From: Escherichia phage 241
DNA: 64,000 nt
Reading direction: 5' to 3' (one strand)
Sequence record: OR924452
How positions within the stretch are numbered: the first letter of the stretch is position 1; every line of letters begins with the position of its first letter. The position numbers were made by a program, and so were the translations under genes. The notes below the pieces were generated by a model that ran no database searches, was not told where the DNA came from, and worked only from the letters and a program-made list of their open reading frames with translations. This document shows, piece by piece, positions 1 through 64,000 of this stretch.

Positions 1-285
1 TGTCTTGCGACTGCCGATGCCGACTTATTAAGTGCTAAGGGGGATATCTATATCCCCGATAACCAATACAGGAACAAACAAGTTTGTGACGGTATACAGA
101 AGATGATAGACAGCGGAGTCAAAGTCGTTCTGTTTCCACCGGAAATACCGTGGAAGGATATCAATGATATGGTTCGCCCCGACAAGGGAAATATCCCGAT
201 ACGTGATCTGCTTCAGATCATAGCCAAGAACGTATATCAGGGACTGTCGGCGTCCTTACGATTTTCTGACTTGAGGAAGATATGA
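1..285 (+). CDS. 3' end of a gene starting upstream of the window; C-terminal tail (VVLFPPEIPWKDINDM) loosely resembles the end of a TOPRIM-type primase
   Basis: Frame 1 is open from nt 1 to the stop at 283-285; motif resemblance only. Confidence 0.3.
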   Translation, partial: CLATADADLLSAKGDIYIPDNQYRNKQVCDGIQKMIDSGVKVVLFPPEIPWKDINDMVRPDKGNIPIRDLLQIIAKNVYQGLSASLRFSDLRKI

Positions 286-491
286 TGGATTTAAAAGAAC
301 TGAATAGTATGGACGATGAAGAGATTCTTCGCGGGTATATGCAAGCCCGTGAAGGATATGTCCTATCTGGTTTAGAATCTAAGAGTTTCATCCATGGTTG
401 GAGGAACGGAATGGTGGACTTCGGCGGTTGTCCTATCACTGAAGAACAAATGAATTTGGCTCGCCAGTATTTGAAAAAGAAGCCGACCTAA
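282..491 (+). CDS. hypothetical protein (69 aa)
   Basis: ORF with ATGA overlap to upstream gene; followed by a terminator hairpin. Confidence 0.45.
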   Translation: MMDLKELNSMDDEEILRGYMQAREGYVLSGLESKSFIHGWRNGMVDFGGCPITEEQMNLARQYLKKKPT

Positions 492-519
492 AACTTTTTA
501 ACTCAAAAACCTCCTCTCT

Positions 520-545
520 AGGCCTCATTCTACGAGGCCTTTTAA
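520..545 (+). terminator. rho-independent terminator
   Basis: Hairpin AGGCCTC-attctac-GAGGCCT followed by TTTT. Confidence 0.55.
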
Positions 546-690
546 AATACTTCAAAAATAATTTAAAAATTTATTGAAAAAGACTTTACTCTTCAATAAT
601 CATGCACTATTATAGTTCACATAGGGCGGTACACAACACCCCGCCGAATGAAAAGTGAAACGACCCAACTACATTATGAGGAATTACATC

Positions 691-1179
691 ATGGCTACTA
701 CCAAAACTCTGATCACCAACGGCACCATCTCTTTTGAACTGAACACCGAAGTTGCAAAAGTTGAAATGTTCCGCATCGCTCAGGCAGCTGGCTTCACTGG
801 TGGCAAAACTTCCTTCATGAATCTGCTGAACGGCAAAGTGAAAGCGACCAACGGCTTCACCCTGGTAGAGCAGGTTGTCGTAGACAAAGCCGTGGTTGCC
901 AAAACTGCTGACAAGGTTGGCATGCTGAAAGACCTGGGCCATGACATCCACGTTGTCGAAGCGAACACCGAAACTTACGGCACCATCGTAGTCGGAAAAG
1001 GGCGCATTCAGCTGAACCCGCTGAACAACGGAACCTTCTCCGTGATGGTATTCCCGAAAAAGGGTTATGACAACAGTGATATCGTGAAAGCCGCTGGCGG
1101 TGAAGCGAAATCCCAGTATGTCAAAATGGGTAAACTGAGCGCCGACGCAGTAGAAACTCTGGTGAGCAAACTGGCATAA
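691..1179 (+). CDS. abundant hypothetical protein (162 aa), strongly codon-optimised
   Basis: GAGGAA Shine-Dalgarno 8 nt before ATG at 691; codon usage dominated by CTG/GGC/ACC/AAC/CGC unlike neighbouring genes; terminator directly downstream. Confidence 0.6.
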   Translation: MATTKTLITNGTISFELNTEVAKVEMFRIAQAAGFTGGKTSFMNLLNGKVKATNGFTLVEQVVVDKAVVAKTADKVGMLKDLGHDIHVVEANTETYGTIVVGKGRIQLNPLNNGTFSVMVFPKKGYDNSDIVKAAGGEAKSQYVKMGKLSADAVETLVSKLA

Positions 1180-1184
1180 GACCC

Positions 1185-1212
1185 AAGGGGAGGCAACTCC
1201 CCTCCTTATTCA
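1185..1212 (+). terminator. rho-independent terminator
   Basis: Hairpin AAGGGGAGG-caac-TCCCCTCC then TTATT. Confidence 0.5.
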
Positions 1213-1233
1213 GATTTTTGGTAGGAGATTATC

Positions 1234-1422
1234 ATGGGACGTCCGATTATCCACGCTTCAGAAGGTGCTATCTGGGTTATGACCCGCATTCCTAACGTTC
1301 ATTTCCCTCAGTTTCAAGAAGAAATCGAGCAAGCAACGCTAACGATCCTGGAAAAATACGGGTACGACACTGAAGTCCGTGAATCCTTCAACGAAATTAT
1401 GCCTGTGGTGGTTGCGCGATGA
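1234..1422 (+). CDS. hypothetical protein (62 aa)
   Basis: ORF preceded by GGTAGGAGA RBS. Confidence 0.45.
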   Translation: MGRPIIHASEGAIWVMTRIPNVHFPQFQEEIEQATLTILEKYGYDTEVRESFNEIMPVVVAR

Positions 1423-1724
1423 AACTGTCCCTCGAACAAATCGGCGAAGCAACATGCCAACTCCTGAAGGAAAAGACAGGCAAGCAGTGGAAGCATCAGT
1501 TGTTCAAAGATCACCCTGATGGCGTAGGGGCGATCATGATTGATAGCGAAGAGTCAACAGCCGTCCTCTTCTACTGGCAAGATACTGGCCGCTGGTCGGC
1601 TCAGACTTATGGTGGGAATAAGCAATCTAACTTCGTGCCTTCACCAGTGGAGGCATATGAAAGTCTGAAGAGAGGCATTCAAATGCAGATCGTTAGTCTG
1701 AACACTCTTTTGTCAACTATCTAA
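1419..1724 (+). CDS. hypothetical protein (101 aa)
   Basis: ORF with ATGA overlap to upstream gene. Confidence 0.45.
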   Translation: MKLSLEQIGEATCQLLKEKTGKQWKHQLFKDHPDGVGAIMIDSEESTAVLFYWQDTGRWSAQTYGGNKQSNFVPSPVEAYESLKRGIQMQIVSLNTLLSTI

Positions 1725-1794
1725 CATAACAGTTCCTCAAGTCAGTTCACTTTCACTTTAAATACCTCTGCAATCACTGCGGAGGTATTTTCTT

Positions 1795-2589
1795 ATGGCC
1801 ATTCTAAAACTTGGCAACCGAGGTTCTGAAGTCAAATCACTTCAGCAAAGCCTCAATAAAATCGGGTTCTCTCTTGTAGCTGATGGCATATTTGGCAAAG
1901 CGACTGAGAATGCCGTCAAATCCGTTCAGGCAGGTGCCGGACTGGTGATTGATGGTATTGCAGGTCCAAAAACCTTCTATGCTATCCGTAATGCCGGAGA
2001 CGCTCATCAGGAACATCTTACCGAAGCCGACTTAGTTGACGCAGCGCGTGAACTTGGTATCGAACTGGCCAGCATGAAAGCTGTTAACCAGGTCGAATCT
2101 CGGGGAACGGGTTTCACCAAAACAGGTAAGATCAAAACTCTGTTCGAGCGCCACATCATGTATAAGAAAGTGGCGGCTAAATTCGGACAAGCAAGAGCCA
2201 ATGCTCTGTACCAACTCTACCCAACATTGGTTAACCCCAATTCTGGTGGCTATATCGGCGGAGACGCGGAGTTGGAACGCCTTCAGGGTGCAATCGCCCT
2301 TGATGAGGACTGCGCGTACGAGAGTGCGTCCTACGGCTTATTCCAGATCATGGGGTTCAATTGCCAGATATGTGGTTATCCGAACGCCAAAGAAATGTTC
2401 ACAGATTTTCTGACTGGTGAACGTGCACATCTTCTGGCATTTGTGAAATTCATCAAAGCTGACGCCAATATGTGGAAAGCATTGAAGAACAAAAATTGGG
2501 CCGAGTTCGCCCGTCGGTACAATGGTCCAGCATATGCCAAGAACCAGTATGACACCAAACTAGCGGCGGCATACAAGAGTTTCTGTTAA
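1795..2589 (+). CDS. endolysin: N-terminal peptidoglycan-binding domain plus C-terminal N-acetylmuramidase-type domain
   Basis: N-terminus GSEVKSLQQSLNKIGF...DGIFGKATENAV...DGIAGPKT is a PG_binding_1-type repeat; C-terminus contains YGLFQIMGFN typical of the phage muramidase family; GGAGG RBS. Confidence 0.8.
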   Translation: MAILKLGNRGSEVKSLQQSLNKIGFSLVADGIFGKATENAVKSVQAGAGLVIDGIAGPKTFYAIRNAGDAHQEHLTEADLVDAARELGIELASMKAVNQVESRGTGFTKTGKIKTLFERHIMYKKVAAKFGQARANALYQLYPTLVNPNSGGYIGGDAELERLQGAIALDEDCAYESASYGLFQIMGFNCQICGYPNAKEMFTDFLTGERAHLLAFVKFIKADANMWKALKNKNWAEFARRYNGPAYAKNQYDTKLAAAYKSFC

Positions 2590-2590
2590 C

Positions 2591-2617
2591 AAAAGGCCGG
2601 AAACGGCCTTTTTCTTT
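2591..2617 (+). terminator. rho-independent terminator
   Basis: AAAAGGCCGG-aaa-CGGCCTTTTTC. Confidence 0.6.
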
Positions 2618-2694
2618 ATCTAACATACAGGTATGCTGGGCGCGTCGCTTAATTAAAGGTGTCGACAACCCCTGTAGATATAGGAAGGTTCAAC

Positions 2695-3534
2695 ATGCAA
2701 TCTGCGTCTAAAGTTGTATCCATGAAGCCAGCGAAGACAAAATCTGCTCGTAAGAAAGACACCATCCAGAAGGAAGAAGACTGGATGAAGTTTTCCAAAG
2801 GCGATTTCAAAATTGCTCCGTTCAATGGCCTCTCAGAAAATCAGAACCTCGCATATCAATCCGCACTCAATGAACATCTCACCATCGCTATCGGTCCGGC
2901 AGGTACAGGCAAATCCTATTGTGGTGCGTCCGCTGCTGCCAAGCATCTGATTGACAAAACCATCAACAAGATTATCATCACGCGTTCTCCTTTACCGACT
3001 GGAACCACAGCGGGGTTCCGGCCTGGTGACACATATGAAAAGCTGATGCCTTATTTGATGCCGCTCATACAGACATTCAAAAAGGTTCTCAAAACAGATA
3101 CGGGTTCCGACGGTTTCTTCAACTATCTGTGGGAGAAACGCATCATAGAAATTCAAGACCTTGAAACTGTGAAGGGGATGACTTTCGATGATTGTTTCCT
3201 GATTATCGAAGAGGCGCAGGAATGCGATATGGAGCAACTGAAAAACTTATTGACTCGTGCTTCAGATTCTTCGTACATCTTCGTAAATGGAGATATCAAA
3301 CAGTCTAACAAGCGACTGCGTGATAGTGCGTTACAGACGTATGTGGATTCCTTTAAAGACTTCAACAACAAGCTGGAAACAGGTTCTTTGCAAATTGACG
3401 GTGTAGAAATCGGAGATGAATATCCTGAGTGGGTTCAGCCATTCAGCATCATCGAATTCGATAAGTCTGATCGTAATGGTCGCGGTAACTTCACCCGCCT
3501 GATGTTAGAAATTAACGACCTGTACAACATTTAA
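2695..3534 (+). CDS. phoH: PhoH-like ATPase
   Basis: Walker A AIGPAGTGKSY and overall PhoH-like architecture; start moved to ATG at 2695 with AGGAAGG RBS (the track start at 2659 is GTG). Confidence 0.8.
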   Translation: MQSASKVVSMKPAKTKSARKKDTIQKEEDWMKFSKGDFKIAPFNGLSENQNLAYQSALNEHLTIAIGPAGTGKSYCGASAAAKHLIDKTINKIIITRSPLPTGTTAGFRPGDTYEKLMPYLMPLIQTFKKVLKTDTGSDGFFNYLWEKRIIEIQDLETVKGMTFDDCFLIIEEAQECDMEQLKNLLTRASDSSYIFVNGDIKQSNKRLRDSALQTYVDSFKDFNNKLETGSLQIDGVEIGDEYPEWVQPFSIIEFDKSDRNGRGNFTRLMLEINDLYNI

Positions 3535-3618
3535 ATACCACACGAACTTCCCCGTCGCCTTCAATCCATGGAGGCGACGTATAATAACAGCCTGCATTAA
3601 CACAAACCGAGGATCGCT

Positions 3619-5901
3619 ATGATTAACATCATAAAGCGGGACGGATCTTCTGTCCCCTTTGACATTGAAAAACTCCACACTGTTCTTGAACGTGCCTGTG
3701 AAGGATTAGAAGGAGTTTCGGTGTCTGAGGTGGAAGCAGCATCGAAGATTCAGTTCACAGACAATATGAAAACCGAACGCATTCAGGATATTATCATCCA
3801 AGCGGCGGCTACATTGATTTCTGTAGAAAAACCCAACTACCAATATGTTGCTGCCCGCCTGAAATCGTATGACCTGCGCAAAGTCGTCTATGGGCGATAC
3901 AAGCCACCTCACTTGCTTGATATATTCGCTAAAAACATCAAGCAGGGCGTTTATGATCGTGAATTCCTCGAACTCTATACGAAAGAAGAATTTGAAGAAC
4001 TGAACACGGTCATCAATCACAAACGCGACAAGAATTTTACTTGGGCGGCTATGGGCCAGCTCACGCAAAAATATCTTTTGCGCGATCGCTCAGCAGACAG
4101 CAAAGTATATTACGAAACGCCTCAAGTCATGTATATGGCGATCGCGATGGCTCTGTTCTCTGCATGGGGCAAAGAAACTCGCCTGACGATGGTGAAGAAA
4201 TTTTATGAATACGCCAGCACAGGTAAATTCAGTCTTCCAACGCCCATCATGTCCGGCGTTCGTACCCCAACCCGCCAATTCAGTTCTTGTGTTCTTATCA
4301 AAACTGGTGACACTTTGGACTCAATCAATGCTACAGCCAAAAGTATTGTTGATTATGTATCCAAACGCGCTGGGATCGGATTTGATGTCGGAGCAATTCG
4401 CGGCATCGGTAGCCCTATCCGAAAAGGCGAAATGGTGCACACAGGCCTGGTTCCTTTCATCAAATATCTGACTGGGGCATTAAAGTCTTGCTCTCAAGGC
4501 GGTATTCGTGGCGGATCAGCAACTTGCTATATCCCTATCTGGCATTATCAATTTGATGATGTTGTGGTCCTGAAGAATAACCGTGGTCTTGAAGAGAACC
4601 GTGAACGCCGTATCGACTACGGTATTCAGATCAACCGTGTCATGTTCGAACGTCTGGTGAACAAACAACCCCTGTATTTGTTCGATCCGAAAGACAACCG
4701 CGATATGTACGAAGCGTTTTTCGCAGATGTCGATAAGTTCCGTACCCTGTACGACAACATGGTCAAAGCTGCTGATGCTGGTTTGGTTCGTGCCAAGAAG
4801 ATGAATGCGGAAGAAGTATTCCAGATGTTGTTGGATCAGCGTTCAGATACAGGCCGCATCTACATCGCGTTTGTCGACCACATGAACCAGTACAGCCCAT
4901 TCAATCTAGACACAATCTATAGTTCTAATCTGTGTCTGGAGATTGCGCTTCCTACTCGTGAATTCCAACAGTACGACGATGAAGAAGGTCGGATCGCTCT
5001 GTGTACTTTGGCCTCTTTTAACCTGACGGCGTTTGAAGACCCGACAGAAATGGAAGACGTTGCATATGTCTTGGTTTCGGCTTTGGATATGCTGCTGGAA
5101 TACCAAGATTATCCAGCACGTCAAGCCCGTCTGGCTGTGGAAGAATATCGTCCTCTGGGTATCGGTGTCGTCAACGTTGCACATTTCTTCGCCAAGAACT
5201 TCACGGGGTATGGATCTCCTGTTGGGTTAGAACTCCTGGACAAGTGGATGGCGCACCTGCATTTCTATCTGGTAAAGGCTTCGAATCGTCTGGCCATGAA
5301 GTTTGGGGCATGTAAGAAGGAAACCATTCATCGTTCTGGTAAGATAACAGCCGACCTTCAACCGTTGCCGCTGGATATCCTCCCCAATGGTAAAAAGCCG
5401 GAAGGTATGGCATACGGCCTTGACTGGGACGGTTTGAAAGACTCTCTGCGTTACCATGGTATCCGCAATGCTACTCTCTTGGCGATAGCACCAACTGAAA
5501 GCTCCTCTCAGGTGCTGAACGCCACGAATGGTATAGAGCCACCCAAAGGCCTCATCAGTATCAAAGGCAGCAAGGATGGCGTTTACAAGCAGATCGTTCC
5601 GGACGTTGAAACCCTTGGTCCTCTATATGACCTGAAATGGAATCTGTCTTGTATCGACTATTTGAAAACAGCGGCGGTCGCCCAGCGTTGGGTAGACCAA
5701 TCCATCAGCGTTAATACACATTATGATCCAGAGAAATTCCCAGACGGGAAGATCCCGCGCTCTCTCATGATGCAGGATATTCTGTCTTTCTACATGTGGG
5801 GTGGTAAAACTCTGTATTACAACACCAACAAAGACTCTAAGGAAGATGAAGAGTTGAAACAAATTGAAGATCCGAATCACTGTGACACCTGTGTTGTCTG
5901 A
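3619..5901 (+). CDS. nrdA: ribonucleoside-diphosphate reductase large subunit (class Ia, N-terminal ATP-cone)
   Basis: 760 aa; N-terminal INIIKRDGSSVPFDIEKL ATP-cone; global resemblance to T4/E. coli NrdA including the YQYVAAR region. Confidence 0.9.
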   Translation: MINIIKRDGSSVPFDIEKLHTVLERACEGLEGVSVSEVEAASKIQFTDNMKTERIQDIIIQAAATLISVEKPNYQYVAARLKSYDLRKVVYGRYKPPHLLDIFAKNIKQGVYDREFLELYTKEEFEELNTVINHKRDKNFTWAAMGQLTQKYLLRDRSADSKVYYETPQVMYMAIAMALFSAWGKETRLTMVKKFYEYASTGKFSLPTPIMSGVRTPTRQFSSCVLIKTGDTLDSINATAKSIVDYVSKRAGIGFDVGAIRGIGSPIRKGEMVHTGLVPFIKYLTGALKSCSQGGIRGGSATCYIPIWHYQFDDVVVLKNNRGLEENRERRIDYGIQINRVMFERLVNKQPLYLFDPKDNRDMYEAFFADVDKFRTLYDNMVKAADAGLVRAKKMNAEEVFQMLLDQRSDTGRIYIAFVDHMNQYSPFNLDTIYSSNLCLEIALPTREFQQYDDEEGRIALCTLASFNLTAFEDPTEMEDVAYVLVSALDMLLEYQDYPARQARLAVEEYRPLGIGVVNVAHFFAKNFTGYGSPVGLELLDKWMAHLHFYLVKASNRLAMKFGACKKETIHRSGKITADLQPLPLDILPNGKKPEGMAYGLDWDGLKDSLRYHGIRNATLLAIAPTESSSQVLNATNGIEPPKGLISIKGSKDGVYKQIVPDVETLGPLYDLKWNLSCIDYLKTAAVAQRWVDQSISVNTHYDPEKFPDGKIPRSLMMQDILSFYMWGGKTLYYNTNKDSKEDEELKQIEDPNHCDTCVV

Positions 5902-5932
5902 TTAGGTCTATACCACACAATCGTTTAATATC

Positions 5933-5957
5933 AGGGGTGATTCGTCACCCCTTATTC
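5933..5957 (+). terminator. hairpin between nrdA and nrdB (possible attenuator)
   Basis: GGGGTGA-ttcg-TCACCCC followed by TTATTC; weak U-tract. Confidence 0.35.
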
Positions 5958-5971
5958 ATCAGGAAAGAAAC

Positions 5972-7075
5972 ATGAACGAACAAAAGCAATTCTCAGTATT
6001 CGATCCATCTTCAAATAATGCAGGACTGCCATTCTTTGGCGACCCTGTAAGTATCCAGCGTTATGACAAAGTGGCTTGGCCTTTTGTTCAAAAATGGTAT
6101 GAAAAAGGCCTCAGCCAATTCTGGCGTCCGGAAGAAGTGGATGTCACCAAAGACAAAGCGGACTTTGCCACTCTATCCGCTGCGGAACAACACATCTACT
6201 TCAGCAACCTGAAACGCCAAACCATGCTGGACTCTATTCAGGGCGCTGCTCCGTTCGAAGCGTTTGGCCCGTGGGCATCAACACCAGAAGCGCAATTTGC
6301 TATTCTGGAATGGACGCGCCAAGAAGCCATCCACTCACTATCTTACACGCATATCCTTCGTAACACAGTGAATGATCCTGGTATCGTTTTTGACCATGTT
6401 CTGGACGTTCAGGAGATCGTCGATTGCGCCGGACAGATCAGCGTATACTACGACGACATGGTGCGTTACAGCGGGATGCGTATGGCTGGACGCGCGTTCA
6501 CCCGTGAAGACATCATGAACGCCAAGCGTGCATTCTGGCGTGCTCTGTTTGCTGCTAACTCCCTCGAAGGCGTCCGTTTCTATGTTTCATTTGCGTGTTC
6601 TTGGGCATTCATGCAATTCCTCAACAAAATGGAAGGCAATGCCAAGATTATTCGCCAGATCGCTCGTGACGAGCAAGATCACCTCATTCTGACACAGACT
6701 TTCCTGAATCGTCTTCCGTTGTTAGACCCTGATTTTGGTATCATCCGTGAAGAACTGCGTGGCGAAATGACTCAGATGTATGTGGATGTGGTCAACCAAG
6801 AGAAAGAGTGGGCGAACTATCTGTTCAAAGACGGATCCATGCTGGGTCTGAACGCAAATATCTTACACCAAATGGTTGATTGGCTAGCAACACATCGTAT
6901 GGGCGCGATTGGCCACCCGTACCCTGGGCAAGCCCGTAAAGACAATCCGGTTCCATGGATAAATGAGTGGCTAGATAATAAAACAATGCAATACGCATTA
7001 CAGGAAGCGGAAGCCCCTGATTATCTGACTGGTGTCCTTACTGGATCAGTCTCCGACGGTCTGAAATTTGTTTAA
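5972..7075 (+). CDS. nrdB: ribonucleoside-diphosphate reductase small subunit
   Basis: 367 aa; FWRPEEV motif and di-iron ligand pattern typical of NrdB. Confidence 0.9.
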   Translation: MNEQKQFSVFDPSSNNAGLPFFGDPVSIQRYDKVAWPFVQKWYEKGLSQFWRPEEVDVTKDKADFATLSAAEQHIYFSNLKRQTMLDSIQGAAPFEAFGPWASTPEAQFAILEWTRQEAIHSLSYTHILRNTVNDPGIVFDHVLDVQEIVDCAGQISVYYDDMVRYSGMRMAGRAFTREDIMNAKRAFWRALFAANSLEGVRFYVSFACSWAFMQFLNKMEGNAKIIRQIARDEQDHLILTQTFLNRLPLLDPDFGIIREELRGEMTQMYVDVVNQEKEWANYLFKDGSMLGLNANILHQMVDWLATHRMGAIGHPYPGQARKDNPVPWINEWLDNKTMQYALQEAEAPDYLTGVLTGSVSDGLKFV

Positions 7076-7084
7076 AGGTGAGAA

Positions 7085-7309
7085 ATGATTACGATCTATT
7101 CCAAACAAGGTTGTGCGCAGTGTTTACAAGCCGAAAACATCTGCCGCATTCGCGGTATTGAACACAAGATTCTGAAACTTGATAAAGATTACAAGCTGGA
7201 AGAATTACAGAAAATCACTGGTAAACAGCGCATGTCTATGCCCGTGATTGTCCTGGCTGATCAAACCGTGACCGATGTTACTGGACTCGCCGCAAGTTTA
7301 AAACGTTGA
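7085..7309 (+). CDS. glutaredoxin-like redoxin (NrdH/NrdC-type electron donor for RNR)
   Basis: 74 aa, CAQC active-site motif near the N-terminus, immediately downstream of nrdAB. Confidence 0.7.
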   Translation: MITIYSKQGCAQCLQAENICRIRGIEHKILKLDKDYKLEELQKITGKQRMSMPVIVLADQTVTDVTGLAASLKR

Positions 7310-7315
7310 TATTTC

Positions 7316-7345
7316 AAAGCCCCTGATCTAGGGGCTTTACTTTTG
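7316..7345 (+). terminator. rho-independent terminator
   Basis: AAAGCCCCTGATCTAGGGGCTTT followed by a T-rich tract. Confidence 0.6.
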
Positions 7346-7415
7346 AAACCTTCCCGCCTATACTTCCCAGTAATTCATTGGCAAACGCCACAAATTGAAC
7401 AGCAGGTACTATATC

Positions 7416-7649
7416 ATGACCAATTCTGAAATATATCATGCTTCTATGCATTATCATGACCTACGCGCCCGTCCAGGACACGCCAAACAAAAAGCATTCT
7501 GGGTGGCAGAACTCAGATTACGCCGTGCCGTCGTTAACCACCAAATAATCATGAATCGGAAAAACGACAAATCACCGTTGTTGGCAGATTCTTATCTTGA
7601 ACTCCGCACGGCCTATGAACAAGCCAAACAGCACGTAATAGGAGCATAA
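7416..7649 (+). CDS. hypothetical protein (77 aa)
   Basis: ORF; track start at 7395 is TTG, first ATG is 7416; no strong RBS. Confidence 0.4.
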   Translation: MTNSEIYHASMHYHDLRARPGHAKQKAFWVAELRLRRAVVNHQIIMNRKNDKSPLLADSYLELRTAYEQAKQHVIGA

Positions 7650-7650
7650 T

Positions 7651-8112
7651 ATGTCCAACAAATTACTCACCAACCCCCGCCACAACTTTGGTTATATCCA
7701 ATTACCAGAAGTGATAGACACGTTGTTTGCTGAAGACAAGGAAGAAGTTTGTTGGGCACCAGCGACCCTTATTGAACGCGAAATTTTCAAATCTGAAGTA
7801 GACGTGATGTTCCGCATCGGTTCATCCGGAGACCTTCATTATTTGGGGAAAGTGACCGAGTTAAAGACCTGCCATGCTCAAAGATTTTTGCGCATTGACA
7901 CCACTCAATGTGAAGACATTTCATTCAGCATTCTGCGTGAATATGTTCAGGTCAACCGTCCTGTGTATCAACACCGTCCTTATTTGACGTCGATGCATAT
8001 AGACAATTATATTTCCGACATTCATTTACGTGCATCAACTATCCATGAAGAAGATTCTGGTATCGCGGTTGATACAGTACTCAATATGATCGTCATTACT
8101 TTGGTGCCGTGA
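7651..8112 (+). CDS. hypothetical protein (153 aa)
   Basis: ORF with GGAG RBS. Confidence 0.5.
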   Translation: MSNKLLTNPRHNFGYIQLPEVIDTLFAEDKEEVCWAPATLIEREIFKSEVDVMFRIGSSGDLHYLGKVTELKTCHAQRFLRIDTTQCEDISFSILREYVQVNRPVYQHRPYLTSMHIDNYISDIHLRASTIHEEDSGIAVDTVLNMIVITLVP

Positions 8113-8113
8113 T

Positions 8114-8452
8114 ATGTACAAATTCCCGATATTAGAAACAGTGTACTCTGTTCACAAAAAGGAAGGTCCATTATTTGAAAATTTGGATATTCTGTTAAAG
8201 GAAAATGTCCGTATCCCTCTGGTTCTAAAGGGAAAGCAAATAGGATATAGCCATGACTGCCAAATAATGCGTTCTGAAGGCACCGACGTCTTACGCATCC
8301 GTCTAACATTTGTGTTGACAGGTAATCTGGACGGTATGGTGGTTAATCTGAAACCAACCACCATAGTCCACAGAACGGGTGGGAAAATATTATATCGTTT
8401 ATTAACTCATTTTGAGTTGGTGACAAAATGCTCTGCCACGGACGTTCTTTAA
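8114..8452 (+). CDS. hypothetical protein (112 aa)
   Basis: ORF immediately after the upstream stop. Confidence 0.45.
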   Translation: MYKFPILETVYSVHKKEGPLFENLDILLKENVRIPLVLKGKQIGYSHDCQIMRSEGTDVLRIRLTFVLTGNLDGMVVNLKPTTIVHRTGGKILYRLLTHFELVTKCSATDVL

Positions 8453-8833
8453 TCAATTTGTCCGTTTCAACCATATGGTGTCTGTTATCGGCTCTGGGTT
8501 GTTGACCACATAAAACGTTATGGTTACACCCAGAGAATGATAATCTTCAGACAATGACACATCAACTGATTGTATCTCCGCTCTCGGTTCAAATAAAGCA
8601 ATCGCGTCTTCAACTTTGTTTTTAACATCAACCTGAATTGTGGGATTCGTATTTTCCCCCAGCATGGTATACAGCCCAGCCCCGATACTTGGGTATGTCG
8701 GCCAATCCCCAACTGTTGTCATCACGATATTTCGTACGGATTGCAACACGGCATAGACACCTGTTTTCTTTGTGACATCTTTGGTGACCGGATGCATGCC
8801 AAACTTCAGGTCAATGTCCTTGTACTCTTTCAT
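8453..8833 (-). CDS. 25: baseplate wedge protein, gp25/GPW family
   Basis: About 127 aa; pattern DIDL...IVMTTVGDWPTYPSIGAGLYTMLGEN parallels T4 gp25 (..IITTRKGSRPFDPEFGCDLSDQLFEN..); AAAGGGG RBS before ATG at 8833. Confidence 0.7.
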   Translation of the reverse strand: MKEYKDIDLKFGMHPVTKDVTKKTGVYAVLQSVRNIVMTTVGDWPTYPSIGAGLYTMLGENTNPTIQVDVKNKVEDAIALFEPRAEIQSVDVSLSEDYHSLGVTITFYVVNNPEPITDTIWLKRTN

Positions 8834-8897
8834 GTTAAACCCCTTTGGATATTGCCTCTCCGGCACGAGAGGGCATTATCTACCCTCGCCAGTGTAA

Positions 8898-10523
8898 TCA
8901 TGCGTCTTTACCACCAAAGTTGCCGCCATTATCCTCCAGTTCCGGTTTTATATCAATTGGACCAGGACCAGAAGTAGATACCGGAGTTGCCCCAGCGCGT
9001 GATGCAGCACGACCAGCACCTTCAGCATATTTGATGTTGCCTTCAATAGTCTGCGCCACCGACAACTTATCACAAACTATTTCACTAGCCAGTATTTTAG
9101 GCACTTTTAAAGTATTGGAAACTTCCAACATCTCACAGATGATACGCATCACGTTTTGCGCCTGAATTTCGGCCAGCTGTGAAAATTTCATCAACGCCGT
9201 GCCAGCAACCACATTGGAGTAGTTCGATGAATGTAGATGATAGACCTCACCTGTCTTGCGCTGAACTTCAGTCCCACCAATGGTCAGGTTGTGATCACGA
9301 CCAACATAGTAACGTTTGTCAAACATCGTCAGATCATAATGATCTTTGACTGATTTATTGACCACGTCCCCGTCAGGAAGCATCTGCTTATAAGACCCCG
9401 AGGAGTGCATCCAATGGAGACGTTCCCCGCCTGGTGTGTCATCAACCTCCATGATATGCCCTGACCGAGATGCCATGACATTGTTGTAAGGATAACGAGA
9501 CCCGCCAGCAGAAGGAACCGACACCTCTCCTGTGTTATCAATATCTTGAACACGCCCAGAAGGAGGCGGAGTTTCCTGAACTTTTGGTGTACGATCAGGG
9601 ATTGGCTCAGACCATTTACCATTTTGTTGTGTAGGAGCCGCCGATGCTGTCGTAGCAGGACCAGGCCAACGATAACCCAACACAGATGAGCGGCTGAAGC
9701 GACTCACCTTCACAGAATCTGATTGGTTGCCTCCAATACACCAAACATAATTGGCATCGAATTTCTGTACAAACGCAACGTGTCCAAATGTTGGGTTGTT
9801 GCCACGACGGAATACAACAACTGCGCCGTAACGGGGTTCTGACAAAGGGGAACCCCATTGCAAATATGAACGAGCCAAAGCCGAGCGCGTTGAAGTGTAT
9901 CCTGCTTGGATCAACACCCATCCCACAAATGAAGCGCACCAGCTGACTTCATCTTCCGAAGCGCCCAAAGATGTTGTCTTGTGATATTCCAAAATCCTTG
10001 GGTTATTATTGAATTTGCCAGAATATTCTTTGACACCTAATTCACCACGAGCCACTGTCATCCATTTCTCGGGATCATAACCGTCCACAGGCGGTTGAGG
10101 TTCTGGTTGTGGGTCGTCTTCAATCTTGACAGGAACATTTTCAACGGCGTTATATTTCTGTCTTTCTATAGATTGAACAACCTGGCCCAGCGCCAACGGG
10201 TTTGTGTCTGAACCATCCGTTGGTGTCGCCGCTGGCCAAACCCAGGCGATACGAATATTTTGGTATGCTTCATCCAAAGCAAATCCCATAACATCCGACC
10301 CGACTGTAATACCCGTTGGAGACCAGCCTAAACCTGCCGAGGAGGCGTTGGATGCTGGCATGAGCATTTTACCCCAAGGCAATAATTCGGTAGGTAAGAG
10401 AGTGGTATCTTCCGTGTGTACGCCATAGATGCGCACAGCGACGCGCCCGTTCTGGTCGGGATCATTCACGTCTTCAACGCGCCCGTAAAACCAACGCAAG
10501 TTGTCTAACATATTGAAACCCAT
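8898..10523 (-). CDS. 5: baseplate hub / tail-associated cell-wall hydrolase, gp5-like, with a CHAP/NlpC-P60-type domain in place of the T4 lysozyme domain
   Basis: N-terminus RWFYGRVEDVNDPDQNGRVAVRIYGVHTED resembles the gp5 N-terminal OB domain; central region has a Cys...His pattern (SWCASFVGW ... GHVAFV) typical of CHAP amidase/peptidase domains. Confidence 0.6.
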   Translation of the reverse strand: MGFNMLDNLRWFYGRVEDVNDPDQNGRVAVRIYGVHTEDTTLLPTELLPWGKMLMPASNASSAGLGWSPTGITVGSDVMGFALDEAYQNIRIAWVWPAATPTDGSDTNPLALGQVVQSIERQKYNAVENVPVKIEDDPQPEPQPPVDGYDPEKWMTVARGELGVKEYSGKFNNNPRILEYHKTTSLGASEDEVSWCASFVGWVLIQAGYTSTRSALARSYLQWGSPLSEPRYGAVVVFRRGNNPTFGHVAFVQKFDANYVWCIGGNQSDSVKVSRFSRSSVLGYRWPGPATTASAAPTQQNGKWSEPIPDRTPKVQETPPPSGRVQDIDNTGEVSVPSAGGSRYPYNNVMASRSGHIMEVDDTPGGERLHWMHSSGSYKQMLPDGDVVNKSVKDHYDLTMFDKRYYVGRDHNLTIGGTEVQRKTGEVYHLHSSNYSNVVAGTALMKFSQLAEIQAQNVMRIICEMLEVSNTLKVPKILASEIVCDKLSVAQTIEGNIKYAEGAGRAASRAGATPVSTSGPGPIDIKPELEDNGGNFGGKDA

Positions 10524-11030
10524 TAGTCAATTAGAATCATGGGTTATTTATGGCGGGGATTTGAAATCTGTCGAATAGTAATATTATAGGAAGCTCTGCT
10601 TCCGTTCAACTTTATTCTTTTCGTTTCTACTCGCTGAAGCTCGTAACACCGCCTTGACAGGCAGTCCCATTCCAATGCCATGGAGGCATAAAGGCGAGGA
10701 AAATACTGTACACCTCAGAACATGCGTAGAAAAGGATTATTTTTGCTTCAAAACAAATTCAAACCCCAATTTACACAACACTTACTTCAGCAACAACGGT
10801 GTTATAGCAATTTAAGGTTAAACGTTCCTGTCTTAACCTATAAAACAGGTAAGCAAAGAAAACCCCACATTACGTGGGGTTGGAAGATTTCTTGGACAAA
10901 CGTATCTTTAGTGTCTCTGTTAGCAAATCAAGATGCCAAGGCATCGACTCGCTTATTTCAAATATGCTATAGCCATGTGCCTTTAATTCGTCACACATCA
11001 CAAAGTAGGAGAGTAAATCAATTTCAAAAA

Positions 11031-11834
11031 TTAAATGAAAATTTCAGTGACACTGTTAAATTTGACTTCATGTTCTTTCCCACACGAAGGACATTTAATT
11101 TTCGTCGCGTAACGGATACGAGGAATCTTTTTAAAGAAATCGTCGGATATATCTTGAACAATCTCAGATTCAATATTTTCCCCCACCCATTTAACAAATT
11201 CATCTTTGACACGTTGACGTTCTTTAGCAACATCAGGTGCTATGCCAGGCTCTGCCGGATTCTCTACTTTCCAAACCTGACCATCATCGTCATACAAACA
11301 ATCAATAAATGTCGCGATCATTTGCTCCACAGATGATGCTTCGTTGAGCACTGAGGCGTCCGAGAAGGACGGTTGACGCATCTTGATGTGATAGCCACCA
11401 GGGAGGTCAAATGTTTCCCTGAAGCCTTCTGGGGACACGCATTTCACTTGGTTGAGGGGGATCGGTAAAACAAGTTCTTGACCACATTCTTTAAGGCCAG
11501 AAACTGGTTCTTCACCTTCATTTGTGTCGGATGGAACTTTGTTGTTACATTTGTATCGTATCTTCATGACCTCGCCGATAGATATACAGCGCATCTTTAA
11601 AAATACTTCTTCAGTAACACCGATTGGCAGTTTACTAAAGGGAACCCCAGCGTCAACACAACTATCAAACAGTTGCTCCAGCGTCGCTACACGTTCACTC
11701 ATAGGAGTGTTCGGATCAGCAACCTGAAGTAACATGGTCTGTTGCCCTGCTGTGAAAGCGCGGTATTTAATCACCGTCGGCCAGAAATCACTTTTGTGTG
11801 TTCTCTCAGTTTTGGGCAATGATGGTAAATTCAT
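11031..11834 (-). CDS. late structural protein, probably baseplate-associated; C-terminal CPSCGKEH zinc-ribbon-like motif
   Basis: GGAGA RBS before ATG at 11834; T4-type late promoter TATAAATA about 29 nt upstream; adjacent to gp5. Confidence 0.5.
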   Translation of the reverse strand: MNLPSLPKTERTHKSDFWPTVIKYRAFTAGQQTMLLQVADPNTPMSERVATLEQLFDSCVDAGVPFSKLPIGVTEEVFLKMRCISIGEVMKIRYKCNNKVPSDTNEGEEPVSGLKECGQELVLPIPLNQVKCVSPEGFRETFDLPGGYHIKMRQPSFSDASVLNEASSVEQMIATFIDCLYDDDGQVWKVENPAEPGIAPDVAKERQRVKDEFVKWVGENIESEIVQDISDDFFKKIPRIRYATKIKCPSCGKEHEVKFNSVTEIFI

Positions 11835-11862
11835 AATGTATCTCCACGGTATATTGTAACCA

Positions 11863-11870
11863 TATTTATA
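11863..11870 (-). promoter_or_regulatory. T4-type late promoter (TATAAATA)
   Basis: Exact TATAAATA on the minus strand about 29 nt upstream of the ATG at 11834. Confidence 0.5.
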
Positions 11871-11883
11871 ATGAGGACCGAAA

Positions 11884-12408
11884 ATGCACGCGTTCTGTTT
11901 CAGTAAAGTTGGAGAACAACTTACCATTAATTATCCGGATACAAATACGGATTTCTTTGTATTGCTAACGGATTTCGCAAATAAATTGGGGATCAAGAAT
12001 ATCGCCATGACTGTGGACGATATGAAATTTGGTCGTCTGGGTGTAAAAGATTTATTGAATTACGGATTCAACGTAATCATTGTCGATCAGACATACAGCC
12101 CAATTGACGAGGAAGATGTTATTCCAGTTTGGGTTCAACGAGACATAAACACTCTGGATAAGCATTATCCCGATTGTGTCATCATTGGCGAATTAATACC
12201 ATATTTTCATAAACGTCGTCGGCTTGAATCAATTAAAAGTTATTTTCAAGATAGCGATGACGGATATAAAATGGATGTCCTTACGAGCGGTTGGGTTGTG
12301 AAGAATACCACAGGCAATGCCGACCGAATTACTTCCCGTCTTTATGAATATGTTAAAGAACGGGATTATGAACTGGAGAACAATAATGCCAAACGTAGAA
12401 CGCGCTGA
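11884..12408 (+). CDS. hypothetical protein (174 aa)
   Basis: ORF diverging from the late gene; GAGGA RBS. Confidence 0.45.
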   Translation: MHAFCFSKVGEQLTINYPDTNTDFFVLLTDFANKLGIKNIAMTVDDMKFGRLGVKDLLNYGFNVIIVDQTYSPIDEEDVIPVWVQRDINTLDKHYPDCVIIGELIPYFHKRRRLESIKSYFQDSDDGYKMDVLTSGWVVKNTTGNADRITSRLYEYVKERDYELENNNAKRRTR

Positions 12409-12871
12409 TATTCAGCAGGTACAAGACGTCATCCTTCAACGCCTCCGCGCCGTGATCACAAATGAAAAGGGAGAAATTGCGCCAGGGTTTGAAGGCGCAT
12501 TCGACAGTTTCGTTGCCGATGACCAGGGGAACCCCGTTGTACAAACGATCGCTGGCATGATTATGCTGAATAGCGAATTTATGGCCGATGGTAAAATCCA
12601 TTATTCTCCCAATCTCAGTGTTGACGGAGAATCTTTGGCTTCCGAAGTGGTTGATTTAACGGTTGCCGTTGGTGAGTTGGGTTATGTTTTGATGGTTTGC
12701 ACCGCGCATTATGTGGACGCCAACGGCCATGTGTCATATGGTGATGAAGCGCGGGGAATCAAACGTCATGTGGATACTGCGGCAGTTCTGCAACAGATCC
12801 GCCAGATGCAAGACAATATGGATTCCAAACCCCGCCTGATTTTGCCAGATAGTAAAATCGTGACAAGATAA
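12386..12871 (+). CDS. hypothetical protein (161 aa)
   Basis: GGAGA RBS before internal ATG at 12386 (track ORF starts at 12317). Confidence 0.45.
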   Translation: MPNVERADIQQVQDVILQRLRAVITNEKGEIAPGFEGAFDSFVADDQGNPVVQTIAGMIMLNSEFMADGKIHYSPNLSVDGESLASEVVDLTVAVGELGYVLMVCTAHYVDANGHVSYGDEARGIKRHVDTAAVLQQIRQMQDNMDSKPRLILPDSKIVTR

Positions 12872-12908
12872 TCCGGTCTAAATACCCATAACACAATGAA
12901 ACTTCGTT

Positions 12909-13520
12909 ATGGGTATTTTTATGAAATTTTGCGGAATCGACTATTCTTATGGCTGTCCTGCCATGTGCTTCTGGGATGATAAAGATCCTTTGGATTTTGA
13001 CCATCTTCATTTCTATGCGCATCATACTGTAGAAAAACATTGTCGTCAGGTACGGCATAACATCCTCATTTTACGCCAGCCGAAATATGAATCCCCAGAA
13101 GAACGCTTCTACAATATCTCCAAATGGGCCGAAGCTGTTCTTCTAACCGAGAAGCCTGATTTCATCACCCTTGAGGGGTACGCAATGGGCAACTCGAAGA
13201 ATTCCAATAACATATGCCAGACTGCTGAAAATACATCTTTATTGAAGCAAGCAATGCGCCGGAATAATATGGAATTCCAGATCGTTACTCCTTCTTTCGT
13301 TAAAAAGCATTTCTGTGGTAAAGGAAACGCCGATAAATTGGTAATGATCGATCATTTCGAGAAGCTGTTCAACGTTAAGATGCGTGGTATAATGGACATG
13401 TTGGACGTGAAGGATCCAAAGCCTATCGATGATCTTGTAGACTCATTCGCAAACATGGTGTCTGGACCTTACTTCATAGAAAATTATCCCGATTTCAATA
13501 GAGGTGTAAGAAATGATTAA
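12909..13520 (+). CDS. possible RuvC-like Holliday-junction resolvase
   Basis: N-terminal MKFCGIDYSYG resembles the RuvC GID motif, with a later acidic TLEGYA and C-terminal IDDLVDSFA; weak; two in-frame ATGs (12909, 12921). Confidence 0.35.
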   Translation: MGIFMKFCGIDYSYGCPAMCFWDDKDPLDFDHLHFYAHHTVEKHCRQVRHNILILRQPKYESPEERFYNISKWAEAVLLTEKPDFITLEGYAMGNSKNSNNICQTAENTSLLKQAMRRNNMEFQIVTPSFVKKHFCGKGNADKLVMIDHFEKLFNVKMRGIMDMLDVKDPKPIDDLVDSFANMVSGPYFIENYPDFNRGVRND

Positions 13521-13809
13521 TTACTGGCTGTTGGCAGATATACTGCTTTTCGCCTTGCTGTTGATAACGGCATTTATTTGGGTTAAGGGATTTCTGACAT
13601 TCCTACACTCGTTGAGCGCCATGATATCTTTCTATGCTGTGTCCCCCCATAGTGACGTCAATGTACGAGCGGCAAATCAATCTGACATGTTGGCTGAATA
13701 CGTCATGATGCGTGATAAAGCAACCAGGATCGTCCTGTTTTCTACACTGGCGGGGGCGGTTATTATATTCATACAACACGTCTTGGAGGCAACTCATGCC
13801 GTTTTATGA
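13513..13809 (+). CDS. small membrane protein (98 aa, hydrophobic)
   Basis: ORF with GAGGTG RBS; predicted TM helices. Confidence 0.4.
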   Translation: MINYWLLADILLFALLLITAFIWVKGFLTFLHSLSAMISFYAVSPHSDVNVRAANQSDMLAEYVMMRDKATRIVLFSTLAGAVIIFIQHVLEATHAVL

Positions 13810-14041
13810 TTATGCCTGTACAGGTTGTGGTAATTCTTTCAGTACCAGAAGGTCTTGTGCTGAACGCCATACGCCTGAATTAGATCCATGCGCTGAATGT
13901 GGCGGTGAAATCAAAATGGTCATTGGAGCACCAAAGATCGTATCTGGTGTCCGTGGCCCACAATCCGCACCTGATGGCTTCAAAGACGTATTGCGTCATA
14001 TTAAGAAGCAGTCTGGGAAGGGGAATACAATCGATGTCTGA
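13796..14041 (+). CDS. zinc-ribbon protein (FmdB-like CxxC...CxxC)
   Basis: MPFYDYACTGCG...CAECGG; GGAGG RBS before ATG at 13796. Confidence 0.5.
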   Translation: MPFYDYACTGCGNSFSTRRSCAERHTPELDPCAECGGEIKMVIGAPKIVSGVRGPQSAPDGFKDVLRHIKKQSGKGNTIDV

Positions 14042-14276
14042 CCAACAAATAGCACAAGTCCTTACACCTGATTCATTCTCAGAATTGGTGTTGATGCGAG
14101 CGAGCCAACGCAAGGAGTCTATTCTTGAAACGATGGCCAGTGTTTGTGAAGAGTACGACATCGAAGAGGCGAAAGTTAAGAAACTGATTACACCACCTCT
14201 CCTGTCAAGGCTAACAGCTGAATGTTCTGATGCTCGGTTGTTGAAGGGTGAATTGAAATCTAAAAAACTCATTTAA
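14034..14276 (+). CDS. hypothetical protein (80 aa)
   Basis: GAAGGGG RBS, ATG at 14034, overlaps upstream stop. Confidence 0.45.
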   Translation: MSDQQIAQVLTPDSFSELVLMRASQRKESILETMASVCEEYDIEEAKVKKLITPPLLSRLTAECSDARLLKGELKSKKLI

Positions 14277-14285
14277 GGTTGTAAC

Positions 14286-14525
14286 ATGAGCAAAGAGCAA
14301 ATTTATAAATTGTTGAAGGCGCAAGAGTATCTGCCAGGTTCTATTCGCTGGCGTCATGGTAGCCTCAACGAACATGCTGATGATATGGATCGCGTTCGTT
14401 TCACAACGCCGGAAGGTAAATCCTATGTCATCGAGTACCATACATTCTTGGAAGGTCATAAAACCTTCTCGGATGTGTACGATATTATTGAGATAGACCC
14501 AGCAAAACAAATGATTGCGGGTTAA
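14286..14525 (+). CDS. hypothetical protein (79 aa)
   Basis: ORF. Confidence 0.45.
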   Translation: MSKEQIYKLLKAQEYLPGSIRWRHGSLNEHADDMDRVRFTTPEGKSYVIEYHTFLEGHKTFSDVYDIIEIDPAKQMIAG

Positions 14526-14549
14526 CTCAATAGCAAAAGGCAGTATAAT
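14526..14549 (+). promoter_or_regulatory. putative promoter upstream of gp32 (TCAATAG box, 10 nt spacer, TATAAT)
   Basis: CTCAATAG-caaaaggcag-TATAAT, about 70 nt upstream of the gp32 ATG. Confidence 0.35.
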
Positions 14550-14621
14550 TACATCGTCGGAATAATAGACAAATACATTTACAGAATAGCCCGAAGGGGC
14601 GGATTATAGAGGAATAATAAA

Positions 14622-15659
14622 ATGGGTAATTTATTTGATCGTCTTAAACAATCTCGTGGCCAACAAGCCGAAGCCATGCAACAGCGTCTCGCTCAGCAAG
14701 GTCAGCGTGTTGGTGGCGGTCGTGACCCGCGCATCTGGAAGTGGACTTGGAATGAAAAAGGCACTTCCGAAAACATTATTCGTTTCCTGCCTATCCCTTT
14801 AGTGGACATGAAGGCTCAAGAAGAAGGCACCATCCCTGAAGATGCTGTGTTAACTCCATGCGCCATGATCATGAAACACGCTTTCCAGGGTGCTGGCGGC
14901 TGGTATATCGAAAACTCACCTCAGACTTTCGGTAACGATGATCCGGTTCGTGACCATGATCGTCCTCTGTGGGCACAACAGAAAGAAACGAACGATGAAA
15001 AACTGAAGACGGTCCTGAAAAAACGTCTGCCGGACACCAAATACTACGCCAACATTCTAGTGATCAAAGATGGCAATAATCCGGAAAATAACGGCAAGGT
15101 CTTCTTGCTGGAATTCGGTAATGCCGTCAAGAAAATCCTGGATTCGGCTCAGAATCCTAAGTTCTCAACCGACCCGAAATTCGACCCGTTCGATATGTGG
15201 GAAGGTGCGAATCTGATTCTTAACCTGTTCGGCGAAGAGAAAGAGTTCGGAAACTGGAAAGGCCTGGTTGCCAACTTCACCAACGTGAAGTGGGATAGTC
15301 CGGCACCGCTGGGAACCGACGAATACATTGAAGAGATCTGGGAAAAAGAGCACAGCTTGTTTGAGTTCTTTAATCCGGCCAACTTCAAATCGTACGAAGA
15401 TCTGGAAAAACGTTTGCGCAAAGTTCTGGCCATCCCTGATAATCAGCCTCTGGTTGAAGGCGGTGCTTCTACTATGGCACATGCGCCTACCCAGTCTCAG
15501 GAACCCCAGCGCCCTACAGCGCAGGAAAGTCTGAACCAACAACAATCTCAGCCTTCTAATGCACAGCAATCTGTTCCAGCCAATAATGGTGGTGCGGGTG
15601 CCGATGCGAAACAGACGGCTTCCATTGATGAGTTCGAGCAGTTCCTGAAGCAAGACTAA
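14622..15659 (+). CDS. 32: single-stranded DNA-binding protein, gp32 family
   Basis: Shares IRFLP, WYIE, ANILV.KD...PEN.GKVF and WEGAN blocks with T4 gp32; acidic C-terminal tail; codon-optimised. Confidence 0.85.
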   Translation: MGNLFDRLKQSRGQQAEAMQQRLAQQGQRVGGGRDPRIWKWTWNEKGTSENIIRFLPIPLVDMKAQEEGTIPEDAVLTPCAMIMKHAFQGAGGWYIENSPQTFGNDDPVRDHDRPLWAQQKETNDEKLKTVLKKRLPDTKYYANILVIKDGNNPENNGKVFLLEFGNAVKKILDSAQNPKFSTDPKFDPFDMWEGANLILNLFGEEKEFGNWKGLVANFTNVKWDSPAPLGTDEYIEEIWEKEHSLFEFFNPANFKSYEDLEKRLRKVLAIPDNQPLVEGGASTMAHAPTQSQEPQRPTAQESLNQQQSQPSNAQQSVPANNGGAGADAKQTASIDEFEQFLKQD

Positions 15660-15667
15660 TTTCACTA

Positions 15668-15687
15668 AAGCCCCTTCGGGGGCTTTT
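15668..15687. terminator. bidirectional rho-independent terminator between convergent genes
   Basis: AAAGCCCCTTCGGGGGCTTTTT. Confidence 0.65.
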
Positions 15688-16631
15688 TAGTTTTTAACGA
15701 CGTCTTGTAACAAACCGAGTAAACTACTCTTCTCAGACGCCGTCAGGTTATCATTGCCTAATATATCCCTCTGGATGCCGATAGAGATCCTTTCGAAGTC
15801 TGCCAGGCTGATACCCGCCAAATTATTTACAAGCTGATCGAGTTGCTTGTAGGCCAGTAGGGCTTCACCTGTAAAGTTCCCTTCCTTAATCTTTTTATAC
15901 AGCTGTCCGGCTTTTGACGCTGCGGTTTCCCAATCTCCGGAAGCAAGAGCATCAGCAATGCCCAAAGGAAGAAAGTCGCTGGCGAGGCTGCGCGTTTCAT
16001 ATTCAGTCTCCGATAATACTTTATTGTAAGAGAACGATATATTGTACTGGTTAAATTGGTCGGCGGCACTTTTGTCGAGGTCGATGGAACTGAAGTTAAT
16101 AGGATGAGCCTCCGTCACATAAACACGGTGCACCACCTGGTCTTCTGTATCCATTTGCTCTATACAAATATCAGTCACGAAATCTTCGTAATAACCCATC
16201 TTGGTCGTATATGGGTCGAATATCAAATTCTTCCATTTATCCATGACCGACTTTTCATAATAGTCGTTGGCAAGGAGAAACGATAACTCCAGATCAACGT
16301 TTGTTTTGTTGTTCGGCATCTTAATGTGGTTGCCGTTATTTGTCATTGGCGTTGTATCAATCCCAGTACCAGGCAAAGAAGCAACCATACACATCATTTG
16401 TAAGGAACGAGACGTCTGGTTTGTCCCTCCAAAGAAAGCGTTTACAATACGGGCGCTTTGTTTGAACAGATCCCCAAATGATGAAGATGAAGGATATGCG
16501 TTGCCGTCATTGGATAGAGTCGCATTAGAATCGAAAATACCAGGCGGCAACGGGATTGTAACACGAAATCTGTTCTTGCGGGAAATCCCCCGCTGAAGCA
16601 GTTGCGTTAGAAAATTGCGATAGTCTTCCAC
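15687..16631 (-). CDS. late structural protein, possibly baseplate or tail-tube associated
   Basis: Long ORF; start set at in-frame GTG 16631 (GGAG 10 nt upstream) because the track start at 16826 would overlap the divergent gene and its RBS; TATAAATA late promoter upstream. Confidence 0.4.
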   Translation of the reverse strand: MEDYRNFLTQLLQRGISRKNRFRVTIPLPPGIFDSNATLSNDGNAYPSSSSFGDLFKQSARIVNAFFGGTNQTSRSLQMMCMVASLPGTGIDTTPMTNNGNHIKMPNNKTNVDLELSFLLANDYYEKSVMDKWKNLIFDPYTTKMGYYEDFVTDICIEQMDTEDQVVHRVYVTEAHPINFSSIDLDKSAADQFNQYNISFSYNKVLSETEYETRSLASDFLPLGIADALASGDWETAASKAGQLYKKIKEGNFTGEALLAYKQLDQLVNNLAGISLADFERISIGIQRDILGNDNLTASEKSSLLGLLQDVVKN

Positions 16632-16665
16632 GATGAGGACTCCATTTAAATAATATATCTGCTGA

Positions 16666-16673
16666 TATTTATA
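16666..16673 (-). promoter_or_regulatory. T4-type late promoter (TATAAATA)
   Basis: Exact TATAAATA on the minus strand about 35 nt upstream of the proposed start at 16631. Confidence 0.5.
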
Positions 16674-16685
16674 AGGAGTTGACAA

Positions 16686-17390
16686 ATGGCCAAGAACGCT
16701 ATGGGTGAAGAAGACCCGTTGTTGCTTCCTGCCGAGATGGACGCCCCAGAATTGGTCAAGCGTTACATCCGCAAATATCGTCAACATTTTGGACCAGAAG
16801 CGAAACGTAATATCCGTCGGTCTCACGTGTGGTTTATGGAACGCGTATCGAAAGATGCCAATTTATCCCCCAACCACATGATGAAGGCGTTTGCTGAAAA
16901 TAAACGTCCTGTTCAGGGTGTGCGCTATATTGTTGGTCGCATGTACTATTTCAAATATGATGCGCTGACCAAAGATGAACTCCCGTATTGGGATATGTAT
17001 CCTCTTGTATTCTTCTTCAATTTTGTGAAGGGTGACGGGGTAAAATTTGGGGAACGTGGTGTGACCTATCTTTATGGTCTCAACCTTCATTATTTGCCAC
17101 CAAAGCTCAGATTATTAGTGTTTGAAGATCTTATCAAGTTGAGGAACGAAAGAGCGTATCGTTCTAAAACTCGTTTGAGACTTACTTGGGATGCCCTGAA
17201 ACGGTTCGCCAATCACCCTCTATACAACCATTGTGTGAAACTGTACCGCGCTGATCAATTTCGTTCACAGCTTTATGAGATTGAGCCTCAATACTGGGAA
17301 GTTGTTTTGTTTATGCGCACTGCTCGATTCCAGAAACAGAGCCAGATGTCTGTTTGGAAAGACGCTCGTCGTAAACACAAAAATGGTTAG
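16686..17390 (+). CDS. hypothetical protein (234 aa), basic C-terminus
   Basis: AAGGAG RBS 7 nt before ATG; terminator downstream. Confidence 0.5.
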   Translation: MAKNAMGEEDPLLLPAEMDAPELVKRYIRKYRQHFGPEAKRNIRRSHVWFMERVSKDANLSPNHMMKAFAENKRPVQGVRYIVGRMYYFKYDALTKDELPYWDMYPLVFFFNFVKGDGVKFGERGVTYLYGLNLHYLPPKLRLLVFEDLIKLRNERAYRSKTRLRLTWDALKRFANHPLYNHCVKLYRADQFRSQLYEIEPQYWEVVLFMRTARFQKQSQMSVWKDARRKHKNG

Positions 17391-17396
17391 TTCTAA

Positions 17397-17430
17397 AAGC
17401 CGTTCTATGGGATAATTCGCGAACGGCTTT
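17397..17430 (+). terminator. rho-independent terminator
   Basis: AAAGCCGTTC...GAACGGCTTT hairpin with T-rich tail. Confidence 0.5.
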
Positions 17431-17452
17431 CTATAAACATGAGGTTCCATAT

Positions 17453-18184
17453 ATGTCATATCTACACAGAATTTTTGGTATTGAATTCAGTTCCAACAGC
17501 GTTCGTTATGACCGCACTCACAAAGACTCCGGCGGCAAGACTGGTTACGAACTTGGATCTCGTTTGGGGTATACTGAAGAGCGCCGCCTGAGCGAAAATT
17601 CTCTTCTCACAGCTATGGGTATTGAATTTGAATCCGAGGCTGCTTTAGATCTGGGGGATGAGGTTCGTTTTGGTAAGCCTGAAGTCTTAGAATTTGTTGA
17701 AGACTTCGTGACAGGTTATACCCATGCCGCTAACAATCGTCGCGCCGCCAATGATGCTGTTGGTAAATTTCATTTTGCTGTGAAATACCTTGCCGACAAG
17801 CGTATTCAAATGGAAGCCGAATTCAGTGAAGAAAACTTGAAAGCAGTTTTCGGAGAGACTGGCGATTTCCTGTTGACAGAAGAATCCGGCACTTCTTCCG
17901 CTCGTCATTTCTTTAGTCAACCGTTTATCGTGAAGGGATGTAAAATTCTGATTGATGAAGAACATGTTTTTGGTATTCATCCGGATGTTGTATACGATGA
18001 AGAGACGTGTCTGATCATTTCCAGATTGTTTAACAGCCTGGCGTACACTTCATATTCATTGATCGAACGCTGTATGGAAGAAGAGCATCGCCAAGTTGTT
18101 GTCAACAAAATTCGCTTACATGTTGAGCAGAATTTTAATGGATTCCATTGCGCGTCTGGTGAGATTCCAAACTTCTACATGTAA
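17453..18184 (+). CDS. hypothetical protein (243 aa)
   Basis: ORF with GAGG RBS. Confidence 0.45.
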   Translation: MSYLHRIFGIEFSSNSVRYDRTHKDSGGKTGYELGSRLGYTEERRLSENSLLTAMGIEFESEAALDLGDEVRFGKPEVLEFVEDFVTGYTHAANNRRAANDAVGKFHFAVKYLADKRIQMEAEFSEENLKAVFGETGDFLLTEESGTSSARHFFSQPFIVKGCKILIDEEHVFGIHPDVVYDEETCLIISRLFNSLAYTSYSLIERCMEEEHRQVVVNKIRLHVEQNFNGFHCASGEIPNFYM

Positions 18185-18201
18185 AGATATCAGGGGGCTG
18201 T

Positions 18202-18489
18202 ATGAAGAAATATGTTCGTCTGAACACTGTACTTGAATCAGTTATAGAATATTTCATAATGCAGCACCTCAGAGCAGAAAATGAACACGTGAGCGACGCT
18301 CTGACTTATGATCACCGGATAGTGGTTCATTCCGTCGAAATAGTGGATGACGAATTGTTGATTGCCAATGTTGAGCATGCTCTCTGGGATGAAGTGTTAG
18401 ATCAGTACGTTCAACCGAAGTTCACACAGATCGAGTTATCTGCCATGTGGCCACCTGAAACAGTTTTCAATATTGATATACAAAGTTAA
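18202..18489 (+). CDS. hypothetical protein (95 aa)
   Basis: ORF with GGGGG RBS. Confidence 0.45.
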   Translation: MKKYVRLNTVLESVIEYFIMQHLRAENEHVSDALTYDHRIVVHSVEIVDDELLIANVEHALWDEVLDQYVQPKFTQIELSAMWPPETVFNIDIQS

Positions 18490-18662
18490 TATTCACGTCA
18501 GTCCGCGCTATTCCAGCGTTCCGTTGTCTAACACAGAAGTGTTAACCAACTTTTCAATAAAAAGTGGTTTACATCTTCTAAAAAGGCAGTATATTAATGT
18601 TCCAGACGCACAGTTGAACATTAAACTGCCAAAGAAGGTTACTACACAAAAGGGTTTTTATT

Positions 18663-19622
18663 ATGTCCTATATTCTTCATATCGAGTCCGGCCTGAAATT
18701 TGAAATTGATGGTAAAACCGCTGCTGATCTTCAAGCAGAAATCAAAGGTGCAGACCTTATCATCGGCAACGTCACGTTACGCCGTATGATGGAAGGCGTC
18801 CTCCAGTCAGCCAACGGCTTTGAACTCATTGAAGGTCTGAGCCAGGAAGAGAAAGAAGAGACTCTCGAAGCTCTTGACCGCGCTGAAGCCGAAAAAGTTA
18901 AACCGACCGAAGATGCGGGGGTTAAACAGGGCGACGGTGAATCAAATCCGGTGATTGACGCCGAAGAAACGGTTGGGCAACCTGTCGGTGATCAAAATTC
19001 CCAGACCGTCGAAGACGGTTCTCTTGAAGTCAACAAAGACGGCTCCATTTCCCTGGTAGTTGAAGGCGAAGAAGTTCTTGACGAAGAAGCGCAAGTCCGT
19101 GCTGAAGAAGTTCGCCGTCGTATGCTGGGCACAACCGTTGCTGAAGCAATCGCCGACGTTGAAAATCCGAAGGATGATCAGGCTTTAGCGAACGCGAAGG
19201 CGGTTCTGGCCAAGAAATCTTCTGAAATGCGTCCTGCGTCTTCTACTGAAGAACGCAAGCGTCGTCATAACAAACGTGAAGAAATGGTTGAAGCCGCTCG
19301 TGCTTCTAACTATGGTCCAATCCTGGCGGCGGTTGAAGCAGGGGTTACTCCTGAAGTATATTTGAGTTATGTGAACCCTGATATGCGCTGGTTCCAGTTC
19401 CCTGTCACTGAATTGGCAGACGAAGCCAATCCGCATGCCCGCACTAACACCTATGTTGATCTGGCACCTATCGTTTCCGGCGGCTGGGGTTTCAGTCTGT
19501 ATGTGAATGGTAAGTCATTCACCAAGCGTCAGAAAATCAAAGAAACTGACGCTGAATCTCTGGTAAAGGCTATCAACGAATGGCTACCTCAGGCGTTGGC
19601 CGAAGCGAAAGCTGCTGCGTAA
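18663..19622 (+). CDS. acidic hypothetical protein (319 aa), codon-optimised
   Basis: ORF; E/D-rich middle region; high-expression codon usage. Confidence 0.5.
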   Translation: MSYILHIESGLKFEIDGKTAADLQAEIKGADLIIGNVTLRRMMEGVLQSANGFELIEGLSQEEKEETLEALDRAEAEKVKPTEDAGVKQGDGESNPVIDAEETVGQPVGDQNSQTVEDGSLEVNKDGSISLVVEGEEVLDEEAQVRAEEVRRRMLGTTVAEAIADVENPKDDQALANAKAVLAKKSSEMRPASSTEERKRRHNKREEMVEAARASNYGPILAAVEAGVTPEVYLSYVNPDMRWFQFPVTELADEANPHARTNTYVDLAPIVSGGWGFSLYVNGKSFTKRQKIKETDAESLVKAINEWLPQALAEAKAAA

Positions 19623-19694
19623 TTTAACTCAGAAGCATTCAATAGATGAAGGGGCTGCTATAATAGCAGCTCCTTTTGTTTATTGGAGCACACC

Positions 19695-20357
19695 ATGTCG
19701 TATTCGCTCAAAGGGTTGTTGAAGCGCCCCGTACATCTGTTTGTAAAACCACCTGCTGTCGAAGGGGAATATCCGGCACGAGGAGAGTTGTATTACGTTA
19801 AAGGCTCCAACGGTAGCGGCAAGTCCACTGTCCCTTCCTATCTGGCGGAGAATGATCCTCAGGCGTATGTCGTGACCTACAATGGCAAGATCATGCTCAC
19901 AGTTTGCCCTTCCTATAACATTATCTGTATTGGTAAATATGACAAGTCTAAGTCTAAAGGTGTTGATTCCCTGAAAGATACCGAGCAGATGTTGTTCGCC
20001 TTGTCCATTGCTGATCAGCCGGAATATCTGAAATATGACGTGTTGTTTGAAGGAATCATCCCTTCAACTTTGCTCAGCTCATGGATTCCCCGCCTGACGC
20101 GCCCACCGCGCGAATTAGTCGTGCTCTTCATGGACACCCCGCTTGAAACCTGTGTTTCCCGTGTGAAATCACGCAACGGCGGCGCAGACTTCAATGAAAG
20201 CCTGGTTGTCGAAAAGTGGGAGAGAGTTCATGACCACCGCCAACGGCATAAAGGCTTGTTCCCTACCGTTCCCGCAGGTATGATGAAGTCCAATGGCCTG
20301 ACTATAGAGCAGGCTGTTTTTGCGTTTCTCAATCGCGATTTTGGGAGTATTGATTGA
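19695..20357 (+). CDS. P-loop kinase-fold protein (candidate nucleotide or DNA-base kinase)
   Basis: Walker A GSNGSGKST; about 220 aa; TTGGAG RBS; directly upstream of the pyrimidine hydroxymethylase. Confidence 0.55.
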   Translation: MSYSLKGLLKRPVHLFVKPPAVEGEYPARGELYYVKGSNGSGKSTVPSYLAENDPQAYVVTYNGKIMLTVCPSYNIICIGKYDKSKSKGVDSLKDTEQMLFALSIADQPEYLKYDVLFEGIIPSTLLSSWIPRLTRPPRELVVLFMDTPLETCVSRVKSRNGGADFNESLVVEKWERVHDHRQRHKGLFPTVPAGMMKSNGLTIEQAVFAFLNRDFGSID

Positions 20358-21397
20358 TGGAAATTTTTGCTTTAAACAATAATGATATGCTGAAGAAGGC
20401 TGTGTTGGCCATCCGTGAACACGGCATTGAGTCAGATCCTGGCAACGCAGAGATTAACACGGACGGCACTCGTTTCATTGATGGTGTAACAATTACAGTA
20501 TCAGATCCACGTGATCGTTGGCTTTCCGTTGAAGGCCGTAACTCGTCGGCAATTGCTGCCATCGGTGAGACATTCTGGGTGTTGTCCGGACGTAATGATA
20601 TCCGTTTCCTTTCGAAAGTCTTACCCCGCGCCGCCAACTTCTCTGATGACGGTGTAACCTGGCGAGGCGCGTATGGCCCACGTCTGTACAATAATGGCCA
20701 GTTGGATAGTGTCATCAGCCGTCTGCGTAATAATCCCAACACCCGTCAGGCGTATCTCACCATCTATGATCCGGCGCTGGACTCAGATGAAGGTTTGGCC
20801 GCCCATAGTGAAACTGGAGAAGCCAAGACCAAGGACATGATCTGTAATCTTGCTCTATTGTTCAGTATAACAGAAGGGCGATTGAATATCACTGTCATTA
20901 ACCGCAGCCAAGATGTCTTGTGGGGTATGAGTTCAATCAATTTCATTGAATTCTCTATCCTGCAAGAAGTTCTGGCGAAAGTGCTGAATGTCGAAGTTGG
21001 GTATTACAAACTGTTTTCTAACAATCTTCATTATTACAACAATGAAGTTAGTCGGAAACAACTCGGGGGTATCACTAAGAAGACCAAAACTTCTTCTGGG
21101 ATGTATAATTCTTTGCTGGAATTCTCTTCAGAAAAAGTGAAGTCGCAAAAAGATATTTGTAATCTATTCCTCGGCGTGTTACATCACTGTGACATCGGCA
21201 GTGATTTTGGTAAAATCAGAGAACATCTGAAAGGATATCAAGCAGACACGGGATTGATGATGGATATGTCATATTGCCTGTGGTGTCGACTCAATGATAC
21301 CAAAATTGACAAACGCCGTATCGCTGATGACGGTCTTCGTACTGCATTACTGCATTCCTCTGTTGATCAGAAATTTATGTGGGGGTATGGCGAATGA
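20354..21397 (+). CDS. deoxypyrimidine-nucleotide hydroxymethylase (thymidylate-synthase superfamily, gp42-like) with C-terminal extension
   Basis: RQAYLTIYDP and DMICNLALLFSI...VINRSQDVLWG parallel T4 gp42 RRGIMIYTRP and DFMCTNTVQYLI...VNMRSNDVVFG, including the catalytic Cys; 347 aa vs 246 aa in T4. Confidence 0.7.
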   Translation: MMEIFALNNNDMLKKAVLAIREHGIESDPGNAEINTDGTRFIDGVTITVSDPRDRWLSVEGRNSSAIAAIGETFWVLSGRNDIRFLSKVLPRAANFSDDGVTWRGAYGPRLYNNGQLDSVISRLRNNPNTRQAYLTIYDPALDSDEGLAAHSETGEAKTKDMICNLALLFSITEGRLNITVINRSQDVLWGMSSINFIEFSILQEVLAKVLNVEVGYYKLFSNNLHYYNNEVSRKQLGGITKKTKTSSGMYNSLLEFSSEKVKSQKDICNLFLGVLHHCDIGSDFGKIREHLKGYQADTGLMMDMSYCLWCRLNDTKIDKRRIADDGLRTALLHSSVDQKFMWGYGE

Positions 21398-21963
21398 TGT
21401 ACCAGAACCTTGAATTCTTCACGGGGCGCAAGCGCTCCGGCAAGGACTTCTGTTTGGAGTCCCTGATCAGTTTTCATCATATTCAGGGTGATAAGGATAT
21501 TCGTCGTCTGTCTTTCTCAGATGAACTGCGACGTGTCGCCAATTTCATCTATCCATGGCTACCAGCGGAGGTGGAGGATGCTGTGAAGGACGTTCCATTC
21601 GTACACCCTGATAACCCCAAGGGCTTAACCCCACGGCAGATCTGGCTTCATCTGGGCAGCGATACGGGCTTGCGTTATGTACAACCAGACCTGTTCCTGT
21701 CATTCTTTAAACGATATCAACTTCCTTTGGTGGAGCAGAACCCACACGTTCATTATATCGTGAGTGATTTGCGTACCCCTCAGGAATATGAATGGGCGCT
21801 GAGCACTAAATGTCCCATCACCCGCATTTCAAAGGCGGATCGCGGTGGTATCATAGAGGATGACATTGAGGCTTTCATTGATAAGATGGAAGTTGATTAT
21901 GAATTTGTCAATCCGTTTGAAGGTTGGCAACCGTTCGTCAAATTTTATAGGGATCGGAAATGA
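21394..21963 (+). CDS. 1: deoxynucleoside monophosphate kinase (T4 gp1-like)
   Basis: P-loop FFTGRKRSGKDF matches T4 gp1 LSGVKRSGKDT; ATGA overlap with the hydroxymethylase. Confidence 0.7.
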   Translation: MMYQNLEFFTGRKRSGKDFCLESLISFHHIQGDKDIRRLSFSDELRRVANFIYPWLPAEVEDAVKDVPFVHPDNPKGLTPRQIWLHLGSDTGLRYVQPDLFLSFFKRYQLPLVEQNPHVHYIVSDLRTPQEYEWALSTKCPITRISKADRGGIIEDDIEAFIDKMEVDYEFVNPFEGWQPFVKFYRDRK

Positions 21964-22517
21964 TCACAGCAGAGCATATTAAAAGTCTGCTCGAACTTCA
22001 AAAGGCCACCAACGTGGCCTATTTTGGGGAAGAGTGGAAGAATGTATGGAGTCAGAACGCCGTCGTCAACTCCATATATCGTGAGTGGGCAGAGTTTCTT
22101 GACGAAACGACCGCCGACTGGAAGGTCTATGGTAACGATATCGGCTTCGACCGCACGAAGGCGGTCTATGAACTGGTGGACGTGGTTCACTTCATGCTGT
22201 GTTTCATCCTCGTCGATCGCACCAAAGGAGAGATCGAGGAAGAATTAGAGGAAATGTCTAAGGATAGTTATGCCATGTCTATCGTTAACGGCATAGTTGC
22301 CCACGGCGGGGTGACCTACCGCTTTGGACAGTTCATGGGCGATCCTTGCGTTCGTTCCCTGATGTATTTCCTGAGCGCGTCTTGCTCTTACGTGGGGCTG
22401 GGCGCCGAAACTTACATGCTGGCACACAAACGCAAAAATGATCGCAATCGGCTGCGTGCTGCTGGCGGTGCGAACTACGATAAGTCCGCAGAAACCCCTC
22501 TGACCCTGGAGTTCTAA
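21960..22517 (+). CDS. 56: dimeric dUTPase/dCTPase-family NTP pyrophosphatase (T4 gp56-like)
   Basis: ELVDVVHFMLCFIL aligns with T4 gp56 ELVDIFHFVLNMFV; N-terminal EW...W...E motifs; substrate cannot be assigned from sequence. Confidence 0.6.
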   Translation: MITAEHIKSLLELQKATNVAYFGEEWKNVWSQNAVVNSIYREWAEFLDETTADWKVYGNDIGFDRTKAVYELVDVVHFMLCFILVDRTKGEIEEELEEMSKDSYAMSIVNGIVAHGGVTYRFGQFMGDPCVRSLMYFLSASCSYVGLGAETYMLAHKRKNDRNRLRAAGGANYDKSAETPLTLEF

Positions 22518-23047
22518 TGTTTACAGTTGTCGTATCATATTATGCGGAACATGCCCCGCGCATGGCAGAGAACTTCGCTGAGTTTATTAAACCAGGCGGT
22601 CATGTCGTTATTGCGACCAATTTCAAGAAAGAGCCAGATGGTGCGGCTACTGTAACACAACATATTACAACCAAAGAGCCGGAAACACTTTTTAAACGCA
22701 TTGAAGATTTTGCTTTTGGCGGGGAAGAAATTCCAGAGTCATTACAGCATATCTATTTTGAAGATGCGATATATTATGTTCATGCTATACCAAAAGATGT
22801 TACAACCGAACAACTAATGTATGTTTTGAATATTGCGTTAAATTTGTCATGTGTCAACAGGGCACAGCATAATCGTTTGCGCAATATGTATTTAACAGAA
22901 CGCGGGGGTTCCGGAATCAGTGATGAAAAACTCCCGTCGGTAATGGCAATTCAAGAAGCAATTAACATATTGTCCAAGAAAGTCTTGGGCACCGATTTAT
23001 TAATCACGATCAACAAGCAAGAGGAAACGAAATGGCCGATTCATTGA
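22517..23047 (+). CDS. hypothetical protein (176 aa)
   Basis: ORF between the gp56-like gene and uvsX. Confidence 0.45.
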   Translation: MFTVVVSYYAEHAPRMAENFAEFIKPGGHVVIATNFKKEPDGAATVTQHITTKEPETLFKRIEDFAFGGEEIPESLQHIYFEDAIYYVHAIPKDVTTEQLMYVLNIALNLSCVNRAQHNRLRNMYLTERGGSGISDEKLPSVMAIQEAINILSKKVLGTDLLITINKQEETKWPIH

Positions 23048-24117
23048 TGGCTCGCATGCTCAAGACAGCAAAGAAATTGGATCCGAATGCCGAAGTGCTG
23101 TCTAAAACCGATGCGCTGAAGCCTGATATTATTTGTAGCACGGGTATTCCTATCCTGAATTTGGCCTGGTCTGGTCGTATTGATGGTGGGCTGATATCTG
23201 GTATTAAGCAGTTGGTGGGTGATTCTCGTACATTCAAAACCATGTTTGGTCTGGTAGATGTCAAGGCTTACATGGACAAGTTTCCCGACGCAATTTGTAT
23301 CTTCGCGGATTCGGAAGGCGGCGCGAATGAAAACTATTGGACGTCCATGGGTATCGACATGGATCGTGTTTTATATCTGCCGATCGAAAACGTTGAAAAG
23401 ACGAAGATCAAGCTGACTCAACTTCTGAATGATGCCCAAAAAGGCGATAAAATCATCGTCTTTATTGACTCAATCAGCCAGTTGCCGTCTACCAAAGAAG
23501 TGGATGACGCCATCGCGGGTAAAGATACACAAGATATGACCCGCGCTCGTGCTCTCAATAGTTTTTGGCGTGTCATCACTCCGTTGGTCACTGAAAAGAA
23601 ATTCGTTTTGGTGTGGATCAACTCTTATTATGATGAAATCGGGAACCAGTATGCCGAACCAAATATCAAAGGCGGTAAGCAAGGTTTCCTATCATCTAAC
23701 CAATTGTGGTTCATCACCCGTTCTCAAGTTAAGGAAGACAAAGATCTTCTGGGTTGGCAATTCACTGTTAACATCATGAAAGGCCGCTTTGTTCGTGAAA
23801 AAGCCAAGTTCCCTGTGACGGTATTGTATGAAGGCGGTATTGACCGTTGGTCTGGCATGTTGGAAATTGCACGCATGCTGGGATATGTTGATCTGGTGAG
23901 CGGTTCCTGGTATCAGCGTACAGCCAAAGGCGGGTTTGATCCAGAGAAAGAGAAGAAATATCGCAAGTCAGAGCTGGGGGATGACTTCTGGTATCCACTG
24001 CTGGAAAACCCAGATTTTGTTGACGATGTAAACAATATGTTCGGTATCTCTCAGAGTTCGGTTATGCCTGCAGATATGCTGGAGCGTCTCGATCATGTCA
24101 TCAAAACAACCGAGTAA
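23032..24117 (+). CDS. uvsX: RecA-like recombinase UvsX
   Basis: Extensive colinearity with T4 UvsX (PILNLAWSGRIDGG, VFIDSISQL, DMTRA, GYQFTVNIMKGRFVREK). Confidence 0.9.
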   Translation: MADSLMARMLKTAKKLDPNAEVLSKTDALKPDIICSTGIPILNLAWSGRIDGGLISGIKQLVGDSRTFKTMFGLVDVKAYMDKFPDAICIFADSEGGANENYWTSMGIDMDRVLYLPIENVEKTKIKLTQLLNDAQKGDKIIVFIDSISQLPSTKEVDDAIAGKDTQDMTRARALNSFWRVITPLVTEKKFVLVWINSYYDEIGNQYAEPNIKGGKQGFLSSNQLWFITRSQVKEDKDLLGWQFTVNIMKGRFVREKAKFPVTVLYEGGIDRWSGMLEIARMLGYVDLVSGSWYQRTAKGGFDPEKEKKYRKSELGDDFWYPLLENPDFVDDVNNMFGISQSSVMPADMLERLDHVIKTTE

Positions 24118-24424
24118 TATTGCAGGGGGAGGAGACTCCCCCGTTAATTACAAAATCATCGACCCTGGTTCTGATCAGTTAGCTATTATCGAAATAACGG
24201 AAGGCAAGTTCCGCGGTGTTCAATTTCGTGTAGGAAAAGTGGGTGTCCATGTAGACAATGGAGAACCTCGGTTATCCTTTACGACGGATATATTGAAGAA
24301 GCCATGGCGTTTGTTATTTGTTAATTTGAAAGAAAATGACTTGTTCACTGTGGTGTCTGGGGATATCTTAGTTGATCTGATACAGCAAAATGCTCAGGAT
24401 TACAACAAAATTTTGGTGGGGTAG
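24095..24424 (+). CDS. hypothetical protein (109 aa), in the position T4 gene 40 occupies between uvsX and 41
   Basis: ORF; positional analogy only. Confidence 0.4.
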   Translation: MSSKQPSNIAGGGDSPVNYKIIDPGSDQLAIIEITEGKFRGVQFRVGKVGVHVDNGEPRLSFTTDILKKPWRLLFVNLKENDLFTVVSGDILVDLIQQNAQDYNKILVG

Positions 24425-24430
24425 TTGCCA

Positions 24431-25855
24431 ATGTTACTCGAATCTGTCGTGCTTTCCCAATTAATCTACAATGAAGAATATCAAAGAAAGATCCAGCCGT
24501 ATTTGAAAGCCGATTATTTCGATAACGAAGGCGAGAAGATTATATTTGGTCTTATAGACCATTACACTTGCGAATATAATGCTCGTCCTTCGGTTGAAGC
24601 GCTGTCTATTATGCTGGAAAAGACTTCGCTCAACGAACACGTATTTGATCAGGCCATTTCTGCTCTTGAAAATATTAATGACAATACTTTTCATCAGGAC
24701 TGGTTAGTAAAAGAAACAGAAAGTTGGGCGCGCCAGAAAGCTGTTCATAACGCAATTAGACAAGCCGTTAACATATACGGCGATGAGAAACGCAAAGATG
24801 AGATGAACAACATCCCTACTTTGCTGCAAGAAGCCCTGGCGATTCAGTTTGATTCATATCTCGGTCACATCTATTGGGAAATGGCTGAGCAACAATACGA
24901 CCACATGAACTCTAATGAAGCGAAGATCCCTTTCGCCGTAGAGATATTCAACAAAGCAACTCGTGGTGGTGTTGGCAAGAAGACATTGAACATCGTTACA
25001 GGCGCAATCAACGCAGGTAAGACAACAACTCTGATTGATTTGGCTGCTGGTTATGCCGAGCAGGGGTTGAATGTGTTCGTATTCACCCTCGAAGTGGCCG
25101 AGAACGTCTGGCGCCACCGCCTTGATGCCCGTATGATGCGCAGGGACTTCGAGTCCTTAGAGAAGCTCTCACGGCACGAGTATATTGCCACCATACAAAA
25201 ACTGAGAACCCGTCAAGACGGTTCCATGAAGGGTGATATTGTTATCAAGGAATATCCTTCGGGCGCGGGGCATACAGGTTTGTATCGTCGCGATATTCTT
25301 GATTATGCGACTGCAACAGGAATTACGCCTGATGTTATCATCATTGACTACCTGGGGGAATCTGCGTCTTCTCGCCTTCCCGCTCACTTGATGCAAAACA
25401 CCAACGTGTATTATACATCCGTGGCGCGGGAATTCCGTGCTCTTGGGTTTGAGTTTGATTGCCCTGTTTGGACAGGCATGCAGTTTAACCGTGAAAAGCA
25501 ATCAGCAACTGATGGTGATATCAGTGACTTGGCAGACGCTATCGGTATCCCGAAGGTCGCTGACTTTATCATGGCATTTTATGCCCCAGACGAACTGGCG
25601 GCTGTTAAGAAAGCCAGAGCATCAATCTTGAAAAATCGTTATGCCAACAAGCAGAAACTCAAATCTTTCTTGTTCGGTATGGACCAAGATAAACAGATAT
25701 TGTTCGACTTGGACTGGAATGAAGTCAAACGAGACCTGACTGATGAAGAAGCCCGTTATGTTGAAAACGTGCATATCAAGCATGACTTGAATAAAACGGG
25801 GGACTCAAATGATGTTAAAAAAGCCGAGACCGTCAATAGTTGGAATTTCGGTTAA
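24431..25855 (+). CDS. 41: replicative DNA helicase (DnaB-like, gp41)
   Basis: Walker A GAINAGKTT and DnaB-like helicase blocks; ATG at 24431 (track start 24425 is TTG). Confidence 0.85.
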   Translation: MLLESVVLSQLIYNEEYQRKIQPYLKADYFDNEGEKIIFGLIDHYTCEYNARPSVEALSIMLEKTSLNEHVFDQAISALENINDNTFHQDWLVKETESWARQKAVHNAIRQAVNIYGDEKRKDEMNNIPTLLQEALAIQFDSYLGHIYWEMAEQQYDHMNSNEAKIPFAVEIFNKATRGGVGKKTLNIVTGAINAGKTTTLIDLAAGYAEQGLNVFVFTLEVAENVWRHRLDARMMRRDFESLEKLSRHEYIATIQKLRTRQDGSMKGDIVIKEYPSGAGHTGLYRRDILDYATATGITPDVIIIDYLGESASSRLPAHLMQNTNVYYTSVAREFRALGFEFDCPVWTGMQFNREKQSATDGDISDLADAIGIPKVADFIMAFYAPDELAAVKKARASILKNRYANKQKLKSFLFGMDQDKQILFDLDWNEVKRDLTDEEARYVENVHIKHDLNKTGDSNDVKKAETVNSWNFG

Positions 25856-25918
25856 CTTCAATAATGGTGGTCATAGGGTATAATCTCTATGATCTGAATA
25901 TTAACCCAGGAGCACATC

Positions 25919-26251
25919 ATGTCGGATGTTGCATTTATAGCTGACCTGATTCAGGCGGCACAACAGGTGTGCCAGTCTGGACAAACCAGTCTCAGTCTGT
26001 CTACAGAGCAGACATTGGAATTTTACAAGAATCGACGGCATTGGGGTAAGGCTGTTAAGATACATTGCGAACCAGGAGAATTGGTTCAGCTCGATCTTCC
26101 ATCTTTCCCGTTGCCAGTGCAGACCAATACTCAGGAATATTATAAAGTTGAAGGTGTCGACATTATTCCTAAGTTTGGTTTCCACAGTATCGTTTATTTC
26201 TTCCTGCGCCGTTTGGGGACCAGTATTGGCCCACTCGGTTCTCGTCATTAA
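25919..26251 (+). CDS. hypothetical protein (110 aa)
   Basis: ORF with CAGGAG RBS. Confidence 0.45.
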   Translation: MSDVAFIADLIQAAQQVCQSGQTSLSLSTEQTLEFYKNRRHWGKAVKIHCEPGELVQLDLPSFPLPVQTNTQEYYKVEGVDIIPKFGFHSIVYFFLRRLGTSIGPLGSRH

Positions 26252-26263
26252 TGAGGATATGTT

Positions 26264-26575
26264 ATGTCAGTTGAACAAATCGGGTTTTACCAACTTCCTT
26301 CTGATCCCAAGCTGCGTCAAAAGATGATGCAGACATTGGAAAATTGCCGCGCCGCCCAGATCCGTATCAAGTCTGAACAGACATTTGTTACCGAAGCTCT
26401 GGCCGAATTGGCAAAAGAAACAGGCATCAAAGCCGTTGATCTGCGCAAAGTCGTTACTGACCGCGCTGGCGGAACATACACCAAGACCATCGAGACCAGC
26501 GCCAAATACCAAGATCTCTATGAGTCTCTGTATCCTAATGCAGCGCCTGATCGCGCAGCCGATCCTCAGCCATAA
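26264..26575 (+). CDS. hypothetical protein (103 aa)
   Basis: ORF with GAGGA RBS. Confidence 0.45.
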   Translation: MSVEQIGFYQLPSDPKLRQKMMQTLENCRAAQIRIKSEQTFVTEALAELAKETGIKAVDLRKVVTDRAGGTYTKTIETSAKYQDLYESLYPNAAPDRAADPQP

Positions 26576-26586
26576 ATCCCCCAGAA

Positions 26587-26612
26587 AGCCCAACAAATTG
26601 TTGGGCTTTTTA
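26587..26612 (+). terminator. rho-independent terminator
   Basis: AGCCCAACAAATTGTTGGGCT followed by TTTTTATTT. Confidence 0.55.
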
Positions 26613-26693
26613 TTTGAAACCTTTACTTCAATAAAACATACGGCTATCATTTAACCTACTTTGAAAAGTTTCACTATATCATGAGAGGCAAAT

Positions 26694-27887
26694 ATGAAAG
26701 CCAAGACCTTCAGTATTCCTATCGACAACATTGGTCGTGTCAAGGAACGTCTGGCCAAACTTGAAAGAACGGCCAAGCGCCTGAATCTCGAGTTCCCTCT
26801 TGTCGAATACAGCGAATCATACAAAACCCAGCATCGCGATTCTATCACTGGTGAAAAATTCTATCGGTGGTGGCAGGATTGTACACTCACTGGTGAAGGC
26901 ATCGACCGCCCTGTTTCCTACGGCGGGTGGAGCATTATTGGACAATTCAATCACCAATATCCAAAAGTCATCTTGAATAAATTAGCAGATGACATCCACC
27001 CTAATTTCATTCAAAGATTCGAAGCCGAAAACGTGTCTTGGTGTGAGCATTGTAATAAATCTGTGCGTCGTCATAACACATATGTTGTTCGTAACGAACA
27101 ATCCGGCGCTCAAATGTTGGTCGGCAGTAGCTGTATGCACCATTACGTTCCTCATCAGAAATCGCTTGATGCCGTGATGTCTTATTATATGTCGATACAT
27201 GAAATGTTCTCACCTGATGAAGATGACCCTGAAGGCATCTATCGAGTGAACGAACCTGATTACGTTGACACTGAAGGTTATTTGCGGAATTGCTTTCAGG
27301 TTCTGCTATCTGGTATGAGTATGAAGAGCGATGATTTTGGTCGAGTTCTTGGTCATATTTCTAGCGGGACTCGTCCGGAGAAAGGTTCTGACATTGAGAT
27401 ATTCTATAACAAGGCAGTTAAAGCCCGTGAAGATGCTCAATCAGAGATGTACCATATGATGCTTTTCATCGCCGCGTTGTCTGAGAACAATGATTTCAAC
27501 GTTCGTCTGAAACGTATGTGTGAACCTGGATATCACCTCGTTAAGGACTCCACGACAGTTCGTTGGGGAGCAGCAAAGTATTATGATTATATCCACACCC
27601 CCCGCCAAATGCGTTCTGTATCAAATTGGGTGGGGGAAGTCGGTGAAATGTTAGAAGTGCAAGTCAAATTCGAAGCAAGGATTTTCCTGTATTCATCTGA
27701 TTATGGTGACACGTATCTGTATACTTTCAAAACCAAAGAAGGCAATACCATTACATGGAAGACTTCTTATATGGAAACCGAATTCCTGGAAGGTGATATG
27801 ATCATTCGTGGTCGCGTCAAAGAATTGACCGAATTCAAAGATGTTAAACAAACTCAGGTAACAAGGGCAAAACTGAGGAAATTATGA
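26694..27887 (+). CDS. hypothetical protein (397 aa) with internal Cys/His cluster
   Basis: ORF; WCEHCNKSVRRH...SSCMHHY suggests metal binding. Confidence 0.5.
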   Translation: MKAKTFSIPIDNIGRVKERLAKLERTAKRLNLEFPLVEYSESYKTQHRDSITGEKFYRWWQDCTLTGEGIDRPVSYGGWSIIGQFNHQYPKVILNKLADDIHPNFIQRFEAENVSWCEHCNKSVRRHNTYVVRNEQSGAQMLVGSSCMHHYVPHQKSLDAVMSYYMSIHEMFSPDEDDPEGIYRVNEPDYVDTEGYLRNCFQVLLSGMSMKSDDFGRVLGHISSGTRPEKGSDIEIFYNKAVKAREDAQSEMYHMMLFIAALSENNDFNVRLKRMCEPGYHLVKDSTTVRWGAAKYYDYIHTPRQMRSVSNWVGEVGEMLEVQVKFEARIFLYSSDYGDTYLYTFKTKEGNTITWKTSYMETEFLEGDMIIRGRVKELTEFKDVKQTQVTRAKLRKL

Positions 27888-28000
27888 TTCTTTTACAATT
27901 TGTTTTGAAAGCATTTGCATTCGGTCTTATCGCATGCGGAGTGATCACAGCTATGCTGTTAATCATAGCCCTGATCATCCCCTTTAAGAGGAAGAAATGA
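27884..28000 (+). CDS. small hydrophobic peptide (38 aa), below the ORF-track length cutoff
   Basis: ATGA overlap with upstream stop, GAGGAAA RBS, single TM-like segment, ends one nt before the next ATG. Confidence 0.35.
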   Translation: MILLQFVLKAFAFGLIACGVITAMLLIIALIIPFKRKK

Positions 28001-28201
28001 ATGAAGCGCGAAATTAAGGATGTGTATGATCCTGGATCTTGTTGCCCAGGACACGACAAATATCCTTCAGAAAAATATAAAAATCGTCGTTCTGTAGCTA
28101 AACGTTCCGAGGGGATAAAGAAAGAACATCGTCACGCTCGCCGTGTTAAGCGCCTTGCGTTGAAAATCGATATATTCTATTCACCTCAGGAGGATTTTTA
28201 A
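28001..28201 (+). CDS. small basic protein (66 aa)
   Basis: ORF with GAGGAAGAAA RBS. Confidence 0.35.
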   Translation: MKREIKDVYDPGSCCPGHDKYPSEKYKNRRSVAKRSEGIKKEHRHARRVKRLALKIDIFYSPQEDF

Positions 28202-28413
28202 TGGAATGTTCATGCGGAGGGCAAGGCACAAGTGCATACTTGCCATTTAACACCGTCAAGGAAGCCGAAGACGCCGGATATGCCGTTGACAAGGCTCCCT
28301 GTGTAATTGCCATTAAGGATTGTCCGTGCTGTAAGAGGCACTCTCAGGACTTGCATTACTCACCTGACGCTCGTTCAGACAAAGTTAACCTTCTTTCACT
28401 GATGAGGAAGTAA
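28201..28413 (+). CDS. small Cys-rich protein (70 aa)
   Basis: CSCGG...CPCCKRH motifs. Confidence 0.4.
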   Translation: MECSCGGQGTSAYLPFNTVKEAEDAGYAVDKAPCVIAIKDCPCCKRHSQDLHYSPDARSDKVNLLSLMRK

Positions 28414-28414
28414 A

Positions 28415-28762
28415 ATGCGCAAGTATTTGAATTGGCTATTGGGTAAGCCCCTGAGCCACGAGGTTCGTTGTTTGATAGACGCAATCGACTCGGATGAAGT
28501 GAAATGGAACGGGGTGCAGTTTATCGGGATCGATGTGATCGTTTATAACGGCGTCAGAGTGGCTGCTTATACGGTCAACAGCTGTTCAGGATACACCGTT
28601 GATATTGGGTTCTGCTCTAACTGTTTACCCCACCATGAGGCCAAAGCTGTGTACAAAGCTCTCGTGCGCCACAACAAGAGACGCCGCAAGCGGGTTGAGG
28701 CTCAGGTTGAGGTACACAACCGCGAGGAAGTTCACAAGGCTCTTGGCTTCCATAACAAATAA
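28415..28762 (+). CDS. hypothetical protein (115 aa)
   Basis: ORF. Confidence 0.4.
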   Translation: MRKYLNWLLGKPLSHEVRCLIDAIDSDEVKWNGVQFIGIDVIVYNGVRVAAYTVNSCSGYTVDIGFCSNCLPHHEAKAVYKALVRHNKRRRKRVEAQVEVHNREEVHKALGFHNK

Positions 28763-28817
28763 TTCAATAACTGTTTCACCCATATAATACATGGGAATTT
28801 ACAGAAGGAACACAACT

Positions 28818-29159
28818 ATGACCACACTCGTAGAAACATTATTCCCAGGATGCACCCTTGGGCGCGGCGGTAGCGAAGCCAACGGGCTGGCAATTGACGC
28901 CGAACCACAGAACTGCGTTGTTATCGACAAATTCCATGACAATCACTATCCTCTGAGCCATCGCCGTGATCATTATCTGGTTTCTGTGGGTGAAACATTG
29001 GTCTCTCTTCGTATTTGTGAAGCAATGCCTGGTTATGGTTATGACGCATTTGCATATATCCATAGCGTTTCCAATGGGGAAATGGGGAAAGAAACCCTGA
29101 CTGAACAATTCAAAGGATGGAAAGAATCTTTTACGTCCGTCAAACCGCCGAAGAAATAA
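28818..29159 (+). CDS. hypothetical protein (113 aa)
   Basis: AGAAGGAAC RBS before internal ATG at 28818. Confidence 0.45.
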   Translation: MTTLVETLFPGCTLGRGGSEANGLAIDAEPQNCVVIDKFHDNHYPLSHRRDHYLVSVGETLVSLRICEAMPGYGYDAFAYIHSVSNGEMGKETLTEQFKGWKESFTSVKPPKK

Positions 29160-29174
29160 TTGAGGATTATATTA

Positions 29175-29783
29175 ATGTCACTGAAAAATTTACTGAAACG
29201 CATCTTCACTACCGTTGAAGCGAACGTCACTGCAGGTTTAGATAAACTGACTGATACTGAAAAGCGTCTGAATTTGGCTGCACGGAAACTATCTGATCAC
29301 ATCCGACGTTTAGAAGAAACTCGTGTAACTAATGTCCGTCAAGGCGTTAAGATGAAGAAAACAGCTGATGAAAATCTAGCAGAAGCCATTAAGCGGGAAA
29401 CAATTTTGAAAGACGCTATTGCCCGTGGTGTAACGCCTACTCGTGCCGATGCGTTAATCATTCTTCATCGCCGTCGTATGGGCGAAGCCTTATTGGACAA
29501 AGTCAAAGAGATTGAATCTGGTAGCGTAAAATTAAATTCGGCAATTGTTCAACTGGGCGACAAATTGGATGTGGTTAAGTCTAATCTAGAATTAGTTCGC
29601 ATTCAGAAAGAATCCAATGATCTCGGATTAACTCTACCAGAAGATATCGATTATGCTGCTGATATGGTCAGCATTGACGTTGATTCTATTCTGCGTGAAG
29701 CCGAAATTGCCGACTCCAATTATTCATCCAATAATCCGTCAACGATTGAAGCGGACAACTATCTGGCAAGTTTATCAAAATAA
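29175..29783 (+). CDS. coiled-coil protein (PspA/IM30-like?)
   Basis: TGAGGA RBS before ATG at 29175; heptad-rich sequence. Confidence 0.4.
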   Translation: MSLKNLLKRIFTTVEANVTAGLDKLTDTEKRLNLAARKLSDHIRRLEETRVTNVRQGVKMKKTADENLAEAIKRETILKDAIARGVTPTRADALIILHRRRMGEALLDKVKEIESGSVKLNSAIVQLGDKLDVVKSNLELVRIQKESNDLGLTLPEDIDYAADMVSIDVDSILREAEIADSNYSSNNPSTIEADNYLASLSK

Positions 29784-29819
29784 TTTGGGAGGGGCTTTGC
29801 CCCTTCATTCGGGGGATTT

Positions 29820-30407
29820 ATGGTAATTATCGACTCAACAGATATTTTGATTGCGGGTTTTAGTATTATTGGTGTCTTCACCCTCGTGCGTAGTATCAAA
29901 AAATCAATTCGAAAAAGGGTTGTTGATGTTGTTGCCCCAGATTTACAATTAGAAGATACCAAAGAAAATTCTAAAGATATAAAACAAATTCTGGCCAGCC
30001 GTGTATCCAAACGATTGTCACAGAAAATAGAAGATTTCAGTTTGGAGCAAAAAGACCTTAATACTACTCCTGAAGAATATTTCCAATATTTCATGGAAGG
30101 TTTGGGTTGGCCATCCATAGAATATTGTATCTTAAGAACGGATTATTTCTATGTGACCATAGTATGTAAAAGTGATCAACAGGTTGCCGAGCCTAATCAA
30201 AGGGTATGGTTTTATAATTATTCAGATTTAGATAATCACTTTTTAGTGTCTCTTCATAGATTGTTTAAGGAGTATATGGACAACGGAAGCACACAAACCC
30301 CCACTGTGGAAACAGTAGAATCTATTGTGGAACGTGCCCGCGCCCGTAATGAATCGAAATCGGATTACCTTTCGAAGTATGGATTTATTTGGAAGGAAGA
30401 CATATGA
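29820..30407 (+). CDS. membrane-anchored hypothetical protein (195 aa)
   Basis: GGGGGA RBS; N-terminal TM helix. Confidence 0.45.
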   Translation: MVIIDSTDILIAGFSIIGVFTLVRSIKKSIRKRVVDVVAPDLQLEDTKENSKDIKQILASRVSKRLSQKIEDFSLEQKDLNTTPEEYFQYFMEGLGWPSIEYCILRTDYFYVTIVCKSDQQVAEPNQRVWFYNYSDLDNHFLVSLHRLFKEYMDNGSTQTPTVETVESIVERARARNESKSDYLSKYGFIWKEDI

Positions 30408-30580
30408 AAGACATCTTATTTTATATTTGGTCTACAATATCTACAATATTAATCCTTGGGATCTTGATTATTCTTTTTCAACCATTTTGGGCCGAATGGA
30501 TCAATAATAGAAGAATGCGCAAATATGGGGTAGATGTTTTACAGATTGTTGACAAGGCCAGAGAAAGACACGGAAAATAA
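30404..30580 (+). CDS. small membrane protein (58 aa)
   Basis: GGAAGGAAG RBS; overlapping start/stop; hydrophobic. Confidence 0.4.
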   Translation: MKDILFYIWSTISTILILGILIILFQPFWAEWINNRRMRKYGVDVLQIVDKARERHGK

Positions 30581-30582
30581 AT

Positions 30583-30607
30583 CTATTGAAGTCTCTGGGG
30601 TTATAAT
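30583..30607 (+). promoter_or_regulatory. putative promoter (CTATTGAAG box, 10 nt spacer, TATAAT) upstream of DNA ligase
   Basis: CTATTGAAG-tctctggggt-TATAAT, 27 nt before the ligase ATG. Confidence 0.45.
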
Positions 30608-30633
30608 AACAGGACGAATAACCCTGGAGACAC

Positions 30634-32061
30634 ATGATGCTTCCTCTCTTAGAAATAATCCAAAATCTTCGTGATACCAAAGGCACTAATGCTAAGAAAG
30701 CCGTGTTGACCGAAGCGTTCAGAACCAATCCGGAACTTGTTGATTTCCTTCAATACGTTTATGATCCAATGCGTTCTTATTATCGCACCCAATTCAATCT
30801 GAATGCATTCCCTCGCATGCTTTCGCGCGGCGTTGTCGGTAGCTGGGATCAGGTTTATGACGTTCTTGATATGATGTCAGAACGTCGTATTGGCGGGATG
30901 AAGGCCGACCAAGAACTGGCAAAAGCGGCAACAAATATTCATCCTGATTACCACACCCTCATTCAGATCATTCTCGACCGAGACATTAAAGCGGGGATTG
31001 CGGAGAAAGGTATCAACGCAGCATTCAACGCAGCCGGAGGCACAGGTCGCCTGATTAACATCCTCCCATATCATCGTTATGACAACATGACGATTGATTT
31101 GTTGAAGACGATGGACTTCAAGCGCGGCGTATTCAGTCAGCTGAAGTCTGACGGGATGTTCGCCAACATCATTTGTCGCTATGGAAAAGATCCAGAGATT
31201 CGTTCTCGCTCTGGTTCTTTGATTGCGGGTGGTTCCGTTGATAACCTATCATTGGTTTTCAAAGATATCATCTATGACGCTGGGATTGGGGAAAGCGTTT
31301 TTCATGGTGAACTCCTTGTTATCGATCTGAAGACGAATACAGTCCTTCCCAGAGCTATCGGTAACGGTAAACTTAACAGCGTCATCCAGACTGGTGAACC
31401 TCTGGAAGATCGTTATCGAGTGATTTATCGTGTATGGGATGTTGTTCCATACGACAAATGGTTCAACGCAGAGCGGGTTGACACCCCGTATGAACGACGC
31501 TTCGATATCATCCAGCAGTTGTTCGATGAAGACGACGGGTTGGTTCAGGTTCAAGAGACCCGTGTCGTTCATTCGTTTGAAGAGGCGGTTGATCATTTCA
31601 AGGACGCACTGGCCCGTGGTGAAGAAGGAACGATCTGCAAAGCGGCTGATATGCCATGGGAAGACGGCACGTCCTCTGAAGGTCTGAAGCTGAAGATGGA
31701 AGTGGAATGCGACCTTGAAATTGTGGGATTTAACGAAGGGGATAAGAAAGGCAAACATGCCAGGACTTTTGGCTCTCTGTTATGTAAGACTTCCGACGGC
31801 CTATTAGTTGTTGGTGTCTCTGGGATCTCAGATGAGCTGAGACTCCGGATGTGGGAAAACCAGGGCGACTACATTGGCATGATAGCTGCGGTGCTCTCTA
31901 ATGGCGTACAGGATAAAACAGATGACGCCATGAAGTCCTTGTTCCTCCCGCGACTTGTCGAAGTGCGCACAGACAAGAAAGTTGCCAACACGCTGGCTGA
32001 AGTCTATGCTATCCAGAAAGCGTACATTGAAAACATTCTGGTGTTGTTAGAGGCAGCATAA
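30634..32061 (+). CDS. 30: ATP-dependent DNA ligase
   Basis: Adenylation motif LKSDGMF (KxDG); size and architecture as T4 gp30. Confidence 0.85.
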   Translation: MMLPLLEIIQNLRDTKGTNAKKAVLTEAFRTNPELVDFLQYVYDPMRSYYRTQFNLNAFPRMLSRGVVGSWDQVYDVLDMMSERRIGGMKADQELAKAATNIHPDYHTLIQIILDRDIKAGIAEKGINAAFNAAGGTGRLINILPYHRYDNMTIDLLKTMDFKRGVFSQLKSDGMFANIICRYGKDPEIRSRSGSLIAGGSVDNLSLVFKDIIYDAGIGESVFHGELLVIDLKTNTVLPRAIGNGKLNSVIQTGEPLEDRYRVIYRVWDVVPYDKWFNAERVDTPYERRFDIIQQLFDEDDGLVQVQETRVVHSFEEAVDHFKDALARGEEGTICKAADMPWEDGTSSEGLKLKMEVECDLEIVGFNEGDKKGKHARTFGSLLCKTSDGLLVVGVSGISDELRLRMWENQGDYIGMIAAVLSNGVQDKTDDAMKSLFLPRLVEVRTDKKVANTLAEVYAIQKAYIENILVLLEAA

Positions 32062-32074
32062 TCTCGATTGAATT

Positions 32075-32096
32075 AAGGGGGTGTAACCCCCTTTCA
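32075..32096 (+). terminator. rho-independent terminator
   Basis: AAGGGGGTGTAACCCCCTTT. Confidence 0.6.
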
Positions 32097-32117
32097 ATAA
32101 ATCTATGGCAGTATAAT
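32094..32117 (+). promoter_or_regulatory. putative promoter (TCAATAAA box, 10 nt spacer, TATAAT)
   Basis: TCAATAAA-tctatggcag-TATAAT, 29 nt upstream of ATG 32146. Confidence 0.35.
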
Positions 32118-32145
32118 TCCAACAAATCATCACAACGGTATTGTT

Positions 32146-32409
32146 ATGAAACTTGTTGACAAACAACCAAGAAAGAATAATGACTCATTACATCTCTTAA
32201 CCATTATGCGGGAGTTGGGAGTTTCTGAATTGCAAATGATGAAGTTGATGAATTGTTCTGACGTTGTCTATAATTGGACAAACGGTTATCGTCTTATCCC
32301 AAAATCATTCCGTCGTTTTATTTTGGCATTGGTGTTTATTCATCGCCAAGGAAAAACAGAAGAGTTTCAACGTTTCGTTAAATCAGAGGAGAGATCACGT
32401 GGTTGGTAA
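32146..32409 (+). CDS. hypothetical small protein (87 aa), possibly DNA-binding
   Basis: ORF. Confidence 0.45.
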   Translation: MKLVDKQPRKNNDSLHLLTIMRELGVSELQMMKLMNCSDVVYNWTNGYRLIPKSFRRFILALVFIHRQGKTEEFQRFVKSEERSRGW

Positions 32410-32563
32410 AAATCCGCCGTCATATGTCAAAATCGGGATCGCTTTCCGGAACGCCATGCTTTTCATTAAAGAGAAAGGCTTGATGTCGGAGTTCAATCAG
32501 TTCTGTTCTGAACGCCACAGATTACAGAAACAGAAAAGCAGGGAGAAACGCCATGATAACTGA
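32399..32563 (+). CDS. possible small basic protein (54 aa) starting at GTG
   Basis: GAGGAGAG RBS 6 nt before GTG 32399; stop overlaps the gp59 start; tentative. Confidence 0.25.
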   Translation: MVGKNPPSYVKIGIAFRNAMLFIKEKGLMSEFNQFCSERHRLQKQKSREKRHDN

Positions 32564-33215
32564 GTGGGAGAAAATGCAATATGAACGTGCATTTAACGTT
32601 TATTGCATATATATGGCGATCAAGTTGCATTTCACCACCAAAGATTTTGATTATGGTCTATATGGGCCGATGAACAATTACAAGTTTGAAACATTCTATT
32701 CTAAACAGGGCGTGGCCAAACAATTTGCTAAACTTGCTCGTCGGTTTGAATCTTCCCAGGGTGAAGTGGTGGAAAATTATATCATCGCCAACTTTGTTAA
32801 ATCACCAAAAACATGGGTGACAACATTACTCACCCGTCAGGCTCAAGAAAATTATAATGAATATCGCCGCCTGTACGATAACTTTTCATATAATTTTCTT
32901 GACCATTTTGAACGTTATATGATTCCGGAAATAAAAGAAAGAGGTGTGAACTTTATCCAGTACATCAAAGGAAATGGGAATGGTCACCCACCGTTGCTGA
33001 CAGACATTATCATCAAACGTTATCCGATTTGGTTTTTGGTTGGATTGAATAAAGTGGTGGGATTTATTCATTTATATGATACAATACTCAAGGAAGATAT
33101 TTATTGGAATTCTGAGTCGTTCTTATTGAAAAAGACTAATTCTGTGGTTCCGGATGAAAATACAGAATACACGAAAGGAAAACTCCGTGAGCTAATCCTT
33201 GCCCACGGAATTTGA
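32553..33215 (+). CDS. 59: helicase-loading protein, gp59-like
   Basis: 220 aa; N-terminal AFNVYCIYMAIKLHF and ENYIIANFVKSPKTWV resemble T4 gp59 (SVYKLYLMIKQHM, ALIFISNLVANQDAWIG). Confidence 0.5.
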   Translation: MITEWEKMQYERAFNVYCIYMAIKLHFTTKDFDYGLYGPMNNYKFETFYSKQGVAKQFAKLARRFESSQGEVVENYIIANFVKSPKTWVTTLLTRQAQENYNEYRRLYDNFSYNFLDHFERYMIPEIKERGVNFIQYIKGNGNGHPPLLTDIIIKRYPIWFLVGLNKVVGFIHLYDTILKEDIYWNSESFLLKKTNSVVPDENTEYTKGKLRELILAHGI

Positions 33216-35156
33216 TTACCAATCCCAAAGAATACGACCTGCGTCAGTACGGTTGGACGGCTCCAGTTGTGAACTGTTGAAGTTGTTTGTCGTACTGACT
33301 TTCTTCGAGTTATCAACATTTTGTTGTACAGGCATTACCACACTGGCTGGTGGGTTGGCGTAGGAAGATTTAACTTCTTCAATGTTGTTAGCCGCTCTCC
33401 CCTGAACCGGATATGCCCCACCCAGAGTACCTCCCCCGATCCCAGCATATGCATCTTTCAATTGAGAAGTGCGATCTGTTACGTTCACAGCATCCGAAGA
33501 AACCCCAGAAGGCATTGGAGTCAGCGTGCTGATATCTGCATTAGGTTGTGCTGGCGATTGACTGTTCGGTGGTACAGAGGCATTCTCAGGAGCCTTATCG
33601 TCTTGGCTTATCAGCATAGACTGTCTTGCTTCCGCCATCTTATTCCTGGCCGCTTCACCACCCAACGCATCGGGGATAATGCTGACAAACTTATCCACGA
33701 TATCAAACATCGCATTGGTGATAGCATTCAACATGTTGAAGAAAGGTTTCTTCACGTTTTCTGCAAATCCTTTCTTCATGTCTTCAACGACTTTGTTTGC
33801 AGCCGCCATGCCGTCATCTATCAGGCCAGTTATTCCACCCGTTACCCAATCAACCAATTTTATCAATTGGCCTTGCAAGTTATCTGCAAGTTTACCAGGT
33901 ATTTCGGTCAGTGATGTACTCTTCCCAATACCCGCAAACAAATCGTTGGTGACCCAATCAACAATCGAGTTCAACCAACGCACGGGCGCTTCGGTCATTT
34001 TCAGCACTTGTTCACGGAACGCCTTTCCAAACCCAGCATTGTTCCATCCGAATATTTCAGCAACCCAATCAGCGAGATCCCCGAAACTACCGACCAGCTC
34101 TGTTATCCCTGCCTGAACCCGATCAACGATCGATACTTGCGCTTTACCAAGGATTTCTTTAGCATTAAAGAACCCTTTACCGAATTCAAATACAGATGTT
34201 ATTAATGCCAGAGGTCCAACTCGAAGCATCTTGGTTGCTGCTTTCAGGGGCGCAAGCAACCCGCCGATCCCAGCACCAAACCCCATGAATAATTTAATGA
34301 AGCCACCAACAAGTTTTAATGGGGACATCAGGAGTTTTAACGCGCCCAGTCCAAGGAGTGCCCCCAGCGCCGCGCCTAACCCAGAAGATTGACCATCTTG
34401 TTTAGGCTCAGACGGAGGGATAGAACCAGCCTCTGGATTGTTCTTGTTTTCTTTACCTTCTTCACCACGACGGAATTTCTCTTCTTCTCTATATTTTTGA
34501 TCACTTTCATAGATACGTGTCAGAGTATCATTAAGATCTTCGTTCATGTATCCCAATTTGTCATCAATGCTGTCGAGGCGGGTAACAGTTTCGTTACTGG
34601 CATCTTTATTGAAATCCAGCGTGTCCTTATGCGTTTGAAGCATTATGTCAGTCAGGTTTACGATCTCCCCTCCGACCAACGCCAGCTTATCCTTTAATCC
34701 ATCAAGGCGTTCAAGACTATCTTCGTTGGCCGCGCCCAATTGATCTGATATCATGTCAAGATATTCAACTGACATGTCGTCAACCGGACCATTCGCTGCT
34801 TCACCAAATTTTTCGATCTTGGTGGCGATACGCATCAGTTCTTCATTGCCGTCCTTTGTTAGACTGACGGTGTCTTTCATCCAAGTGCTGTAATCCCTTG
34901 TGAAAATGGGACTGACACGGACGAACCCACCAACAATATCATTCACCGATGGGAATTTAATTGGCGGTACTTTCTGCTCCTGATTAGACGCCTGTCGTGT
35001 CTTCAGAGATTGCAGTTGTTTGTTGACATCGGCGAGCTGTTTATTCGTCTCGGATTGGGCGCGCAATTGCTTGCGCTCCATCATTTCTTTTTTGATTTTA
35101 TCCAAAACCTTGACGATGTCTTGCTGCCCTGGTGTCGGTTGATTGTTATCTGCCAT
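33216..35156 (-). CDS. tail/baseplate protein with coiled-coil N-terminus and Gly-rich hydrophobic core (tape-measure or hub-like)
   Basis: 646 aa; LGAALGALLGLGALKLL...GFGAGIGGLLAPL segment; in a structural block. Confidence 0.4.
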   Translation of the reverse strand: MADNNQPTPGQQDIVKVLDKIKKEMMERKQLRAQSETNKQLADVNKQLQSLKTRQASNQEQKVPPIKFPSVNDIVGGFVRVSPIFTRDYSTWMKDTVSLTKDGNEELMRIATKIEKFGEAANGPVDDMSVEYLDMISDQLGAANEDSLERLDGLKDKLALVGGEIVNLTDIMLQTHKDTLDFNKDASNETVTRLDSIDDKLGYMNEDLNDTLTRIYESDQKYREEEKFRRGEEGKENKNNPEAGSIPPSEPKQDGQSSGLGAALGALLGLGALKLLMSPLKLVGGFIKLFMGFGAGIGGLLAPLKAATKMLRVGPLALITSVFEFGKGFFNAKEILGKAQVSIVDRVQAGITELVGSFGDLADWVAEIFGWNNAGFGKAFREQVLKMTEAPVRWLNSIVDWVTNDLFAGIGKSTSLTEIPGKLADNLQGQLIKLVDWVTGGITGLIDDGMAAANKVVEDMKKGFAENVKKPFFNMLNAITNAMFDIVDKFVSIIPDALGGEAARNKMAEARQSMLISQDDKAPENASVPPNSQSPAQPNADISTLTPMPSGVSSDAVNVTDRTSQLKDAYAGIGGGTLGGAYPVQGRAANNIEEVKSSYANPPASVVMPVQQNVDNSKKVSTTNNFNSSQLEPSNRTDAGRILWDW

Positions 35157-35166
35157 TTGTCACCTC

Positions 35167-36555
35167 TCAGACCTTCTGGGCTTGTCCTTTCTCTATTGGC
35201 GTCGGGGTTGGTGTAGAAGCCACAGTTTGACCAGTCTGAGGTGGTAAGACCTTCTGGATCATACTATCTTTGGCAATCTCAGCGACGCATTGATAATCAT
35301 TTGTCAGGCGTGAAATCTTGTGGCGTATCTTTGTGACGATATAATGGCCTGTTGATAACTTACTTAACTCGGCAATGTTTTCATTAGATTTCGGGCGGTT
35401 CGACAAATCTTCAATATAATAAACCTGCCCAACATTTAGACGGTTATCCCCCACGACCAGCAAACGCATAACCGTTGATGCGAGGCTGAATTCTATAACG
35501 CGTCGTGCGTAATCTATTTGTTCGGCACCATCCGGTTGCGCTTCAATGTACCTAACGTTCTCGCGGTCGAATTGATCAGAGAACAAAGGGAACGGATCAA
35601 GGTGAGCAGTGCTGTCAAACCATTCTGAATAAATGCGTTGGGTCGCTGTCGTGGATTTTGTACTAAAGTCATACACGCGCTCGTTCACTGCCAAGATATC
35701 CCGATAATTCGCCATGTACTGATCACGCGCCAGTTTCTTTTCAGCCTTGATGATCGTCCGCATAAAACGTTCGGAGTTGAAGTTGTTGTCTTGCATCAAC
35801 GGGGCATCTTGAGGATCACGGAAGAATTTCTTTTCCGCGCTTGCCTCTTGTTTCTCTTCAGCAGTCATGGACTGATTGCCCTGGTTGAACAATGTCGTCA
35901 TGCTCTTGAAGTGATAGCCTGTGAAGTCTTCATAGAAAACAAATGGCATAAACAATTCGTCGTATGCGCGGCTGGCCATATAATCGATGGAACGGAGTAC
36001 AGGCCAAAGAGGAGTTGCGAATCGTTCTTGCACACCATACGACGGATCTATGTCTTCAAATTTGGTTCGAGAATTTAACTGCTCAAAAATCTTGGCCGCC
36101 ATTTCTGAATAAGAACCGCTCAGACCGATAGACTTACGCAGCATGCTGTCACGGTACGCATCTGTTGTCACCAAGTGCAGCCAAAATGCTTTTTTAGATG
36201 ATGAATTGGATTCATCCGCAACTCTGCCCACCCGACTCACGCGCAATGAGAGAGTAGTGTAATCAGAAGCCGCTGGTGATTTGAATGACACCACTACTTC
36301 TTCACCGCCAAGTATCGGCATTGTGTCCAATATATCCCAACCTTCTTTTATCAAGATATTGGCTGTCAGTGAAGGAGAAGCATTACCTTCCAAACCAAGA
36401 TCTTGGTAGACGTTGAATTCTTGAAATAAAGAAGACAGGTCATATGGTCTTGGCGTACCACCTTCTGGAGTATGTGGTAGGATCGCCATATACTTCAAAT
36501 CAAATGTGGTGGACGGTGTTAAAATACCGTCTTGAGATTCTTTATTTTCGATCAT
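35167..36555 (-). CDS. baseplate/tail structural protein (462 aa)
   Basis: Large ORF co-directional with neighbouring structural genes. Confidence 0.35.
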   Translation of the reverse strand: MIENKESQDGILTPSTTFDLKYMAILPHTPEGGTPRPYDLSSLFQEFNVYQDLGLEGNASPSLTANILIKEGWDILDTMPILGGEEVVVSFKSPAASDYTTLSLRVSRVGRVADESNSSSKKAFWLHLVTTDAYRDSMLRKSIGLSGSYSEMAAKIFEQLNSRTKFEDIDPSYGVQERFATPLWPVLRSIDYMASRAYDELFMPFVFYEDFTGYHFKSMTTLFNQGNQSMTAEEKQEASAEKKFFRDPQDAPLMQDNNFNSERFMRTIIKAEKKLARDQYMANYRDILAVNERVYDFSTKSTTATQRIYSEWFDSTAHLDPFPLFSDQFDRENVRYIEAQPDGAEQIDYARRVIEFSLASTVMRLLVVGDNRLNVGQVYYIEDLSNRPKSNENIAELSKLSTGHYIVTKIRHKISRLTNDYQCVAEIAKDSMIQKVLPPQTGQTVASTPTPTPIEKGQAQKV

Positions 36556-37109
36556 TTGGTCAGCTCCTGTTCCAGCTGATTAACAAAGGAAGAAACATAA
36601 TCTGGATCGAGCACTTGGATGTTACGTTTGGCTTCGTTTTTGTTTATTGCATCATCGTGATATGTAATGCCAGTCAGCCCGTAATTCGCGATGATTGTCG
36701 CGTCGTCCATAGCGCCAAGGCCATATGCCAAACGGATAGCGCGGGGATCTGTTTCATTCCCAAATTCGTCAACGTAGTATTTTACGTCCCACATCCCATC
36801 GAGACCATAACGAGCAGTTAGCTCTTCAATGATTCTGCGTTCTGGTTTTGGCCAGTCTTCTGTGATATCCATGATACCATTGATAAGACATGGTATCCAG
36901 AACAACTCGAAGGAACCATAGACCCGTTCCGCAAAAGACCTTGGGGTTTCCCCATCGAAAACAGTATAAGGCAGGAGAAGCCCTTCTATGTCCCGAATTT
37001 TCTTAACAACCATAACCCGTCGTGTCAAGTTTTGCAACAGGACTTGGTCATTTTCTTTGACACCAATTAGTTGATGCCATACGAGTGGAAATTTCTCAAA
37101 ATATTTCAT
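36552..37109 (-). CDS. baseplate/tail structural protein (185 aa)
   Basis: ORF with ATGA overlap to the downstream gene. Confidence 0.35.
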   Translation of the reverse strand: MKYFEKFPLVWHQLIGVKENDQVLLQNLTRRVMVVKKIRDIEGLLLPYTVFDGETPRSFAERVYGSFELFWIPCLINGIMDITEDWPKPERRIIEELTARYGLDGMWDVKYYVDEFGNETDPRAIRLAYGLGAMDDATIIANYGLTGITYHDDAINKNEAKRNIQVLDPDYVSSFVNQLEQELTK

Positions 37110-37121
37110 GGCATCTTCCCC

Positions 37122-38090
37122 TTAGAAGCTGTCGCCTTCGGTATCAAAGCGGCCTTTGTGCAACGGTTCCAGTTCAATAAATGTCATGTCAATCTGGGTT
37201 GACACGATGCTATCATCTTTGTGGACAGCATATGAAGAATCCGGCGTCTCGTTGACAAACATGTTTGACAAAACACAAGTCGATATTCGATGTAACCATT
37301 TATTGCGTTCCCCCTGCACCATGAACGTGATGTCAAATGTGGAAGGGTGTAGGTAGAATGCACTGGAATTCTTGTTGTATTTGTATTCGGGGTACATATG
37401 CATCTTGAACAGACGAATGATTTCCCTCACCATTTTCGCCTCTTTTTGAGATCGAGGAGTGAATTTAAAGGTGAATGGAATTTCGCGATTGCGCACCCCT
37501 TGGAATATCATTTCTACATATGGGTTTGTCATTGTGCCCGTGAACAACTCTAATGTATCGTGAGCATTAATTGTTGGTAAGAATGGAATTGCTTCCGAAG
37601 CAGATTGAATCGCCTTTGTGGCAGCAAATCGCCCCATTTCTTTTCCCACGTTTAATGCATCGCCAAGTTTGAATTGGCTCATATCTTGGGCAGCGCGGGA
37701 TAAGAATTGGGCACCCATACCAGCTAATCCTAGCTCAGAGCCGTTCCAACCAACGCCATAGTTGGTTGTAATAGATTCAGGCATGCATAACACTATGGAC
37801 TCGTTAGAGCGGACATGACGCGCCCAAGCATATTTGCTGATAGAACCTGATTTAGAACCATAAACCACAGGAGTTTTTCCCAGTGGGTTTTGAATAGGGT
37901 TCTCAACGGTTTGAGTCGTTGTGTCGCCGTATGACGATCCTGATATGCGGTTAATATTGAATAAAACATAATGACCGAGGGTTTTACCCCCCGTTATATC
38001 CAACGGATAGACCAATTGCTTCTGAGACTTGGCCAAGCCTTTTGTGTTCAGAACTTTGATCTTATCGATGGTCGACTTGAAATTCGCCAT
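37122..38090 (-). CDS. baseplate tail-tube junction protein (gp48/gp54-like)
   Basis: 322 aa; AAGGG RBS; PYVEMIFQGV...PFTFKFTPRS reminiscent of T4 tube-initiator proteins (from memory, not aligned). Confidence 0.4.
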   Translation of the reverse strand: MANFKSTIDKIKVLNTKGLAKSQKQLVYPLDITGGKTLGHYVLFNINRISGSSYGDTTTQTVENPIQNPLGKTPVVYGSKSGSISKYAWARHVRSNESIVLCMPESITTNYGVGWNGSELGLAGMGAQFLSRAAQDMSQFKLGDALNVGKEMGRFAATKAIQSASEAIPFLPTINAHDTLELFTGTMTNPYVEMIFQGVRNREIPFTFKFTPRSQKEAKMVREIIRLFKMHMYPEYKYNKNSSAFYLHPSTFDITFMVQGERNKWLHRISTCVLSNMFVNETPDSSYAVHKDDSIVSTQIDMTFIELEPLHKGRFDTEGDSF

Positions 38091-38142
38091 GGTCTGAAGC
38101 CCTTAATTAGAATAGAGTAATGACACTATTTAGGACTAGAAT

Positions 38143-38763
38143 ATGGCTATGTATTTGCAGGGGAAGTATGTTCCCGTAAATCCCAAGAAATATAAAGGCG
38201 ATGTGAACAAAATAGTTTTTCGTTCATCACTAGAACTTGTCGCCTTCAAATTCTGTGATATGAATCCTGCTATTGTTTATTGGTCATCCGAAGAAACCGT
38301 AATCCCATATATCTCTCCAGTTGATGGTCGCGCCCACCGCTATTTTATGGATTTGAAAGTATGGACTCGTCGACAAGACTCTGAAGAGTTACAGATAACC
38401 CTTATTGAAATAAAACCCAAAGACCAAATTAAAGAACCCCGAAAAACAAAAACAATGAAGGAATCAACGTTCAATAATTCGATGCGTACATGGCTGGTGA
38501 ACCAAGCGAAGTGGACCGCCACCAAAGAGCATTGTGCTAAAGTTGGTTGGAAATTCATTATTTGGACGGAAGAGCATTTGGTACCAGGAGAAGATCCTGA
38601 AGTTAAAAAACAATTTGCGCTACGTTCTAAGAAAAAGCGCGAGGTCGAAATGGAAGATCGACGCCGCGCTCAAAGAATTAATGCGTTGAAAGAGCAGATG
38701 AAAAAGGAAACTTCCAACAAACAAACGACAAACCCTGAAGATGACGGTTTGTTGTTACCCTGA
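38143..38763 (+). CDS. PD-(D/E)xK nuclease-fold protein, possibly head-completion (gp4-like)
   Basis: D...E.K arrangement (MDLKVW...ITLIEIKPK); basic C-terminal tail. Confidence 0.35.
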   Translation: MAMYLQGKYVPVNPKKYKGDVNKIVFRSSLELVAFKFCDMNPAIVYWSSEETVIPYISPVDGRAHRYFMDLKVWTRRQDSEELQITLIEIKPKDQIKEPRKTKTMKESTFNNSMRTWLVNQAKWTATKEHCAKVGWKFIIWTEEHLVPGEDPEVKKQFALRSKKKREVEMEDRRRAQRINALKEQMKKETSNKQTTNPEDDGLLLP

Positions 38764-38973
38764 TTTCCTTGGATGTCCAGGGGCAAAACAAGTTTGTTTG
38801 TCCCTGCATATCACCCATCCTTCCGAACGGGCTTGTCTAGCACAATCAGCCCAAGTTTCACCAGCATAAGACTTCATACCGCATCTTGGGTGGTGCTCTT
38901 GCCAAGCCCAATCACAAGATTTGCATTCCACGCATTCACAATACAAATCTAATGTGTATCCTGCGGTAATCAT
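38755..38973 (-). CDS. small Cys-rich protein (72 aa)
   Basis: CECVECKSCDW...C...C pattern. Confidence 0.4.
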   Translation of the reverse strand: MITAGYTLDLYCECVECKSCDWAWQEHHPRCGMKSYAGETWADCARQARSEGWVICRDKQTCFAPGHPRKSG

Positions 38974-39381
38974 TTAATCCACCAGGCGTTCGTAAATTTT
39001 TTGACGGAACTCATTCCCTTTTGCACAACCTGTGGCCAGCAAACGAGTACCGCCTGTCCCGATGACACTGATCGTTGAAAATCTTAAAATACGGCCTGTG
39101 ATGGACTGATCCACTTTGATGGTCTCAACTTTACCCAGGCGAAGTTCATCAGCATCACGGTGGATAAACCCTCGTTTTACGATAACCCGTTTGTTGGTGA
39201 CTGCGAATTCTGTGGTCATCACATTCAAGATAGTTGGGATCAGGAATAACAAACTGAAACCAAATGTTGGAATAATCGTTAAAGCGACGAGAACATAAAT
39301 CCAGAATCCACTCCACCAAGTCGGACGAGTGAATGCAACCACATATTCATTTTCGCTCAGCATACGGTCGACGTAACGCAT
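38974..39381 (-). CDS. membrane protein with bacterial PH-like (YdbS/YdbT-type) domain
   Basis: Two N-terminal TM helices then a segment resembling the bPH_2 family. Confidence 0.35.
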   Translation of the reverse strand: MRYVDRMLSENEYVVAFTRPTWWSGFWIYVLVALTIIPTFGFSLLFLIPTILNVMTTEFAVTNKRVIVKRGFIHRDADELRLGKVETIKVDQSITGRILRFSTISVIGTGGTRLLATGCAKGNEFRQKIYERLVD

Positions 39382-39382
39382 T

Positions 39383-39904
39383 TTAATTCCTTACTTTGTC
39401 AGGATTAGATAAGATTTGTTCGTATCCGACTTCTCCTTGATAGTCGAAAACATGCTGAAGAATCGCCATATCGTCTACCATCCGATAAACTTCAATTCCA
39501 GCGTTCATCAATTTTTTGATTCCATCCATAATACGATATGGCTCACGATAATATACTTTATCGATTTTACCGCTATCTATTATCTTTTGAGTGCAATTAG
39601 GGCAAGGACTATGTGTCACAAACATAACCAACCCTGTGAAATCATCTACATTTTCGGGGATACGCATTAGAGCATTTTCCTCCGCATGAACGACACACGG
39701 GTTTGTAACAATTTGCCCGTGTTGTTCCATCTCACAAACATTCGGCATGCCAGGAGGCGTTCCGTTCCATCCTATAGCCACAGGCTGATCAGTTTCAGGG
39801 TTTACAATAACACAACCGACTTGCAGACGCCGAGCATAACTGGTTACACCATATGCTGCAGCTGATCGCATATGAGCAAACATCATACGTGGTTTGATAG
39901 CCAT
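39383..39904 (-). CDS. cd: dCMP deaminase
   Basis: Zinc-binding motifs HAEENAL and PCPNC. Confidence 0.85.
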   Translation of the reverse strand: MAIKPRMMFAHMRSAAAYGVTSYARRLQVGCVIVNPETDQPVAIGWNGTPPGMPNVCEMEQHGQIVTNPCVVHAEENALMRIPENVDDFTGLVMFVTHSPCPNCTQKIIDSGKIDKVYYREPYRIMDGIKKLMNAGIEVYRMVDDMAILQHVFDYQGEVGYEQILSNPDKVRN

Positions 39905-40308
39905 TATTCACCTCTCAGAAGACGAGCGAAGCGTTCAACAATGCGATTGCGCGGCTTCTCGGGAACGATGTCTTCTACCGTAATGGTCAGTGTGTAGTTT
40001 GTAGAAAAATCGCAATCGGACTTTGTGATGATTTTCCGTTCACCAGGCAGCGGATACATCGTTAAAGCCCTATCGACGGAATCTAGAGAAGAACCGACCA
40101 AGTCCACCACCCTTTGGTGCCCGAACGATAATGGACCCACGACATCCTTTTCAAAAATTTCAATCACGTCGGTGACTAACACACCCAATGCAAGTCTTAG
40201 TCCAAGGTTCTGATTTTTATCCCCTAGTGTGTACACAAACTGCCGACGCCACAACTCTTTCCGGTCTTCAGAACGGACGAGAGAATAATTCAAATGGTAT
40301 TGTTTCAT
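39904..40308 (-). CDS. hypothetical protein (134 aa)
   Basis: ORF. Confidence 0.45.
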   Translation of the reverse strand: MKQYHLNYSLVRSEDRKELWRRQFVYTLGDKNQNLGLRLALGVLVTDVIEIFEKDVVGPLSFGHQRVVDLVGSSLDSVDRALTMYPLPGERKIITKSDCDFSTNYTLTITVEDIVPEKPRNRIVERFARLLRGE

Positions 40309-40622
40309 TTCACCAACACCTTTTCCAGGAAGAAGATCATGTCATCCTGGTCGGCACGGCCAAAGATCTGACCGAGGGACACCATGGAATGAACCTCTTT
40401 GACAATCAGGTCTTTGCCTGTTGCACCGCTGTTGTCCAATTCGAGAATTGTAGACATGCGCTCAACCATATGAGGTGGATGATTGATATAACGTTGAAGA
40501 TACTTTTCACGCAACGCAATTTTTTCGATAAGATCTGACATTTCTGCATTCTCTTCTGAATACAGACGTTCTTTAGATTTCAGTTCTTCGAGGCGTTCGT
40601 ACATTTCTTTTAATGAAATCAT
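40305..40622 (-). CDS. hypothetical protein (105 aa)
   Basis: GGGAGAG RBS before ATG at 40622 (track start 40637 is TTG). Confidence 0.45.
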   Translation of the reverse strand: MISLKEMYERLEELKSKERLYSEENAEMSDLIEKIALREKYLQRYINHPPHMVERMSTILELDNSGATGKDLIVKEVHSMVSLGQIFGRADQDDMIFFLEKVLVK

Positions 40623-40650
40623 GTTTGTCTCTCCCAATAAATTAAGGGGA

Positions 40651-40675
40651 AGTATACCTTCCCCTTCTTCAATAA
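40651..40675 (-). promoter_or_regulatory. putative promoter (TTATTGAAG box, 10 nt spacer, TATACT) embedded in a terminator hairpin
   Basis: Minus strand TTATTGAAG-aaggggaagg-TATACT, 28 nt upstream of ATG 40622; hairpin GGGGAAGG-tatac-CTTCCCC. Confidence 0.45.
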
Positions 40676-40684
40676 AATAAATTA

Positions 40685-41035
40685 TTATTCAGTACAAGCT
40701 CGACCAAGTTCAGTCAGGCGGTAGAATGTTACTTCTGATTTCGGCCAATGCTTATACTCTTCAGAGTCATCATGAACCATAGTGAACGCAGGTTCGATCA
40801 GACCTTTAGATAATAATGATTGCCCTGAACGTGTATCCCACGGATCACCTTTTACAGAACGAAACCCACCAGCAATCGGAGGGGCATGGAATGTCCATAC
40901 TGTCTTGCCCTTTTCATTCGTCCAAGACTTCGGATTGAAATACCAATGACAAAGGCGTCGATCATCATGGGTTTCAAAATTCAGCATTCCCAGAAGGACA
41001 CAGAGTTGATGTCCTGTGATTCTTGGCTTTTTCAT
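40685..41035 (-). CDS. hypothetical protein (116 aa)
   Basis: ORF. Confidence 0.45.
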   Translation of the reverse strand: MKKPRITGHQLCVLLGMLNFETHDDRRLCHWYFNPKSWTNEKGKTVWTFHAPPIAGGFRSVKGDPWDTRSGQSLLSKGLIEPAFTMVHDDSEEYKHWPKSEVTFYRLTELGRACTE

Positions 41036-41364
41036 AAGATCCCCAAGTCAGTAAGGTAACGATAAGACAGGACTACAGATAGAAATCCAATTAACATCCA
41101 AGACGACAGGATAGGCTTGCAATTTAGCGTAGTCTTTCCATTGGGTATGTTGGGACTTCCAGTAATAACAACCGAATCCGTTTTAGCTCTCAACGTCATG
41201 ACAGAACCCATGAGAATGATTGGGCGCACATAATGTCCGTCGCGATTGCGCTTTACAATACATGGTGAAGAAAATCGCAGGAACGGATCACCGCTTTTAT
41301 AACCGAACAACTCGACCTTTTCTATTTCTTCGGGAACCTTTTGTCCAGGAAAGAATATTCTCAT
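41032..41364 (-). CDS. hypothetical protein (110 aa)
   Basis: ORF. Confidence 0.4.
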
Positions 41365-41921
41365 AATATGATTCCTAAATTTGTGTATAACAATTCAGCT
41401 AGAGTAACAGGTCGTTTGAATTGTTCCCAGCTGCAGTTCAGATATTCACGTTCTTCGCGGATCTTTTCGTGAAGATGTCCATGGATATTATACGCCCAAC
41501 GATCTAATTGATACGGAACGTGTGTAGTCAGAATCCGACCGACAGAAGTATCCCGCTCATACATGGCACCAAAGGATGTAATCCAGCCCTCCAGATACAA
41601 CCGCATTAACATTTTGAAACTGTCGTGGTTGCCCTGTGCCACCCTGATGATAAAGTTCGGACGCCATTCATCGGGAACGGGGCGGCGCTTGAACTCATCA
41701 ATGTTCCGCTTGGCTCCTTCGCGCATCAGGCGTATGAACCCCTCAGCGCCGATAAAGCAGATGTCCCCCGCCAGTTCAAGGACATCCCGAGATTTCAGCC
41801 CTTGGAATATGCTGTCTATAACCGCAGCATCATGGGATTCTTGAGTATCGAATCCACGAGGTTTAAAGACTTTTTTATGCCCGAGGTGAGTGTCACCAAG
41901 GTACTTGACAATTCCTGCCAT
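41361..41921 (-). CDS. calcineurin-like metallophosphoesterase
   Basis: GDTHLGH ... GNHD ... HGHLHE motifs. Confidence 0.6.
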
Positions 41922-42388
41922 CAGATTCTTTCCTTCTCGGAGATACGGTCATGTGCGTTCTTTAACATTGCGTCCGACCAGTTAGACCAATCGAATACAT
42001 TAATAGAACTCACACCGTTATACAAATCCAATATAGTGGGAGAGAGCTGAATATTTAGAGCGCAAGGATCATCACTTTCAACGACCTTCAACCAAAATAA
42101 TTTTTTGTCTAGTAATTCGCGGGAGATACGTCTATACTTGGTAGCAGCTTCTTCACACCACCTTTCTAAGATCATCATCAATTCCCTTTCGATCCCAAAC
42201 CGAAACTCTGGTGTATTGGGTAAGCCGTGATAAGCAGACTTGAATCGATATTCCGTGACTTCATTTAATCGTGATATTAAGGGAACGACGAAACACGTTT
42301 GGAACTCATATTTCCAAGCTCTTTCGAGAACACTAATAATCTCATCACGTTCACATTGACTTAATTTCATTATGGCCTCCTCATCCAT
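41921..42388 (-). CDS. hypothetical protein (155 aa)
   Basis: ORF. Confidence 0.45.
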
Positions 42389-42711
42389 TCTAATATTGGG
42401 ATGCTTACAAACCCTTTATGCCAGCGGTGAGGTTTATGGCCTCTGTTGTGCTCCAACAAACAAGTATCTGGAGGAACACTGAAATGGATACCATCGATAT
42501 CGTAATAATTCCCGTCGATAAGAGTGTACACATGCCCTTCAATCTGGCTGTAATGAATCTCCGCTTGCGGATAAACGTGTTTGAGAACCAGGGCGACTTG
42601 ATAGCACTTCCCGTTCTTTCCCACATACTCAACATCCACCTGTTGTGGGAAAATGTCCTTGATCAGATTTATCAATATGGTGATATCATTCACCACGACA
42701 GATGGTTTCAT
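42370..42711 (-). CDS. hypothetical protein (113 aa)
   Basis: ORF. Confidence 0.45.
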   Translation of the reverse strand: MKPSVVVNDITILINLIKDIFPQQVDVEYVGKNGKCYQVALVLKHVYPQAEIHYSQIEGHVYTLIDGNYYDIDGIHFSVPPDTCLLEHNRGHKPHRWHKGFVSIPILEWMRRP

Positions 42712-42724
42712 CTTCTCATCTCAC

Positions 42725-43387
42725 CTATGATAACTCATAGCGATGGCGGGTACATGCAGGGCAATTACAGTCTTTTCTCAAAATTGGCATTTCACACCAC
42801 GTCATCAAACCATGTATTGGAGACATGTGGTGATAAAACCATGATTTTTTGAGACTAATCAAAGGATATAAAATTTCAATTGGCCTTTCCCCGTCTCTTG
42901 TCATCATATTGTATCCTTCGATGACCTTATTGAAAGCTGGGATCCAGTGGATCGCGTCGTCCCCGTTGACATATGCCAATATGTATGTGGGAGGCAAACT
43001 CCGGCCTTTAAATTGTGTGTTTAATAACCATATCGGGGCTTGTGCTAAACACGCACGAAACCCGCCGTCCGGCACGTGAATGCTACTAATCGGTTCTTGG
43101 TGATGAGTCCAACGATGCATAAGAAGCGGAGCATTCTTGTTGATCCAATTATAAATTTTATTTCGCGCCCAATTCTCACGTTTGGATTTGAAATTATTAT
43201 TTTCAAGATGGCAATACACAGTATGAACCGAATAACCTTTCGATAATAACCAAACCAACATGTATGTGCTATCCACGCCGCCTGACCAAAACAATGTCAC
43301 TTCTTGATTATTTTCCGGCAAAGGTGCATCCCCTTGAAGGACACGGTACACAAATTCACAATCAGATACAGAGACAACGATTTCCAT
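42725..43387 (-). CDS. PP-loop ATP pyrophosphatase, QueC-like
   Basis: SGGVDST PP-loop near the N-terminus; C-terminal Cys cluster WCEMPILRKDCNCPACTRHR resembling the QueC zinc site; about 220 aa. Confidence 0.5.
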   Translation of the reverse strand: MEIVVSVSDCEFVYRVLQGDAPLPENNQEVTLFWSGGVDSTYMLVWLLSKGYSVHTVYCHLENNNFKSKRENWARNKIYNWINKNAPLLMHRWTHHQEPISSIHVPDGGFRACLAQAPIWLLNTQFKGRSLPPTYILAYVNGDDAIHWIPAFNKVIEGYNMMTRDGERPIEILYPLISLKKSWFYHHMSPIHGLMTWCEMPILRKDCNCPACTRHRYELS

Positions 43388-43710
43388 TAAATTATTCCCC
43401 TCAAAGAGTCATTGATTCTACGCAATTCGTTTTCCACCTTTATCTTCATATTTTTGTCGTCGTTCACGAAAATCATTTTATCTAAATCTTCGCCATTAAT
43501 CTTTGTATAAAAATAAATGTCATGCTCAAAGAAAATCGTTTTTCCAACAGAACGCATGGCAAAGAATGTCGCAATAGTTCTCGATAATGGCTTGAACTTA
43601 ATAGCATTAAAACGCAAAGCCTGATATAGGGGTTTTAATGTTCCCAGTCTGATACAGTGCTGAATGATTTCTTGTTCTTTCATCCCATTGTCCGAGTGAC
43701 GGGGTTTCAT
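43387..43710 (-). CDS. hypothetical protein (107 aa)
   Basis: ORF. Confidence 0.4.
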   Translation of the reverse strand: MKPRHSDNGMKEQEIIQHCIRLGTLKPLYQALRFNAIKFKPLSRTIATFFAMRSVGKTIFFEHDIYFYTKINGEDLDKMIFVNDDKNMKIKVENELRRINDSLRGII

Positions 43711-43781
43711 CGGAAACCCCCTATGTTTGTTGGTTAAACAATGATACTTTAGTCAAGATATAGAAAAGCCCCTTTCGGGGC

Positions 43782-44072
43782 TTATTCTTCATCAGATTTG
43801 AAAAGGTTCCATCGGCCTATTCCATACCATTCTCCAATATTGTTGGAGTAGCGGGTTGTCCTAACTCCACCGATTTCGTACCCCCATTTGAAGAAACTCC
43901 ATCTTTCCTTTAGGGTGGGTGGTTTATTTCCGGTTGCCAAGGAGCAAGCTGTAAGCCAACGTGCGATACTAATGGCTTGAAAAATTGGATGAATAAACGA
44001 ATAATACACAACACTCAGAGTTATAATGACGAAGACGCATGTTGTAATCACCCCGACAATTTCAAAGAACAT
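43782..44072 (-). CDS. small membrane protein (96 aa)
   Basis: GGGGG RBS; hydrophobic helices. Confidence 0.4.
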   Translation of the reverse strand: MFFEIVGVITTCVFVIITLSVVYYSFIHPIFQAISIARWLTACSLATGNKPPTLKERWSFFKWGYEIGGVRTTRYSNNIGEWYGIGRWNLFKSDEE

Positions 44073-44146
44073 TTATAACCCCCAATATTGAACACACACT
44101 ATGATGAACGTTGTGATCGTGAATACCCAGGAGAAGATAGAAAGTT

Positions 44147-44779
44147 TCATTCTTCTACCTTTAGCCCCATCAGGTCTTCCATGGTCTTCTGAATACGAAG
44201 CCAATCAAGAGCAGCGTCATAACGAGGATCATGATAGACCATGCCTTCCAGTTCCCAAGCCTTGATACCAGCATAACGATCCTGTTGCCCAACGCCTTTC
44301 AGCCAGCTCACGATGTCGAAGGTGTGATGGTAATCCCAAGGCTCGTTGGAGTCCTGCTTACATGTCACCTCAATGATATGTTGGGCCTTGCGGAGATCAA
44401 ACAAGTTTCGGTCACACCAGTCAACCGAGCGCGGGTCTATCCCAAGACGATGACAACCCTTGCGGATTTCATCGGCCAGCTGGAAGATAGAGGTGTCCTG
44501 ATCGGTCGGGTACAGGCTGACAGCGCGAGCAGCATCACACGGGTTTCGCTTACCCGTACCCAACCACCATTCAACAGTCCCCTGATCCTTGACGCGGCCA
44601 AGTTTAGTCTGCTCTTTGACATCCAACTTTATGAACGTCGTTCGCTCTTCAACGAGTTGCTGAAGAGTGTAGCGTTTGGTCAGGTCGGCGATAGTATGCG
44701 CCCAGGATAACATAATAGCATCGTCCCAGCGCCCCAGAGTCTCGCTATCGGCGACAGCCAAGAAATTAGATTTATACAT
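44147..44779 (-). CDS. dexA: DEDD-type 3'-5' exonuclease, DexA-like
   Basis: AVADSETLG, TVEWWLG and YHDPRYDA parallel T4 DexA FDFETMG, TIEWWKN and AHDSIHDCA. Confidence 0.65.
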   Translation of the reverse strand: MYKSNFLAVADSETLGRWDDAIMLSWAHTIADLTKRYTLQQLVEERTTFIKLDVKEQTKLGRVKDQGTVEWWLGTGKRNPCDAARAVSLYPTDQDTSIFQLADEIRKGCHRLGIDPRSVDWCDRNLFDLRKAQHIIEVTCKQDSNEPWDYHHTFDIVSWLKGVGQQDRYAGIKAWELEGMVYHDPRYDAALDWLRIQKTMEDLMGLKVEE

Positions 44780-45116
44780 CGGTTTCCCCCGCTTTCTCTA
44801 AAAGAAGTTTCAAAGGATATGTCCCACAAGCGGTGGCATATTCAACTCTGAAATATGAATTATCGTTCATGGCGAAATTGCGATGAGGAAAATATTCACC
44901 ATCATCAAAACCACCCATCCCTCCACCGACGCGATATTGTTTCAATTCTACTTCGCCACCGTAACGCAGTTGGGCGTAGAGACCGATAGGAGCGCGAACA
45001 TAATGCTCCAGCCACACCCAATTACCGTCATGTAGACGAGTGGGCAAAAATGCAAACCGTACCTTGGGATGAAGAACGGCTTTAGCCAACATTTCTTCCG
45101 TCACTTCAGATTTCAT
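44772..45116 (-). CDS. hypothetical protein (114 aa)
   Basis: ORF. Confidence 0.4.
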   Translation of the reverse strand: MKSEVTEEMLAKAVLHPKVRFAFLPTRLHDGNWVWLEHYVRAPIGLYAQLRYGGEVELKQYRVGGGMGGFDDGEYFPHRNFAMNDNSYFRVEYATACGTYPLKLLLEKAGETDV

Positions 45117-45718
45117 CCGATGCTTTCCTCTTCGATGACGTCTTCTTCATTAGGAACAACAGAGATCCCAAAGTCGATCATTTGAGAGAGTTCTTGTAAA
45201 TCCTTTTCGAATCCATCCCCTTCCCGAATATAGAATACTGGGACCACGCGGCGGCGAGTATCTTCAAAGATGGTTTCGGCGATTTTGTTAATCTGGCCTA
45301 CCACATGTGTGAGATTCAAGCCACCAATACCACAACCGATGGCGGGCAAACCGACATAGACAGTTTCATCAGCTTTGGCTTCAACGATATCATGAATTTG
45401 TTCAAACATGATCTGGACTGAGCTAATGATAGATGGCATGCGAGCATTGGGACCTGGGTAAAATTGAGTATACAAATTGAATCCCCAGACACCAGTGTCA
45501 TGATCAAACGCATAGGACATGTTCCCCAAGCGCTGTTCCGGACCACGTTCATCTAATTGGTCGGCGCGGTAAATCTCTGGGAAATTCAATCGAACGTGAT
45601 TGGCGATACCCGCGCCCATTACAGACCAACAATTTGCGCCGTGAGCAAAGGCATTGATAAGATTGAAACTCGTGGCGGCTTTTAATAAATCGCCATTTGT
45701 GATAATATAAGTGGTCAT
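45113..45718 (-). CDS. macro-domain protein (ADP-ribose binding/processing)
   Basis: ITNGDLL...INAFAHGANCWSVMGAGIANH typical of macro domains; start set at ATG 45718 (ATGA coupling). Confidence 0.6.
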   Translation of the reverse strand: MTTYIITNGDLLKAATSFNLINAFAHGANCWSVMGAGIANHVRLNFPEIYRADQLDERGPEQRLGNMSYAFDHDTGVWGFNLYTQFYPGPNARMPSIISSVQIMFEQIHDIVEAKADETVYVGLPAIGCGIGGLNLTHVVGQINKIAETIFEDTRRRVVPVFYIREGDGFEKDLQELSQMIDFGISVVPNEEDVIEEESIG

Positions 45719-45951
45719 GCGTAACGTCTCCATTGTATAATTTCGTTGTCGACACAACTGACCTGAATGATACACATATTCTGGCGATGGTCGGTGAGTG
45801 TAATAATAAAACTGTCTGGTTGTGACATGACACGATTAACAGATATCCCGCGCGACATCAAACGAAAGCAAATTTCTTGATACAAACGTTGCATATATCC
45901 TGAAACAGAAGCCGATTCATATGCGCGTTCAAATTCGTATAATTCGTTCAT
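45715..45951 (-). CDS. hypothetical protein (78 aa)
   Basis: ORF. Confidence 0.4.
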   Translation of the reverse strand: MNELYEFERAYESASVSGYMQRLYQEICFRLMSRGISVNRVMSQPDSFIITLTDHRQNMCIIQVSCVDNEIIQWRRYA

Positions 45952-46172
45952 TTATTCAGACCATTAATAGCATTTTCAGAGATGTATTCGACGAATTGAT
46001 TGTCAGCCGCCATTTTTAAAAGTTCAAACAATTCAGTTCCAACTGTACTCCCAAACATTCCTTCCAATACTCCTTGGACATCTTCATCTATTTCTTCGAT
46101 GATGAGTCCATAAGATTTCAGGCGTCGCGAAATAGCACGGAACTGGGCAATATCTCCAATTTCATTTGCCAT
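45948..46172 (-). CDS. hypothetical protein (74 aa)
   Basis: ORF downstream of a promoter-in-hairpin element. Confidence 0.4.
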   Translation of the reverse strand: MANEIGDIAQFRAISRRLKSYGLIIEEIDEDVQGVLEGMFGSTVGTELFELLKMAADNQFVEYISENAINGLNK

Positions 46173-46202
46173 GGTATTATCTCAATATGGGGTTAGGCGG
46201 CA

Positions 46203-46227
46203 ATTATACCGCCATTTTCTTCAATAG
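46203..46227 (-). promoter_or_regulatory. putative promoter (CTATTGAAG box, 10 nt spacer, TATAAT) with the -10 in a hairpin loop
   Basis: Minus strand CTATTGAAG-aaaatggcgg-TATAAT; hairpin GGCGG-tataattg-CCGCC; about 30 nt upstream of ATG 46172. Confidence 0.45.
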
Positions 46228-46634
46228 AGGTCTTCGGAAAAGAGTTCACGGAAAGGAGTGTTCTTCAAACGAACTTGATTGGTTTGTCCAGCTTCACGGG
46301 CTACAATAGCCGCCTCTTCCCTAGACATCCATTGCCCATAGTTATCGATAAACCCTTGTTCACGCGTGCGGGTGTTTTCGATAACACCTGCTTCCTTCAA
46401 TCGTTTCAGTTGCGCATTCATTAATTTGTCGTGGTGACGGGCGCTTACAACGATGACATCACCATATCTGTTGGCAGCGGCCACTACGCGGCGGTCAAAT
46501 TTAGTTGGGTCTGGTATATCCCGAGCATATAGGGCGATATGGGTGTCGTCAACATCCCCTTTGACTTCAGAATATAACTGGCCACCATTAGGAGATCCAG
46601 TGGGTAAAGAACGAAAATAACCGAGTAATTTCAT
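46221..46634 (-). CDS. hypothetical protein (137 aa)
   Basis: ORF. Confidence 0.45.
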   Translation of the reverse strand: MKLLGYFRSLPTGSPNGGQLYSEVKGDVDDTHIALYARDIPDPTKFDRRVVAAANRYGDVIVVSARHHDKLMNAQLKRLKEAGVIENTRTREQGFIDNYGQWMSREEAAIVAREAGQTNQVRLKNTPFRELFSEDLY

Positions 46635-46689
46635 AATCTAGTCTATCCATATTTCAGGTTCGGGGATATCAACCATCTCCATTGACATA

Positions 46690-47001
46690 TTACGCCTCCA
46701 CTTCTTCATCAGGAAAATAAGGGCGTAAATCCCCAATTAATTTAGGGAAGAGGGCAAACCCGAACAGATTAAAAGAACGCATGGTCCCAACCATACCAAC
46801 ATCATCCAATTCGGTAACGTCAGAAAGGGCACACAACGGTATCCACACGTCTTCTTGTCCTTCGTAATTTACGAAGGCAACTTCCTCTTTGATGAATCGA
46901 GGACAAAGAATATCAAACAGCCAATAGGCGTATGCCAGTAATGAGAGACTGCGGAAATATACAAACATGGTGAACCCCTCACAGGTTTGGAGGGAATTCA
47001 C
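46690..47001 (-). CDS. hypothetical protein (103 aa)
   Basis: ORF. Confidence 0.4.
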   Translation of the reverse strand: MNSLQTCEGFTMFVYFRSLSLLAYAYWLFDILCPRFIKEEVAFVNYEGQEDVWIPLCALSDVTELDDVGMVGTMRSFNLFGFALFPKLIGDLRPYFPDEEVEA

Positions 47002-47010
47002 CCTCCAGAT

Positions 47011-48342
47011 TTATAGGCTTAATGCCTTTTCAAGATCATCTAAATCATCATTGTAGAGATCAATGTCTTGTTTGTTATTTAATTCTTCTCTTTGTTCTTC
47101 CAGATTCTTTATCTGATTCAACAATCGTTCACGTGCGTCTAACGTGATTGATGATAAAGACATCTTGAATAATTCATCAAGATCACCATCAAAATCTGGA
47201 TAATCCGTTTGAAACAACGCTTTCAGTTCTGTAATGCTGCGACGCATATCCGTAACCACGGCCCAACTGATGAATAATGCACGGTTGTTCAGGCGATGAA
47301 TTTTATCAGTCATCTCCTTTAACAGGTATTGACGACGGTCTTCATAACGGATCAAACGATAGTTGAAGAAGGAAAGCAGCATCTCCTTCCACCCAGAATA
47401 ACGTCGGATGACACCATCTTCATCCCATGCCGTCCAGACGGGTTTGTTCGCAGAGTACAGTTTGAACATCTGCTCGATTTGTGCATCATCCAGCTTAGAC
47501 AATTCACCACGTTTGAACACGACAGTAATGTCCCAGCCGTCTTCGGTCGTGTCATTGGCGTATTCAGTGAGCAAACCCGCCTTATACAACGGCAACAGAA
47601 CTTTGGTCTCATACGATTTAGCGAACCAACCAATTGGGACCTCGGTGATGTGAAGGGTTGTAGCATTGATGCGTTTGAAGATGCCGCGACTGTATGCTCT
47701 TCCTTCCTCAGTATAGCCTGTCTCTCCTTTATATCCATTCCAGTACGGTTTTAAGTCCGTAGGGTCTTCGCCACGGAGAAGTGCTCTCAGAGCGCCGAGG
47801 ACTGATTTAACGCAATGGCATGGGGTGTCCGTTGAGTACCCAGATCCGATACCATTAATTCCGTTCACCAAGAACATGGGAATAACAGGCAAAAAGAACT
47901 TTGGTTCCAATTGTTCTTCACCCAAGTAGTTGTAATCCAAAATCCCCTCATCTTCCTTACGGAATATTTTACGGATAACATCGGATACAGAAACAGAGAT
48001 GTAACGAGCAGACGATGCGTCACGTCCCATGATAGAACCAAATTGACCATCACGGTCAAAGTATGGAATATTGTTCGTACCAGGAAACGCCTGAGCCATG
48101 TTCACAATCGTATTGCCCATGTTCTCACCACCGGACTTGTAGTTGGTACGAGCGGCGGCGAACATACCCAGGCGATCAACAATCTCTTCCTTGCCATATT
48201 CCAATGCAGTGAAAAGAATTTTGCGCTGACTTGGTTTCAAACTGTCAATCAACTGAGGTATTTGACGGATGCTGTTGAACACAGAAAATGCCTTGTGATC
48301 ATTATTGACATAATCCGTGACATTGATACTTTGAGCGACCAT
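47011..48342 (-). CDS. 52: DNA topoisomerase II medium subunit (gp52, GyrA-like)
   Basis: PSQRKILF and NNIPYFDRDGQFGS...ARYIS parallel T4 gp52 PVQRFVIA and NNFPLLDGQGNFGS...SRYIF; start set at 48342 so it does not overlap gp39. Confidence 0.8.
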   Translation of the reverse strand: MVAQSINVTDYVNNDHKAFSVFNSIRQIPQLIDSLKPSQRKILFTALEYGKEEIVDRLGMFAAARTNYKSGGENMGNTIVNMAQAFPGTNNIPYFDRDGQFGSIMGRDASSARYISVSVSDVIRKIFRKEDEGILDYNYLGEEQLEPKFFLPVIPMFLVNGINGIGSGYSTDTPCHCVKSVLGALRALLRGEDPTDLKPYWNGYKGETGYTEEGRAYSRGIFKRINATTLHITEVPIGWFAKSYETKVLLPLYKAGLLTEYANDTTEDGWDITVVFKRGELSKLDDAQIEQMFKLYSANKPVWTAWDEDGVIRRYSGWKEMLLSFFNYRLIRYEDRRQYLLKEMTDKIHRLNNRALFISWAVVTDMRRSITELKALFQTDYPDFDGDLDELFKMSLSSITLDARERLLNQIKNLEEQREELNNKQDIDLYNDDLDDLEKALSL

Positions 48343-48343
48343 C

Positions 48344-50254
48344 TTATTCTCCCTCTGTTTCAAACAAACAAACATCACTAAACCAGGTTTTGCGGTAATC
48401 GGCGGTCTCATCACCGAAGCCGTTCTTCAGTGATTCTTTGTAGTTGTCATCCAACGTGACCGTCGTAGTATACGCATCCAGATTGTTTAGAATACGTTTG
48501 AAGTCTTCAGTGCTGTTACCACCAAGACCTTTCAGATATTTCTTCTTCGTAATCTTCTTGGCGTCAGGGGTTTTTAAAAATTCTTCATATTCCGTATTGC
48601 TCATAAACTCATACATCGTTTTACCACACCAAATACGCATGTATGGTGTGCGCAGGAGTTTCAGCCTACCCTGACGGACGTACTCCGGCCAATATGTGCA
48701 ATACAGAGTAATCAACAAACCACGGATGTGAATGCCATCATCGTCCGCATCGGTGGCTACAACAGTCTGTGGGTAGCGGGTGATATCAATCGGCTGACCT
48801 GGGACTGCGCCTCCATGAATCGTGCAAAGATTCTTGAACTCCTCATTATTCATTACCTTTGATCGCGGATTGTTTAAACAATTGATGAATTTACCACGCA
48901 AAGGGAATAATCCGATCTTTTTAGTATCACGGGCGTTCAGGATAGGATTGGACGCGCTGTCACCTTCAGTCAATAACAGAGAGCACCCACTGCGATCACC
49001 ACGGGCGGTCGCCGGATAATACTTCTCTATCTCACGATAATCCCGTTTGCTAATATCCTTCTTGGCCTTTTCAAATTCAGCATCATCTTGGTCGTTACGC
49101 AAGGCGGCCAATTCTTTGCTCAGGCCAGCTGTGACAAACTCCAGAGCCTTCCGGATTAGTTTATCGCTGGGCTTATAGGTCGTACCAAACTGGCTAACAG
49201 GAGTCGTCATACGCTCCTTGGTTTGGCTATCAAAACGAGGGTTGTTGATATCAGCCGAGATGAAAAGCATCATATGGTTTTTAATCATAGAAGGCTTCAG
49301 ATCAGTCTTAAACTTTTTCACCAATTGTGGGCGAATCGCATTCACGATCTGGTCAGCAACGTAATCCACATGAGGACCACCGATATGGGTGGCAATGCTG
49401 TTCACATATGATGCATGAATAAACGTCCCTTGTGAAGGAGCAACAGCAACAGACCACTCCTCTGTTTCATCAACAGAAGAACCTTGGCAAAAGTAATCCA
49501 CAAAATGGCCAAATCGGTCGATACGGATTTGTTTCCCGTTCAGAATGACTTTCAGGCGCGGGTTACAAGCAGCCACTTCAAATGCTCGGCGATAGATCAT
49601 CAACAAGTTATTTTGATCAAGACCTTTGACACCCAGACGCGCATAATCAGGTATCCATGCGATAGACGTCCCAGGGGCATTCAAATTACTGATCACCGGA
49701 TTAGAACGTTTGCTCAAATTGTCTTCAAATGTTTGAGTGTAAGACTTCTTCCCGTCATTTGTCGTGACACGGAACCATTTTGAAAATACGTTGACCAGTG
49801 AAGCCCCTTCACCGTTCTGCCCACCTGATTTTTTGTTATTGTATTCTTCATCGTCGTCGTTGAAGTTGCTACCCGCATAGAGGGAGCCAAATAACATCTC
49901 AGGGAGCCATTCCTTTGTCTCCCCGTGTTTAACAACCGGAATACCCCCATTGTCAGCCACGATGATCTGACCATTCATAGGAGAAACGGTAATGGTGATT
50001 TCTGTGAGGCTTTTACCTTCTGGCGTTTTGCTATGATCTACAGAGTTGGTGATAATTTCATCAAACTGTTTAATCAATGCAGGAGAATATTCAAAATTAT
50101 CCTTGAATATAACTTGATCTTTTATTGGATCATATATCCAAGTCGTTCCAACGGCTGAACGGATACTGCCCAGATGACGCTCTGGGCGAAGAAGGATATG
50201 CTCTATGTGAGTGAGCTTTTTGTATTTTCGTTCAATATCAATCATATTAGACAT
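48344..50254 (-). CDS. 39: DNA topoisomerase II large subunit (gp39, GyrB-like ATPase plus Toprim; appears to include the gp60-equivalent region)
   Basis: 636 aa; GHKL ATPase and Toprim pattern; longer than T4 gp39. Confidence 0.85.
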   Translation of the reverse strand: MSNMIDIERKYKKLTHIEHILLRPERHLGSIRSAVGTTWIYDPIKDQVIFKDNFEYSPALIKQFDEIITNSVDHSKTPEGKSLTEITITVSPMNGQIIVADNGGIPVVKHGETKEWLPEMLFGSLYAGSNFNDDDEEYNNKKSGGQNGEGASLVNVFSKWFRVTTNDGKKSYTQTFEDNLSKRSNPVISNLNAPGTSIAWIPDYARLGVKGLDQNNLLMIYRRAFEVAACNPRLKVILNGKQIRIDRFGHFVDYFCQGSSVDETEEWSVAVAPSQGTFIHASYVNSIATHIGGPHVDYVADQIVNAIRPQLVKKFKTDLKPSMIKNHMMLFISADINNPRFDSQTKERMTTPVSQFGTTYKPSDKLIRKALEFVTAGLSKELAALRNDQDDAEFEKAKKDISKRDYREIEKYYPATARGDRSGCSLLLTEGDSASNPILNARDTKKIGLFPLRGKFINCLNNPRSKVMNNEEFKNLCTIHGGAVPGQPIDITRYPQTVVATDADDDGIHIRGLLITLYCTYWPEYVRQGRLKLLRTPYMRIWCGKTMYEFMSNTEYEEFLKTPDAKKITKKKYLKGLGGNSTEDFKRILNNLDAYTTTVTLDDNYKESLKNGFGDETADYRKTWFSDVCLFETEGE

Positions 50255-50301
50255 CGGCCTATCCCGTCAATGGTAAACACAAGATTATGTATGGGGTCGG
50301 C

Positions 50302-50880
50302 TTATAGACCAAATTTACCGCGCCATTTCTGTACTTTGTGTTCAATGGCATGCTCAACTTTGACTATGGTGCTTTTTAGGTTATGGTTGTGATCACAAGC
50401 CAGTTTGGCAGTGTGTCGGATGACACCATTTACCAAATCGGCCAGATTATCATCTGTTCTTTGTGGTTGGTTGAGTAATCTGGTAATGCGACCTTTGTAG
50501 TGGTTGATCATCGCTAGTTGCTCGTCCAAACTATCAACCCCACCACAGAACCAATAATCTTCTAATGTGTGTTGTGTGAGGTCACTTGTACCGTTGGCCC
50601 GAGACAGAGAGAACACGATCGAATCAAATATCTCGTCTTTGTTCATAGAGCCATATTGTTGAATATGCTGATATTCACAAACATACAACAAGTCCAGTGC
50701 TGAAATAATAACGTCTGCCACTTCACCATTCAGAGGTTCTGAAGCAGAAATTTCATATAACACGTCAGACAATTCGCAAGTTTCTTCAACAAGTTTACAG
50801 AACACAAATACAGATGGGCGATTCGGTTCTTTCTGGCTGAGTTCATAAGATGTTTCTAAGATGCGACGAATAAATTTCAT
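50302..50880 (-). CDS. MazG-like nucleotide pyrophosphohydrolase (tentative)
   Basis: LVEETCELSDV...GEVADVIISALDLL fits the MazG EExxE...E/D pattern. Confidence 0.4.
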   Translation of the reverse strand: MKFIRRILETSYELSQKEPNRPSVFVFCKLVEETCELSDVLYEISASEPLNGEVADVIISALDLLYVCEYQHIQQYGSMNKDEIFDSIVFSLSRANGTSDLTQHTLEDYWFCGGVDSLDEQLAMINHYKGRITRLLNQPQRTDDNLADLVNGVIRHTAKLACDHNHNLKSTIVKVEHAIEHKVQKWRGKFGL

Positions 50881-51377
50881 TTCAAATATCCTTCTAAGCG
50901 AAAGCGGTTGATATGTTGTATGATAAAGTCCATAGAGTTTTGAAAACTATATTTCCCCTGATGCTCATATGCATGAATAAGGGGAAGTCGGCTGTGAGCC
51001 AATTGGAATCGCAGTCTTGGTGGCATAGACAACAACTTGGCTGATGTCGCCGCGATAATACGAGAACGCAATATGGGGGAATCTGAATCAACGAGAGGGA
51101 TTTGCGTTTTACCCAAATCCAATCCATACATCTTGGCTTCATAACCACTCAGATGCCGAAGAGCATCATCGCGATATTTTATCCAGTACCAATAACCCTC
51201 GATAGAATCGAAGTGTCCGTCCAGGGTTTCAATCGGATGATGGGTAAAATGCGATAGGAATTTTCCCAGATCAGTCCGGCTTTGGCTGTATATGTTATAA
51301 TGATTGACACCCTCAGTTATAGGCGTCATCGCTTTCTTTGAAACATTCAGTAATATAAGCATGATATAGAGTCTCAA
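50877..51377 (-). CDS. hypothetical protein (possible NADAR-like domain)
   Basis: FTHHPIETLDGHFDSIEGYWYWIKY weakly resembles the NADAR signature; speculative. Confidence 0.35.
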   Translation of the reverse strand: MRLYIMLILLNVSKKAMTPITEGVNHYNIYSQSRTDLGKFLSHFTHHPIETLDGHFDSIEGYWYWIKYRDDALRHLSGYEAKMYGLDLGKTQIPLVDSDSPILRSRIIAATSAKLLSMPPRLRFQLAHSRLPLIHAYEHQGKYSFQNSMDFIIQHINRFRLEGYLK

Positions 51378-51402
51378 ATCAAAATTGCTGTGTGTAATCA
51401 GG

Positions 51403-51594
51403 TCAAATCTTTTTATATGCTTTCAGGGTACAGATAATAGAGACGCCGCCAAATAGAACGAGCAATATGAATCGTTCCATCCTAAAATCAGGAAGGGAAA
51501 GCAGTCCCACAAGGCTGTCTAAAGCAATCATGAACGTTACTCCAGTCAGCATGCCCAACTTAAAGGAGTTGGAACCTCTTTTGCAACGTAGCAT
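51403..51594 (-). CDS. small membrane protein (63 aa)
   Basis: ORF, hydrophobic. Confidence 0.35.
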   Translation of the reverse strand: MLRCKRGSNSFKLGMLTGVTFMIALDSLVGLLSLPDFRMERFILLVLFGGVSIICTLKAYKKI

Positions 51595-51641
51595 AAATCA
51601 CCTCCGATTCAAATGGGGAGTTTCCTCCCCATACAAATTAT

Positions 51642-52145
51642 CTAGCCCAGAAACACTACTAAAGTCAAATTTGTAAAGCAGCTGCGATTATCTTTTAACA
51701 TTTGATGGGCAGCGGAAAGGCGCTTAGCATCATGCAGAGTATCTGAAAACACGATGATATTGGCCTTGTCGATTTTGGTTCCCATAAAATTGGCCATGGT
51801 CGACGTTTTCTCTTTTCGATCAAATTTTTCATACTGCTCCCCTGTGGTTACATTTTTCGATTGAGTGAAAAACGTATCACGTTCACGAGCAGTGTGAAAT
51901 ACACCGAATACGTCGATTTCATTTTCAATTTGGAATTTTTCAGAAAGGAGTTTCTTTAACGCCGCAGTGTGACCAGTCTGGCGAAGCATTCGATAGTAGA
52001 GCATGCTCCCACTGTCTGCGGGATCAAGGTCGTGACGAATCCGGCGATCTTTTTGAATTTCATACGCATCTAGAACCAATTGTTGGATCATTTCAATATG
52101 CGCATTAAGAGATACTTCTACTTTTCGTTTAACTAGAGATTTCAT
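51642..52145 (-). CDS. hypothetical protein (167 aa)
   Basis: ORF. Confidence 0.45.
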   Translation of the reverse strand: MKSLVKRKVEVSLNAHIEMIQQLVLDAYEIQKDRRIRHDLDPADSGSMLYYRMLRQTGHTAALKKLLSEKFQIENEIDVFGVFHTARERDTFFTQSKNVTTGEQYEKFDRKEKTSTMANFMGTKIDKANIIVFSDTLHDAKRLSAAHQMLKDNRSCFTNLTLVVFLG

Positions 52146-52233
52146 TGTTGGAGCCTCGAATTTACGTTCCGCTCATGGGGAACATAAAAATTATACCCTT
52201 AGACACAACAATGAAAAAGAGGCCGAAGCCTCT

Positions 52234-52455
52234 TTAATCGTCATATTTGCCTGTCCTGAAATTCCATTTCCTGGCCTTGGATAGGTCAAGATCTTTGAAT
52301 ATATTACCGAAGATCTTTTTAAACCCTGACTCTTCTTCAAGATCTTTCGGTCTCTTGACAGGTTCTTGAACCATACCGCCTTCGGGTTTCCCCACATCAG
52401 CGGTAGTGGTGGCCGGAGCCGAAGAGTCTTCTAGGTAATCCTGGAAGCTCTTCAT
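52234..52455 (-). CDS. hypothetical protein (73 aa)
   Basis: ORF. Confidence 0.35.
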   Translation of the reverse strand: MKSFQDYLEDSSAPATTTADVGKPEGGMVQEPVKRPKDLEEESGFKKIFGNIFKDLDLSKARKWNFRTGKYDD

Positions 52456-52458
52456 AGA

Positions 52459-53268
52459 TTACACCACAGCCAGTTCACAACGGGCGGAAGTTACAGAATG
52501 GCCGTCCGCGTCTTCTACAACACACCAGTACTCACCCTCAGAAGCAGCGGTGACAGCGTGGTTGACCAGAGACGCAGTCGCTGCTGTTGGGTTAACACCA
52601 GCATCAATCACCACACCTTCGCCGCCAGGGGTGTCAGAGTAATACCACACATAAGAGTACGGCGCGGTGCCGCCAGCAGCAACGATAGTGAATGTCGCAT
52701 CAGCGCCGTCGGCCACGTCCTGAGAAGCAGCCAGATCGGTTGTCAACGACAACAACCCTGCGACGGTAATGACGGTGGAATCGGTGTGATTTCCTTCTAC
52801 AGTAACACCATAAACTGTAACAGAACCAGACTGAAGCAGTTTGAATTTACCACCGCCGATATGAATCGCCTTCGTCAGGTCGCCAGAATACCAGTTAACC
52901 CCTTGATATGTTGCGTTCGCAGGGGCAACAGTGGCCAGCAATTCAACGATTTGGCCTATTTCCCCGCTGGCAGTAGCCGGAGTAATGGCCAGACCCGTGG
53001 TCAGAACAGCAGTCGGATCATGGATTTCATAAGAAACCTGGAAACCTACTGGCTTGGTCGGATCAACTTTGGTGACACCGTCCGCTTGCAGATTGCTTTT
53101 GGTCAGCAATGCATCAAGACCTTTACATTCGGTCAAGATTTCATCAGGATCTTGATTTAGGCTGGTTTTTTGCCAACCCTTTGCAACACCCGTCACGACA
53201 TGATTGCGTTCGGTTTCCGGTTTGTTGCGGACAACTTCCGGCGCGACTAATACTGTGATTGTTGGCAT
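52459..53268 (-). CDS. Ig-like domain protein, possibly capsid decoration (Hoc-like)
   Basis: Repeated beta-sandwich modules; C-terminal EGEYWCVVEDADGHSVTSARCELAV is a classic Ig-like signature. Confidence 0.5.
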   Translation of the reverse strand: MPTITVLVAPEVVRNKPETERNHVVTGVAKGWQKTSLNQDPDEILTECKGLDALLTKSNLQADGVTKVDPTKPVGFQVSYEIHDPTAVLTTGLAITPATASGEIGQIVELLATVAPANATYQGVNWYSGDLTKAIHIGGGKFKLLQSGSVTVYGVTVEGNHTDSTVITVAGLLSLTTDLAASQDVADGADATFTIVAAGGTAPYSYVWYYSDTPGGEGVVIDAGVNPTAATASLVNHAVTAASEGEYWCVVEDADGHSVTSARCELAVV

Positions 53269-53639
53269 GGTTTCCTCCACTCATCCAAATCGTTGTTCAG
53301 AGCCATCATCAGCTCGTTATCTGGTTCGTATGAACCGGAACATAAATCATCTCTCCAAACTCCTAACGTCAACAGCGCTGCCTTTAGACGAGGATGTTGG
53401 TTCTTATCCGTTTTCAACACCAGCATTCGACACACAGCTTCAGTTTCGAAAGTATTGAAAAGAATAATCAATTGATTGATAAGCACACGAGGACTTTTCC
53501 CTGGCACAAATCTCTTCAATGATTGATTAATTAGCGAAATTCGCTGAATGTCTACCATCAAATCATCCCGTGAGACACCAGCAGTGATATAGTGTCTCAG
53601 GGCATATTCCATCAAATTGCTTTCGTCAACGATAGCCAT
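53247..53639 (-). CDS. hypothetical protein (130 aa)
   Basis: ORF. Confidence 0.4.
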   Translation of the reverse strand: MAIVDESNLMEYALRHYITAGVSRDDLMVDIQRISLINQSLKRFVPGKSPRVLINQLIILFNTFETEAVCRMLVLKTDKNQHPRLKAALLTLGVWRDDLCSGSYEPDNELMMALNNDLDEWRKPCQQSQY

Positions 53640-53671
53640 ATTGAATTATAATCAGCAGTTATACACTGGGA

Positions 53672-54085
53672 TTATTTAATCTGGAGTTTTTCAGTCAATT
53701 GAGCAATAATTTCATTCCGGTCGGTAGAAACAATTCCCAAAGGTTCGGCCAATGTTTTAAGATCATTGATGTCAAGCAAGAGAAGGACTTCAACCGTAAT
53801 ATCGGTGGATACCACAGTGCCTGGTTTCATAGGCTTACCGAACTTGTCTAGCCCATATCGACGTAAAGTACCCGCCAGCCCCGTAAGTTCCGCGAGAAGC
53901 TCCTTCGTGCCGTCTTTGTATTCACAGACCCAACCGTAGTCACCAGCATAAACGACGCCACCGTCGCCCCCCTGAGGGATGTTATCCACCACACGCTGGA
54001 GATAACTTGGGAGTTTGTTTTCTTCCTGGGCGGTGATTTCCTGGGAAGTTTGGGTATTTTCAATTTTCTTTGGTGTCTTCGCCAT
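53672..54085 (-). CDS. hypothetical protein (137 aa)
   Basis: AGGAGA RBS before internal ATG at 54085. Confidence 0.4.
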   Translation of the reverse strand: MAKTPKKIENTQTSQEITAQEENKLPSYLQRVVDNIPQGGDGGVVYAGDYGWVCEYKDGTKELLAELTGLAGTLRRYGLDKFGKPMKPGTVVSTDITVEVLLLLDINDLKTLAEPLGIVSTDRNEIIAQLTEKLQIK

Positions 54086-54359
54086 GATCAGTTCTCCTAT
54101 AGACTGTAATGTATTTACCACAGCAATTGCAGCAATAAACGTGCATGGAATATCCGTCGTCATTGAAATCACACCCACCACAACGACAGAACAATTTCAC
54201 AAACTGGTCACCACTGACTTCTCTTGGAGGAAAATTCTTAAACGAGTATTCTCTGAGTTCACCCTCAAATTGGAATGAATCAACAAGGAACTTTGTTTTT
54301 CGGCGCAGTGATCCAAATGCCTGTTGCTCATACACGAAGTAAACATCTCTGGTTTCCAT
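54060..54359 (-). CDS. small Cys-rich protein (99 aa)
   Basis: CRCGGCDF...CCNCCGKY. Confidence 0.4.
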   Translation of the reverse strand: METRDVYFVYEQQAFGSLRRKTKFLVDSFQFEGELREYSFKNFPPREVSGDQFVKLFCRCGGCDFNDDGYSMHVYCCNCCGKYITVYRRTDHGEDTKEN

Positions 54360-54412
54360 ATCAACCTCAAAGAAAAGGAGGCCGAAGCCCCCTCTTTTAT
54401 GTCAGTTCGCGG

Positions 54413-55996
54413 TTACTTGTACAGACCGTCAACGTCAATAGATTTATGTTGGCGGTTGTATTCCGTGGTGTAGTCATCCAACACGAGGTATTCACAGCAG
54501 CGGATTTTACTAGAACCGTAATCATCAGTGATAGACACGATGTCTTTCGGGTTCAGCTTACAACGCACAACCCGCTGGCCCAGGCTACCGAAACATTGTT
54601 TCAGATACGCCAGAGAACAAACGTGAAGACCATAGGAGCACAGGTCTTTGTTGTTATCGTTCACGAATGAGCGAGCCATCCGGACGATAGTGCCAGGTGC
54701 GTTGCTGACTTTACCTGTGCGCTTATCCATATAATTTCCGCGAACGGATTTGTATAGAATAATGTCGCCGTCTTCATGAATCTCAATGTCTGAGTATGCC
54801 ATGAATTCATAGATCCGACCAGACTGAACCAGCGCGGCGCTCGGGTTTTGGAACATCTTGTCAAGGAAACGGCCCAAGCGTTCCAAGTTCGGATAATCGC
54901 CTTTTAATGCCAAAGCCAAAATGCGTTTGGCAACGGAAGTTCCGGTGATATCATAGCCACCCCAGCGAACACGGTTGTCTGAAAGATCAACCATGCCTGT
55001 AGTGAATTGTTTGATGGCTTCACGCGGTTTCATCAGAGTGTAAGCTGTTTTGACGTCACGATTTTTAATCGCTTCAACAATACGGTCATACGCCTGGTGG
55101 CTCGTTGTGATCGTTTCCGGTTTACCATCGACCACAATCACGATACTTTCCGGCAAAATCATGATCTGGTGTTCGTTCAGGAACACAGACAGTTCTTTTT
55201 CATTAAATGAATTCTGAGTTTGCTTGTCGCCTGTTTCTTCAACAACTGCAACCGTCTTGACCACGAATAATACGGATGACAATGCCAGACGAAGTGTACG
55301 GCCTAAAATTGCATCAAAGTAACCCACGCGCCGACGGGCATCAAGGGAACCGCGCATCGGATATGTTTCACCGTCATGCTGTACGCTGATTTTCACACCA
55401 TCATTGACTTTAACCACGCCATCAACCAATGCAGTAGCCAGTTCTGCTAACGGCGAAATATTTTCTTCATTGAAGCGGCTTGACCGAGTTTCTAACGGTT
55501 TCAGTTCTTCGCTTCTGAAAAGTTTGGCCTGAATAGCAGCAGAGCTATCATAACGCATACAGATAAACACTGTTTGGTTTTCCAGGAAACGGCCAACATA
55601 CCATTCTTCGCCTTCAGAATCGACAGACACCGAACCTTCCAGAACTTCATAGGTGTCGGGGATTTTGCCTTCTTCAGTCAATTCTTTAATTGGCGAAATC
55701 ACGACCACGTTATTAGATTCTTTGATGATACGAACCATCAGGGCGCGGGCAATTGTTTTGGCACTGACACCATAAACTGATGCCAGAGAAGAATTGCTTT
55801 CACCTTTGCTGCTCTTGGTTTGTATTTCTTGAATCTGTTCGGTGGTCAGAGACTTAATCGAAGCCGGATCCACTCCCAGTTCTTTATCCGACACGCGTTG
55901 TATCATTGAGCGCGGTACGCCCAATTCACTGGCTATTGAACTTTGACTTCTGTTCTCATTCAACAGCTTGAGAATACGTTTTTCTATAGCATTCAT
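54413..55996 (-). CDS. rIIB: rIIB-like protein with extended N-terminal region
   Basis: C-terminus CSYGLHVCSLAYLKQCFGSLGQRVVRCKLNPKDIVSI parallels T4 rIIB CSRGLHVCSKSYIRHFGSSTDRVVKVKVHPRDVVSI; N-terminal HTH-like segment; 527 aa vs 312 in T4. Confidence 0.8.
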   Translation of the reverse strand: MNAIEKRILKLLNENRSQSSIASELGVPRSMIQRVSDKELGVDPASIKSLTTEQIQEIQTKSSKGESNSSLASVYGVSAKTIARALMVRIIKESNNVVVISPIKELTEEGKIPDTYEVLEGSVSVDSEGEEWYVGRFLENQTVFICMRYDSSAAIQAKLFRSEELKPLETRSSRFNEENISPLAELATALVDGVVKVNDGVKISVQHDGETYPMRGSLDARRRVGYFDAILGRTLRLALSSVLFVVKTVAVVEETGDKQTQNSFNEKELSVFLNEHQIMILPESIVIVVDGKPETITTSHQAYDRIVEAIKNRDVKTAYTLMKPREAIKQFTTGMVDLSDNRVRWGGYDITGTSVAKRILALALKGDYPNLERLGRFLDKMFQNPSAALVQSGRIYEFMAYSDIEIHEDGDIILYKSVRGNYMDKRTGKVSNAPGTIVRMARSFVNDNNKDLCSYGLHVCSLAYLKQCFGSLGQRVVRCKLNPKDIVSITDDYGSSKIRCCEYLVLDDYTTEYNRQHKSIDVDGLYK

Positions 55997-56028
55997 CTTG
56001 TAGTTCTCACTGTGGGGTAATGGGGCTA

Positions 56029-58770
56029 TTATGCCCCGAGAATACGTTTTGAAATAGCCTTCACAAATCTAGTGGCATCTTCAATCGCATTATGCGCCGT
56101 TGGCTGATATTTTGACATCATGAATTTCACCAAACGATGACATTCAACTCGGTATCGGTTTTTGGCCTTTTGCTTTTGAGATATAGTGCTAGTGACCTTT
56201 ATCTCATCAAATCCTTCAGCAGTTAATTTTTCATTCAATAAATCAACAACTTGAGTTAACTGGTTACAGGCGCGGAAAAATCTCGTAGTTGAGAAAGGCA
56301 TTTCTATACGATAATGTAATTCCTCAACAGCCTTGCGGAAATAACCATACCCCGATCCAGACGGGTTTCGTTTGGCCAGCATACGAACAACCTTCCATTC
56401 TTCTTCAGTGATTTGTTGTTTCGCATAACCGATGATTGCTTTTGCCCTGTGTTGATGATGAGCATAGCCATCCGTAACTTCTCCATGGGAATCAATCAAC
56501 AGCTTGGCACCATAATCAATGCGATGAGACATGATGTTTATGCCCTTGCGAAGTTTCAGGAGTTTCTTAGATTCAAGCGCCTGAAATTCATCTTTATAAT
56601 GCTCAAGCAACATATCAAACACTGCGTCAATGGGGATGAATACTTCTGGGAATTTCTTCATCATCGGAACAGATTTACGACGCGCAAGAACGATTGTTGG
56701 ATGCGCTCCCAGCAAATCAAACATGTTTTCGTTTCCATTCTCGCCGAACTTCGTTCTTTCCATCGCTTCACGCAAATGTCCAGCCGTGGATTGTCGTAAG
56801 GTATTACCATGAATTTTATGGATACCTTCTCGGCCAGATACTTCGATATATACGATCTTTTTGCCTGAATCAATAATATCTGAAACGGTTTTTCCATCTA
56901 ATTCATAAACGCTGTCGAAGTTAAATGAATTGTAATAGAAACTAAACATCCCAGGATCTTTTTCAACGGTCGGACGAACATATTCCATTTCGTGCATGAA
57001 ATAGACTTCATCCGGATTGAATAAATCGCCAAAAACCTCGATCAGTTTATCGGCAAAGACCAGGTAGTCCGGCGTTGTTTCTTGTACACCGATCCATGAT
57101 TCAAAATAAGACTTCAATTCCTCATGGTTGGTAAATGATTCTTTATGTGCCGCCAGCTGATTCCGATTACTGAAATAATTTTCATTTGGTTTGACGACGA
57201 TAACGACATTGAAGTTATTGCGTGCTGTTTGTATCTTCAGGTTTCGAGCACGATTCGAGTTATCAATAATAACAGCAATTTTTGATTTAGATTTCAACCA
57301 ATTTCCGACAGAGTTCACATAAATGCTGTCGTGTACTACACCGTCGTCGTGTACTTCAATTTCGTAAGGACTACCAATAGACCGGAAAGGTGCATCCACA
57401 GAGTAATCGCGCACGACGTCCGGCGCTCCGATATAACGGAACGTGCCTTTGTAGAAACGGTTATCTGCAGGAAATTCTCGCTCCACTAATTTACGGAAAC
57501 CACTACCGAACATATCGGTCAATTGAGCCTTCTTCATATAAAGCATAAGAGGACCCATAGATTCGGCCTGGCGAAGTTCATACATCTTCGCCTGCATAAT
57601 ATTGTCAGCCACATATTTGAACACTCGGTTCAGGCTTTCACGGGTGAACTCGTCATATGACAAGTCTTCACGCGATGGAGGAACATTCAATTCTCCAAGT
57701 TCAAAGAATGTATAAGAACTCGGGAATTTCTCCAGCACCGAACGTATTTCAGAATCCAATTGCTCAAGATCTATCGGATAAGAAACCCCGCCCATAACAG
57801 CATAGTGGGTATTATCAGAATCAGACTTCGGCTGAATATACGTGTTGCCCACACGGTTTTCAAAATTGATGTCCTGCCAGCGGAAAGAATAACTGGCATT
57901 TTCAACCTTCGGGCGCATTGATGGGCGCATAACTCGACCCAGACGGACCAGTTCTTGTTCAAATGCGGTAAATCGCTGATTCTTTACAGGCACTTTAACA
58001 GTCAGACCATTGAACTCATCAGTGTCTTCTGGTTTCGGATCACGGGTATCCAAATCCTTGGTGATCAGGTCCACAGTAGGAATCCTGTCCGCATTCAGAT
58101 ACATAAGAAAGCGATACAGTTTACCTTCATAACGACTTTCTACAGTAAATGAGTCCGACACTGCAAACGGGGATTTGGAACCCAGACCAAACGCGCCGAT
58201 CTGTCCGTCGTCGTCCTCTTTGGTGCTATGGAAGAGTGTGGTGTACAAACCAGGTCCACGGATGATCTCGCCATCCTCAGCGCGGAATACCAACACCCCA
58301 TTGTAATAACCAGGCGTCCCAATAACAGCAGTGCTGTCAGGGATTTCATCTTCCTTCACAACAATGTTGCCTTCGACAAGCACTTCATCTTCCCGCGCTG
58401 CGATAGGTTCCCCGATAATCATTTCTAACGGAAGGCCAATCCCATAATCCTTGATTTCCAACCATGGTTCCATAACATCAGGTAAATGGACCACAACGGG
58501 CGTCCCTTTGGGAGCAAGATGCTTGCTGTATCTTTGGGGCATAGGGGTAAGAGGGGCATAATGGGACGGCAACCAACGCTGTTGGCGATCACGCATATTA
58601 TGCGAGTCTATACCGTTACATAACGTCTCACGCAAAGATGCGGCCTCTTTATATTTGTAGAGACTTGAGAACAATGTTTCAAATAATTTATCCGTCATCT
58701 TGACATTAAATGTCTGTCCGACGATAGTGGAAGAAGAGCGCACGAAATGCTCGGACTTGCGCATTTTCAT
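56029..58770 (-). CDS. rIIA: rIIA-like protein (GHKL-type ATPase N-terminus)
   Basis: [29 protein letters not shown] and [26 protein letters not shown] parallel T4 rIIA [29 protein letters not shown] and [26 protein letters not shown]; 913 aa vs 725 in T4. Confidence 0.85.
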   Translation of the reverse strand: [913 protein letters not shown]

Positions 58771-58823
58771 AGTATAGAATTCCTATTCAGTTTCAAAGGG
58801 AAACACATTATTGGGTAATGGGT

Positions 58824-58848
58824 ATGATACTGGTGGGAGACTCAATAG
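58824..58848 (-). promoter_or_regulatory. putative promoter (CTATTGAG box, 11 nt spacer, TATCAT) upstream of rIIA
   Basis: Minus strand CTATTGAG-tctcccaccag-TATCAT immediately after a terminator hairpin. Confidence 0.4.
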
Positions 58849-58852
58849 AAAA

Positions 58853-58870
58853 AGCCTCCAAAAGGAGGCT
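58853..58870. terminator. rho-independent terminator
   Basis: AGCCTCCAAAAGGAGGCT hairpin flanked by A/T tracts. Confidence 0.55.
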
Positions 58871-58880
58871 TTAATCAGGT

Positions 58881-59234
58881 TTAATTCTGGATGACATTTA
58901 CAACAGCGGCGTTAAAGTTGAATATCGGATGTGTAGCGCCTGGTTCTAACGTTTCTTCCAGATAACCCGCGATATTCCGCACCACAGTTTTAGGCTCAGA
59001 ACGTGAAGGCTTCGTTGCGCCAAGTTCAATGATACTGGAAGTAACCTGTTCGACTTGGGTGTGAGTCACAACAAAATGGTAACGGCTACCAAATGCCGCA
59101 ACTTCAACTTCTGTAATTTCCAAATCACTCAATTCAGAGCTGTTCAACTGCTTCACATTCAATTGTGAACGAAGGTGTTCCACAATGTTGCTATAAACAT
59201 ATTGTGGTGTGATCAGCTGTTCAATAGAACTCAT
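58881..59234 (-). CDS. hypothetical protein (117 aa)
   Basis: ORF. Confidence 0.45.
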   Translation of the reverse strand: MSSIEQLITPQYVYSNIVEHLRSQLNVKQLNSSELSDLEITEVEVAAFGSRYHFVVTHTQVEQVTSSIIELGATKPSRSEPKTVVRNIAGYLEETLEPGATHPIFNFNAAVVNVIQN

Positions 59235-59521
59235 GACATATCCTCATTTCTTTGGGGGTTATTGTTACTTAACCGGACGACCTCTGCTCGAAGGAAAATG
59301 ATTTCATCGGCCATTATCTTTCCCTCTTCAAACATCACATGGCAACGTGATAATCTGGGTTCGCCTTCAGATAATGCGTGAAGACGATATTCAGGGATGA
59401 CATCATTTACGGCGTTTCTTTTTGTTCTTTCCATGCGTCTTGGCCTTTTTAGGACGGCTAACGGAAGGACGGGCATGCCCAGGCTCCCCAGGGGTACAAC
59501 CTTGGGCGTAACGTTGGTCAT
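59231..59521 (-). CDS. hypothetical ORF, uncertain (overlaps 59403..59609 in another frame)
   Basis: ATGA coupling at its 3' end, but the 5' part overlaps a better-supported gene; true start probably internal. Confidence 0.25.
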   Translation of the reverse strand: MTNVTPKVVPLGSLGMPVLPLAVLKRPRRMERTKRNAVNDVIPEYRLHALSEGEPRLSRCHVMFEEGKIMADEIIFLRAEVVRLSNNNPQRNEDMS

Positions 59522-59609
59522 CCCAGAGGCGTCCTTTGTGAGACATATCTTCAGCCATCGCGGACAAGGCGAGGGTTGCTACAGCTGCAGCAGATAATGG
59601 TTTAGACAT
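59403..59609 (-). CDS. small secreted/lipoprotein-like basic protein (68 aa)
   Basis: AAGGAG RBS 7 nt before ATG; N-terminal signal-like MSKPLSAAAVATLALSAMA; Lys/Arg-rich C-terminus. Confidence 0.4.
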   Translation of the reverse strand: MSKPLSAAAVATLALSAMAEDMSHKGRLWDDQRYAQGCTPGEPGHARPSVSRPKKAKTHGKNKKKRRK

Positions 59610-60048
59610 CTGTTTCTCCTTTTGCTGCATATGCCAGTGCTTTTACGATCATCACGGCCAGTCCGATTGGATCGTACATGTTATCGAATTCTTGTTCTAC
59701 AATCTGACGTATTTCATCAGAAGATTGTACTTCGGAGCAGTTCTTGCTCTGTCTACGTTGTTCTTGCTCAACGAGGTCTTTGAACAGAAGGTCTTTGAAA
59801 GAATACTCATCGAAGTTTTCCAGATACTGCTGGATACTTGGTTGTTTCGCATCCATCGTTCTACGCAGATTGCTGATAGTTGAACTCGCCTGTTCGCGGT
59901 GTTTGTTCATAACGGAAAAGTTCACGGGTTGTCCCCAAGCGTTCGTCACTGTGTTGGAACACACTTGTCCGAAGAGATCTTGGAAGGCGTCATCCAGATG
60001 AATCAGCGCGGCGGCCAGTTCATCATAAGTTGGTTTTTGAGCAGTCAT
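59602..60048 (-). CDS. hypothetical protein (148 aa)
   Basis: ORF. Confidence 0.45.
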   Translation of the reverse strand: MTAQKPTYDELAAALIHLDDAFQDLFGQVCSNTVTNAWGQPVNFSVMNKHREQASSTISNLRRTMDAKQPSIQQYLENFDEYSFKDLLFKDLVEQEQRRQSKNCSEVQSSDEIRQIVEQEFDNMYDPIGLAVMIVKALAYAAKGETDV

Positions 60049-60428
60049 TTTCGTTTATTCCTATTTTTAGATTTCTTGGCTTGACGTTTATGCTGGGCGG
60101 CTCCATACAAGCGCGGAGGCTTTTGATAACGCTGTGAGGCAATTATATCCCTGTAGTCGGCTTCGGCTTCACAGCAAGAAACATCCGTTCTTCGTAATTG
60201 TGCGACCGCTTGTGACACCAGCATTTTACGTTCGCTTTCTACCAGGTCATCACAAATTATCATGCGCTCGCCTGGTTCACAACGACGTTTGGGAATGTCG
60301 TCAACACTGATGCATTCCACCTCAACGCCTTTCAATTTTTCTTGAAGGATGATGGCCATAGTACGAGCGCCCACCCCTCCTCCAATAATTGCAATCTTTC
60401 TTGGCTTGTCAGACATAATACATTCCAT
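60045..60428 (-). CDS. hypothetical protein with Gly-rich dinucleotide-binding-like N-terminus
   Basis: KIAIIGGGVGA motif; basic C-terminal tail. Confidence 0.45.
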   Translation of the reverse strand: MECIMSDKPRKIAIIGGGVGARTMAIILQEKLKGVEVECISVDDIPKRRCEPGERMIICDDLVESERKMLVSQAVAQLRRTDVSCCEAEADYRDIIASQRYQKPPRLYGAAQHKRQAKKSKNRNKRK

Positions 60429-60434
60429 AAAAAA

Positions 60435-60468
60435 GAGGATAGAGCAATAATACCCTATCCCCCTTTAT
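60435..60468 (-). terminator. terminator hairpin with AATAAT loop; one of two near-identical intergenic elements
   Basis: GAGGATAG-agcaataatacc-CTATCC with flanking T-tract on the minus strand; followed by the shared TTTATTGAAGAACG. Confidence 0.5.
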
Positions 60469-60478
60469 TGAAGAACGA

Positions 60479-60904
60479 TTAGTCTTTGGATTCTACTTTA
60501 TCACCGCGCAGATCCTGGACGGGTTTGCCATCCGGCGACATGATGTATATGGTGTTAATTGTCTCAAACCAAGACAATTCATCAACTCCTTCAGTGTATG
60601 GAGTTACCGGAACTGAAGTTTTGATATGATCACCATCGTTATTTGGGGCACCATCAGACTTCAGCACTGGCTCCAGGAAGGCGAAACGGCCATTTGGATA
60701 AATCACCCCGCCTTTGAACATGCGAATCTTCTTACGAGGATTATTCGCCTCGCCAAGGCACACCACCAGATGATGGATCATCTCAGGACGGGTAAGCAAC
60801 GTGTCGTCACGGATGATCCCCTGTTTGATAGCAGAGATCACCACTTCATCCAACAAAGCCTGTTGCTGTTCCAGAGTCAAAGATTCAGTAAGTTTCACGC
60901 TCAT
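60479..60904 (-). CDS. hypothetical protein (141 aa)
   Basis: ORF. Confidence 0.45.
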   Translation of the reverse strand: MSVKLTESLTLEQQQALLDEVVISAIKQGIIRDDTLLTRPEMIHHLVVCLGEANNPRKKIRMFKGGVIYPNGRFAFLEPVLKSDGAPNNDGDHIKTSVPVTPYTEGVDELSWFETINTIYIMSPDGKPVQDLRGDKVESKD

Positions 60905-60907
60905 GGT

Positions 60908-61477
60908 CTAACCTTTGAAATTAATTGGGTTCTGAACCCCAGAGTCAAACGCGGCCTGGGTACGGGTATCGCTCACCACCTGACAGGTCTTGTCAAGATC
61001 GATGCGAGGGTATCCAAAGATGCCAGCAATGACAGATCCAGGGAACTGGCCGAGTTTGGTTTCATAGATAGCACACGCGTCCAATTTCTTTGTCTGGCTG
61101 ATACGGAATTCATCACGTCCTGAACTGATGACCACCTGAATTTCTTTGTACAGGCTTGAATCAAACTGGATGTTCTGTTCCTGGATCCATTGCATAACCG
61201 CCTTTGAACCATCAGCACCATAACGACCCTGGAAAGTATCTTTGATCACTTCTTTCAGACCGTCTTTGTACAGGCCAGGTATCTGAGCCGTCTCTTGTAC
61301 TTTGTTTGTATAGTTGCTCAGATGGTTTTCAGAATCTTTATTGAACTTTTTGACTTGCTGTTCAATACGATTGAAATCATTGAAATAACTGACGAAACTA
61401 CCAACACCGATTACAACAAAAGCCAGAATCGCCAAACCGATGATCCAACCAATTGAAATACCTTTACGCTGCGACAT
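60908..61477 (-). CDS. lemA: LemA-family membrane protein
   Basis: N-terminal TM helix followed by a region resembling LemA; C-terminal FPGSVIAGIFGYP motif. Confidence 0.5.
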   Translation of the reverse strand: MSQRKGISIGWIIGLAILAFVVIGVGSFVSYFNDFNRIEQQVKKFNKDSENHLSNYTNKVQETAQIPGLYKDGLKEVIKDTFQGRYGADGSKAVMQWIQEQNIQFDSSLYKEIQVVISSGRDEFRISQTKKLDACAIYETKLGQFPGSVIAGIFGYPRIDLDKTCQVVSDTRTQAAFDSGVQNPINFKG

Positions 61478-61492
61478 CTTTACTTCCTCTTG

Positions 61493-62602
61493 TTAAAACA
61501 AACGTTTGTAAGTGCGACCATTGTACTGCATATGGCCTAATATGAAAATTGCGGTAAACGGAACACAACCTAATAAAACGACGATAATCACTTCCCATGT
61601 CTTGAGGTCACGCCATTTCAGATACTCCATTTCCTTCATTTCAACGCGGTTATATCCTTTGCTGATATTGACTGCAACTTCTTGGAATACTGATATCCCC
61701 ATGGGTTTGCCAGTCAATGAAAGACCGTTTCGGGAATGAAGTTCCATGTTATTCATCCCATCAGCAAATGACGTGGATTTACCCCAATTGATTTTCATAT
61801 CCTTCGATATGTCAGTAACCACAATGACATCGTTCTTTTTACCACCAGACCATGCATATAGCAGCCCCTGAAAATATTCCACAGGCTGGCCAGAAGTCAC
61901 TACCCACACGATATTGACCTGACGTGATGCCCCCAATGTTTTCAAAGTGTTGTTCAGATAATCATTCCAATAATCAACGGGAATATCCATCCCTGACATA
62001 TTCAGAACACGAGTCACCCGATAATAATCATACACCCTTGGATATGACGGGATATGGTCTTTGAACTTCTCAGCGAATTGTTGGTCAGATTTGGAGAATA
62101 ATGAATCTCTGTTCCCTAGCACATAGTTCATATATGCATGTTCGCGCGCTGCAGGTTCTCCGATTTTAACTTGTGTCCAACGTGGAGGCTCTGCAGTACC
62201 CTGGCGATTAATACGGTCAATGCTCAGATCACCGACGGTTGTTAATACGTCCCAATCAACGTCATAAGAGTGCTCATAGCACGTGCTGCAATGACGCGTT
62301 TGTGTACAAGATCGGTTATTTCCTGAACCAGAGCAAGAAGTTGTGTAATAGCACATACATTCATAAGAATGACTACAGCTTACCTTGTTTCGTTGCTTGT
62401 CAGTAACGTATCCATTCAAAATTTCAACATCTCCCGAACTACCCAGGGAAAATGCAGCGTATGCTCCCGCCTGGATAAGACAGGATAATACAACCACTAT
62501 CGCAGTAGCAATTAGCGTTTCTTTTGGTTCATGGGTTTTGCGATGGTAAACCACGAACAATATGGCTAAAATAATAGGGACCACAAACAGAAGGTAAATC
62601 AT
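61493..62602 (-). CDS. membrane protein with Cys-rich extracytoplasmic region (possible LemA partner)
   Basis: N- and C-terminal TM segments; Cys cluster SCSHSYECMCYYTTSCSGSGNNRSCTQTRHCSTCYEH. Confidence 0.45.
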   Translation of the reverse strand: MIYLLFVVPIILAILFVVYHRKTHEPKETLIATAIVVVLSCLIQAGAYAAFSLGSSGDVEILNGYVTDKQRNKVSCSHSYECMCYYTTSCSGSGNNRSCTQTRHCSTCYEHSYDVDWDVLTTVGDLSIDRINRQGTAEPPRWTQVKIGEPAAREHAYMNYVLGNRDSLFSKSDQQFAEKFKDHIPSYPRVYDYYRVTRVLNMSGMDIPVDYWNDYLNNTLKTLGASRQVNIVWVVTSGQPVEYFQGLLYAWSGGKKNDVIVVTDISKDMKINWGKSTSFADGMNNMELHSRNGLSLTGKPMGISVFQEVAVNISKGYNRVEMKEMEYLKWRDLKTWEVIIVVLLGCVPFTAIFILGHMQYNGRTYKRLF

Positions 62603-62985
62603 AACACACCATCCACGAGTTGTTCCTTCGTCATACCAAGAAGTTGATTTTTATGACCTGATTCAGCTCCATTTTTCAACAACAGATCCCAACGTTCTTC
62701 ATGATACCGTGGAGTCATTGCATCGTCAAAAGAAACATGGTGGCGATGCATAATTGTTGCAACGGTATGAAGAACGATTGCTGTCGCTCTTTTTAAAGCA
62801 CGTGTATCAGTGATATGGTCTTCATATTCGATACCCATCAAATCGAGTTCTTTCCGAATATATGCAATAGACAAATCACCTTCAGAATGCAATTTAACAA
62901 TAGTCGCTTTCTTAGGATGTAACACGCCGTCTGTTTCTTTCATGAACAGATCGTACAAATATTGTTTGTATTCGGGGCGCATCAT
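62599..62985 (-). CDS. hypothetical protein (128 aa)
   Basis: ORF with ATGA coupling. Confidence 0.45.
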   Translation of the reverse strand: MMRPEYKQYLYDLFMKETDGVLHPKKATIVKLHSEGDLSIAYIRKELDLMGIEYEDHITDTRALKRATAIVLHTVATIMHRHHVSFDDAMTPRYHEERWDLLLKNGAESGHKNQLLGMTKEQLVDGVL

Positions 62986-63221
62986 CTCGTAATCCCTCCG
63001 GCACAGATAATATTCAGTTCACCGCGACGGAAACCGCCTTGCCCATCGTCCAACTTAGTCAGAAGTGTATGTGCATCTCGAACTTTCTGAGCGAACTCTT
63101 CCGACACCACCAGATGACCCATCAGAGGAGTCTTTTCTTGTTTTGGGGTGGATTCAAAATAGTCACCAAACGTCGCTTCCATATCCAGCACAGACATATC
63201 TTCAATTCGTTGCATTGCCAT
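62982..63221 (-). CDS. hypothetical protein (79 aa)
   Basis: AAGGAAA RBS. Confidence 0.4.
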   Translation of the reverse strand: MAMQRIEDMSVLDMEATFGDYFESTPKQEKTPLMGHLVVSEEFAQKVRDAHTLLTKLDDGQGGFRRGELNIICAGGITR

Positions 63222-63244
63222 GATGTATTTCCTTGTAAAAGAAA

Positions 63245-63274
63245 GGGGAACGGGCTAATAATAACCCATTCCCC
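63245..63274 (-). terminator. terminator hairpin with TAATAATAA loop; second copy of the repeated intergenic element
   Basis: GGGGAACGGG-ctaataataa-CCCATTCCCC, T-rich flank on the minus strand. Confidence 0.5.
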
Positions 63275-63302
63275 TTTATTGAAGAACGCAATCGCAGTCA
63301 GA

Positions 63303-63470
63303 TTACTTTTTCTTCAGCTCTTCCAGCTTGGCTTCAATTTGGTCCAGGATTTCTTTACCTTTCTGGACGATGGCTTCACCGTCTTGCGCGTGTTTACGAA
63401 AAACCAGAGCGCCAGCAATGAAACCAACAACCACGCCTGGGAGCGCATACACCAACAGATCTTGTAACAT
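63303..63470 (-). CDS. small membrane-anchored protein (55 aa), below the ORF-track cutoff
   Basis: GAGGA RBS; translation MLQDLLVYALPGVVVGFIAGALVFRKHAQDGEAIVQKGKEILDQIEAKLEELKKK. Confidence 0.3.
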   Translation of the reverse strand: MLQDLLVYALPGVVVGFIAGALVFRKHAQDGEAIVQKGKEILDQIEAKLEELKKK

Positions 63471-63508
63471 GATTTATATCCTCACTTTTATAAGCAAGGA
63501 TATTTATA

Positions 63509-64000
63509 TCATCGTTTCAACAAAGACATGAGGTTTACACTGGTCGACTTCGGATTGTCCTCTATCTTCCGGACGGGCATTTTCAGATTAGTGTAAACCT
63601 CAGATGGTTCCCAACGCGTACCCTGCTGCAGGTGCCATATATGTAGAGGAACACCCGTCTCAAAGAACACAGGCATCTTCCACTTCTGGACGCCAGGAAC
63701 GTGCCCTGCAGGAGCTTTTTCGCATAACAGGGTATCTGGTAGCCAGAGGGAACGGGCTTCCCATAATGCCTTACAGGAGTACTCAGGCCAGATGCGTTCC
63801 ATGTAGTCGATCTCATCCCAAGTACGCTCGGCATCCCACCCGATGTAACGAGTGTTTTTCAGACGGAAGAATTTCTTAAGCCAACAAGCGCCGGAAGTCT
63901 CAAAGTTCAAACGATTGATGAACGTGATGTGACCAAACTCGGCGACACAATCTTTGAATGCCTGTTCAAGATCAGCCTCAAGGATGTCGCATTCTTCATC
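63509..64000 (-). CDS. 3' portion of a gene whose start lies beyond the window end
   Basis: Minus-strand frame open from nt 64000 down to the stop at 63509; function unknown. Confidence 0.45.
   Translation of the reverse strand, partial: DEECDILEADLEQAFKDCVAEFGHITFINRLNFETSGACWLKKFFRLKNTRYIGWDAERTWDEIDYMERIWPEYSCKALWEARSLWLPDTLLCEKAPAGHVPGVQKWKMPVFFETGVPLHIWHLQQGTRWEPSEVYTNLKMPVRKIEDNPKSTSVNLMSLLKR

Follow-up and report, generated by a model that had tools for sequence, protein, structure and literature searches.

A conserved hairpin with a nested late-promoter motif as a probable T4-type temporal gate on the RuvC-like resolvase gene of a Kuttervirus

A stable hairpin lies directly before the RuvC-like Holliday-junction resolvase gene of Escherichia phage 241 and carries a late-promoter motif in its first arm. 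The hairpin and the nested promoter together probably act as a T4-type temporal gate on this gene (probability of about 0.6). The resolvase is most likely left untranslated until late, because the late promoter in the first arm would give a shorter, hairpin-free mRNA. The window analysed here is a stretch of 64,000 nt (sequence record OR924452) from a Kuttervirus of the family Ackermannviridae, and it is 99.8% identical to phage Sa157lw. The genome-wide statistics on motifs and on Shine-Dalgarno (SD) sequences were taken on the 99.8%-identical genome, with 195 genes in the SD test. The features of the region are collected in Table 1.

Table 1. Features at and around the hairpin, with positions counted from the first nucleotide of the window.
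Feature	Position	Strand	Remark or basis
Upstream ORF, 161 aa, unknown function, PHROG 3801	12386..12871	+	stop TAA 12869-12871
CTAAATA, predicted -12 to -6 element of a T4-type (gp55) late promoter	12878..12884	+	motif statistics
5' arm AAATACCCATAAC	12880..12892	+	repeat search, folding
Predicted late transcription start	~12890	+	6 nt past the last A of the motif, placed by the T4 rule
Loop, 13 nt, ACAATGAAACTTC	12893..12905	+	contains (C)ATGAAAC
3' arm GTTATGGGTATTT	12906..12918	+	repeat search, folding
In-frame ATG, not the start, though used by many GenBank records	12909..12911	+	inside 3' arm
SD-like GGGT	12911..12914	+	inside 3' arm, ~6-7 nt before ATG
ATTTTT, SD-to-ATG spacer and possible weak-terminator U-tract	12915..12920	+	
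RuvC-like Holliday-junction resolvase gene, 199 aa, MKFCGIDYS start	12921..13520	+	Pfam, PHROG
Three overlapping downstream genes: membrane protein, FmdB-like zinc ribbon, gp33 late-transcription co-activator	13513..14276	+	

The stem is a perfect helix of 13 bp with 100% complementarity (12880-12892 with 12906-12918), and it ends 2 nt before the ATG at 12921. Its 9-bp core is formed by ACCCATAAC at 12884-12892 and GTTATGGGT at 12906-12914. AAAT/ATTT pairing lengthens this core outward to 13 bp: ATTT at 12915-12918 pairs with AAAT at 12880-12883 of the promoter motif, and CTAAATA extends over the outermost five positions of the 5' arm. In the folding calculations, the 39-nt hairpin had an energy of -14.8 kcal/mol (z = -5.5) and none of 200 shuffled sequences was as stable. 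The 9-bp core gave -10.6 kcal/mol (z = -3.6), and an 81-nt context gave -19.3 kcal/mol (z = -2.6). This is the sole perfect inverted repeat of at least 13 nt with a 3-30 nt spacer in the 64-kb window, and the chance expectation for such repeats was a mean of 0.03 in 100 first-order Markov simulations. A preliminary description of the window had reported a stable hairpin at the start of the RuvC-like gene and had proposed a folding-energy calculation as a check. The energies, the uniqueness of the repeat in the window and its conservation bear that report out. The five T's running into the start codon (T-run 12916-12920, with ATG 12921 directly after) and the in-frame ATG at 12909 within the 3' arm had also been read correctly. 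The span had been given as 12883-12921; the sequence was right and the starting coordinate was not, as 12883 is the T preceding the 9-bp first arm and the stem really occupies 12880-12918. A search of Rfam 15 gave no match that reached its gathering score, the best over the hairpin being pntA with 17.3 bits against 54 (E = 6.7). The loop element (C)ATGAAAC is conserved as well.

This is a real hairpin under selection, retained in six genera of enterobacterial phages (Kuttervirus, Taipeivirus, Agtrevirus, Limestonevirus, Miltonvirus, and Nezavisimistyvirus). Pairs with both members changed were found: A-U has become G-C in Miltonvirus and Nezavisimistyvirus and U-A in one further relative (L034). 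In the Limestonevirus stem a C.U has changed to G-C, and the Agtrevirus stem has an extra G-C pair inserted. The formal covariation count was made on a clean subset (alignment A3), and the other genera were compared by a structure-anchored manual table. Three pairs with both-sided changes were counted in A3; this number was reached by 3 of 500 shuffles, and the slid controls were all 0. The MAFFT alignment of all genera (A2) put the Agtrevirus G-C insertion in the wrong place and was left out of the counting. The alignment from a covariance-model search (A4) contained palindromic minus-strand matches and was excluded from the pair counting. Every RuvC leader was found again by the search itself, as was the leader of gene 31225. 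The GGG of the SD is invariant across all relatives. In two relatives whose proteins are 43% (L048) and 29% (L059) identical, the design is rebuilt with unrelated stems. The hairpin of Vibrio phage Kuja covers the SD, and a promoter-like TATAAATC lies upstream of that hairpin; the design is absent from Vibrio phages D533 and K476.

The same comparison bears on the idea that the inverted repeat acts as DNA, either as an operator for a dimeric regulator (for example the downstream FmdB-like protein) or as a cruciform for the resolvase. Perfect 13-bp palindromic arms do adjoin regulator and junction-resolvase genes, and a minus-strand TAAATA is also found in the palindromes of Agtrevirus, Limestonevirus, and Nezavisimistyvirus. 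However, the spacing of the arms ranges from 8 to 22 nt across relatives, and the arms vary by compensatory substitution and base-pair insertion instead of being conserved as sequence. G.U pairs, which work in the plus-strand RNA only, occur in Nezavisimistyvirus, Kuja, L059, and the endolysin hairpin of the window. Other late genes share the architecture with different stems, and the 3' arm covers the SD in every enterobacterial-phage copy. A role at the DNA level is therefore highly improbable.

The RuvC-like gene was identified by Pfam RuvC (22.7 bits against a cut-off of 22.2) and by PHROG 159 at 7e-54. Its N-terminus is conserved across genera, with a GID motif containing the catalytic Asp, and G5 and D7 were invariant in an alignment of 8 relatives. 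The conserved start is ATG 12921, not 12909. The latter was rejected as a start for lack of conservation: Miltonvirus has ACG at this place, Nezavisimistyvirus lacks the codon, and in Agtrevirus it stands 13 nt from the real ATG, out of frame. A small ORF from the loop ATG at 12896 was also discarded. Its frame and length vary (27, 14, and 9 codons by our own reading), and it is absent in Miltonvirus.

The gene order around the hairpin is common to all enterobacterial Ackermannviridae genera. Same-strand genes precede the RuvC-like gene with a gap of 49 nt, and the stop codon of the upstream ORF is 8 nt from the stem. The upstream ORF is presumed to be the source of a read-through RNA with both arms. 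Since a sequence scan turned up no early or middle promoter that would convincingly serve the upstream genes, this RNA is assumed from the gene packing only. The three downstream genes overlap the end of the RuvC-like gene and one another, which leaves an intergenic promoter no space. Literature searches found no transcriptome or start-site studies of Ackermannviridae, nor any report on transcript ends or the timing of proteins in this family. The gp33 gene at 14034-14276 matches Pfam Trans_coact at 4.6e-19, and the 99.8%-identical genome has annotations for gp55 and gp45. The phage thus possesses a late sigma factor, the gp33 co-activator, and the gp45 clamp.

On the motif statistics, CTAAATA is the putative late-promoter motif of this phage. 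Its presence in the 5' arm was missed in the preliminary description, which had the hairpin itself right and the mechanism incomplete. There are only 3 copies of CTAAATA in the window. In the 99.8%-identical genome, TAAATA was located 15-60 nt upstream of a same-strand start in 27/68 cases against 2.0 expected (p = 5e-24), and CTAAATA in 15/24 against 0.7 expected genome-wide. The informative motif here is TAAATA, mostly with C before it. It mostly precedes late genes, the tailspikes, neck, sheath, scaffold, gp5, gp26, gp54, gp2, gp48, gp6, and uvsW among them; the spacing from motif to ATG is 36 nt for the RuvC-like gene and the same for gp48. The homologous TAAATA is annotated as 'putative late promoter' in the LIMEstone1 record. 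The motif reads GTAAATA in Agtrevirus and Limestonevirus, which is the only variant without enrichment in Kuttervirus (1/12). Two GTAAATA sites are listed by the LIMEstone1 curators, and one is conserved between genera. The consensus here is mostly CTAAATA, in contrast to TATAAATA in T4, which has 3 exact copies in the window and is not above chance. The promoter searches in the AG3 and LIMEstone1 papers used the T4 consensus, and according to the 2011 CBA120 paper, the ViI-like phages had as yet no identified late-promoter sequence (PMC3184105). The late consensus of Aeromonas phage Aeh1, upstream of T4 late-gene orthologues, is CTAAATA from -12 (PMC1524935). The heptamer and its C at -12 are as in the present phage, although Aeh1 is a T4-like phage of a different family. 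The late +1 was placed by the T4 rule, in which the motif occupies -13 to -6 (PMC1524935). RNA begun at the resulting position, about 12890, would retain only 3 nt of the 13-nt 5' arm.

The GGGT before the resolvase start is only a moderate SD, and the Maynard record places the ribosome-binding site at the equivalent of 12912-12914. In the folded read-through RNA, GGGT is fully paired with an unpaired probability of 0.00, the lowest of 195 genes. The preliminary description had left it at an either/or, that the upstream operon terminates at the gene start or that the structure controls translation initiation. The tightest SD pairing among the 195 genes speaks for control of translation; termination is the weaker option for this copy. 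When the RNA was started at 12888-12892, the unpaired probability of the SD rose from 0.00 to 0.53 in folding. Genome-wide, the gain in SD opening upon truncation at the predicted late start was 0.21 for genes with the motif and 0.04 for controls (p = 3e-5). The SD opens in the same way in nine relatives whose stems vary, least of all in Kamild (0.22 to 0.31). In Kuja, truncation leaves the SD closed (0.02 to 0.03) because the promoter-like sequence sits upstream of the hairpin.

Release of the SD could also come from the ribosome. By translational coupling, a ribosome ending the upstream ORF would melt the outer pairs, and translation of RuvC on the long mRNA would need upstream translation. 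The distance from stop to stem is about 6-10 nt in all genera by our own reading of the sequences, and a terminating ribosome would probably cover the outer ~5-7 pairs. However, the inner pairs CCATAAC/GTTATGG would go on holding the SD, and the short distance may merely reflect genome compaction. Coupling also leaves unexplained the retention of the promoter motif and the biased -12 base, which lies outside the stem. We therefore consider it improbable.

The strongest competitor of the temporal gate is termination, and it has to be weighed with the copies of the module found elsewhere. The endolysin gene of the window (1795-2589) carries the same hairpin/promoter module, and the homologue of this leader is listed as terminator Torf098 in phage AG3. 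The module also stands between late structural genes, namely tailspikes and, in metagenomic contigs, neck-like genes, where timing control seems needless. In IMG/VR, 50 of 92 distinct modules have nothing but T after GGGTATTT, and many of these have short loops of 4-8 nt as in canonical terminators. The position between late genes and the frequent pure T-run suggest that the generic module acts also, or instead, as a terminator. Accepting this for the present copy, the hairpin would be mainly a Rho-independent terminator (or an attenuator or 3'-end stabiliser) of the two upstream genes; the promoter would restart transcription, and masking of the ribosome-binding site would be incidental. The ATTTTT intact after the stem in Kuttervirus and Taipeivirus agrees with it and with the terminator option of the preliminary description. 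Several points speak against that option for this copy. The loop has 13 nt here and 17-22 nt in Agtrevirus and Nezavisimistyvirus, and G-C pairs make up only 3 of 9 (or 13). The hairpin is absent from the consensus terminator-scan output, and no terminator was called here by the Maynard, AG3, and LIMEstone1 curators in three independent annotations. Four of the six genera have an interrupted T-run (ATTTAC, ATTTCT or ATTTATC), yet they retain the pairing, the SD position, and the promoter. In seven hairpin-type late leaders, read by eye with no formal test, the G-rich arm was the SD-bearing 3' arm in 7/7. Late transcription needs gp33, and an efficient stop would also separate its gene from whatever pre-late promoter lies upstream. 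As in A-tract/U-tract intrinsic terminators, the AAATA and TATTT(TT) flanks could lengthen the stem by A-U pairing. In contrast to A-tract terminators, the loop here is too long, the stem is too A-U rich, the tail varies between genera, and the 5' flank is xCTAAATA rather than an A-run. Termination as the main function is therefore unlikely, and partial termination may occur at this copy. A minus-strand terminator was rejected, as the hairpin has no T-run after it on that strand and no minus-strand gene occurs upstream before the bidirectional terminator at 15667-15686.

The gate proposed here follows a known logic. T4 genes e, soc, 49, and I-TevI are gated by a late promoter and a hairpin: late genes lie within early or middle units, a helix inhibits the long RNAs, and the late transcripts are without its 5' strand (PMC3014915; PMC2988022). 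Gene 49 is listed among the T4 genes controlled in this way (PMC3014915). In both phages, the hairpin leader precedes the gene for the Holliday-junction resolvase, and the late-promoter motif lies in the 5' arm (AATAAATA in T4 gene 49 and TCTAAATA here). A GGG-type SD in the 3' arm, the ATG at the stem foot, and the core AAATACCC...GGGTATTT are also common to both. The unpaired probability of the SD in the T4-type gene 49 leader, AATAAATACCCTTATC..GGTAAGGGTATTTATTATG, rose from 0.00 to 0.56 in our own fold. The stem of T4 gene 49 is longer, with about 19 pairs, a 5-nt loop, and -23.4 kcal/mol (own fold), than the stem of 13 pairs with a 13-nt loop and -14.8 kcal/mol here. The proteins are unrelated, endonuclease VII in T4 and a RuvC fold here. 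The T4 gate has been experimentally tested, whereas the present one is predicted from sequence and folding. Barth et al. in 1988 are said to have found that T4 gene 49 also yields a shorter protein via an internal start. The endolysin gene of the window parallels T4 gene e, which encodes lysozyme. The leaders of T4 e, soc, I-TevI and segB and of Aeh1 mobE are from Straboviridae, in contrast to Ackermannviridae here, and their genes differ.

The following course is proposed for the gate. Before late transcription, RNA from the upstream genes (11884-12871) would read through and fold the 13-bp helix. The helix would bury GGGT close to the start codon, and therefore ribosomes would not initiate on the RuvC-like gene. 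The membrane protein, FmdB-like, and gp33 genes would keep their own ribosome-binding sites, and some polymerases may also halt at the U-rich tail. Afterwards, gp55, gp33, and the sliding clamp would redirect RNA polymerase, which would start at about 12890 from CTAAATA. Since this motif lies in the 5' arm, late transcripts would begin inside the hairpin and escape folding. The late mRNA, with 3 nt of the 5' arm left, is computed to have no helix and an open ribosome-binding site, and the resolvase would be made. The junction-cutting nuclease would then appear late only, when branched replicating DNA needs resolving for packaging, as is the case for T4 endonuclease VII (gene 49).

A broader and tentative reading, which we hold to be possible and still doubtful, takes the element as one example of a three-in-one cassette that is widespread among gp55-using phages and almost forced by its sequence. 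It would be biased to nucleases and lysins, and kept or re-invented across a resolvase swap. As parts of this one joint claim, the cassette would have the form xxTAAATA-CC(C)...(G)GG-TATTT(T)n-ATG, the late-promoter hexamer would be the exact complement of the ideal SD-to-AUG spacer, and the C-run would complement the SD. Because the U-rich spacer would double as a terminator tail, a module of ~45 nt could stop or silence incoming transcription and restart it late. If this reading is true, the cassette would be used preferentially for enzymes dangerous early, such as resolvases, lysins, and homing or other nucleases. It would also survive or re-arise across a non-orthologous swap, from endonuclease VII in T4 to the RuvC-like resolvase in Ackermannviridae.

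The result is of use for annotation, as such hairpins are not to be taken for plain terminators, and the start codon of RuvC in many GenBank records is corrected. It offers (C/A/T)TAAATA as a testable late-promoter consensus for a family that had none in the 2011 CBA120 paper. It may also be applied to engineer the timing of phage genes. Phages of the Vi01/CBA120 type are used in the biocontrol of Salmonella and E. coli O157. In these phages, the gate could explain how the junction-cutting nuclease and the endolysin are delayed, although both genes lie among early genes. Two unrelated resolvases in two phage families stand behind one leader design, which would represent regulatory convergence or retention.

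The window shared 99.8% identity with Escherichia phage Sa157lw and 99.5% with Salmonella phage Vi01 over 11800–14600 in the sequence comparison. Therefore, it belongs to Kuttervirus in the Ackermannviridae. The preliminary description had pointed out a hairpin directly before the RuvC-like resolvase gene, and the sequence check reproduced its 9-bp arms (12884–12892 and 12906–12914) and the T-run before the ATG at 12921. The arms lengthen to a perfect 13-bp stem with a loop of 13 nt, and TT separates the stem from the ATG. Calculation of the folding energy confirmed a stable structure: the 39-nt hairpin gave –14.8 kcal/mol (z = –5.5), none of 200 shuffles was as stable, and its 81-nt context gave z = –2.6. 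There is no other perfect inverted repeat of such size with a 3–30 nt spacer in the 64-kb window, the simulated mean being 0.03. The loop positions 12895–12901, (C)ATGAAAC, are kept in Kuttervirus, Taipeivirus, Agtrevirus, and Limestonevirus and resemble the true start, ATGAAAT. A small ORF from the loop ATG was considered and rejected; its frame and length are not conserved and it is missing in Miltonvirus.

The N-terminus MK(F/Y)CGIDYS is common to all relatives and begins at the equivalent of 12921. The in-frame ATG at 12909 was rejected as the start: Miltonvirus has ACG at this position, Nezavisimistyvirus lacks the codon, and in Agtrevirus it is 13 nt off and out of frame. Therefore, the gene is taken to start at 12921. 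Its sole purine-rich Shine-Dalgarno (SD) candidate, GGGT, lies within the 3' arm, and the annotators of Maynard marked the same bases as SD. Many GenBank records (MH427377, NC_027119, AB797215, MG428991, HE600015, and NC_049384) begin the gene at ATG 12909, four codons early (window 12909–13520). In MH427377, it is named 'base plate hub subunit' and the membrane-protein gene 13513–13809 is omitted.

Features of the window around the RuvC-like and endolysin genes and other sites
Feature	Position	Strand	Remark
Unknown-function gene 1	11884–12408	+	upstream of RuvC-like gene
Unknown-function gene 2	12386–12871	+	directly upstream of RuvC-like gene
CTAAATA	12878–12884	+	in 5' arm
Hairpin stem	12880–12892 / 12906–12918	+	13 bp
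SD, GGGT	12911–12914	+	in 3' arm
RuvC-like gene	ATG 12921, end 13520	+	third in plus-strand order
Small membrane protein, FmdB-like zinc ribbon, gp33 late-transcription co-activator	after RuvC-like gene	+	mutually overlapping
79-aa ORF, then gp32	after gp33	+	
Baseplate genes gp26 and gp5		–	divergent from plus-strand block
Endolysin-leader module	TTAAATA 1758–1764; arms 1760–1772 / 1778–1790; ATG 1795		site 1758–1797
Endolysin gene	1795–2589		Pfam Muramidase (4e-58) and peptidoglycan-binding domain PG_binding_1
Further late-promoter motif sites	10545–10552, 11863–11870, 16666–16673, 38127–38133	–	
Further late-promoter motif site	about 16640–16660	+	
Terminator-like hairpin	19649–19675		TATAAT in loop
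DNA ligase leader	30591–30639		14-bp hairpin

The hairpin was seen in the preliminary description, but the late promoter nested in its 5' arm was overlooked. There, CTAAATA covers the outer five pairs. Motif statistics were obtained from the whole genome of Sa157lw (MH427377), assembled from its annotated record. In this genome, 27 of 68 TAAATA occurrences lie 15–60 nt before a same-strand start codon against 2.0 expected (p = 5e-24), as do 15 of 24 CTAAATA occurrences, and the enrichment of A+T-rich control hexamers was at most about threefold. The genes behind TAAATA are largely recognisable as late (tailspikes, neck gp14, sheath, scaffold gp22, gp5, gp26, gp54, gp2, gp48, gp6, and uvsW). 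A hand tally of the sites before genes gave C 16, A 7, T 4, and G 1 as the preceding base. The RuvC site carries the majority base C, and its distance of 36 nt to the ATG is that found at gp48. Statistically, (C/A/T)TAAATA is an upstream signal of late genes. It appears to be the late-promoter signal of Kuttervirus, placed 21–49 nt before start codons at 27 sites with C commonest at –12. Aeromonas phage Aeh1 likewise has C there, in the late consensus CTAAATA, and the late element of T4 occupies –13 to –6 (Nolan et al., PMC1524935). The late promoter of the ViI group was left unidentified by the 2011 CBA120 paper (PMC3184105). Independent support comes from the GenBank record of LIMEstone1, which labels the same hexamer upstream of ruvC 'putative late promoter' and shows no terminator at that site; in its late-promoter list, G, C, T, and A all occur before TAAATA. 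The late-transcription genes gp33, gp55, and gp45 are all encoded by the phage, gp33 within the plus-strand block 11884–14276. No convincing plus-strand promoter was found in the 49-nt divergent gap (11835–11883) between gp26 and the ORF at 11884, where a TATAAT is too near the SD. The late promoter of gp26, TATAAATA, sits in this gap.

Placing the motif at –12 to –6 predicts a late start at about 12890. Folding gave an SD unpaired probability of 0.00 in RNA from 12800, 12850, or 12872 and of 0.53 in RNA from 12888–12892. The SD of the 3' arm is thus buried in long RNA and gains accessibility on 5' truncation, which supports the earlier proposal that the structure controls translation initiation. 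It is the most sequestered SD among 195 genes, and the motif is present in nine of the 14 most sequestered. When RNA was trimmed to the predicted late start, the mean SD opening was 0.21 in motif-bearing genes and 0.04 in controls (Mann-Whitney p = 3e-5). SD accessibility also rose, from 0.00–0.22 to 0.21–0.54, in nine relatives whose stems vary, with the smallest change in Kamild. We propose that pre-late RNA would cross 12880–12918 and its helix would prevent 30S binding in vivo. The gp55 polymerase would initiate at about 12890, and the RuvC-like protein would then be a late protein. A literature search for a transcriptome or start-site study of the Ackermannviridae found none.

The hairpin precedes the orthologous gene in Kuttervirus, Taipeivirus, Agtrevirus, Limestonevirus, Miltonvirus, and Nezavisimistyvirus, and pair changes across genera were read from a structure-anchored table. 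The first inner pair changes from A-U to G-C in Miltonvirus and Nezavisimistyvirus, and the fourth from A-U to U-A in one relative (L034). An extra G-C pair is inserted beside the CCC/GGG core in Agtrevirus. In Limestonevirus and Agtrevirus, U-A and G-C pairs replace the outer mismatches seen in Kuttervirus. The computation shows covariation: within the cleanly alignable subset, both-sided changes occur at three of 15 pairs, a level reached by 3 of 500 shuffles, and slid controls gave 0. Nezavisimistyvirus has a U.G pair, while Kuja, the IMG/VR sequence L059, and the endolysin hairpin of the window have G.U pairs. Such pairs are functional in plus-strand RNA only. In two distant IMG/VR relatives, the arrangement is rebuilt on unrelated stems. 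L048 (protein identity 43%) combines a 5'-arm CTAAATA with a 3'-arm GAGGG; in L059 (29%), CATAAATA is followed by a hairpin and SD accessibility rises from 0.08 to 0.85. In the Dickeya phage Kamild (Limestonevirus; L011:236–960), a homing endonuclease gene has been inserted between the upstream ORF stop and the RuvC promoter, with a strong terminator-like hairpin of its own in front. The promoter is kept as TATAAATA; the RuvC hairpin has decayed, its folded segment giving about –13 to –14 kcal/mol. In Vibrio phage Kuja, a hairpin still covers the SD, but the promoter-like box lies upstream of that hairpin, and the design is absent in Vibrio phages D533 and K476.

The preliminary description had also offered termination of the upstream operon at this site. 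For the copy before the RuvC-like gene, this explanation is weak and a plain terminator is unlikely: the loop is 13 nt, the stem has only three G-C pairs, the terminator scan gave no call, and none was made by the Maynard, AG3, and LIMEstone1 curators. Four genera have an interrupted T-run, yet all features of the promoter-hairpin arrangement are retained, and gp33 lies downstream without space for its own intergenic promoter. Partial termination still has to be reckoned with. A scan of IMG/VR with the pattern TAAATACCC-N8-25-GGGTATTT-N0-4-ATG matched at least 120 viral contig stretches, giving at least 92 distinct modules. The spacer following TATTT is pure T in at least 50 of these, and loops are often short. 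Among the matches listed (loci L079–L198, e.g. L100:3315, L091:1380, L082:3941, and L089), many come from marine metagenomes. Also among these, 81 of 92 modules have the –12 base beyond the stem; across the 92, this base is A 56 times, C 28 (A or C in 84/92), T 5, and G 3. This bias at a mostly unpaired position favours a promoter over a mere U-tract complement as the role of the 5' element. Ten downstream proteins among the listed matches were searched with Pfam, which found UvsW helicase, GH24 lysozyme, SegE-type GIY-YIG endonuclease, and SNase-like nuclease; an I-TevI-like protein was sub-threshold, and two more were neck-like by eye without a Pfam match. These classes overlap those controlled in this way in T4 (lysozyme, homing endonucleases). 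Considering the pure-T tails and this overlap, termination and translational control may both hold in part. The module would shield the gene from transcription entering from upstream, which its nested promoter would restart late.

The endolysin gene, which sits among the early genes primase, PhoH, and nrdAB, has a second copy of the module. Its hairpin gave –17.5 kcal/mol (z –6.6), and the 3' arm carries GGAGG; the case mirrors T4 gene e. The published terminator Torf098 of phage AG3 is the homologous hairpin. Between the window and Sa157lw, the 5' arm of the endolysin hairpin differs by a CT/TC swap, and a G.U pair preserves the pairing. In the DNA ligase leader, GTCTCTGGGGTTAT / ATAACCCTGGAGAC buries a GGAG Shine-Dalgarno and a sigma-70-type TATAAT stands at the end of the 5' arm; the same start-inside-hairpin logic may operate there on a host-type promoter. 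This leader lies about 1.3 kb beyond the position predicted from Sa157lw coordinates, and the window is about 1.3 kb longer than Sa157lw between gp2 and the ligase gene (roughly 17000–30600). The strong terminator-like hairpin at 19649–19675, AAGGGGCTGCTAT/ATAGCAGCTCCTT then TTTGTTTATT, is just upstream of a gene start; for the homologous site, the AG3 authors list both promoter and terminator.

The RuvC leader is arranged as those of T4 genes e, soc, 49, and I-TevI. In these, a helix covers the ribosome-binding site on long early or middle transcripts, and late transcripts start within the DNA for the 5' strand and get translated (PMC3014915; PMC2988022). The element is thus a member of an already known class of device, not a new kind. 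The comparison used gene 49 of the T4-type Tequatrovirus WilhelmHis (L077), whose product is 100% identical to the endonuclease VII sequence. T4 gene 49 encodes this Holliday-junction resolvase, which is unrelated to RuvC. The WilhelmHis leader (L077:355–403) reads AATAAATACCCTTATC-TATTT-AAGGTAAGGGTATTTATT-ATG; its hairpin, AATAAATACCCTTATC..GGTAAGGGTATTTATTATG, folds at –23.4 kcal/mol, and SD accessibility rises from 0.00 to 0.56 when RNA begins at the late +1. The core AAATACCC...GGGTATTT is common to both leaders, although the resolvases are unrelated. Overlapping constraints probably account for the likeness: TAAATA complements an A/U spacer whose 6 nt are the ideal distance from SD to AUG, and CCC complements the SD. 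Therefore, the leaders more probably converged than descended from a common ancestor. The motif analysis provides a late-promoter consensus for the Ackermannviridae, and the predictions of the proposed control are simple to test. Unrelated resolvases and the lysins of two phage families share one leader design.

Follow-up and report, generated by a model that had tools for sequence, protein, structure and literature searches.

The MotA box of bacteriophage T4 lies 12 ± 1 bp from the −10 element and is centred at −30 (PMC2988021), and the early promoters of T4 and PST follow the consensus TTTACW-N17-TAYWAT (PMC4122927). In the PeSLs of phages RB49 and phi1, a stem-loop is commonly placed between −35 and −10 or over the −10 element, and reporters have shown both promoter and terminator activity (PMC2839356). 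The PmSLs of phage nt-1 combine a −30 Mot box with a TATTAT −10 element (PMC4122927). The genome papers on CBA120 and AG3 did not identify early and middle signals (founding papers: PMC3184105), the LIMEstone paper predicted promoters only through similarity to T4, and a 2024 review of the Ackermannviridae is silent on transcription.

The DNA analysed here is a stretch of 64 kb (the window). Since it is at least 99% identical to the Salmonella and Escherichia phages Mooltan, Sa157lw, and Vi01, we assign it to Kuttervirus (ViI/Vi01-like, Ackermannviridae). Approximately 100 genes were curated from the list of open reading frames and the Sa157lw annotation, and 3.6 kb (5.6%) of the window is intergenic. 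Genome-wide counts were made on the near-identical relative Sa157lw, joined from five pieces. For comparison we used syntenic stretches of 46–48 kb from CBA120 (88% identical to the window) and from Klebsiella phage Trex, Dickeya phage PP35, and Salmonella phage SKML-39 (about 77–79%), and for the gp32 region also 19 IMG/VR loci.

An earlier note on this DNA had described seven sites at which TCAATA(A/G) precedes a −10-like hexamer. All seven lie where they were placed, with 10–13 nt between the two elements. In the window TCAATAR occurs 45 times where 25 are expected, and none of 100 shuffles reached 45. The density of TTCAATA/TATTGAA is 7.6-fold higher in intergenic than in coding DNA. Ranked against dinucleotide shuffles of the window's own intergenic DNA, this word is the most over-represented 7-mer (14 versus 1.27 expected, z ~11) and CTTCAATA/TATTGAAG the most over-represented 8-mer (7 versus 0.16 expected), with the words of terminator stems ranking below both. 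The box thus exceeds both references that the earlier note had named, coding sequence and an A/T-rich intergenic background.

The position of the box relative to the hexamer was evaluated with first-order Markov simulations. Composites of the form TTCAATA-N11–15-TATAAT with at most one mismatch occur nine times in the window (0.28 expected, maximum of 2 in 100 simulations), and eight of these are intergenic with the start of a same-strand gene within 150 nt. Inverted TATTGAA followed by a −10-like hexamer at 10–12 nt occurs three times (0.19 expected), always intergenic and co-oriented; as an 8-mer, this form reads TATTGAAG, 10 nt, and a TATAAT-like hexamer. When both orientations are pooled, 11 of 12 composites are intergenic and co-oriented with a gene start no more than 150 nt away. 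The whole Sa157lw genome contains 13 composites with TTCAATA (0.8 expected) and four with TATTGAA (0.7 expected). In the spacing histogram, the maxima lie 13 nt beyond the 7-mer TTCAATA, which corresponds to 12 nt beyond the 8-mer, and 11 nt beyond TATTGAA. Peaks of box-to-−10 spacing recur in each relative examined. A separate small peak at 7 nt is accounted for by the spacer copies of class A described below. The box is therefore a real, enriched, position-locked, and promoter-associated element.

By aligning all good −10-like hexamers of Sa157lw intergenic DNA and scoring their −35 matches, we could divide the sites with the box, (C/A)TTCAATA(A/G), into three classes. Class B promoters have no −35 element and carry TTCAATAA, with its flanks CTTCAATAR, at 10–14 bp (mode 12) from the −10 element. 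The members in the window are as follows.

14526–14549, plus strand: gp32 index site; box CTCAATAG at 14526–14533, 10 nt, −10 TATAAT at 14544–14549; the gene for gp32 (ssDNA-binding protein, 14622–15659) lies downstream.
19638–19681, plus strand: class B inside a predicted intrinsic terminator; box TTCAATAG at 19638–19645, 13 nt, −10 TATAAT at 19659–19664 in the loop of stem 19648–19676, then a T-run; the top-ranked terminator, with 13 pairs; precedes the gene cluster from 19695 that includes dUMP hydroxymethylase.
25857–25894, plus strand: box TTCAATAA at 25857–25864, −10 TATAAT at 25879–25884 in the loop of hairpin 25869–25894, which has no T-run; located between a gp41-like helicase (upstream) and gene 25919 (downstream).
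28763–28795, plus strand: box TTCAATAA at 28763–28770, 12 nt, −10 TATAAT at 28783–28788; weak hairpin CCCAT..ATGGG.
32075–32117, plus strand (site 32093): terminator at 32075–32093, then box TTCAATAA at 32093–32100, 11 nt, −10 TATAAT at 32112–32117; best −35 match 0/6; precedes ORF 32146–32409 and gp59.
60429–60472, minus strand (site 60466): class B inside a predicted terminator; box TTCAATAA at 60472–60465, 12 nt, −10 TATTAT at 60452–60447 in the loop, T-run at 60434–60429.
63237–63283, minus strand (site 63277): class B inside a predicted terminator; box TTCAATAA at 63283–63276, 12 nt, −10 TATTAT at 63263–63258 in the loop, then TTTCTTTT.
3560–3585, plus strand: variant box TTCAATC at 3560–3566 upstream of nrdA, 13 nt, TATAAT at 3580–3585; hairpin GTCGCC..GGCGAC ends just 5' of the −10 element.
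17391–17430, plus strand: variant box TTCTAAA at 17391–17397, 13 nt, GATAAT at 17411–17416 in the loop of hairpin 17395–17430.
52190–52215, minus strand: variant box TTCATTG at 52215–52209 directly after a terminator, 13 nt, TATAAT at 52195–52190.

Elsewhere in the genome, outside the window, a class B site also precedes the gene for the DNA polymerase gp43. The earlier list lacked 592–613, 25857–25884, and the variants at 3560, 17391, and 52215.

In class C the word is inverted (YTATTGAAG), and 10 nt separate it from TATAAT.

30584–30631, plus strand: upstream of DNA ligase; TATTGAAG at 30584–30591, 10 nt, −10 TATAAT at 30602–30607, within the long hairpin 30591–30631.
40644–40674, minus strand (site 40668): TATTGAAG at 40674–40667, 10 nt, −10 TATACT at 40656–40651 in a hairpin loop; precedes the gene cluster holding dCMP deaminase.
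46196–46226, minus strand (site 46220): TATTGAAG at 46226–46219, which overlaps the upstream gene at its end, 10 nt, −10 TATAAT at 46208–46203 in the loop of GGCGG..CCGCC.
58824–58872, minus strand (site 58842): terminator at 58872–58851, then a class C variant upstream of rIIA, CTATTGAG at 58848–58841, 11 nt, −10 TATCAT at 58829–58824.

Read on the other strand, the class C consensus is exactly class B CTTCAATAR, and it stands at a nearly equal distance from the −10 element, with the midpoint of the 9-mer at about −29 in class B and about −27 in class C. The relation between two box types that the earlier note had pointed out is therefore exact, and of the two explanations it had offered, one element read in either orientation is the better.

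Class A consists of early-type sigma-70 promoters, (G/C)TTTACT, 16–17 nt, and TATAaT, which carry the box either in the spacer between the two hexamers or farther upstream. The spacer copy of TTCAATAA lies 6–10 nt from the −10 element, and a second copy in either orientation is often found at about −45 to −55.

571–613, plus strand (site 592): inverted box TTATTGAA at 571–578, −35 TTTACT at 585–590, box TTCAATAA at 592–599, −10 TATTAT at 608–613.
7335–7364, plus strand: −35 TTTACT at 7336–7341, class C-like word TTTTGAA at 7341–7347, −10 TATACT at 7359–7364.
18553–18595, plus strand: box TTCAATAA at 18553–18560 (about −50), −35 TTTACA at 18568–18573, −10 TATATT at 18590–18595; 10/12 match.
26611–26650, plus strand (site 26627): inverted box-like TATTTGAA at 26611–26618, −35 TTTACT at 26622–26627, box TTCAATAA at 26627–26634, 10 nt, −10 TATCAT at 26645–26650; spacer of 17 nt; gene 26694 downstream.

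At site 592, the two boxes form an 8-bp inverted repeat, 13 bp apart, which flanks the −35 element. The same layout recurs at Sa157lw 140059–140098, so that TTATTGAA-N13-TTCAATAA surrounds the −35 hexamer in two cases (window 571–599 and Sa157lw 140059–140086). The seven sites of the earlier note had been treated as one box type. They do share the box but do not form a single class: 26628, like the unlisted 592, has the early −35 hexamer TTTACT at 17 nt and holds the box merely in the spacer.

The −35 hexamer of class A is always TTTACT or TTTACA. The best −35 match scores 2.5 of 6 in class B and 2.0 in class C, with a genomic background of 2.49. Every class B/C hexamer is at most one mismatch from TATAAT and keeps A2 and T6. 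A TTGACA-like hexamer 16–18 bp upstream of −10, which is the canonical sigma-70 criterion, is present in class A, marginal at 14526 (TTAACT), and missing from classes B and C. Consistently, a generic sigma-70 consensus scan of the window detected class A and, of classes B and C, only the gp32 site (TTAACT, 16 nt, TATAAT). The weak −35-like TTAACT of the index site (14522–14527, 4/6, 16 nt) overlaps the stop codon of the upstream gene. The gp32 site and 26628 have usable −35-like hexamers, and a dedicated factor may not be needed there.

Enrichment, fixed spacing, orientation toward genes, the missing −35 element, conservation between genera, and the compensatory changes that preserve the hairpins together suggest that class B/C sites are probably −35-less delayed-early/middle promoters with a family-specific −30 box, some of them built as composite promoter–terminator cassettes. 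Transcription would start at these sites, and the timing class as well as the existence and identity of a recognition factor are what we infer. The box lies about 12 bp from a sigma-70-type −10 element, which places its centre near −28 to −30. Host sigma-70 RNA polymerase presumably reads this −10 element, and the absent −35 contact would be replaced by a trans-acting factor that binds the box and is most likely encoded by the phage. The genes served would be those for replication, nucleotide metabolism, and other pre-late functions (gp32, ligase, rIIA, the dCMP deaminase and dUMP hydroxymethylase clusters, and gp43). The literature searched yielded neither mapped transcription starts nor expression data for phages of the Ackermannviridae, and an exact look-up of the gp32 protein for transcript-like contigs returned long genomic contigs only.

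These promoters resemble T4 middle promoters in having a stringent sigma-70-type −10 element, no −35 element, and a phage box of 9–10 bp near −30, about 12 bp from −10, and in serving replication and nucleotide-metabolism genes including gp32, rIIA, and DNA polymerase. They differ in the word itself, since TTCAATAA is unrelated to the MotA box (a/t)(a/t)(a/t)TGCTTtA, and also in the use of both orientations, in a wider spacing (10–14 bp), and in that no homologue of MotA or AsiA was detected. None of 108 Sa157lw proteins of 60–250 aa (scanned as concatenates, with proteins below 60 aa left out) matched the Pfam families MotA_activ, MotCF, or AsiA at E ≤ 0.01. MotA and AsiA had likewise been reported missing by Kutter et al. 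2011 (PMC3184105). Because the box sequence is unrelated and no MotA/AsiA domain was found, classes B and C are not T4 middle promoters proper. Other candidates in the genome are a "transcriptional regulator" encoded next to site 26627 (window 26264–26575), in which we found no significant Pfam domain, a 68-aa protein that is absent from the window and gave only a weak winged-helix match, and an HU/IHF-family protein encoded elsewhere in the genome (PF00216, 1e-29). None of these three can be tied to the box.

The comparison of orthologous intergenic regions, which the earlier note had proposed, bears the box out: in four further lineages of Ackermannviridae, both box and −10 element are retained amid diverging spacers and flanks. 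At the gp32 site, TCAAT and TATAAT are invariant in 15 loci (the window and 14 from four lineages) and the spacer diverges; the site reads CTCAATAG, TTCAATAT, ATCAATCA, or ATCAATGT across loci. The same pattern of conserved box and −10 element in drifting surroundings was found at the post-helicase, ligase, orf40622, orf46172, nrdA, and orf17453 sites. Site 30584 upstream of ligase and site 7335 are kept in all five lineages, site 19638 in every relative (its G:U wobbles fall at differing positions), and site 46220 in CBA120 and the Klebsiella and SKML-39 phages. In CBA120, site 32093 retains box and −10 element with a diverged spacer that is 1 nt longer. In SKML-39, site 28763 reads TTCATTA with the same −10 element and hairpin. 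Orthologues of site 25857 keep box and −10 element around a compensatory stem change (CATAG/CTATG versus CGTAG/CTACG), as do those of site 40668 (GGGGAAG/CTTCCCC versus GGAGAG/CTCTCC), where the upstream flank diverges. Site 3560 is kept in five lineages with a stem that now reads GCCGCC/GGCGGC.

This pattern bears on the reading that the promoters work without a dedicated factor, from the −10 element alone or with A/T-rich upstream DNA (alpha-CTD), and that the box is the relic of a mobile or recombining PeSL-like cassette, alike by descent and recombination. Class A copies are indeed alike far beyond the box (TTTACTTCTTCAATAA..GTATAMTTC..AAGCAG at Sa157lw 29653, 64504, and 140093), the copies at 60466 and 63277 are alike over about 35 nt, and two indels that distinguish the window from Sa157lw have an end exactly on the upstream border of a cassette, at window positions 30576 and 32067, as in PeSL-mediated shuffling (PMC2839356, PMC4122927). 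However, class B/C copies have only the 8–9-bp box and the −10 element in common, with unrelated spacers and stems; the box is kept across genera while neighbouring bases drift, which indicates selection on the word itself; and promoters with only a −10 element that lacks a TGn motif are normally very weak. We consider this explanation unlikely.

The box could also be the site of a host protein, either a nucleoid-associated protein or a global regulator, that the phage exploits or tolerates with no phage factor involved. The box occurs both ways round and at more than one position (about −25, −30, and −45 to −55), as is typical of architectural proteins; it is also rich in A/T and is kept in phages of Salmonella, Escherichia, Klebsiella, and Dickeya, hosts that have these proteins in common. 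As a lead only, TCAATAAAT is one base from TCGATAAATT, the reported H-NS nucleation motif; on inspection, the consensus sequences of IHF (WATCAANNNNTTR), FNR, CRP, and OmpR do not match the box. On the other hand, the tight spacing to −10 in promoters devoid of a −35 element argues for direct recruitment of polymerase. The distant relative L028 (gp32 47% identical, 52% GC) keeps CTTTACTTC..TATAAT early promoters and one terminator with TATAAT in the loop, but TTCAATA is absent from L028, which suggests a clade-specific, phage-linked word. A host-protein site appears quite improbable to us.

Regarding the hexamers, the earlier note had described them as −10-like. They are, but at 19638, 60471, and 63283 the hexamer also forms the loop of a strong, terminator-like hairpin (z −5.6 to −7.4), and weaker hairpins enclose it at 25857 and 28763. 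About half of the class B/C hexamers sit in a hairpin loop, and several of these hairpins are probably real terminators. For the genome-wide count we required a tight hairpin and scored its MFE, because the criterion of any pair enclosing the hexamer did not discriminate and was dropped. Of the 21 class B/C hexamers, 11 lie in tight loops, versus 13% of controls of −10-like sequence (odds ratio 7.2, p = 3e-5). The MFE reached −12 or below at 12 of 21 class B/C sites and 0 of 9 class A sites, compared with 3.7% in coding DNA and 9% in other intergenic DNA. Seven window sites fold at z −2.8 to −7.4, namely 19638 (MFE −30.6, z −6.85), 60466 (MFE −26.7, z −7.4), 63277 (MFE −26.5, z −5.6), 30584 (MFE −20.3, z −4.8), 25857 (z −3.3), 46220 (z −3.2), and 40668 (z −2.8). 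The fold at 28763 is weak (z −1.5). Sites 14526 (z −0.2) and 32093 (z +2.0) are unstructured, yet box, spacing, and −10 element are kept. The gp32 site has no hairpin in the window, and in non-Kuttervirus relatives a hairpin encloses its −10 element.

With T-runs and GC-rich stems, the hairpins at 19638, 60466, and 63277 have the appearance of full intrinsic terminators; those at 25857, 30584, and 46220 have no T-run. By reading of the sequence, box-free terminators in the window carry GAAA or TTCG tetraloops, whereas box-linked hairpins have loops of 6–9 nt that read TATAAT in the direction of the gene. This difference speaks for selection on the loop as a −10 element in DNA. The stems differ from site to site and show compensatory changes and G:U wobbles between genera, which suggests that the hairpins themselves are selected as RNA. 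In hairpin 17395–17430, 92% of cells pair and two pairs are altered on both sides. An Rfam scan of the whole window matched no known RNA family. Between box and −10 element the distance is constant (mode 13 nt after the 7-mer), whereas between box and stem it can be anything from 0 to 8 nt. The AATAAA part of the box could be favoured as an A-tract ahead of terminator stems, as at site 19638.

That the box acts at the RNA level, as an A-rich tract or a processing or binding site before terminator or stabiliser hairpins with incidental TATAAT loops, would suit the many real hairpins (three of them with T-runs and very low folding energy), their tolerance of G:U wobbles, and the pairing of the box with the U-tract region in an extended fold at 19638, but is very unlikely given that the hairpin-free sites 14526 and 32093 retain the complete arrangement, that class C inverts the box but not the hexamer, which would be senseless for a single RNA motif, that the loop is a near-consensus −10 element in gene direction at every site, whereas box-free terminators use tetraloops, and that the spacing of the box is constant relative to the hexamer but not relative to the stem. 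None of these alternatives explains the fixed distance to a gene-oriented −10 element, with or without a hairpin, as well as a factor that reads the box. We also considered and rejected the box as a displaced −35 element (TTCAAT at 14 bp and TTGAAG at 10 bp are too close to −10) and as part of a sigma-32-type promoter (TTGAAA..CCCCAT), of which the downstream part is missing.

The composite sites may work as follows. As RNA, the hairpin would stop or attenuate transcripts arriving from upstream; as DNA, the promoter would restart transcription within the 3' arm. Since the new transcript would lack the 5' arm, the hairpin could not form on it. Each block of genes would thereby be insulated and then re-promoted. 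Like the PeSLs and PmSLs (Arbiol 2010; Comeau 2014), these sites join an intergenic stem-loop, a putative terminator or attenuator, to a putative promoter, and two of them adjoin an indel junction. Unlike those of T4-type phages, they belong to Ackermannviridae, use another −30 word, and in classes B and C match one another only at box and −10 element and not over ~100 bp; a role in recombination is hinted at only by the two indel junctions. As a kind of architecture, a −30 box with a −10 element and a promoter embedded in a terminator are known from T4-like phages; what belongs to this family alone is the word, its occurrence in both orientations, and the missing factor. In the literature on promoters or transcriptomes of ViI-like phages and Ackermannviridae, apart from the 2012 genus paper, we found no description of the box. 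The abstract of that paper on the ViI-like genus (Adriaenssens et al., Arch Virol) reportedly mentions "conserved regulatory sequences", and a prior description is possible.

ViI-like phages are widely used in biocontrol, detection, and engineering. A −30 box of fixed geometry in at least four genera provides a concrete promoter map for their pre-late genes and a handle for finding the missing regulator. The composite sites extend the PeSL/PmSL idea beyond the T4-like family and offer compact, insulated terminate-and-restart units for engineered reporter phages.

Class A resembles the early promoters of T4 and PST, in that the sites at 592, 7335, 18553, and 26611 have the same −35 element and spacing and usually stand just after a terminator. 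They differ by an additional TTCAATAA in the spacer, by a copy in inverted or direct orientation around −45 to −55, or by both. Class A would represent early promoters used by unmodified host polymerase. Because the box lies in the class A spacer and flanks the −35 element, the same factor might repress these promoters, and one may speculate that a single factor could turn early promoters down and middle promoters up. Only tentatively do we propose a candidate Ackermannviridae factor, unrelated to MotA and AsiA, that might read an asymmetric 9-bp word both ways near −30, activate −35-less promoters, and shut off early ones through the spacer and upstream copies. If true, the early-to-middle switch would have been invented independently and coupled to a −10 element presented in the loop of a terminator hairpin. 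Two features weigh against any factor that reads the box, also in the main reading: activators that contact polymerase do not usually act both ways through an asymmetric 9-mer at a single position, and the spread of box-to-−10 distances (10–14 bp in class B, 6–10 bp in class A) is looser than for most stereospecific activators. The class A boxes also recur in relatives: site 18553 is kept in the Dickeya and SKML-39 phages, and at site 26611 the same two phages place the box upstream of the −35 element instead, while CBA120 contains a tandem duplication of CTTTACTTCAATAAAA.

Comparison of the window with the near-identical genome of Sa157lw (piece L001) revealed two indels with ends that coincide exactly with the upstream edge of box-containing cassettes. 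Between 29144 and 30575 the window carries approximately 1.4 kb of additional genes, and this block stops at 30576, immediately 5' of the class C (inverted box) promoter of the ligase gene. At 32054-32067 two Sa157lw genes (677 nt) are missing, and this gap directly precedes a terminator and a class B promoter (box, no -35 element). These positions fit the modular shuffling described for PeSLs, the composite promoter-terminator cassettes of T4-type phages.

The class A site at 26611-26650 has its orthologue at ~27620-27660 of CBA120 (L006). The CBA120 site contains a tandem duplication of CTTTACTTCAATAAAA (-35 element and box), whereas the window counterpart is TATTTGAAACCTTTACTTCAATAAAA. Therefore, the upstream copy of the box is oriented differently in these two Kutterviruses. 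The more distant relative L028 (gp32 47% identical, 52% GC), which lacks the TTCAATA box, contains predicted promoters consisting of CTTTACTTC, a spacer of ~17 nt and TATAAT:

L028 1750-1795
L028 11845-11925
L028 13030-13075

Therefore, CTTTACTTC, the early -35 word, long predates the TTCAATA box.

The 5' UTR of gp32 contains a hairpin that precedes the start codon by approximately 20 nt:

14581-14602, ACAGAATAGCCC-loop-GGGGCGG

This hairpin is conserved in all genera compared, with variation in the loop and closing pairs (GCCCGAAGGGGC, GCCCCCTGGGGC, GCCCTGAGGGGC). By analogy with the translational operator in T4 gene 32 mRNA, it could serve the same function. On the minus strand, 507 nt (10524-11030) separate the genes for gp5 and gp26, and most relatives have no annotated gene there. 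An Rfam search of this gap returned no match. The gap holds a terminator and a promoter-like site (GTTGAAC, 15 nt, TATAAT) with a hairpin in the spacer.

Words of the form (C/T)TAAATACC, which resemble T4-type late promoters (TATAAATA), occur upstream of three genes:

1758-1766, endolysin-like gene
3531-3539, nrdA
12878-12886, RuvC-like gene

The divergent regions 11835-11883 and 16632-16685 also contain TATAAATA-like words. Both sets probably mark a gp55-dependent late class.

Outside the window, positions 54519-54797 of Sa157lw (14519-14797 of piece L008) hold the gene for a DNA-binding protein of the HU/IHF family (PF00216, E = 1e-29). A gene for a 5-hmdU DNA kinase (PF18748) in the same genome fits with hypermodified thymidine. 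This pair is reminiscent of phage SPO1, where the HU-like protein TF1 binds to hmU-DNA at the early promoters.

Follow-up and report, generated by a model that had tools for sequence, protein, structure and literature searches.

The hairpin at 19651-19673 combines a G+C-rich stem and a TATAAT-like centre within a single intergenic spacer, and it raises the question of whether one short element ends the transcript of the upstream gene, starts that of the downstream gene, or does both. In the GenBank records of Maynard and LIMEstone1, this hairpin or its orthologue is already annotated as a terminator, and nothing more. A preliminary description of the window (i.e. the whole 64-kb stretch of DNA analysed here) had listed seven intergenic hairpins of this design.

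The early genome papers on ViI-like phages found just a few sigma-70 promoters. According to the CBA120 paper, informatics failed to locate the early and middle promoters of these phages (PMC3184105), and no such promoter class was added by the AG3 (PMC3121705) and LIMEstone (PMC3296691) papers. The late-promoter consensus of the family was also stated in 2011 as not identified. Our literature search, which was not exhaustive, retrieved neither a description of the upstream box reported below, or of cassettes resembling the promoter-early stem-loops (PeSLs) of T4-type phages, in Ackermannviridae or Kuttervirus, nor any mapping of transcript 5' or 3' ends in a phage of the Ackermannviridae.

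Genomic context of the hairpins

A 2.8-kb stretch around the 19651 hairpin matches Salmonella phages PS5, Maynard and Vi01, as well as Escherichia phage ECML-4, at 99.6-99.9% identity, with weaker matches in Klebsiella, Dickeya, Shigella and Serratia phages. Sequence comparison thus indicates that the window is part of a Kuttervirus genome (ViI-like, Ackermannviridae). It contains replication and nucleotide-metabolism genes in long co-directional arrays, and the few late structural genes lie on the strand opposite to those arrays. The eight sites with a hairpin cassette are all located between co-directional genes (8/8), with a Shine-Dalgarno sequence and a start codon downstream. The earlier statement that the hairpins lie directly upstream of genes is borne out, the -10-like hexamer being found 26-36 nt ahead of the start codon.

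Maynard and the window are collinear except for a few indels. Three of about six indels, a small sample, end exactly at a cassette made of the box and a -10 hexamer:

28351-28816, indel relative to Maynard, ends at the 28779 cassette
29144-30575, indel relative to Maynard, ends at the 30581 cassette
32057/32067, indel relative to Maynard, ends at the 32093 cassette

The 28779 site lies within a 466-bp segment absent from Maynard, and a 1.4-kb insertion relative to this phage has the 30581 cassette as its right boundary. A separate segment of 519 nt (10512-11030, minus strand) is devoid of annotated genes in Maynard; it holds a terminator-like hairpin (10861-10881) and, near its end, a late-type promoter.

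Hairpins enclosing a -10-like hexamer

Eight cassettes and a related one were delineated as follows, cassette 8 and the related one being absent from the preliminary description:

19638-19684, plus strand, cassette 1: box TTCAATAG at 19638-19645, TATAAT at 19659-19664, T-run at 19674-19684; next gene starts at 19695
19648-19676, plus strand, hairpin of cassette 1: 13 bp, loop TAA; core GGGGCTGC/GCAGCTCC at 19651-19673
25857-25894, plus strand, cassette 2: box TTCAATAA at 25857-25864, TATAAT at 25879-25884, no U-tract; next gene starts at 25919
25869-25894, plus strand, hairpin of cassette 2: GGTCATAG/CTATGATC
28763-28795, plus strand, cassette 3 (weak): box TTCAATAA at 28763-28770, CCCAT/ATGGG hairpin at 28779-28795, TATAAT at 28783-28788, no U-tract
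40644-40674, minus strand, cassette 4: box TATTGAAG at 40667-40674, TATACT at 40651-40656, weak T-rich tail TTAATTTATT
40644-40666, minus strand, hairpin of cassette 4: AAGGGGAAG-GTATA-CTTCCCCTT
46196-46226, minus strand, cassette 5: box TATTGAAG at 46219-46226, overlapping the upstream stop codon, TATAAT at 46203-46208, no U-tract
46196-46213, minus strand, hairpin of cassette 5: GGCGGTA/TGCCGCC
60429-60472, minus strand, cassette 6: box TTCAATAA at 60465-60472, 16-bp hairpin at 60431-60466, TATTAT at 60447-60452, T-run at 60429-60434
63237-63283, minus strand, cassette 7: box TTCAATAA at 63276-63283, 16-bp hairpin at 63242-63277, TATTAT at 63258-63263, T-run at 63237-63244
17391-17430, plus strand, cassette 8 (absent from the preliminary description): box-like TTCTAAAA at 17391-17398, GATAAT at 17411-17416; between late gene gp2 and a gene starting at 17453
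17396-17430, plus strand, hairpin of cassette 8: AAAGCCGTTC/GAACGGCTTT
30584-30631, plus strand, related cassette (30581): box TATTGAAG at 30584-30591, TATAAT at 30602-30607 in the 5' arm
30591-30604/30618-30631, plus strand, hairpin of the related cassette: 14 bp; GGAG, the Shine-Dalgarno of the DNA ligase gene, is in the 3' arm

Such hairpins are far more frequent than in shuffled DNA. The whole window has 15 hairpins that enclose a -10-like hexamer in a stem of 7 bp or more with no fewer than 3 G-C pairs, versus 2.15 ± 1.5 in 100 dinucleotide shuffles. Sense-oriented intergenic DNA has seven versus 0.2 ± 0.46, a number reached in 0 of 1000 shuffles in which only the flanks of the hexamer were shuffled. 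Furthermore, about 19 other intergenic terminator hairpins of the window have short G+C-flanked loops of the tetraloop type and none carries TATAAT; therefore, the TATAAT-centred hairpins form a separate class. A scan of the whole window with Rfam gave no family at the gathering threshold, and the 14-mer CTTCAATAAAGGGG, scanned against viral contigs, matched mostly unrelated contigs.

Seven of the eight cassettes have a stable RNA stem-loop, with folding energies of -12.7 to -26.5 kcal/mol and z-scores versus shuffles of -3 to -6.8: 19651 (-19.7 kcal/mol, z -5.5; also the top terminator-like match of a 20-kb scan), 25872 (-12.9, z -4.5), 40645 (-16.0, z -3.0), 46196 (-12.7, z -4.3), 60435 (-21.0, z -6.6), 63245 (-26.5, z -6.8) and 17391 (-15.7, z -4.8). 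The related 30581 hairpin reaches -20.3 kcal/mol (z -5.2). The hairpin at 28779 fails: its fold of -5.6 kcal/mol (z -0.84) is equalled by 42 of 200 shuffles and is not significant alone. Cassettes 6 (60435) and 7 (63245) have the 17-mer GTTCTTCAATAAAGGGG in common. Stems measure 7-16 bp and, in the predicted folds, TATAAT is partly paired (TA with TA).

All seven hairpins of the preliminary description are therefore present and, as a class, far above chance; six of them are stable and the one at 28779 does no better than shuffled sequence. Their sequences were right, two positions being off by one: the first hairpin ends at 19673, not 19672, and the 40645 hairpin spans 40644-40666. Loops had been drawn at 5-10 nt, and this has to be revised to 3-6 nt according to the predicted folds.

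An upstream box and a -10 hexamer as probable promoter signals

Every TATAAT-centred hairpin is preceded by a conserved box that the preliminary description had not noted: it is TTCAATAA or, at 40645, 46196 and 30581, its variant TATTGAAG; further variants are TTCAATAG at 19651 and the looser TTCTAAAA at 17391. The box is centred near -28 and, depending on the site, is separated from the -10 by 10-14 nt. The -10 box has the consensus GTATAAT, and TATAAT or a 5/6 match to it is found at every site. Both motifs are about 8-fold enriched in sense intergenic DNA (12 TATAAT versus 1.44 expected; 12 TTCAATA versus 1.41), where the canonical -35 TTGACA shows no enrichment (1 versus 1.63). The arrangement TTCAATA-N10-16-(-10-like) occurs nine times in the window versus 0.5 expected in shuffles, and 3-5 times per roughly 14-21 kb in the loci of other genera versus about 0.1. 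In orthologues, the box and the -10 are retained and the spacer differs in sequence and by ±1 nt in length.

The two motifs are also found together without an enclosing hairpin (592, 3560, 14526, 26627 and 32093) or just after a separate tetraloop-type terminator (7310, 26627, 32093, 52146 and 58771). At 14526-14549 (plus strand), a predicted promoter upstream of the single-stranded DNA binding protein gene illustrates the gain or loss of a stem-loop at a fixed promoter: no hairpin is found in Kuttervirus, and CGGGG-TATAATTA-CCCCG encloses the -10 in other genera. Further cassettes of like design are present elsewhere in related genomes.

The loop hexamer is probably a real -10 box, the strongest argument for this reading being the conserved box upstream. 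The -10 is less certain at 63245, because the loop is A+T-only but variable in relatives (TTAATAATA, TTAATATTA) and is not kept as a -10. Two other readings of the promoter signals were rejected. A canonical sigma-70 -35 is not found at the cassettes, where the best hexamers at 16-18 nt match TTGACA at 2-3 of 6 positions. The loops do not read as late promoters either, since late genes carry ATAAATA and the loops do not. This distinct, T4-like motif occurs five times in 64 kb (both strands), four of the five being in sense intergenic DNA, and its (T)ATAAATA form lies upstream of baseplate, tail-tube and gp5-like genes and of a small ORF:

11835-11883, late-type motif site
16632-16685, late-type motif site
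10512-10560, late-type motif site
63471-63508, late-type motif site

Since late genes use ATAAATA, the predicted box-type promoters would serve pre-replicative genes.

The small ORF (63303-63470, minus strand, 55 aa) lies within a 287-nt gap that was first taken as intergenic, and cassette 7 comes after it. It has late-type promoters, with two TATAAATA-type motifs upstream, encodes an N-terminal hydrophobic segment and matches PHROG 3879 (unknown function; E = 3.5e-32). Elsewhere, the sole good canonical sigma-70 match of its region (TTTACA-N16-TATATT; 18568-18595, plus strand) is a putative early promoter in the LIMEstone1 annotation; a TTCAATAA box is located 29 nt upstream of its -10.

TTCAATA and TATTGAA, the two orientations of the box, are both found, and in some relatives the two forms are fused as the perfect palindrome TTCAATTGAA (58829 region, minus strand). 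Placing both half-forms in the 10-bp TTCAATTGAA frame brings the TATTGAAG-type sites (TTGAA 16 nt from the -10) and the majority of TTCAATAA-type sites (18-22 nt) into a single register, with its centre near -28. This common register suggests that a dimeric factor may bind there. Very tentatively, the box could be the site at which a phage (or host) factor redirects sigma-70 RNA polymerase to ViI-specific pre-replicative promoters without MotA or AsiA. If so, this would answer the question, raised in 2011, of how early and middle genes are controlled in ViI-like phages. The presence of the -10 inside a terminator hairpin would then also allow polymerase released at the U-tract to pass straight to the overlapping promoter.

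These signals bear directly on the simplest account of the hairpins, namely that they are ordinary intrinsic terminators or attenuators whose likeness to a -10 is incidental, downstream genes being served by read-through or by other promoters. This account agrees with the terminator-only annotation of the 19651 hairpin in two GenBank records, with the textbook association of hairpin and U-tract at 19651, 60435 and 63245, with predicted loops of 3-4 nt in which TATAAT is partly paired, and with the 63245 loop that is not kept as a -10. It nevertheless appears unlikely, since TATAAT is missing from the approximately 19 other terminator hairpins and marks a distinct class, each member of which has a TTCAATAA or TATTGAAG box upstream. 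Moreover, the box and TATAAT are also found, and conserved between genera, at hairpin-free sites, both are enriched in sense intergenic DNA, and several members of the class have no U-tract.

Termination signals and proposed mechanism

A U-tract, defined as at least 5 T in the 8 nt directly after a G+C-rich hairpin, is clear only at 19651, 60435 and 63245. It is borderline at 40645 and at 17391, where it is missing in other genera. No U-tract is found at 25872, 28779 and 46196; therefore, these three hairpins are not canonical terminators.

We consider it fairly probable (roughly 0.6) that the elements of this ViI-like phage are composite promoter-terminator cassettes of the same build as the PeSLs and the related PmSLs of T4-type phages. 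The hairpins, their excess over chance, their conservation as sense RNA and a box and -10 motif with a strand and position bias are direct results; promoter activity, termination, the start site and a factor reading the box are inferred. In the RNA arriving from the upstream gene, the G+C-rich inverted repeat would fold as a hairpin. At sites with a U-tract (19651, 60435, 63245 and, weakly, 40645 and 17391), this hairpin would act as an intrinsic terminator for the upstream transcript; at 25872 and 46196, which have none, pausing or attenuation of transcription or protection of the 3' end is more likely. At the DNA level, the A+T-rich centre of this repeat would be a sigma-70-type -10 box. Together with the box (TTCAATAA or TATTGAAG), it would initiate a second transcript some 7 nt further downstream, the start lying in the 3' arm or at its end. 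Devoid of the 5' arm, this transcript would form no hairpin and would not be terminated. Each cassette would thereby reset transcription between neighbour genes and open a new, separately controlled transcript within 50-70 nt.

Another role considered for the hairpins, sequestration of the ribosome-binding site, was rejected for the seven listed initially, the Shine-Dalgarno being outside the stems, 9-25 nt beyond them. The exception is the 30581 cassette, where a read-through RNA would hide the ribosome-binding site and a transcript from the internal promoter would not.

The preliminary description had proposed that these elements terminate upstream transcription and present a -10 for re-initiation. 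Selection of the stems as sense RNA, conservation of the box and -10 and the PeSL precedent speak for this proposal, which is partly supported; its termination part is weakened in that only three of the seven hairpins have a proper U-tract, and the 28779 hairpin is not significant. The alternative that it also offered, a role in RNA stability or processing, is equally good for the three hairpins without a U-tract (25872, 46196 and 28779).

Extended to the whole class, this alternative would make the hairpin a guard of the upstream 3' end (or of the downstream 5' end) after an endonuclease cut in the A+U-rich flank. The U-tract-less hairpins (25872, 46196 and, in other genera, 17391) are indeed kept by compensation and sense-strand G.U pairs, and the strand-specific A+U-rich box beside the stem could be a cleavage site. 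However, such a role explains neither why TATAAT is conserved and lies at a fixed distance from the box nor why the motif pair is present at hairpin-free sites, and no known RNA family matches. As a sole explanation we regard it as improbable; it is compatible with the composite promoter-terminator cassette rather than opposed to it.

Conservation of the stems as sense-strand RNA

Orthologous regions were compared in about 20 Ackermannviridae genomes, in which the neighbouring proteins share 65-100% identity. Of 83 orthologous sequences, 68 have a sense RNA more stable than the antisense, by 3.9 kcal/mol on average, because of sense-strand G.U pairs. The comparison indicates that the stems are kept between Ackermannviridae genera by compensatory and G.U changes and that the structure acts in RNA.

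The clearest pattern of pairing is that of the 25872 stem, which has compensatory double changes at three pairs in the orthologue alignment and 96.6% of cells paired, versus 28-46% when the partner is slid; its sense RNA is much more stable than the antisense in every genus. Because covariation keeps this stem without a U-tract, the hairpin must have another role in read-through RNA, attenuation and 3'-end protection being the obvious candidates. At 40645, GGGGAAG/CTTCCCC is replaced in other genera by GGAGAGTA/TACTCTCC or GGGGGAGTA/TACTTCCCC, i.e. three compensatory double changes; as the MAFFT alignment is out of structural register there, compensation was judged by eye and from per-sequence folds, not by pair counting. 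The 19651 element is nearly invariant between genera, and the only changes in its stem, as in that of 60435, are from G.U to A-U or G-C. The 60435 hairpin has several sense-strand G.U pairs and a sense fold better than the antisense by 3.0-13.1 kcal/mol, and its loop GGTATTATTGC is unchanged in all genera compared. In relatives, a T.G wobble of the 46196 stem becomes T-A and its loop becomes TATTAT; the 30581 hairpin is also kept between genera, with wobble-to-Watson-Crick changes. The 63245 stem has a C.A mismatch in one relative. At 28779, no covariation was observed, a single orthologue having been found.

The picture is mixed at 17391, where half of the sequences show one compensatory change, from G-C to C-G, and where the antisense fold is slightly better than the sense fold in Kuttervirus. 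The latter point stands against the cassette reading, as does the fact that an A+T-centred palindrome yields TATAAT-like strings fairly easily; further points against it are the partial pairing of TATAAT in the folded RNA and a box that is no sigma-70 -35 and lies at no constant distance from the -10.

The sense-strand asymmetry and the compensation disfavour a DNA cruciform or a protein-binding palindrome. The inverted repeats, centred on the -10, could in principle act in DNA, either as an operator for a dimeric regulator over the -10 or as a cruciform or hairpin promoter of the N4 type; a dimeric protein would be consistent with a box that has both orientations and, in some relatives, is the palindrome TTCAATTGAA. 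We find such a role very improbable. The sequence of the stem is not the same at different sites and its changes are compensatory, so that pairing is kept rather than sequence, and the common G.T pairs of the sense strand are C.A mismatches on the opposite strand, which disfavours a two-sided cruciform. Early promoters of N4 have 5-7 bp stems and 3-nt loops and need a virion RNA polymerase; to our knowledge, none has been reported for ViI-like phages. The stems of 7-16 bp and loops of 3-6 nt found here differ from this model, and the asymmetry between sense and antisense favours RNA. Finally, a chance likeness of a few palindromes in A+T-rich spacers, which the 28779 hairpin taken alone would allow, is refuted for the class as a whole by the shuffle tests, covariation and cross-genus conservation and has almost no credibility.

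Implications for ViI-like phages

The box and -10 motif provide a concrete candidate consensus for pre-replicative promoters of ViI-like phages, and the question raised in 2011 can now be directly tested. These phages are widely studied for the biocontrol of Salmonella, E. coli O157, Klebsiella and Dickeya. In addition, features labelled solely "terminator" in GenBank records of Ackermannviridae probably hold a promoter too. In T4-type phages, PeSL-type cassettes are thought to drive modular gene shuffling, and the few cassettes found here at the ends of indels would match this view.

Comparison with known systems

As in intrinsic terminators, a G+C-rich hairpin right after a stop codon is followed by a U-tract at 19651, 60435 and 63245 (-20 to -26 kcal/mol). 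Unlike in these terminators, the centre of the hairpin is TATAAT-like and not a tetraloop, and the hairpins at 25872, 46196 and 28779 have no U-tract.

In T4 genes e, soc and I-TevI, a promoter located in a hairpin frees the ribosome-binding site that a read-through RNA hides, these internal promoters being late. The 30581 cassette is built alike, with TATAAT in the 5' arm and the Shine-Dalgarno in the 3' arm. By contrast, the Shine-Dalgarno of the seven hairpins listed initially is not sequestered, and the internal promoters of T4 are late. Middle promoters of T4 associate a MotA box, (a/t)(a/t)(a/t)TGCTT(t/c)A, near -30 with a sigma-70 -10. The cassettes resemble them in that a good -10 is accompanied by a conserved box around -28 to -30 and not by a canonical -35, and in that they would serve replication and nucleotide-metabolism genes (see PMC4122927 for the T4 promoters). 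They differ in the box itself, which is TTCAATAA/TATTGAAG and not TGCTTtA, and no MotA or AsiA homologues have been reported in ViI-like phages (PMC3184105).

The closest counterparts are the PeSLs of the T4-type phages RB49 and phi1, which combine sigma-70-like promoters with polyG/polyC stem-loops containing G-T pairs and whose terminator and promoter activities were shown by lacZ assays (PMC2839356). The position of the stem-loop relative to the promoter varies, one subclass having it over the -10 box (PMC2839356). Group-specific variants and Mot-box-type PmSLs followed in a later paper (Comeau et al. 2014, PMC4122927); between them, the two papers describe PeSLs and PmSLs of RB49/phi1, T4/PST and KVP40/nt-1 (Arbiol et al. 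2010, PMC2839356; PMC4122927). Differences from these elements exist. The upstream element here is TTCAATAA/TATTGAAG at 10-14 nt, and neither TTGACA at 17 nt nor a TGCTT Mot box. Many of the cassettes flank conserved replication and nucleotide-metabolism genes and not only hyperplastic regions. Furthermore, activities have been assayed for PeSLs and are predicted for the Ackermannviridae cassettes.

The similarities concern the design. Like PeSLs and PmSLs, the cassettes are intergenic, between small co-directional genes, and present a sigma-70-type -10 followed by a Shine-Dalgarno and a start codon. Like PeSLs, they have a stable stem-loop in which G-runs pair with C-runs, with some G-T pairs, and all five stem-loop positions can be assigned in the 64-kb window: the stem-loop lies over the -10 at eight sites, over the box at 3560, from the -10 into the leader at 30581, and upstream of the predicted promoter at 7310, 26627, 32093, 52146 and 58771. 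Repetition within the genome and an association with indels between close relatives, as described for PeSLs, may also apply: 60435 and 63245 share a 17-mer, and 3 of about 6 indels relative to Maynard, a small sample, end at a cassette. The design is already known from T4-type phages, and its occurrence in Ackermannviridae would extend it beyond the T4 group proper.

Follow-up and report, generated by a model that had tools for sequence, protein, structure and literature searches.

A four-gene block of Escherichia phage 241 predicted to serve a ViI-type thymidine hypermodification pathway

The genome of Escherichia phage 241 carries adjoining genes for a P-loop kinase, a thymidylate synthase (TS) homologue, a dNMP kinase and an NTP pyrophosphatase, an arrangement that raises the question of which modified pyrimidine these proteins serve. 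The window analysed here, 64,000 nucleotides of sequence record OR924452, is a segment of a Kuttervirus (Ackermannviridae) genome and shares 98-99% identity with Salmonella phage ViI and related phages over most of its length. An earlier note on this DNA had proposed a hypermodification pathway derived from either hmU or hmC. The analysis reported below indicates that the block very probably belongs to the ViI-type thymidine hypermodification pathway, of which it would supply the pre-replicative half and the first post-replicative enzyme. The system is already known: the ViI pathway is the type example, described with its enzymes and product in papers of 2018 and 2021, and is regarded as a trait of the Ackermannviridae, across which its genes have been described as conserved (PMC11721090). 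Reading of the raw sequence alone had recovered a real hypermodification pathway.

The four ORFs adjoin one another on the + strand at 19695-20357, 20357-21397, 21394-21963 and 21960-22517 (start codons per the ViI annotation), confirming the block of adjacent co-directional genes described beforehand. At the three junctions, neighbouring genes share 1, 4 and 4 nt (TGATG, ATGA and ATGA), and all four are translationally coupled. An intrinsic-terminator-like hairpin with a 13-bp stem and a following T-run (19648-19676, +) ends the upstream gene, and a GGAG ribosome-binding site lies between this hairpin and the kinase ATG at 19695. Past the pyrophosphatase, the overlapping string runs on into a fifth gene (22517-23047) and then uvsX (23032-24117). 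Given that the 3-kb block recurs in 270 phage records, 198 of which cover at least 80% of it, the ORFs are taken to be real genes and not chance. Profile matches in Pfam and PHROG upheld the family assignments that had been made for all four proteins.

In phage ViI (Vi01, NC_015296; Lee et al. 2018 PNAS, 2021 NAR), the block agrees in gene content, order and orientation. The likeness extends to the flanks, with gene order preserved through uvsX and the gp41-type helicase, and includes the gp2-type end protector, a dCMP deaminase and the C-terminus of gp247. The window differs from ViI in having another, mosaic allele of the pyrophosphatase and in small indels elsewhere, with an extra 134-aa ORF beside the dCMP deaminase gene and no Vi01_083c between nrdA and nrdB.

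The first protein of the block (19695-20357, +; 220 aa) matched the Pfam family PF18748 (HMUDK_HMUD1) over the full profile (positions 1-196 of 196) with a score of 387.2 bits against a cut-off of 27 (E 1.6e-116). Its Walker A motif, GSNGSGKST, occupies residues 37-45. The protein is 99.5% identical across all 220 residues to its ViI orthologue gp67 (YP_004327432), which phosphorylates 5-hydroxymethyl-dU (5-hmdU) in DNA in vitro (PMC8989533). By sequence, therefore, the P-loop protein is identified as a 5-hmdU DNA kinase (5-HMUDK), the activity published for the nearly identical ViI protein. Its gene adjoins that of the predicted dUMP hydroxymethylase, and the C-terminal part of gp247 (aGPT-Pplase2) is encoded at 63512-64000. 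A search with a 5-hmdU DNA kinase profile had been suggested as a check, and the full-length PF18748 match, together with identity to the validated gp67, supports the suspicion that the additional P-loop kinase acts on hmU in DNA beside a dUMP hydroxymethylase, and with it the hmU-hypermodification reading. No significant match to the kinase was found among solved structures, and NCBIfam held no model for the kinase, the dNMP kinase or the ACT-like protein described below.

The second protein (20357-21397, +; 346 aa; orthologue of ViI Vi01_060c, 99.7% identical) is a member of the TS family (PF00303, 54.4 bits, cut-off 24.3) and falls in phrog_3676 (E 1e-182). Inspection of its sequence reveals the catalytic Cys163, Arg183-Ser184-x-Asp186, Asn195 and His225/Tyr227. 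In an alignment with E. coli ThyA and T4 gp42, Cys163, Arg130, Arg183, Ser184, Asp186, His225 and Tyr227 are invariant. At the position of E. coli ThyA N177, Asn specifies uracil, and Asp occupies this position in cytosine-specific enzymes. Asn195 aligns with N177 and with an Asn in the enzymes of phages CampHawk and Jack, whereas the equivalent residue is Asp in T4 gp42 and an Asp is aligned in MilA. The protein is 30-31% identical to the enzymes of an SPO1-like hmU phage and an M6-like phage, the latter also carrying HMUDK and a radical-SAM-like gene, and shares with both a C-terminal extension of ∼110 residues. All six NCBIfam ThyA equivalog models scored it at only 32-53 bits against cut-offs of 108-405, the best being 52.9 bits against 327. 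The TS-subfamily search proposed in the earlier note thus placed the protein below every canonical ThyA cut-off and in phrog_3676, not in phrog_160, the family of gp42.

The window contains no other TS-family gene, the whole ViI genome likewise has just one, and no T4-frd-like gene (DHFR) was found in either. A dCMP deaminase gene is present at 39383-39904 on the - strand (PF00383, E 2e-17; 99.4% identical to ViI Vi01_030), so that the reported lack of td and frd alongside a dCMP deaminase holds. Homology and context (a single TS-family gene and hmU-derived DNA) point to 5-hmdUMP as the product of the TS homologue. In the literature consulted, the hydroxymethylase, the dNMP kinase and the pyrophosphatase of ViI-like phages are likewise assigned by homology only.

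The third protein (21394-21963, +; 189 aa) is 100% identical to ViI dnk and belongs with T4 gp1 to phrog_139, with E values of 3.3e-48 for the phage 241 protein and 1.8e-65 for gp1. Its P-loop, beginning at residue 11, reads GRKRSGKD, as compared with GVKRSGKD in gp1. A phmmer search of the PDB gave no significant match. Homology and the logic of the pathway (PMC8989533) predict that it converts 5-hmdUMP to 5-hmdUDP.

The fourth protein (21960-22517, +; 185 aa) is an all-alpha NTP pyrophosphatase of the dimeric dUTPase / T4 gp56 family (PF08761, 31.7 bits, cut-off 22.9) and shares phrog_173 with gp56 (E 1.2e-39). The Campylobacter dUTPase structure 1w2y (C. jejuni) was matched with an E value of 0.0027, and the acidic metal-binding residues E42, E49, E71 and D74 are unchanged in the ViI protein and in T4 gp56. 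The NCBIfam dUTPase equivalog scored 29.9 against a cut-off of 300. Identity to the ViI protein is 62.7% overall and 45% in the central 119 residues; this swapped segment is nearer to the versions of Dickeya and Klebsiella Ackermannviridae. An allele at least 95% identical to that of the window occurs in only 19 of 349 records, and the sequence reads as a mosaic minority allele. The protein is predicted to be a dUTPase, possibly also a dTTPase, that would feed dUMP to the hydroxymethylase; because the allele is divergent, its specificity could differ from that of the ViI enzyme.

The fifth, translationally coupled gene (22517-23047, +) encodes a "phage ACT-like" protein specific to the Ackermannviridae (PF24021, E 2.9e-89) that is 100% identical to ViI Vi01_057c. 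A total of 273 phage records contain it, and in all 25 of those listed its gene is placed between the NTP pyrophosphatase gene and uvsX or next to them. A single-sequence AlphaFold2 model of the protein had a mean pLDDT of 44.2, too poor for use, and the protein is regarded as a candidate pathway member only.

Together, these assignments suggest the following scheme, which none of the findings contradicts. The dCMP deaminase and the pyrophosphatase, through hydrolysis of dUTP and perhaps dTTP, would provide dUMP, which the TS homologue would convert to 5-hydroxymethyl-dUMP by means of the Cys163 thiolate and methylene-tetrahydrofolate. The gp1-family kinase would form the diphosphate and a host NDP kinase the triphosphate, and the phage polymerase would insert 5-hmdUTP in place of T. 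Within the DNA polymer, the hydroxymethyl group would then be phosphorylated by the 5-hmdU DNA kinase, after which the gp247 orthologue would exchange the phosphate for serine, linked via the side-chain oxygen. Decarboxylation by a PLP enzyme, the gp226 orthologue encoded outside the window, would yield 5-(2-aminoethoxy)methyl-dU (5-NeOmdU). Both activities have been shown for the ViI proteins, serine transfer by gp247 and decarboxylation by gp226 (PMC8989533).

In the earlier note the four genes looked like a complete route, but they cover only the pre-replicative steps and the first post-replicative step. Elsewhere in the genome lie the genes of the remaining ViI enzymes (gp247, serine transferase; gp226, PLP decarboxylase; gp243, second kinase; gp160, aGPT-Pplase1), and of these the window includes only the C-terminus of gp247. 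This fragment (63512-64000, -; 163 aa), detected by tblastn, is 99.4% identical to residues 249-411 of the serine:DNA transferase and is cut by the window end. The search for aGPT-Pplase, PLP-dependent or glycosyltransferase partners was therefore rewarded in part, with the gp247 C-terminus found and no homologue of beta-glucosyltransferase. Pfam returned no match for the gp247 fragment, a MazG-like protein (50302-50880) or several neighbouring hypothetical proteins.

The modified base replaces ∼40% of T in the virion DNA of ViI and CBA120 (PMC5889632), and the same base was confirmed by LC-MS in a Taipeivirus at 16% modification (bioRxiv 10.64898/2026.05.19.726188). By analogy with the near-identical ViI proteins, 5-NeOmdU would be expected in the DNA of phage 241. 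This base blocks many restriction enzymes, and resistance of the phage DNA to many of them is to be anticipated in therapeutic, biocontrol or cloning work. The fraction of T that stays unmodified (∼60%) is beyond what the genes of the block account for.

A T4-like route, in which a dCMP hydroxymethylase and a dCTPase would place the modification on cytosine, draws on real similarities. T4 gp42, gp1 and gp56 represent the same three enzyme families and the same pool-exclusion logic, the two downstream genes share PHROG families with gp1 and gp56, and among solved structures the TS homologue is best matched (E 1e-17) by the CMP hydroxymethylase MilA. Pairwise BLAST of the T4 proteins against their window counterparts gave motif-level matches only, so the labels "gp1-like" and "gp56-like" rest on the common PHROG families. 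The chance that this route operates is practically negligible because the specificity position is Asn195, as in ThyA and the SPO1-like and M6-like enzymes, and not the Asp of gp42 and MilA; because a search with T4 beta-gt detected no beta-glucosyltransferase homologue in either the window or ViI; and because ViI and CBA120 contain a modified uracil and normal dC (PMC5889632). The different PHROG of gp42 also speaks against it, as does the dCMP deaminase, which would drain the dCMP pool. Of the two bases entertained in the earlier note, hmU is thus retained and hmC discarded. In T4, furthermore, the genes are dispersed and a DNA-level kinase is lacking.

If the database labels were followed, the TS homologue would be a normal thymidylate synthase, and the P-loop protein either a thymidylate kinase or the small subunit of a terminase. 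Such labels are used in most GenBank and RefSeq records, PHROG 800 is labelled small terminase, and Asn195 would equally suit the dUMP substrate of a true TS. That they are right is scarcely credible, given the ThyA equivalog scores, the full-length PF18748 match and the demonstrated phosphorylation of 5-hmdU in DNA by gp67 (PMC8989533). In ViI, the small terminase is encoded by another gene, Vi01_162c, next to that of the large terminase, and 5-hmdU-derived bases require a hydroxymethylase, for which a single TS-family gene is available. It is also highly unlikely that phage 241 uses the same pathway to reach an end product different from that of ViI, through allele replacement or other enzymes outside the window. 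The mosaic pyrophosphatase and the variable modification levels within the Ackermannviridae (ViI compared with the Taipeivirus) would be in keeping with such a difference, but the pyrophosphatase works on the precursor pool and not on the side chain, gp247, the product-determining enzyme, is nearly identical over its visible part, and identity to ViI reaches 99.5-100% for the kinase, the hydroxymethylase and dnk. Two further roles are very unlikely. In one, the divergent pyrophosphatase and the ACT-like protein would together tune which pyrimidine triphosphates are destroyed, and through this the hmU/T ratio and the hypermodified fraction. In the other, the gp67-type kinase, whose gene sits beside those of the precursor enzymes, would serve reversion of 5-hmdU to T, and gp243 and gp247 would make the hypermodified base.

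The ViI-type assignment can be set beside two other hmU-based systems. The Bacillus SPO1 group likewise combines a dCMP deaminase, a dUTP/dTTP pyrophosphatase, a dUMP hydroxymethylase and a dNMP kinase (PMC8989533). The TS homologue of SPO1-like CampHawk is 31% identical to the window enzyme, with the Cys, the Asn and the C-terminal extension in common. This group stops at 5-hmdU, whereas in the ViI-type pathway the DNA kinase and transferases would process hmU further; no 5-hmdU DNA kinase is annotated in the neighbourhood of the CampHawk TS gene. The 5-NedU pathway of the Pseudomonas M6 group (5-HMUDK gp54, aGPT-Pplase2 gp51, rSAM gp53 and PLP gp52) has the same kinase family and TS-homologue subfamily as the window, clustered, and in M6-like phage Jack the TS-homologue gene stands side by side with those for HMUDK, Nmad5 and a protein that matches radical-SAM weakly, under the Pfam cut-off. 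M6 transfers glycine, which is isomerised to a C-C-linked aminoethyl group, whereas the ViI-type pathway transfers serine and the ether link stays. The M6 genes also form one compact cluster, in contrast to the scattered genes of Kuttervirus.

Comparison of the block with public records exposed a persistent misannotation of the DNA kinase and the hydroxymethylase. The former appears there under the names "terminase small subunit", "thymidylate kinase" or "baseplate hub", the latter as "thymidylate synthase".

The four adjacent plus-strand genes of the putative modification module were found exactly where the earlier note had placed them, with start codons chosen by support from a ribosome-binding site and from the annotation of Salmonella phage ViI (Vi01; NC_015296), the reference Kuttervirus of the Ackermannviridae. 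They encode a 220-residue P-loop kinase with the Walker A motif GSNGSGKST (19695-20357), a 346-residue thymidylate synthase (TS) homologue (20357-21397), a 189-residue dNMP kinase (21394-21963), and a 185-residue NTP pyrophosphatase (21960-22517). Successive genes share stop/start overlaps of TGATG, ATGA, and ATGA, and gene overlap extends past the block through a fifth gene (22517-23047, +) into uvsX (23032-24117, +). On the upstream side, a strong terminator-like hairpin (19648-19676, +), with a 13-bp stem followed by a T-run, divides the block from the preceding gene. Its loop region reads TATAAT, and it lies only ∼18 nt upstream of the kinase start codon. No convincing sigma-70 promoter was found between the two; the module must be driven by either read-through or a phage-specific promoter.

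The Pfam model PF18748 (HMUDK_HMUD1, “5-hmdU DNA kinase”) spans the whole P-loop kinase, with an E-value of 1.6e-116 and a score of 387 bits against a cut-off of 27 bits. Across its full 220 residues, the protein also shares 99.5% identity with ViI gp67 (YP_004327432), the gene for which occupies the same position in ViI, adjoining thyA, dnk, and dUTPase. ViI gp67, like M6 gp54, is reported to turn 5-hmdU in DNA into a phosphorylated nucleotide (Lee et al. 2021, PMC8989533). The full-length domain match and the identity to gp67 bear out the earlier suggestion that a 5-hmdU DNA kinase sits beside a dUMP hydroxymethylase. The label “terminase small subunit” (PHROG 800, RefSeq) for this kinase is a misannotation, since a separate small terminase is present beside the large terminase of ViI. 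In GenBank and RefSeq records of related phages (e.g. NC_015296 Vi01_061c), the gene of the validated kinase goes under the names “terminase small subunit,” “thymidylate kinase,” “baseplate hub,” or “hypothetical.”

The TS homologue scores above the Pfam thymidylate synthase cut-off and is 99.7% identical to ViI Vi01_060c. When it is aligned with E. coli ThyA and T4 gp42, the catalytic Cys163, Arg130, Arg183-Ser184-x-Asp186, and His225/Tyr227 prove invariant. The presence of Asn or Asp at the position of ThyA N177 determines specificity for U versus C. This position is occupied by Asn195 in the TS homologue and by Asn in ThyA and the enzymes of phages CampHawk (SPO1-like) and Jack (M6-like); Asp is present in T4 gp42 and is also aligned in the CMP hydroxymethylase MilA, the best PDB match of the TS homologue. 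The nearest relatives outside the Ackermannviridae are enzymes of ViI-like Vibrio, M6-like Pseudomonas, and SPO1-like Bacillus phages (30-40% identity, compared with 22-24% to T4-type td or gp42), and a C-terminal extension of ∼110 residues is common to the TS homologue and the CampHawk and Jack enzymes. Scores against the NCBIfam ThyA equivalog models were 32-53 bits, for cut-offs of 108-405 bits. A second TS-family gene is absent from both the window and the complete ViI genome, and neither a T4-frd-like DHFR homologue nor a beta-glucosyltransferase homologue was found in either. Taken together, the residues, the relatives, the ThyA scores, and this gene complement fit a dUMP hydroxymethyltransferase and speak against an ordinary TS as well as a dCMP hydroxymethylase. 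In public records, the hydroxymethylase is nearly always named “thymidylate synthase.”

Pairwise BLAST of the dNMP kinase against T4 gp1 and of the pyrophosphatase against T4 gp56 aligned the signature motifs only (GRKRSGKD versus GVKRSGKD and ELVDVVHFML versus ELVDIFHFVL, respectively). PHROG 139 holds both gp1 and the dNMP kinase, and PHROG 173 holds both gp56 and the pyrophosphatase, with comparable E-values; the pyrophosphatase additionally exceeds the Pfam dUTPase_2 cut-off and retains the acidic residues E42, E49, E71, and D74. The labels “gp1-like” and “gp56-like” are therefore correct as remote-family assignments. By analogy with the hmU-phage scheme summarised in PMC8989533, the substrates would be 5-hmdUMP for the dNMP kinase and dUTP, perhaps also dTTP, for the pyrophosphatase.

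Within the module, the pyrophosphatase gene alone departs from ViI. Its product is essentially identical to the ViI protein at residues 1-26 and 146-185, but the central 119 residues (27-145) are only 45% identical. At ≥95% identity, the allele is present in 19 of 349 phage records; it shares 77-81% identity with the versions in Dickeya, Klebsiella, and some Escherichia Ackermannviridae, compared with 62-65% for the majority Kuttervirus allele (ViI, CBA120). On these comparisons, the gene is a recombinant minority allele. Translationally coupled between it and uvsX, the fifth gene encodes a “phage ACT-like” protein (PF24021, phrog_3839). The protein occurs in 273 records, all Ackermannviridae, and in the 25 records listed its gene lies between or beside the pyrophosphatase and/or uvsX genes. 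A single-sequence structure model (pLDDT 44) was too poor for searching.

The claim that the block forms a complete route to a modified pyrimidine holds for precursor synthesis and the first DNA-level step. It is overstated for the remainder, because the other enzymes of the ViI pathway are encoded at dispersed sites (gp247, the serine:DNA transferase; gp226, the PLP decarboxylase; gp243, the second kinase; gp160, aGPT-Pplase1), and only gp247 extends into the window, where the last 163 residues of its orthologue (63512-64000, −; 99.4% identity to ViI) are cut by the window end. In the proposed pathway, dUMP would be supplied by the pyrophosphatase and a dCMP deaminase (39383-39904, −), converted to 5-hmdUMP by the TS homologue, raised to 5-hmdUTP by the dNMP kinase and host NDP kinase, and incorporated by the phage polymerase. 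The DNA kinase would then phosphorylate the hydroxymethyl group in DNA, gp247 would substitute serine, and decarboxylation by gp226 would yield 5-(2-aminoethoxy)methyl-dU; these last three steps have been demonstrated in vitro with ViI proteins (PMC8989533). In both ViI and CBA120, ∼40% of T is replaced by this base (PMC5889632), and ∼60% of commercial restriction enzymes are unable to cut such DNA (PMC11721090). The pathway genes are described as conserved throughout the Ackermannviridae (PMC11721090), and the base was reconfirmed by LC-MS in a Taipeivirus at 16% of dT (2026 preprint, bioRxiv 10.64898/2026.05.19.726188). The reading as an hmU-derived hypermodification pathway stands because none of the contrary outcomes named beforehand (an ordinary nucleotide kinase or unrelated ATPase, a canonical dCMP hydroxymethylase with glucosyltransferases elsewhere, or only canonical or glucosyl-hmC bases in virion DNA) was encountered, the modified-base chemistry being that of ViI and CBA120. 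The system itself is the published type example, with nothing new in it.

The M6-like Pseudomonas phage Jack (PP661418) carries a compact cluster, annotated only as hypothetical proteins, at 858-6624 of the sequence analysed. It comprises HMUDK (PF18748), an HMUDK helical-domain protein (PF18723), an HNH endonuclease, Nmad5, the TS homologue, a weak radical-SAM match below cut-off, and a YfbR-like HD 5′-deoxynucleotidase that is likely a dTMPase. Of the genes that flank the TS homologue in the Kuttervirus window, none was seen to carry a nucleotidase annotation or match.

In megablast searches, the block matched 270 phage records, almost all of them from Ackermannviridae, with Salmonella phage PS5 (99.9%) as the top match; over 24-25-kb stretches of the window, the best records were 98.5-99.2% identical. 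Direct comparison with ViI showed collinearity across nearly all 64 kb, mostly at 98-99% identity, with a drop to 94-95% at ∼22.4-32 kb. Such collinear alignments of varying identity indicate that the window is a segment of a mosaic Kuttervirus genome. Vi01_083c (∼300 bp), which lies between nrdA and nrdB in ViI, is missing from the window (5964-5971). An HNH homing endonuclease precedes the gp41-type helicase gene in phage Sa157lw; in the window (24424-24425), nothing of the kind separates 24095-24424 from the helicase gene (24425-25855). The 42725-43387 (−) protein, whose ViI counterpart bears the annotation “QueC-like queuosine biosynthesis,” aligns with QueC, ThiI, MnmA, and ArgG models in the N-terminal PP-loop only (∼residues 27-70), and scores far under the NCBIfam QueC equivalog cut-off and barely above that of Pfam QueC; as judged from these matches, it is a PP-loop ATPase and not demonstrably QueC. 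Directly upstream of the dCMP deaminase gene, a 134-residue open reading frame (39904-40308, −) without a Pfam match is missing in ViI, relative to which it represents an insertion of ∼400 bp, and is also carried by Escherichia phage Sa157lw.
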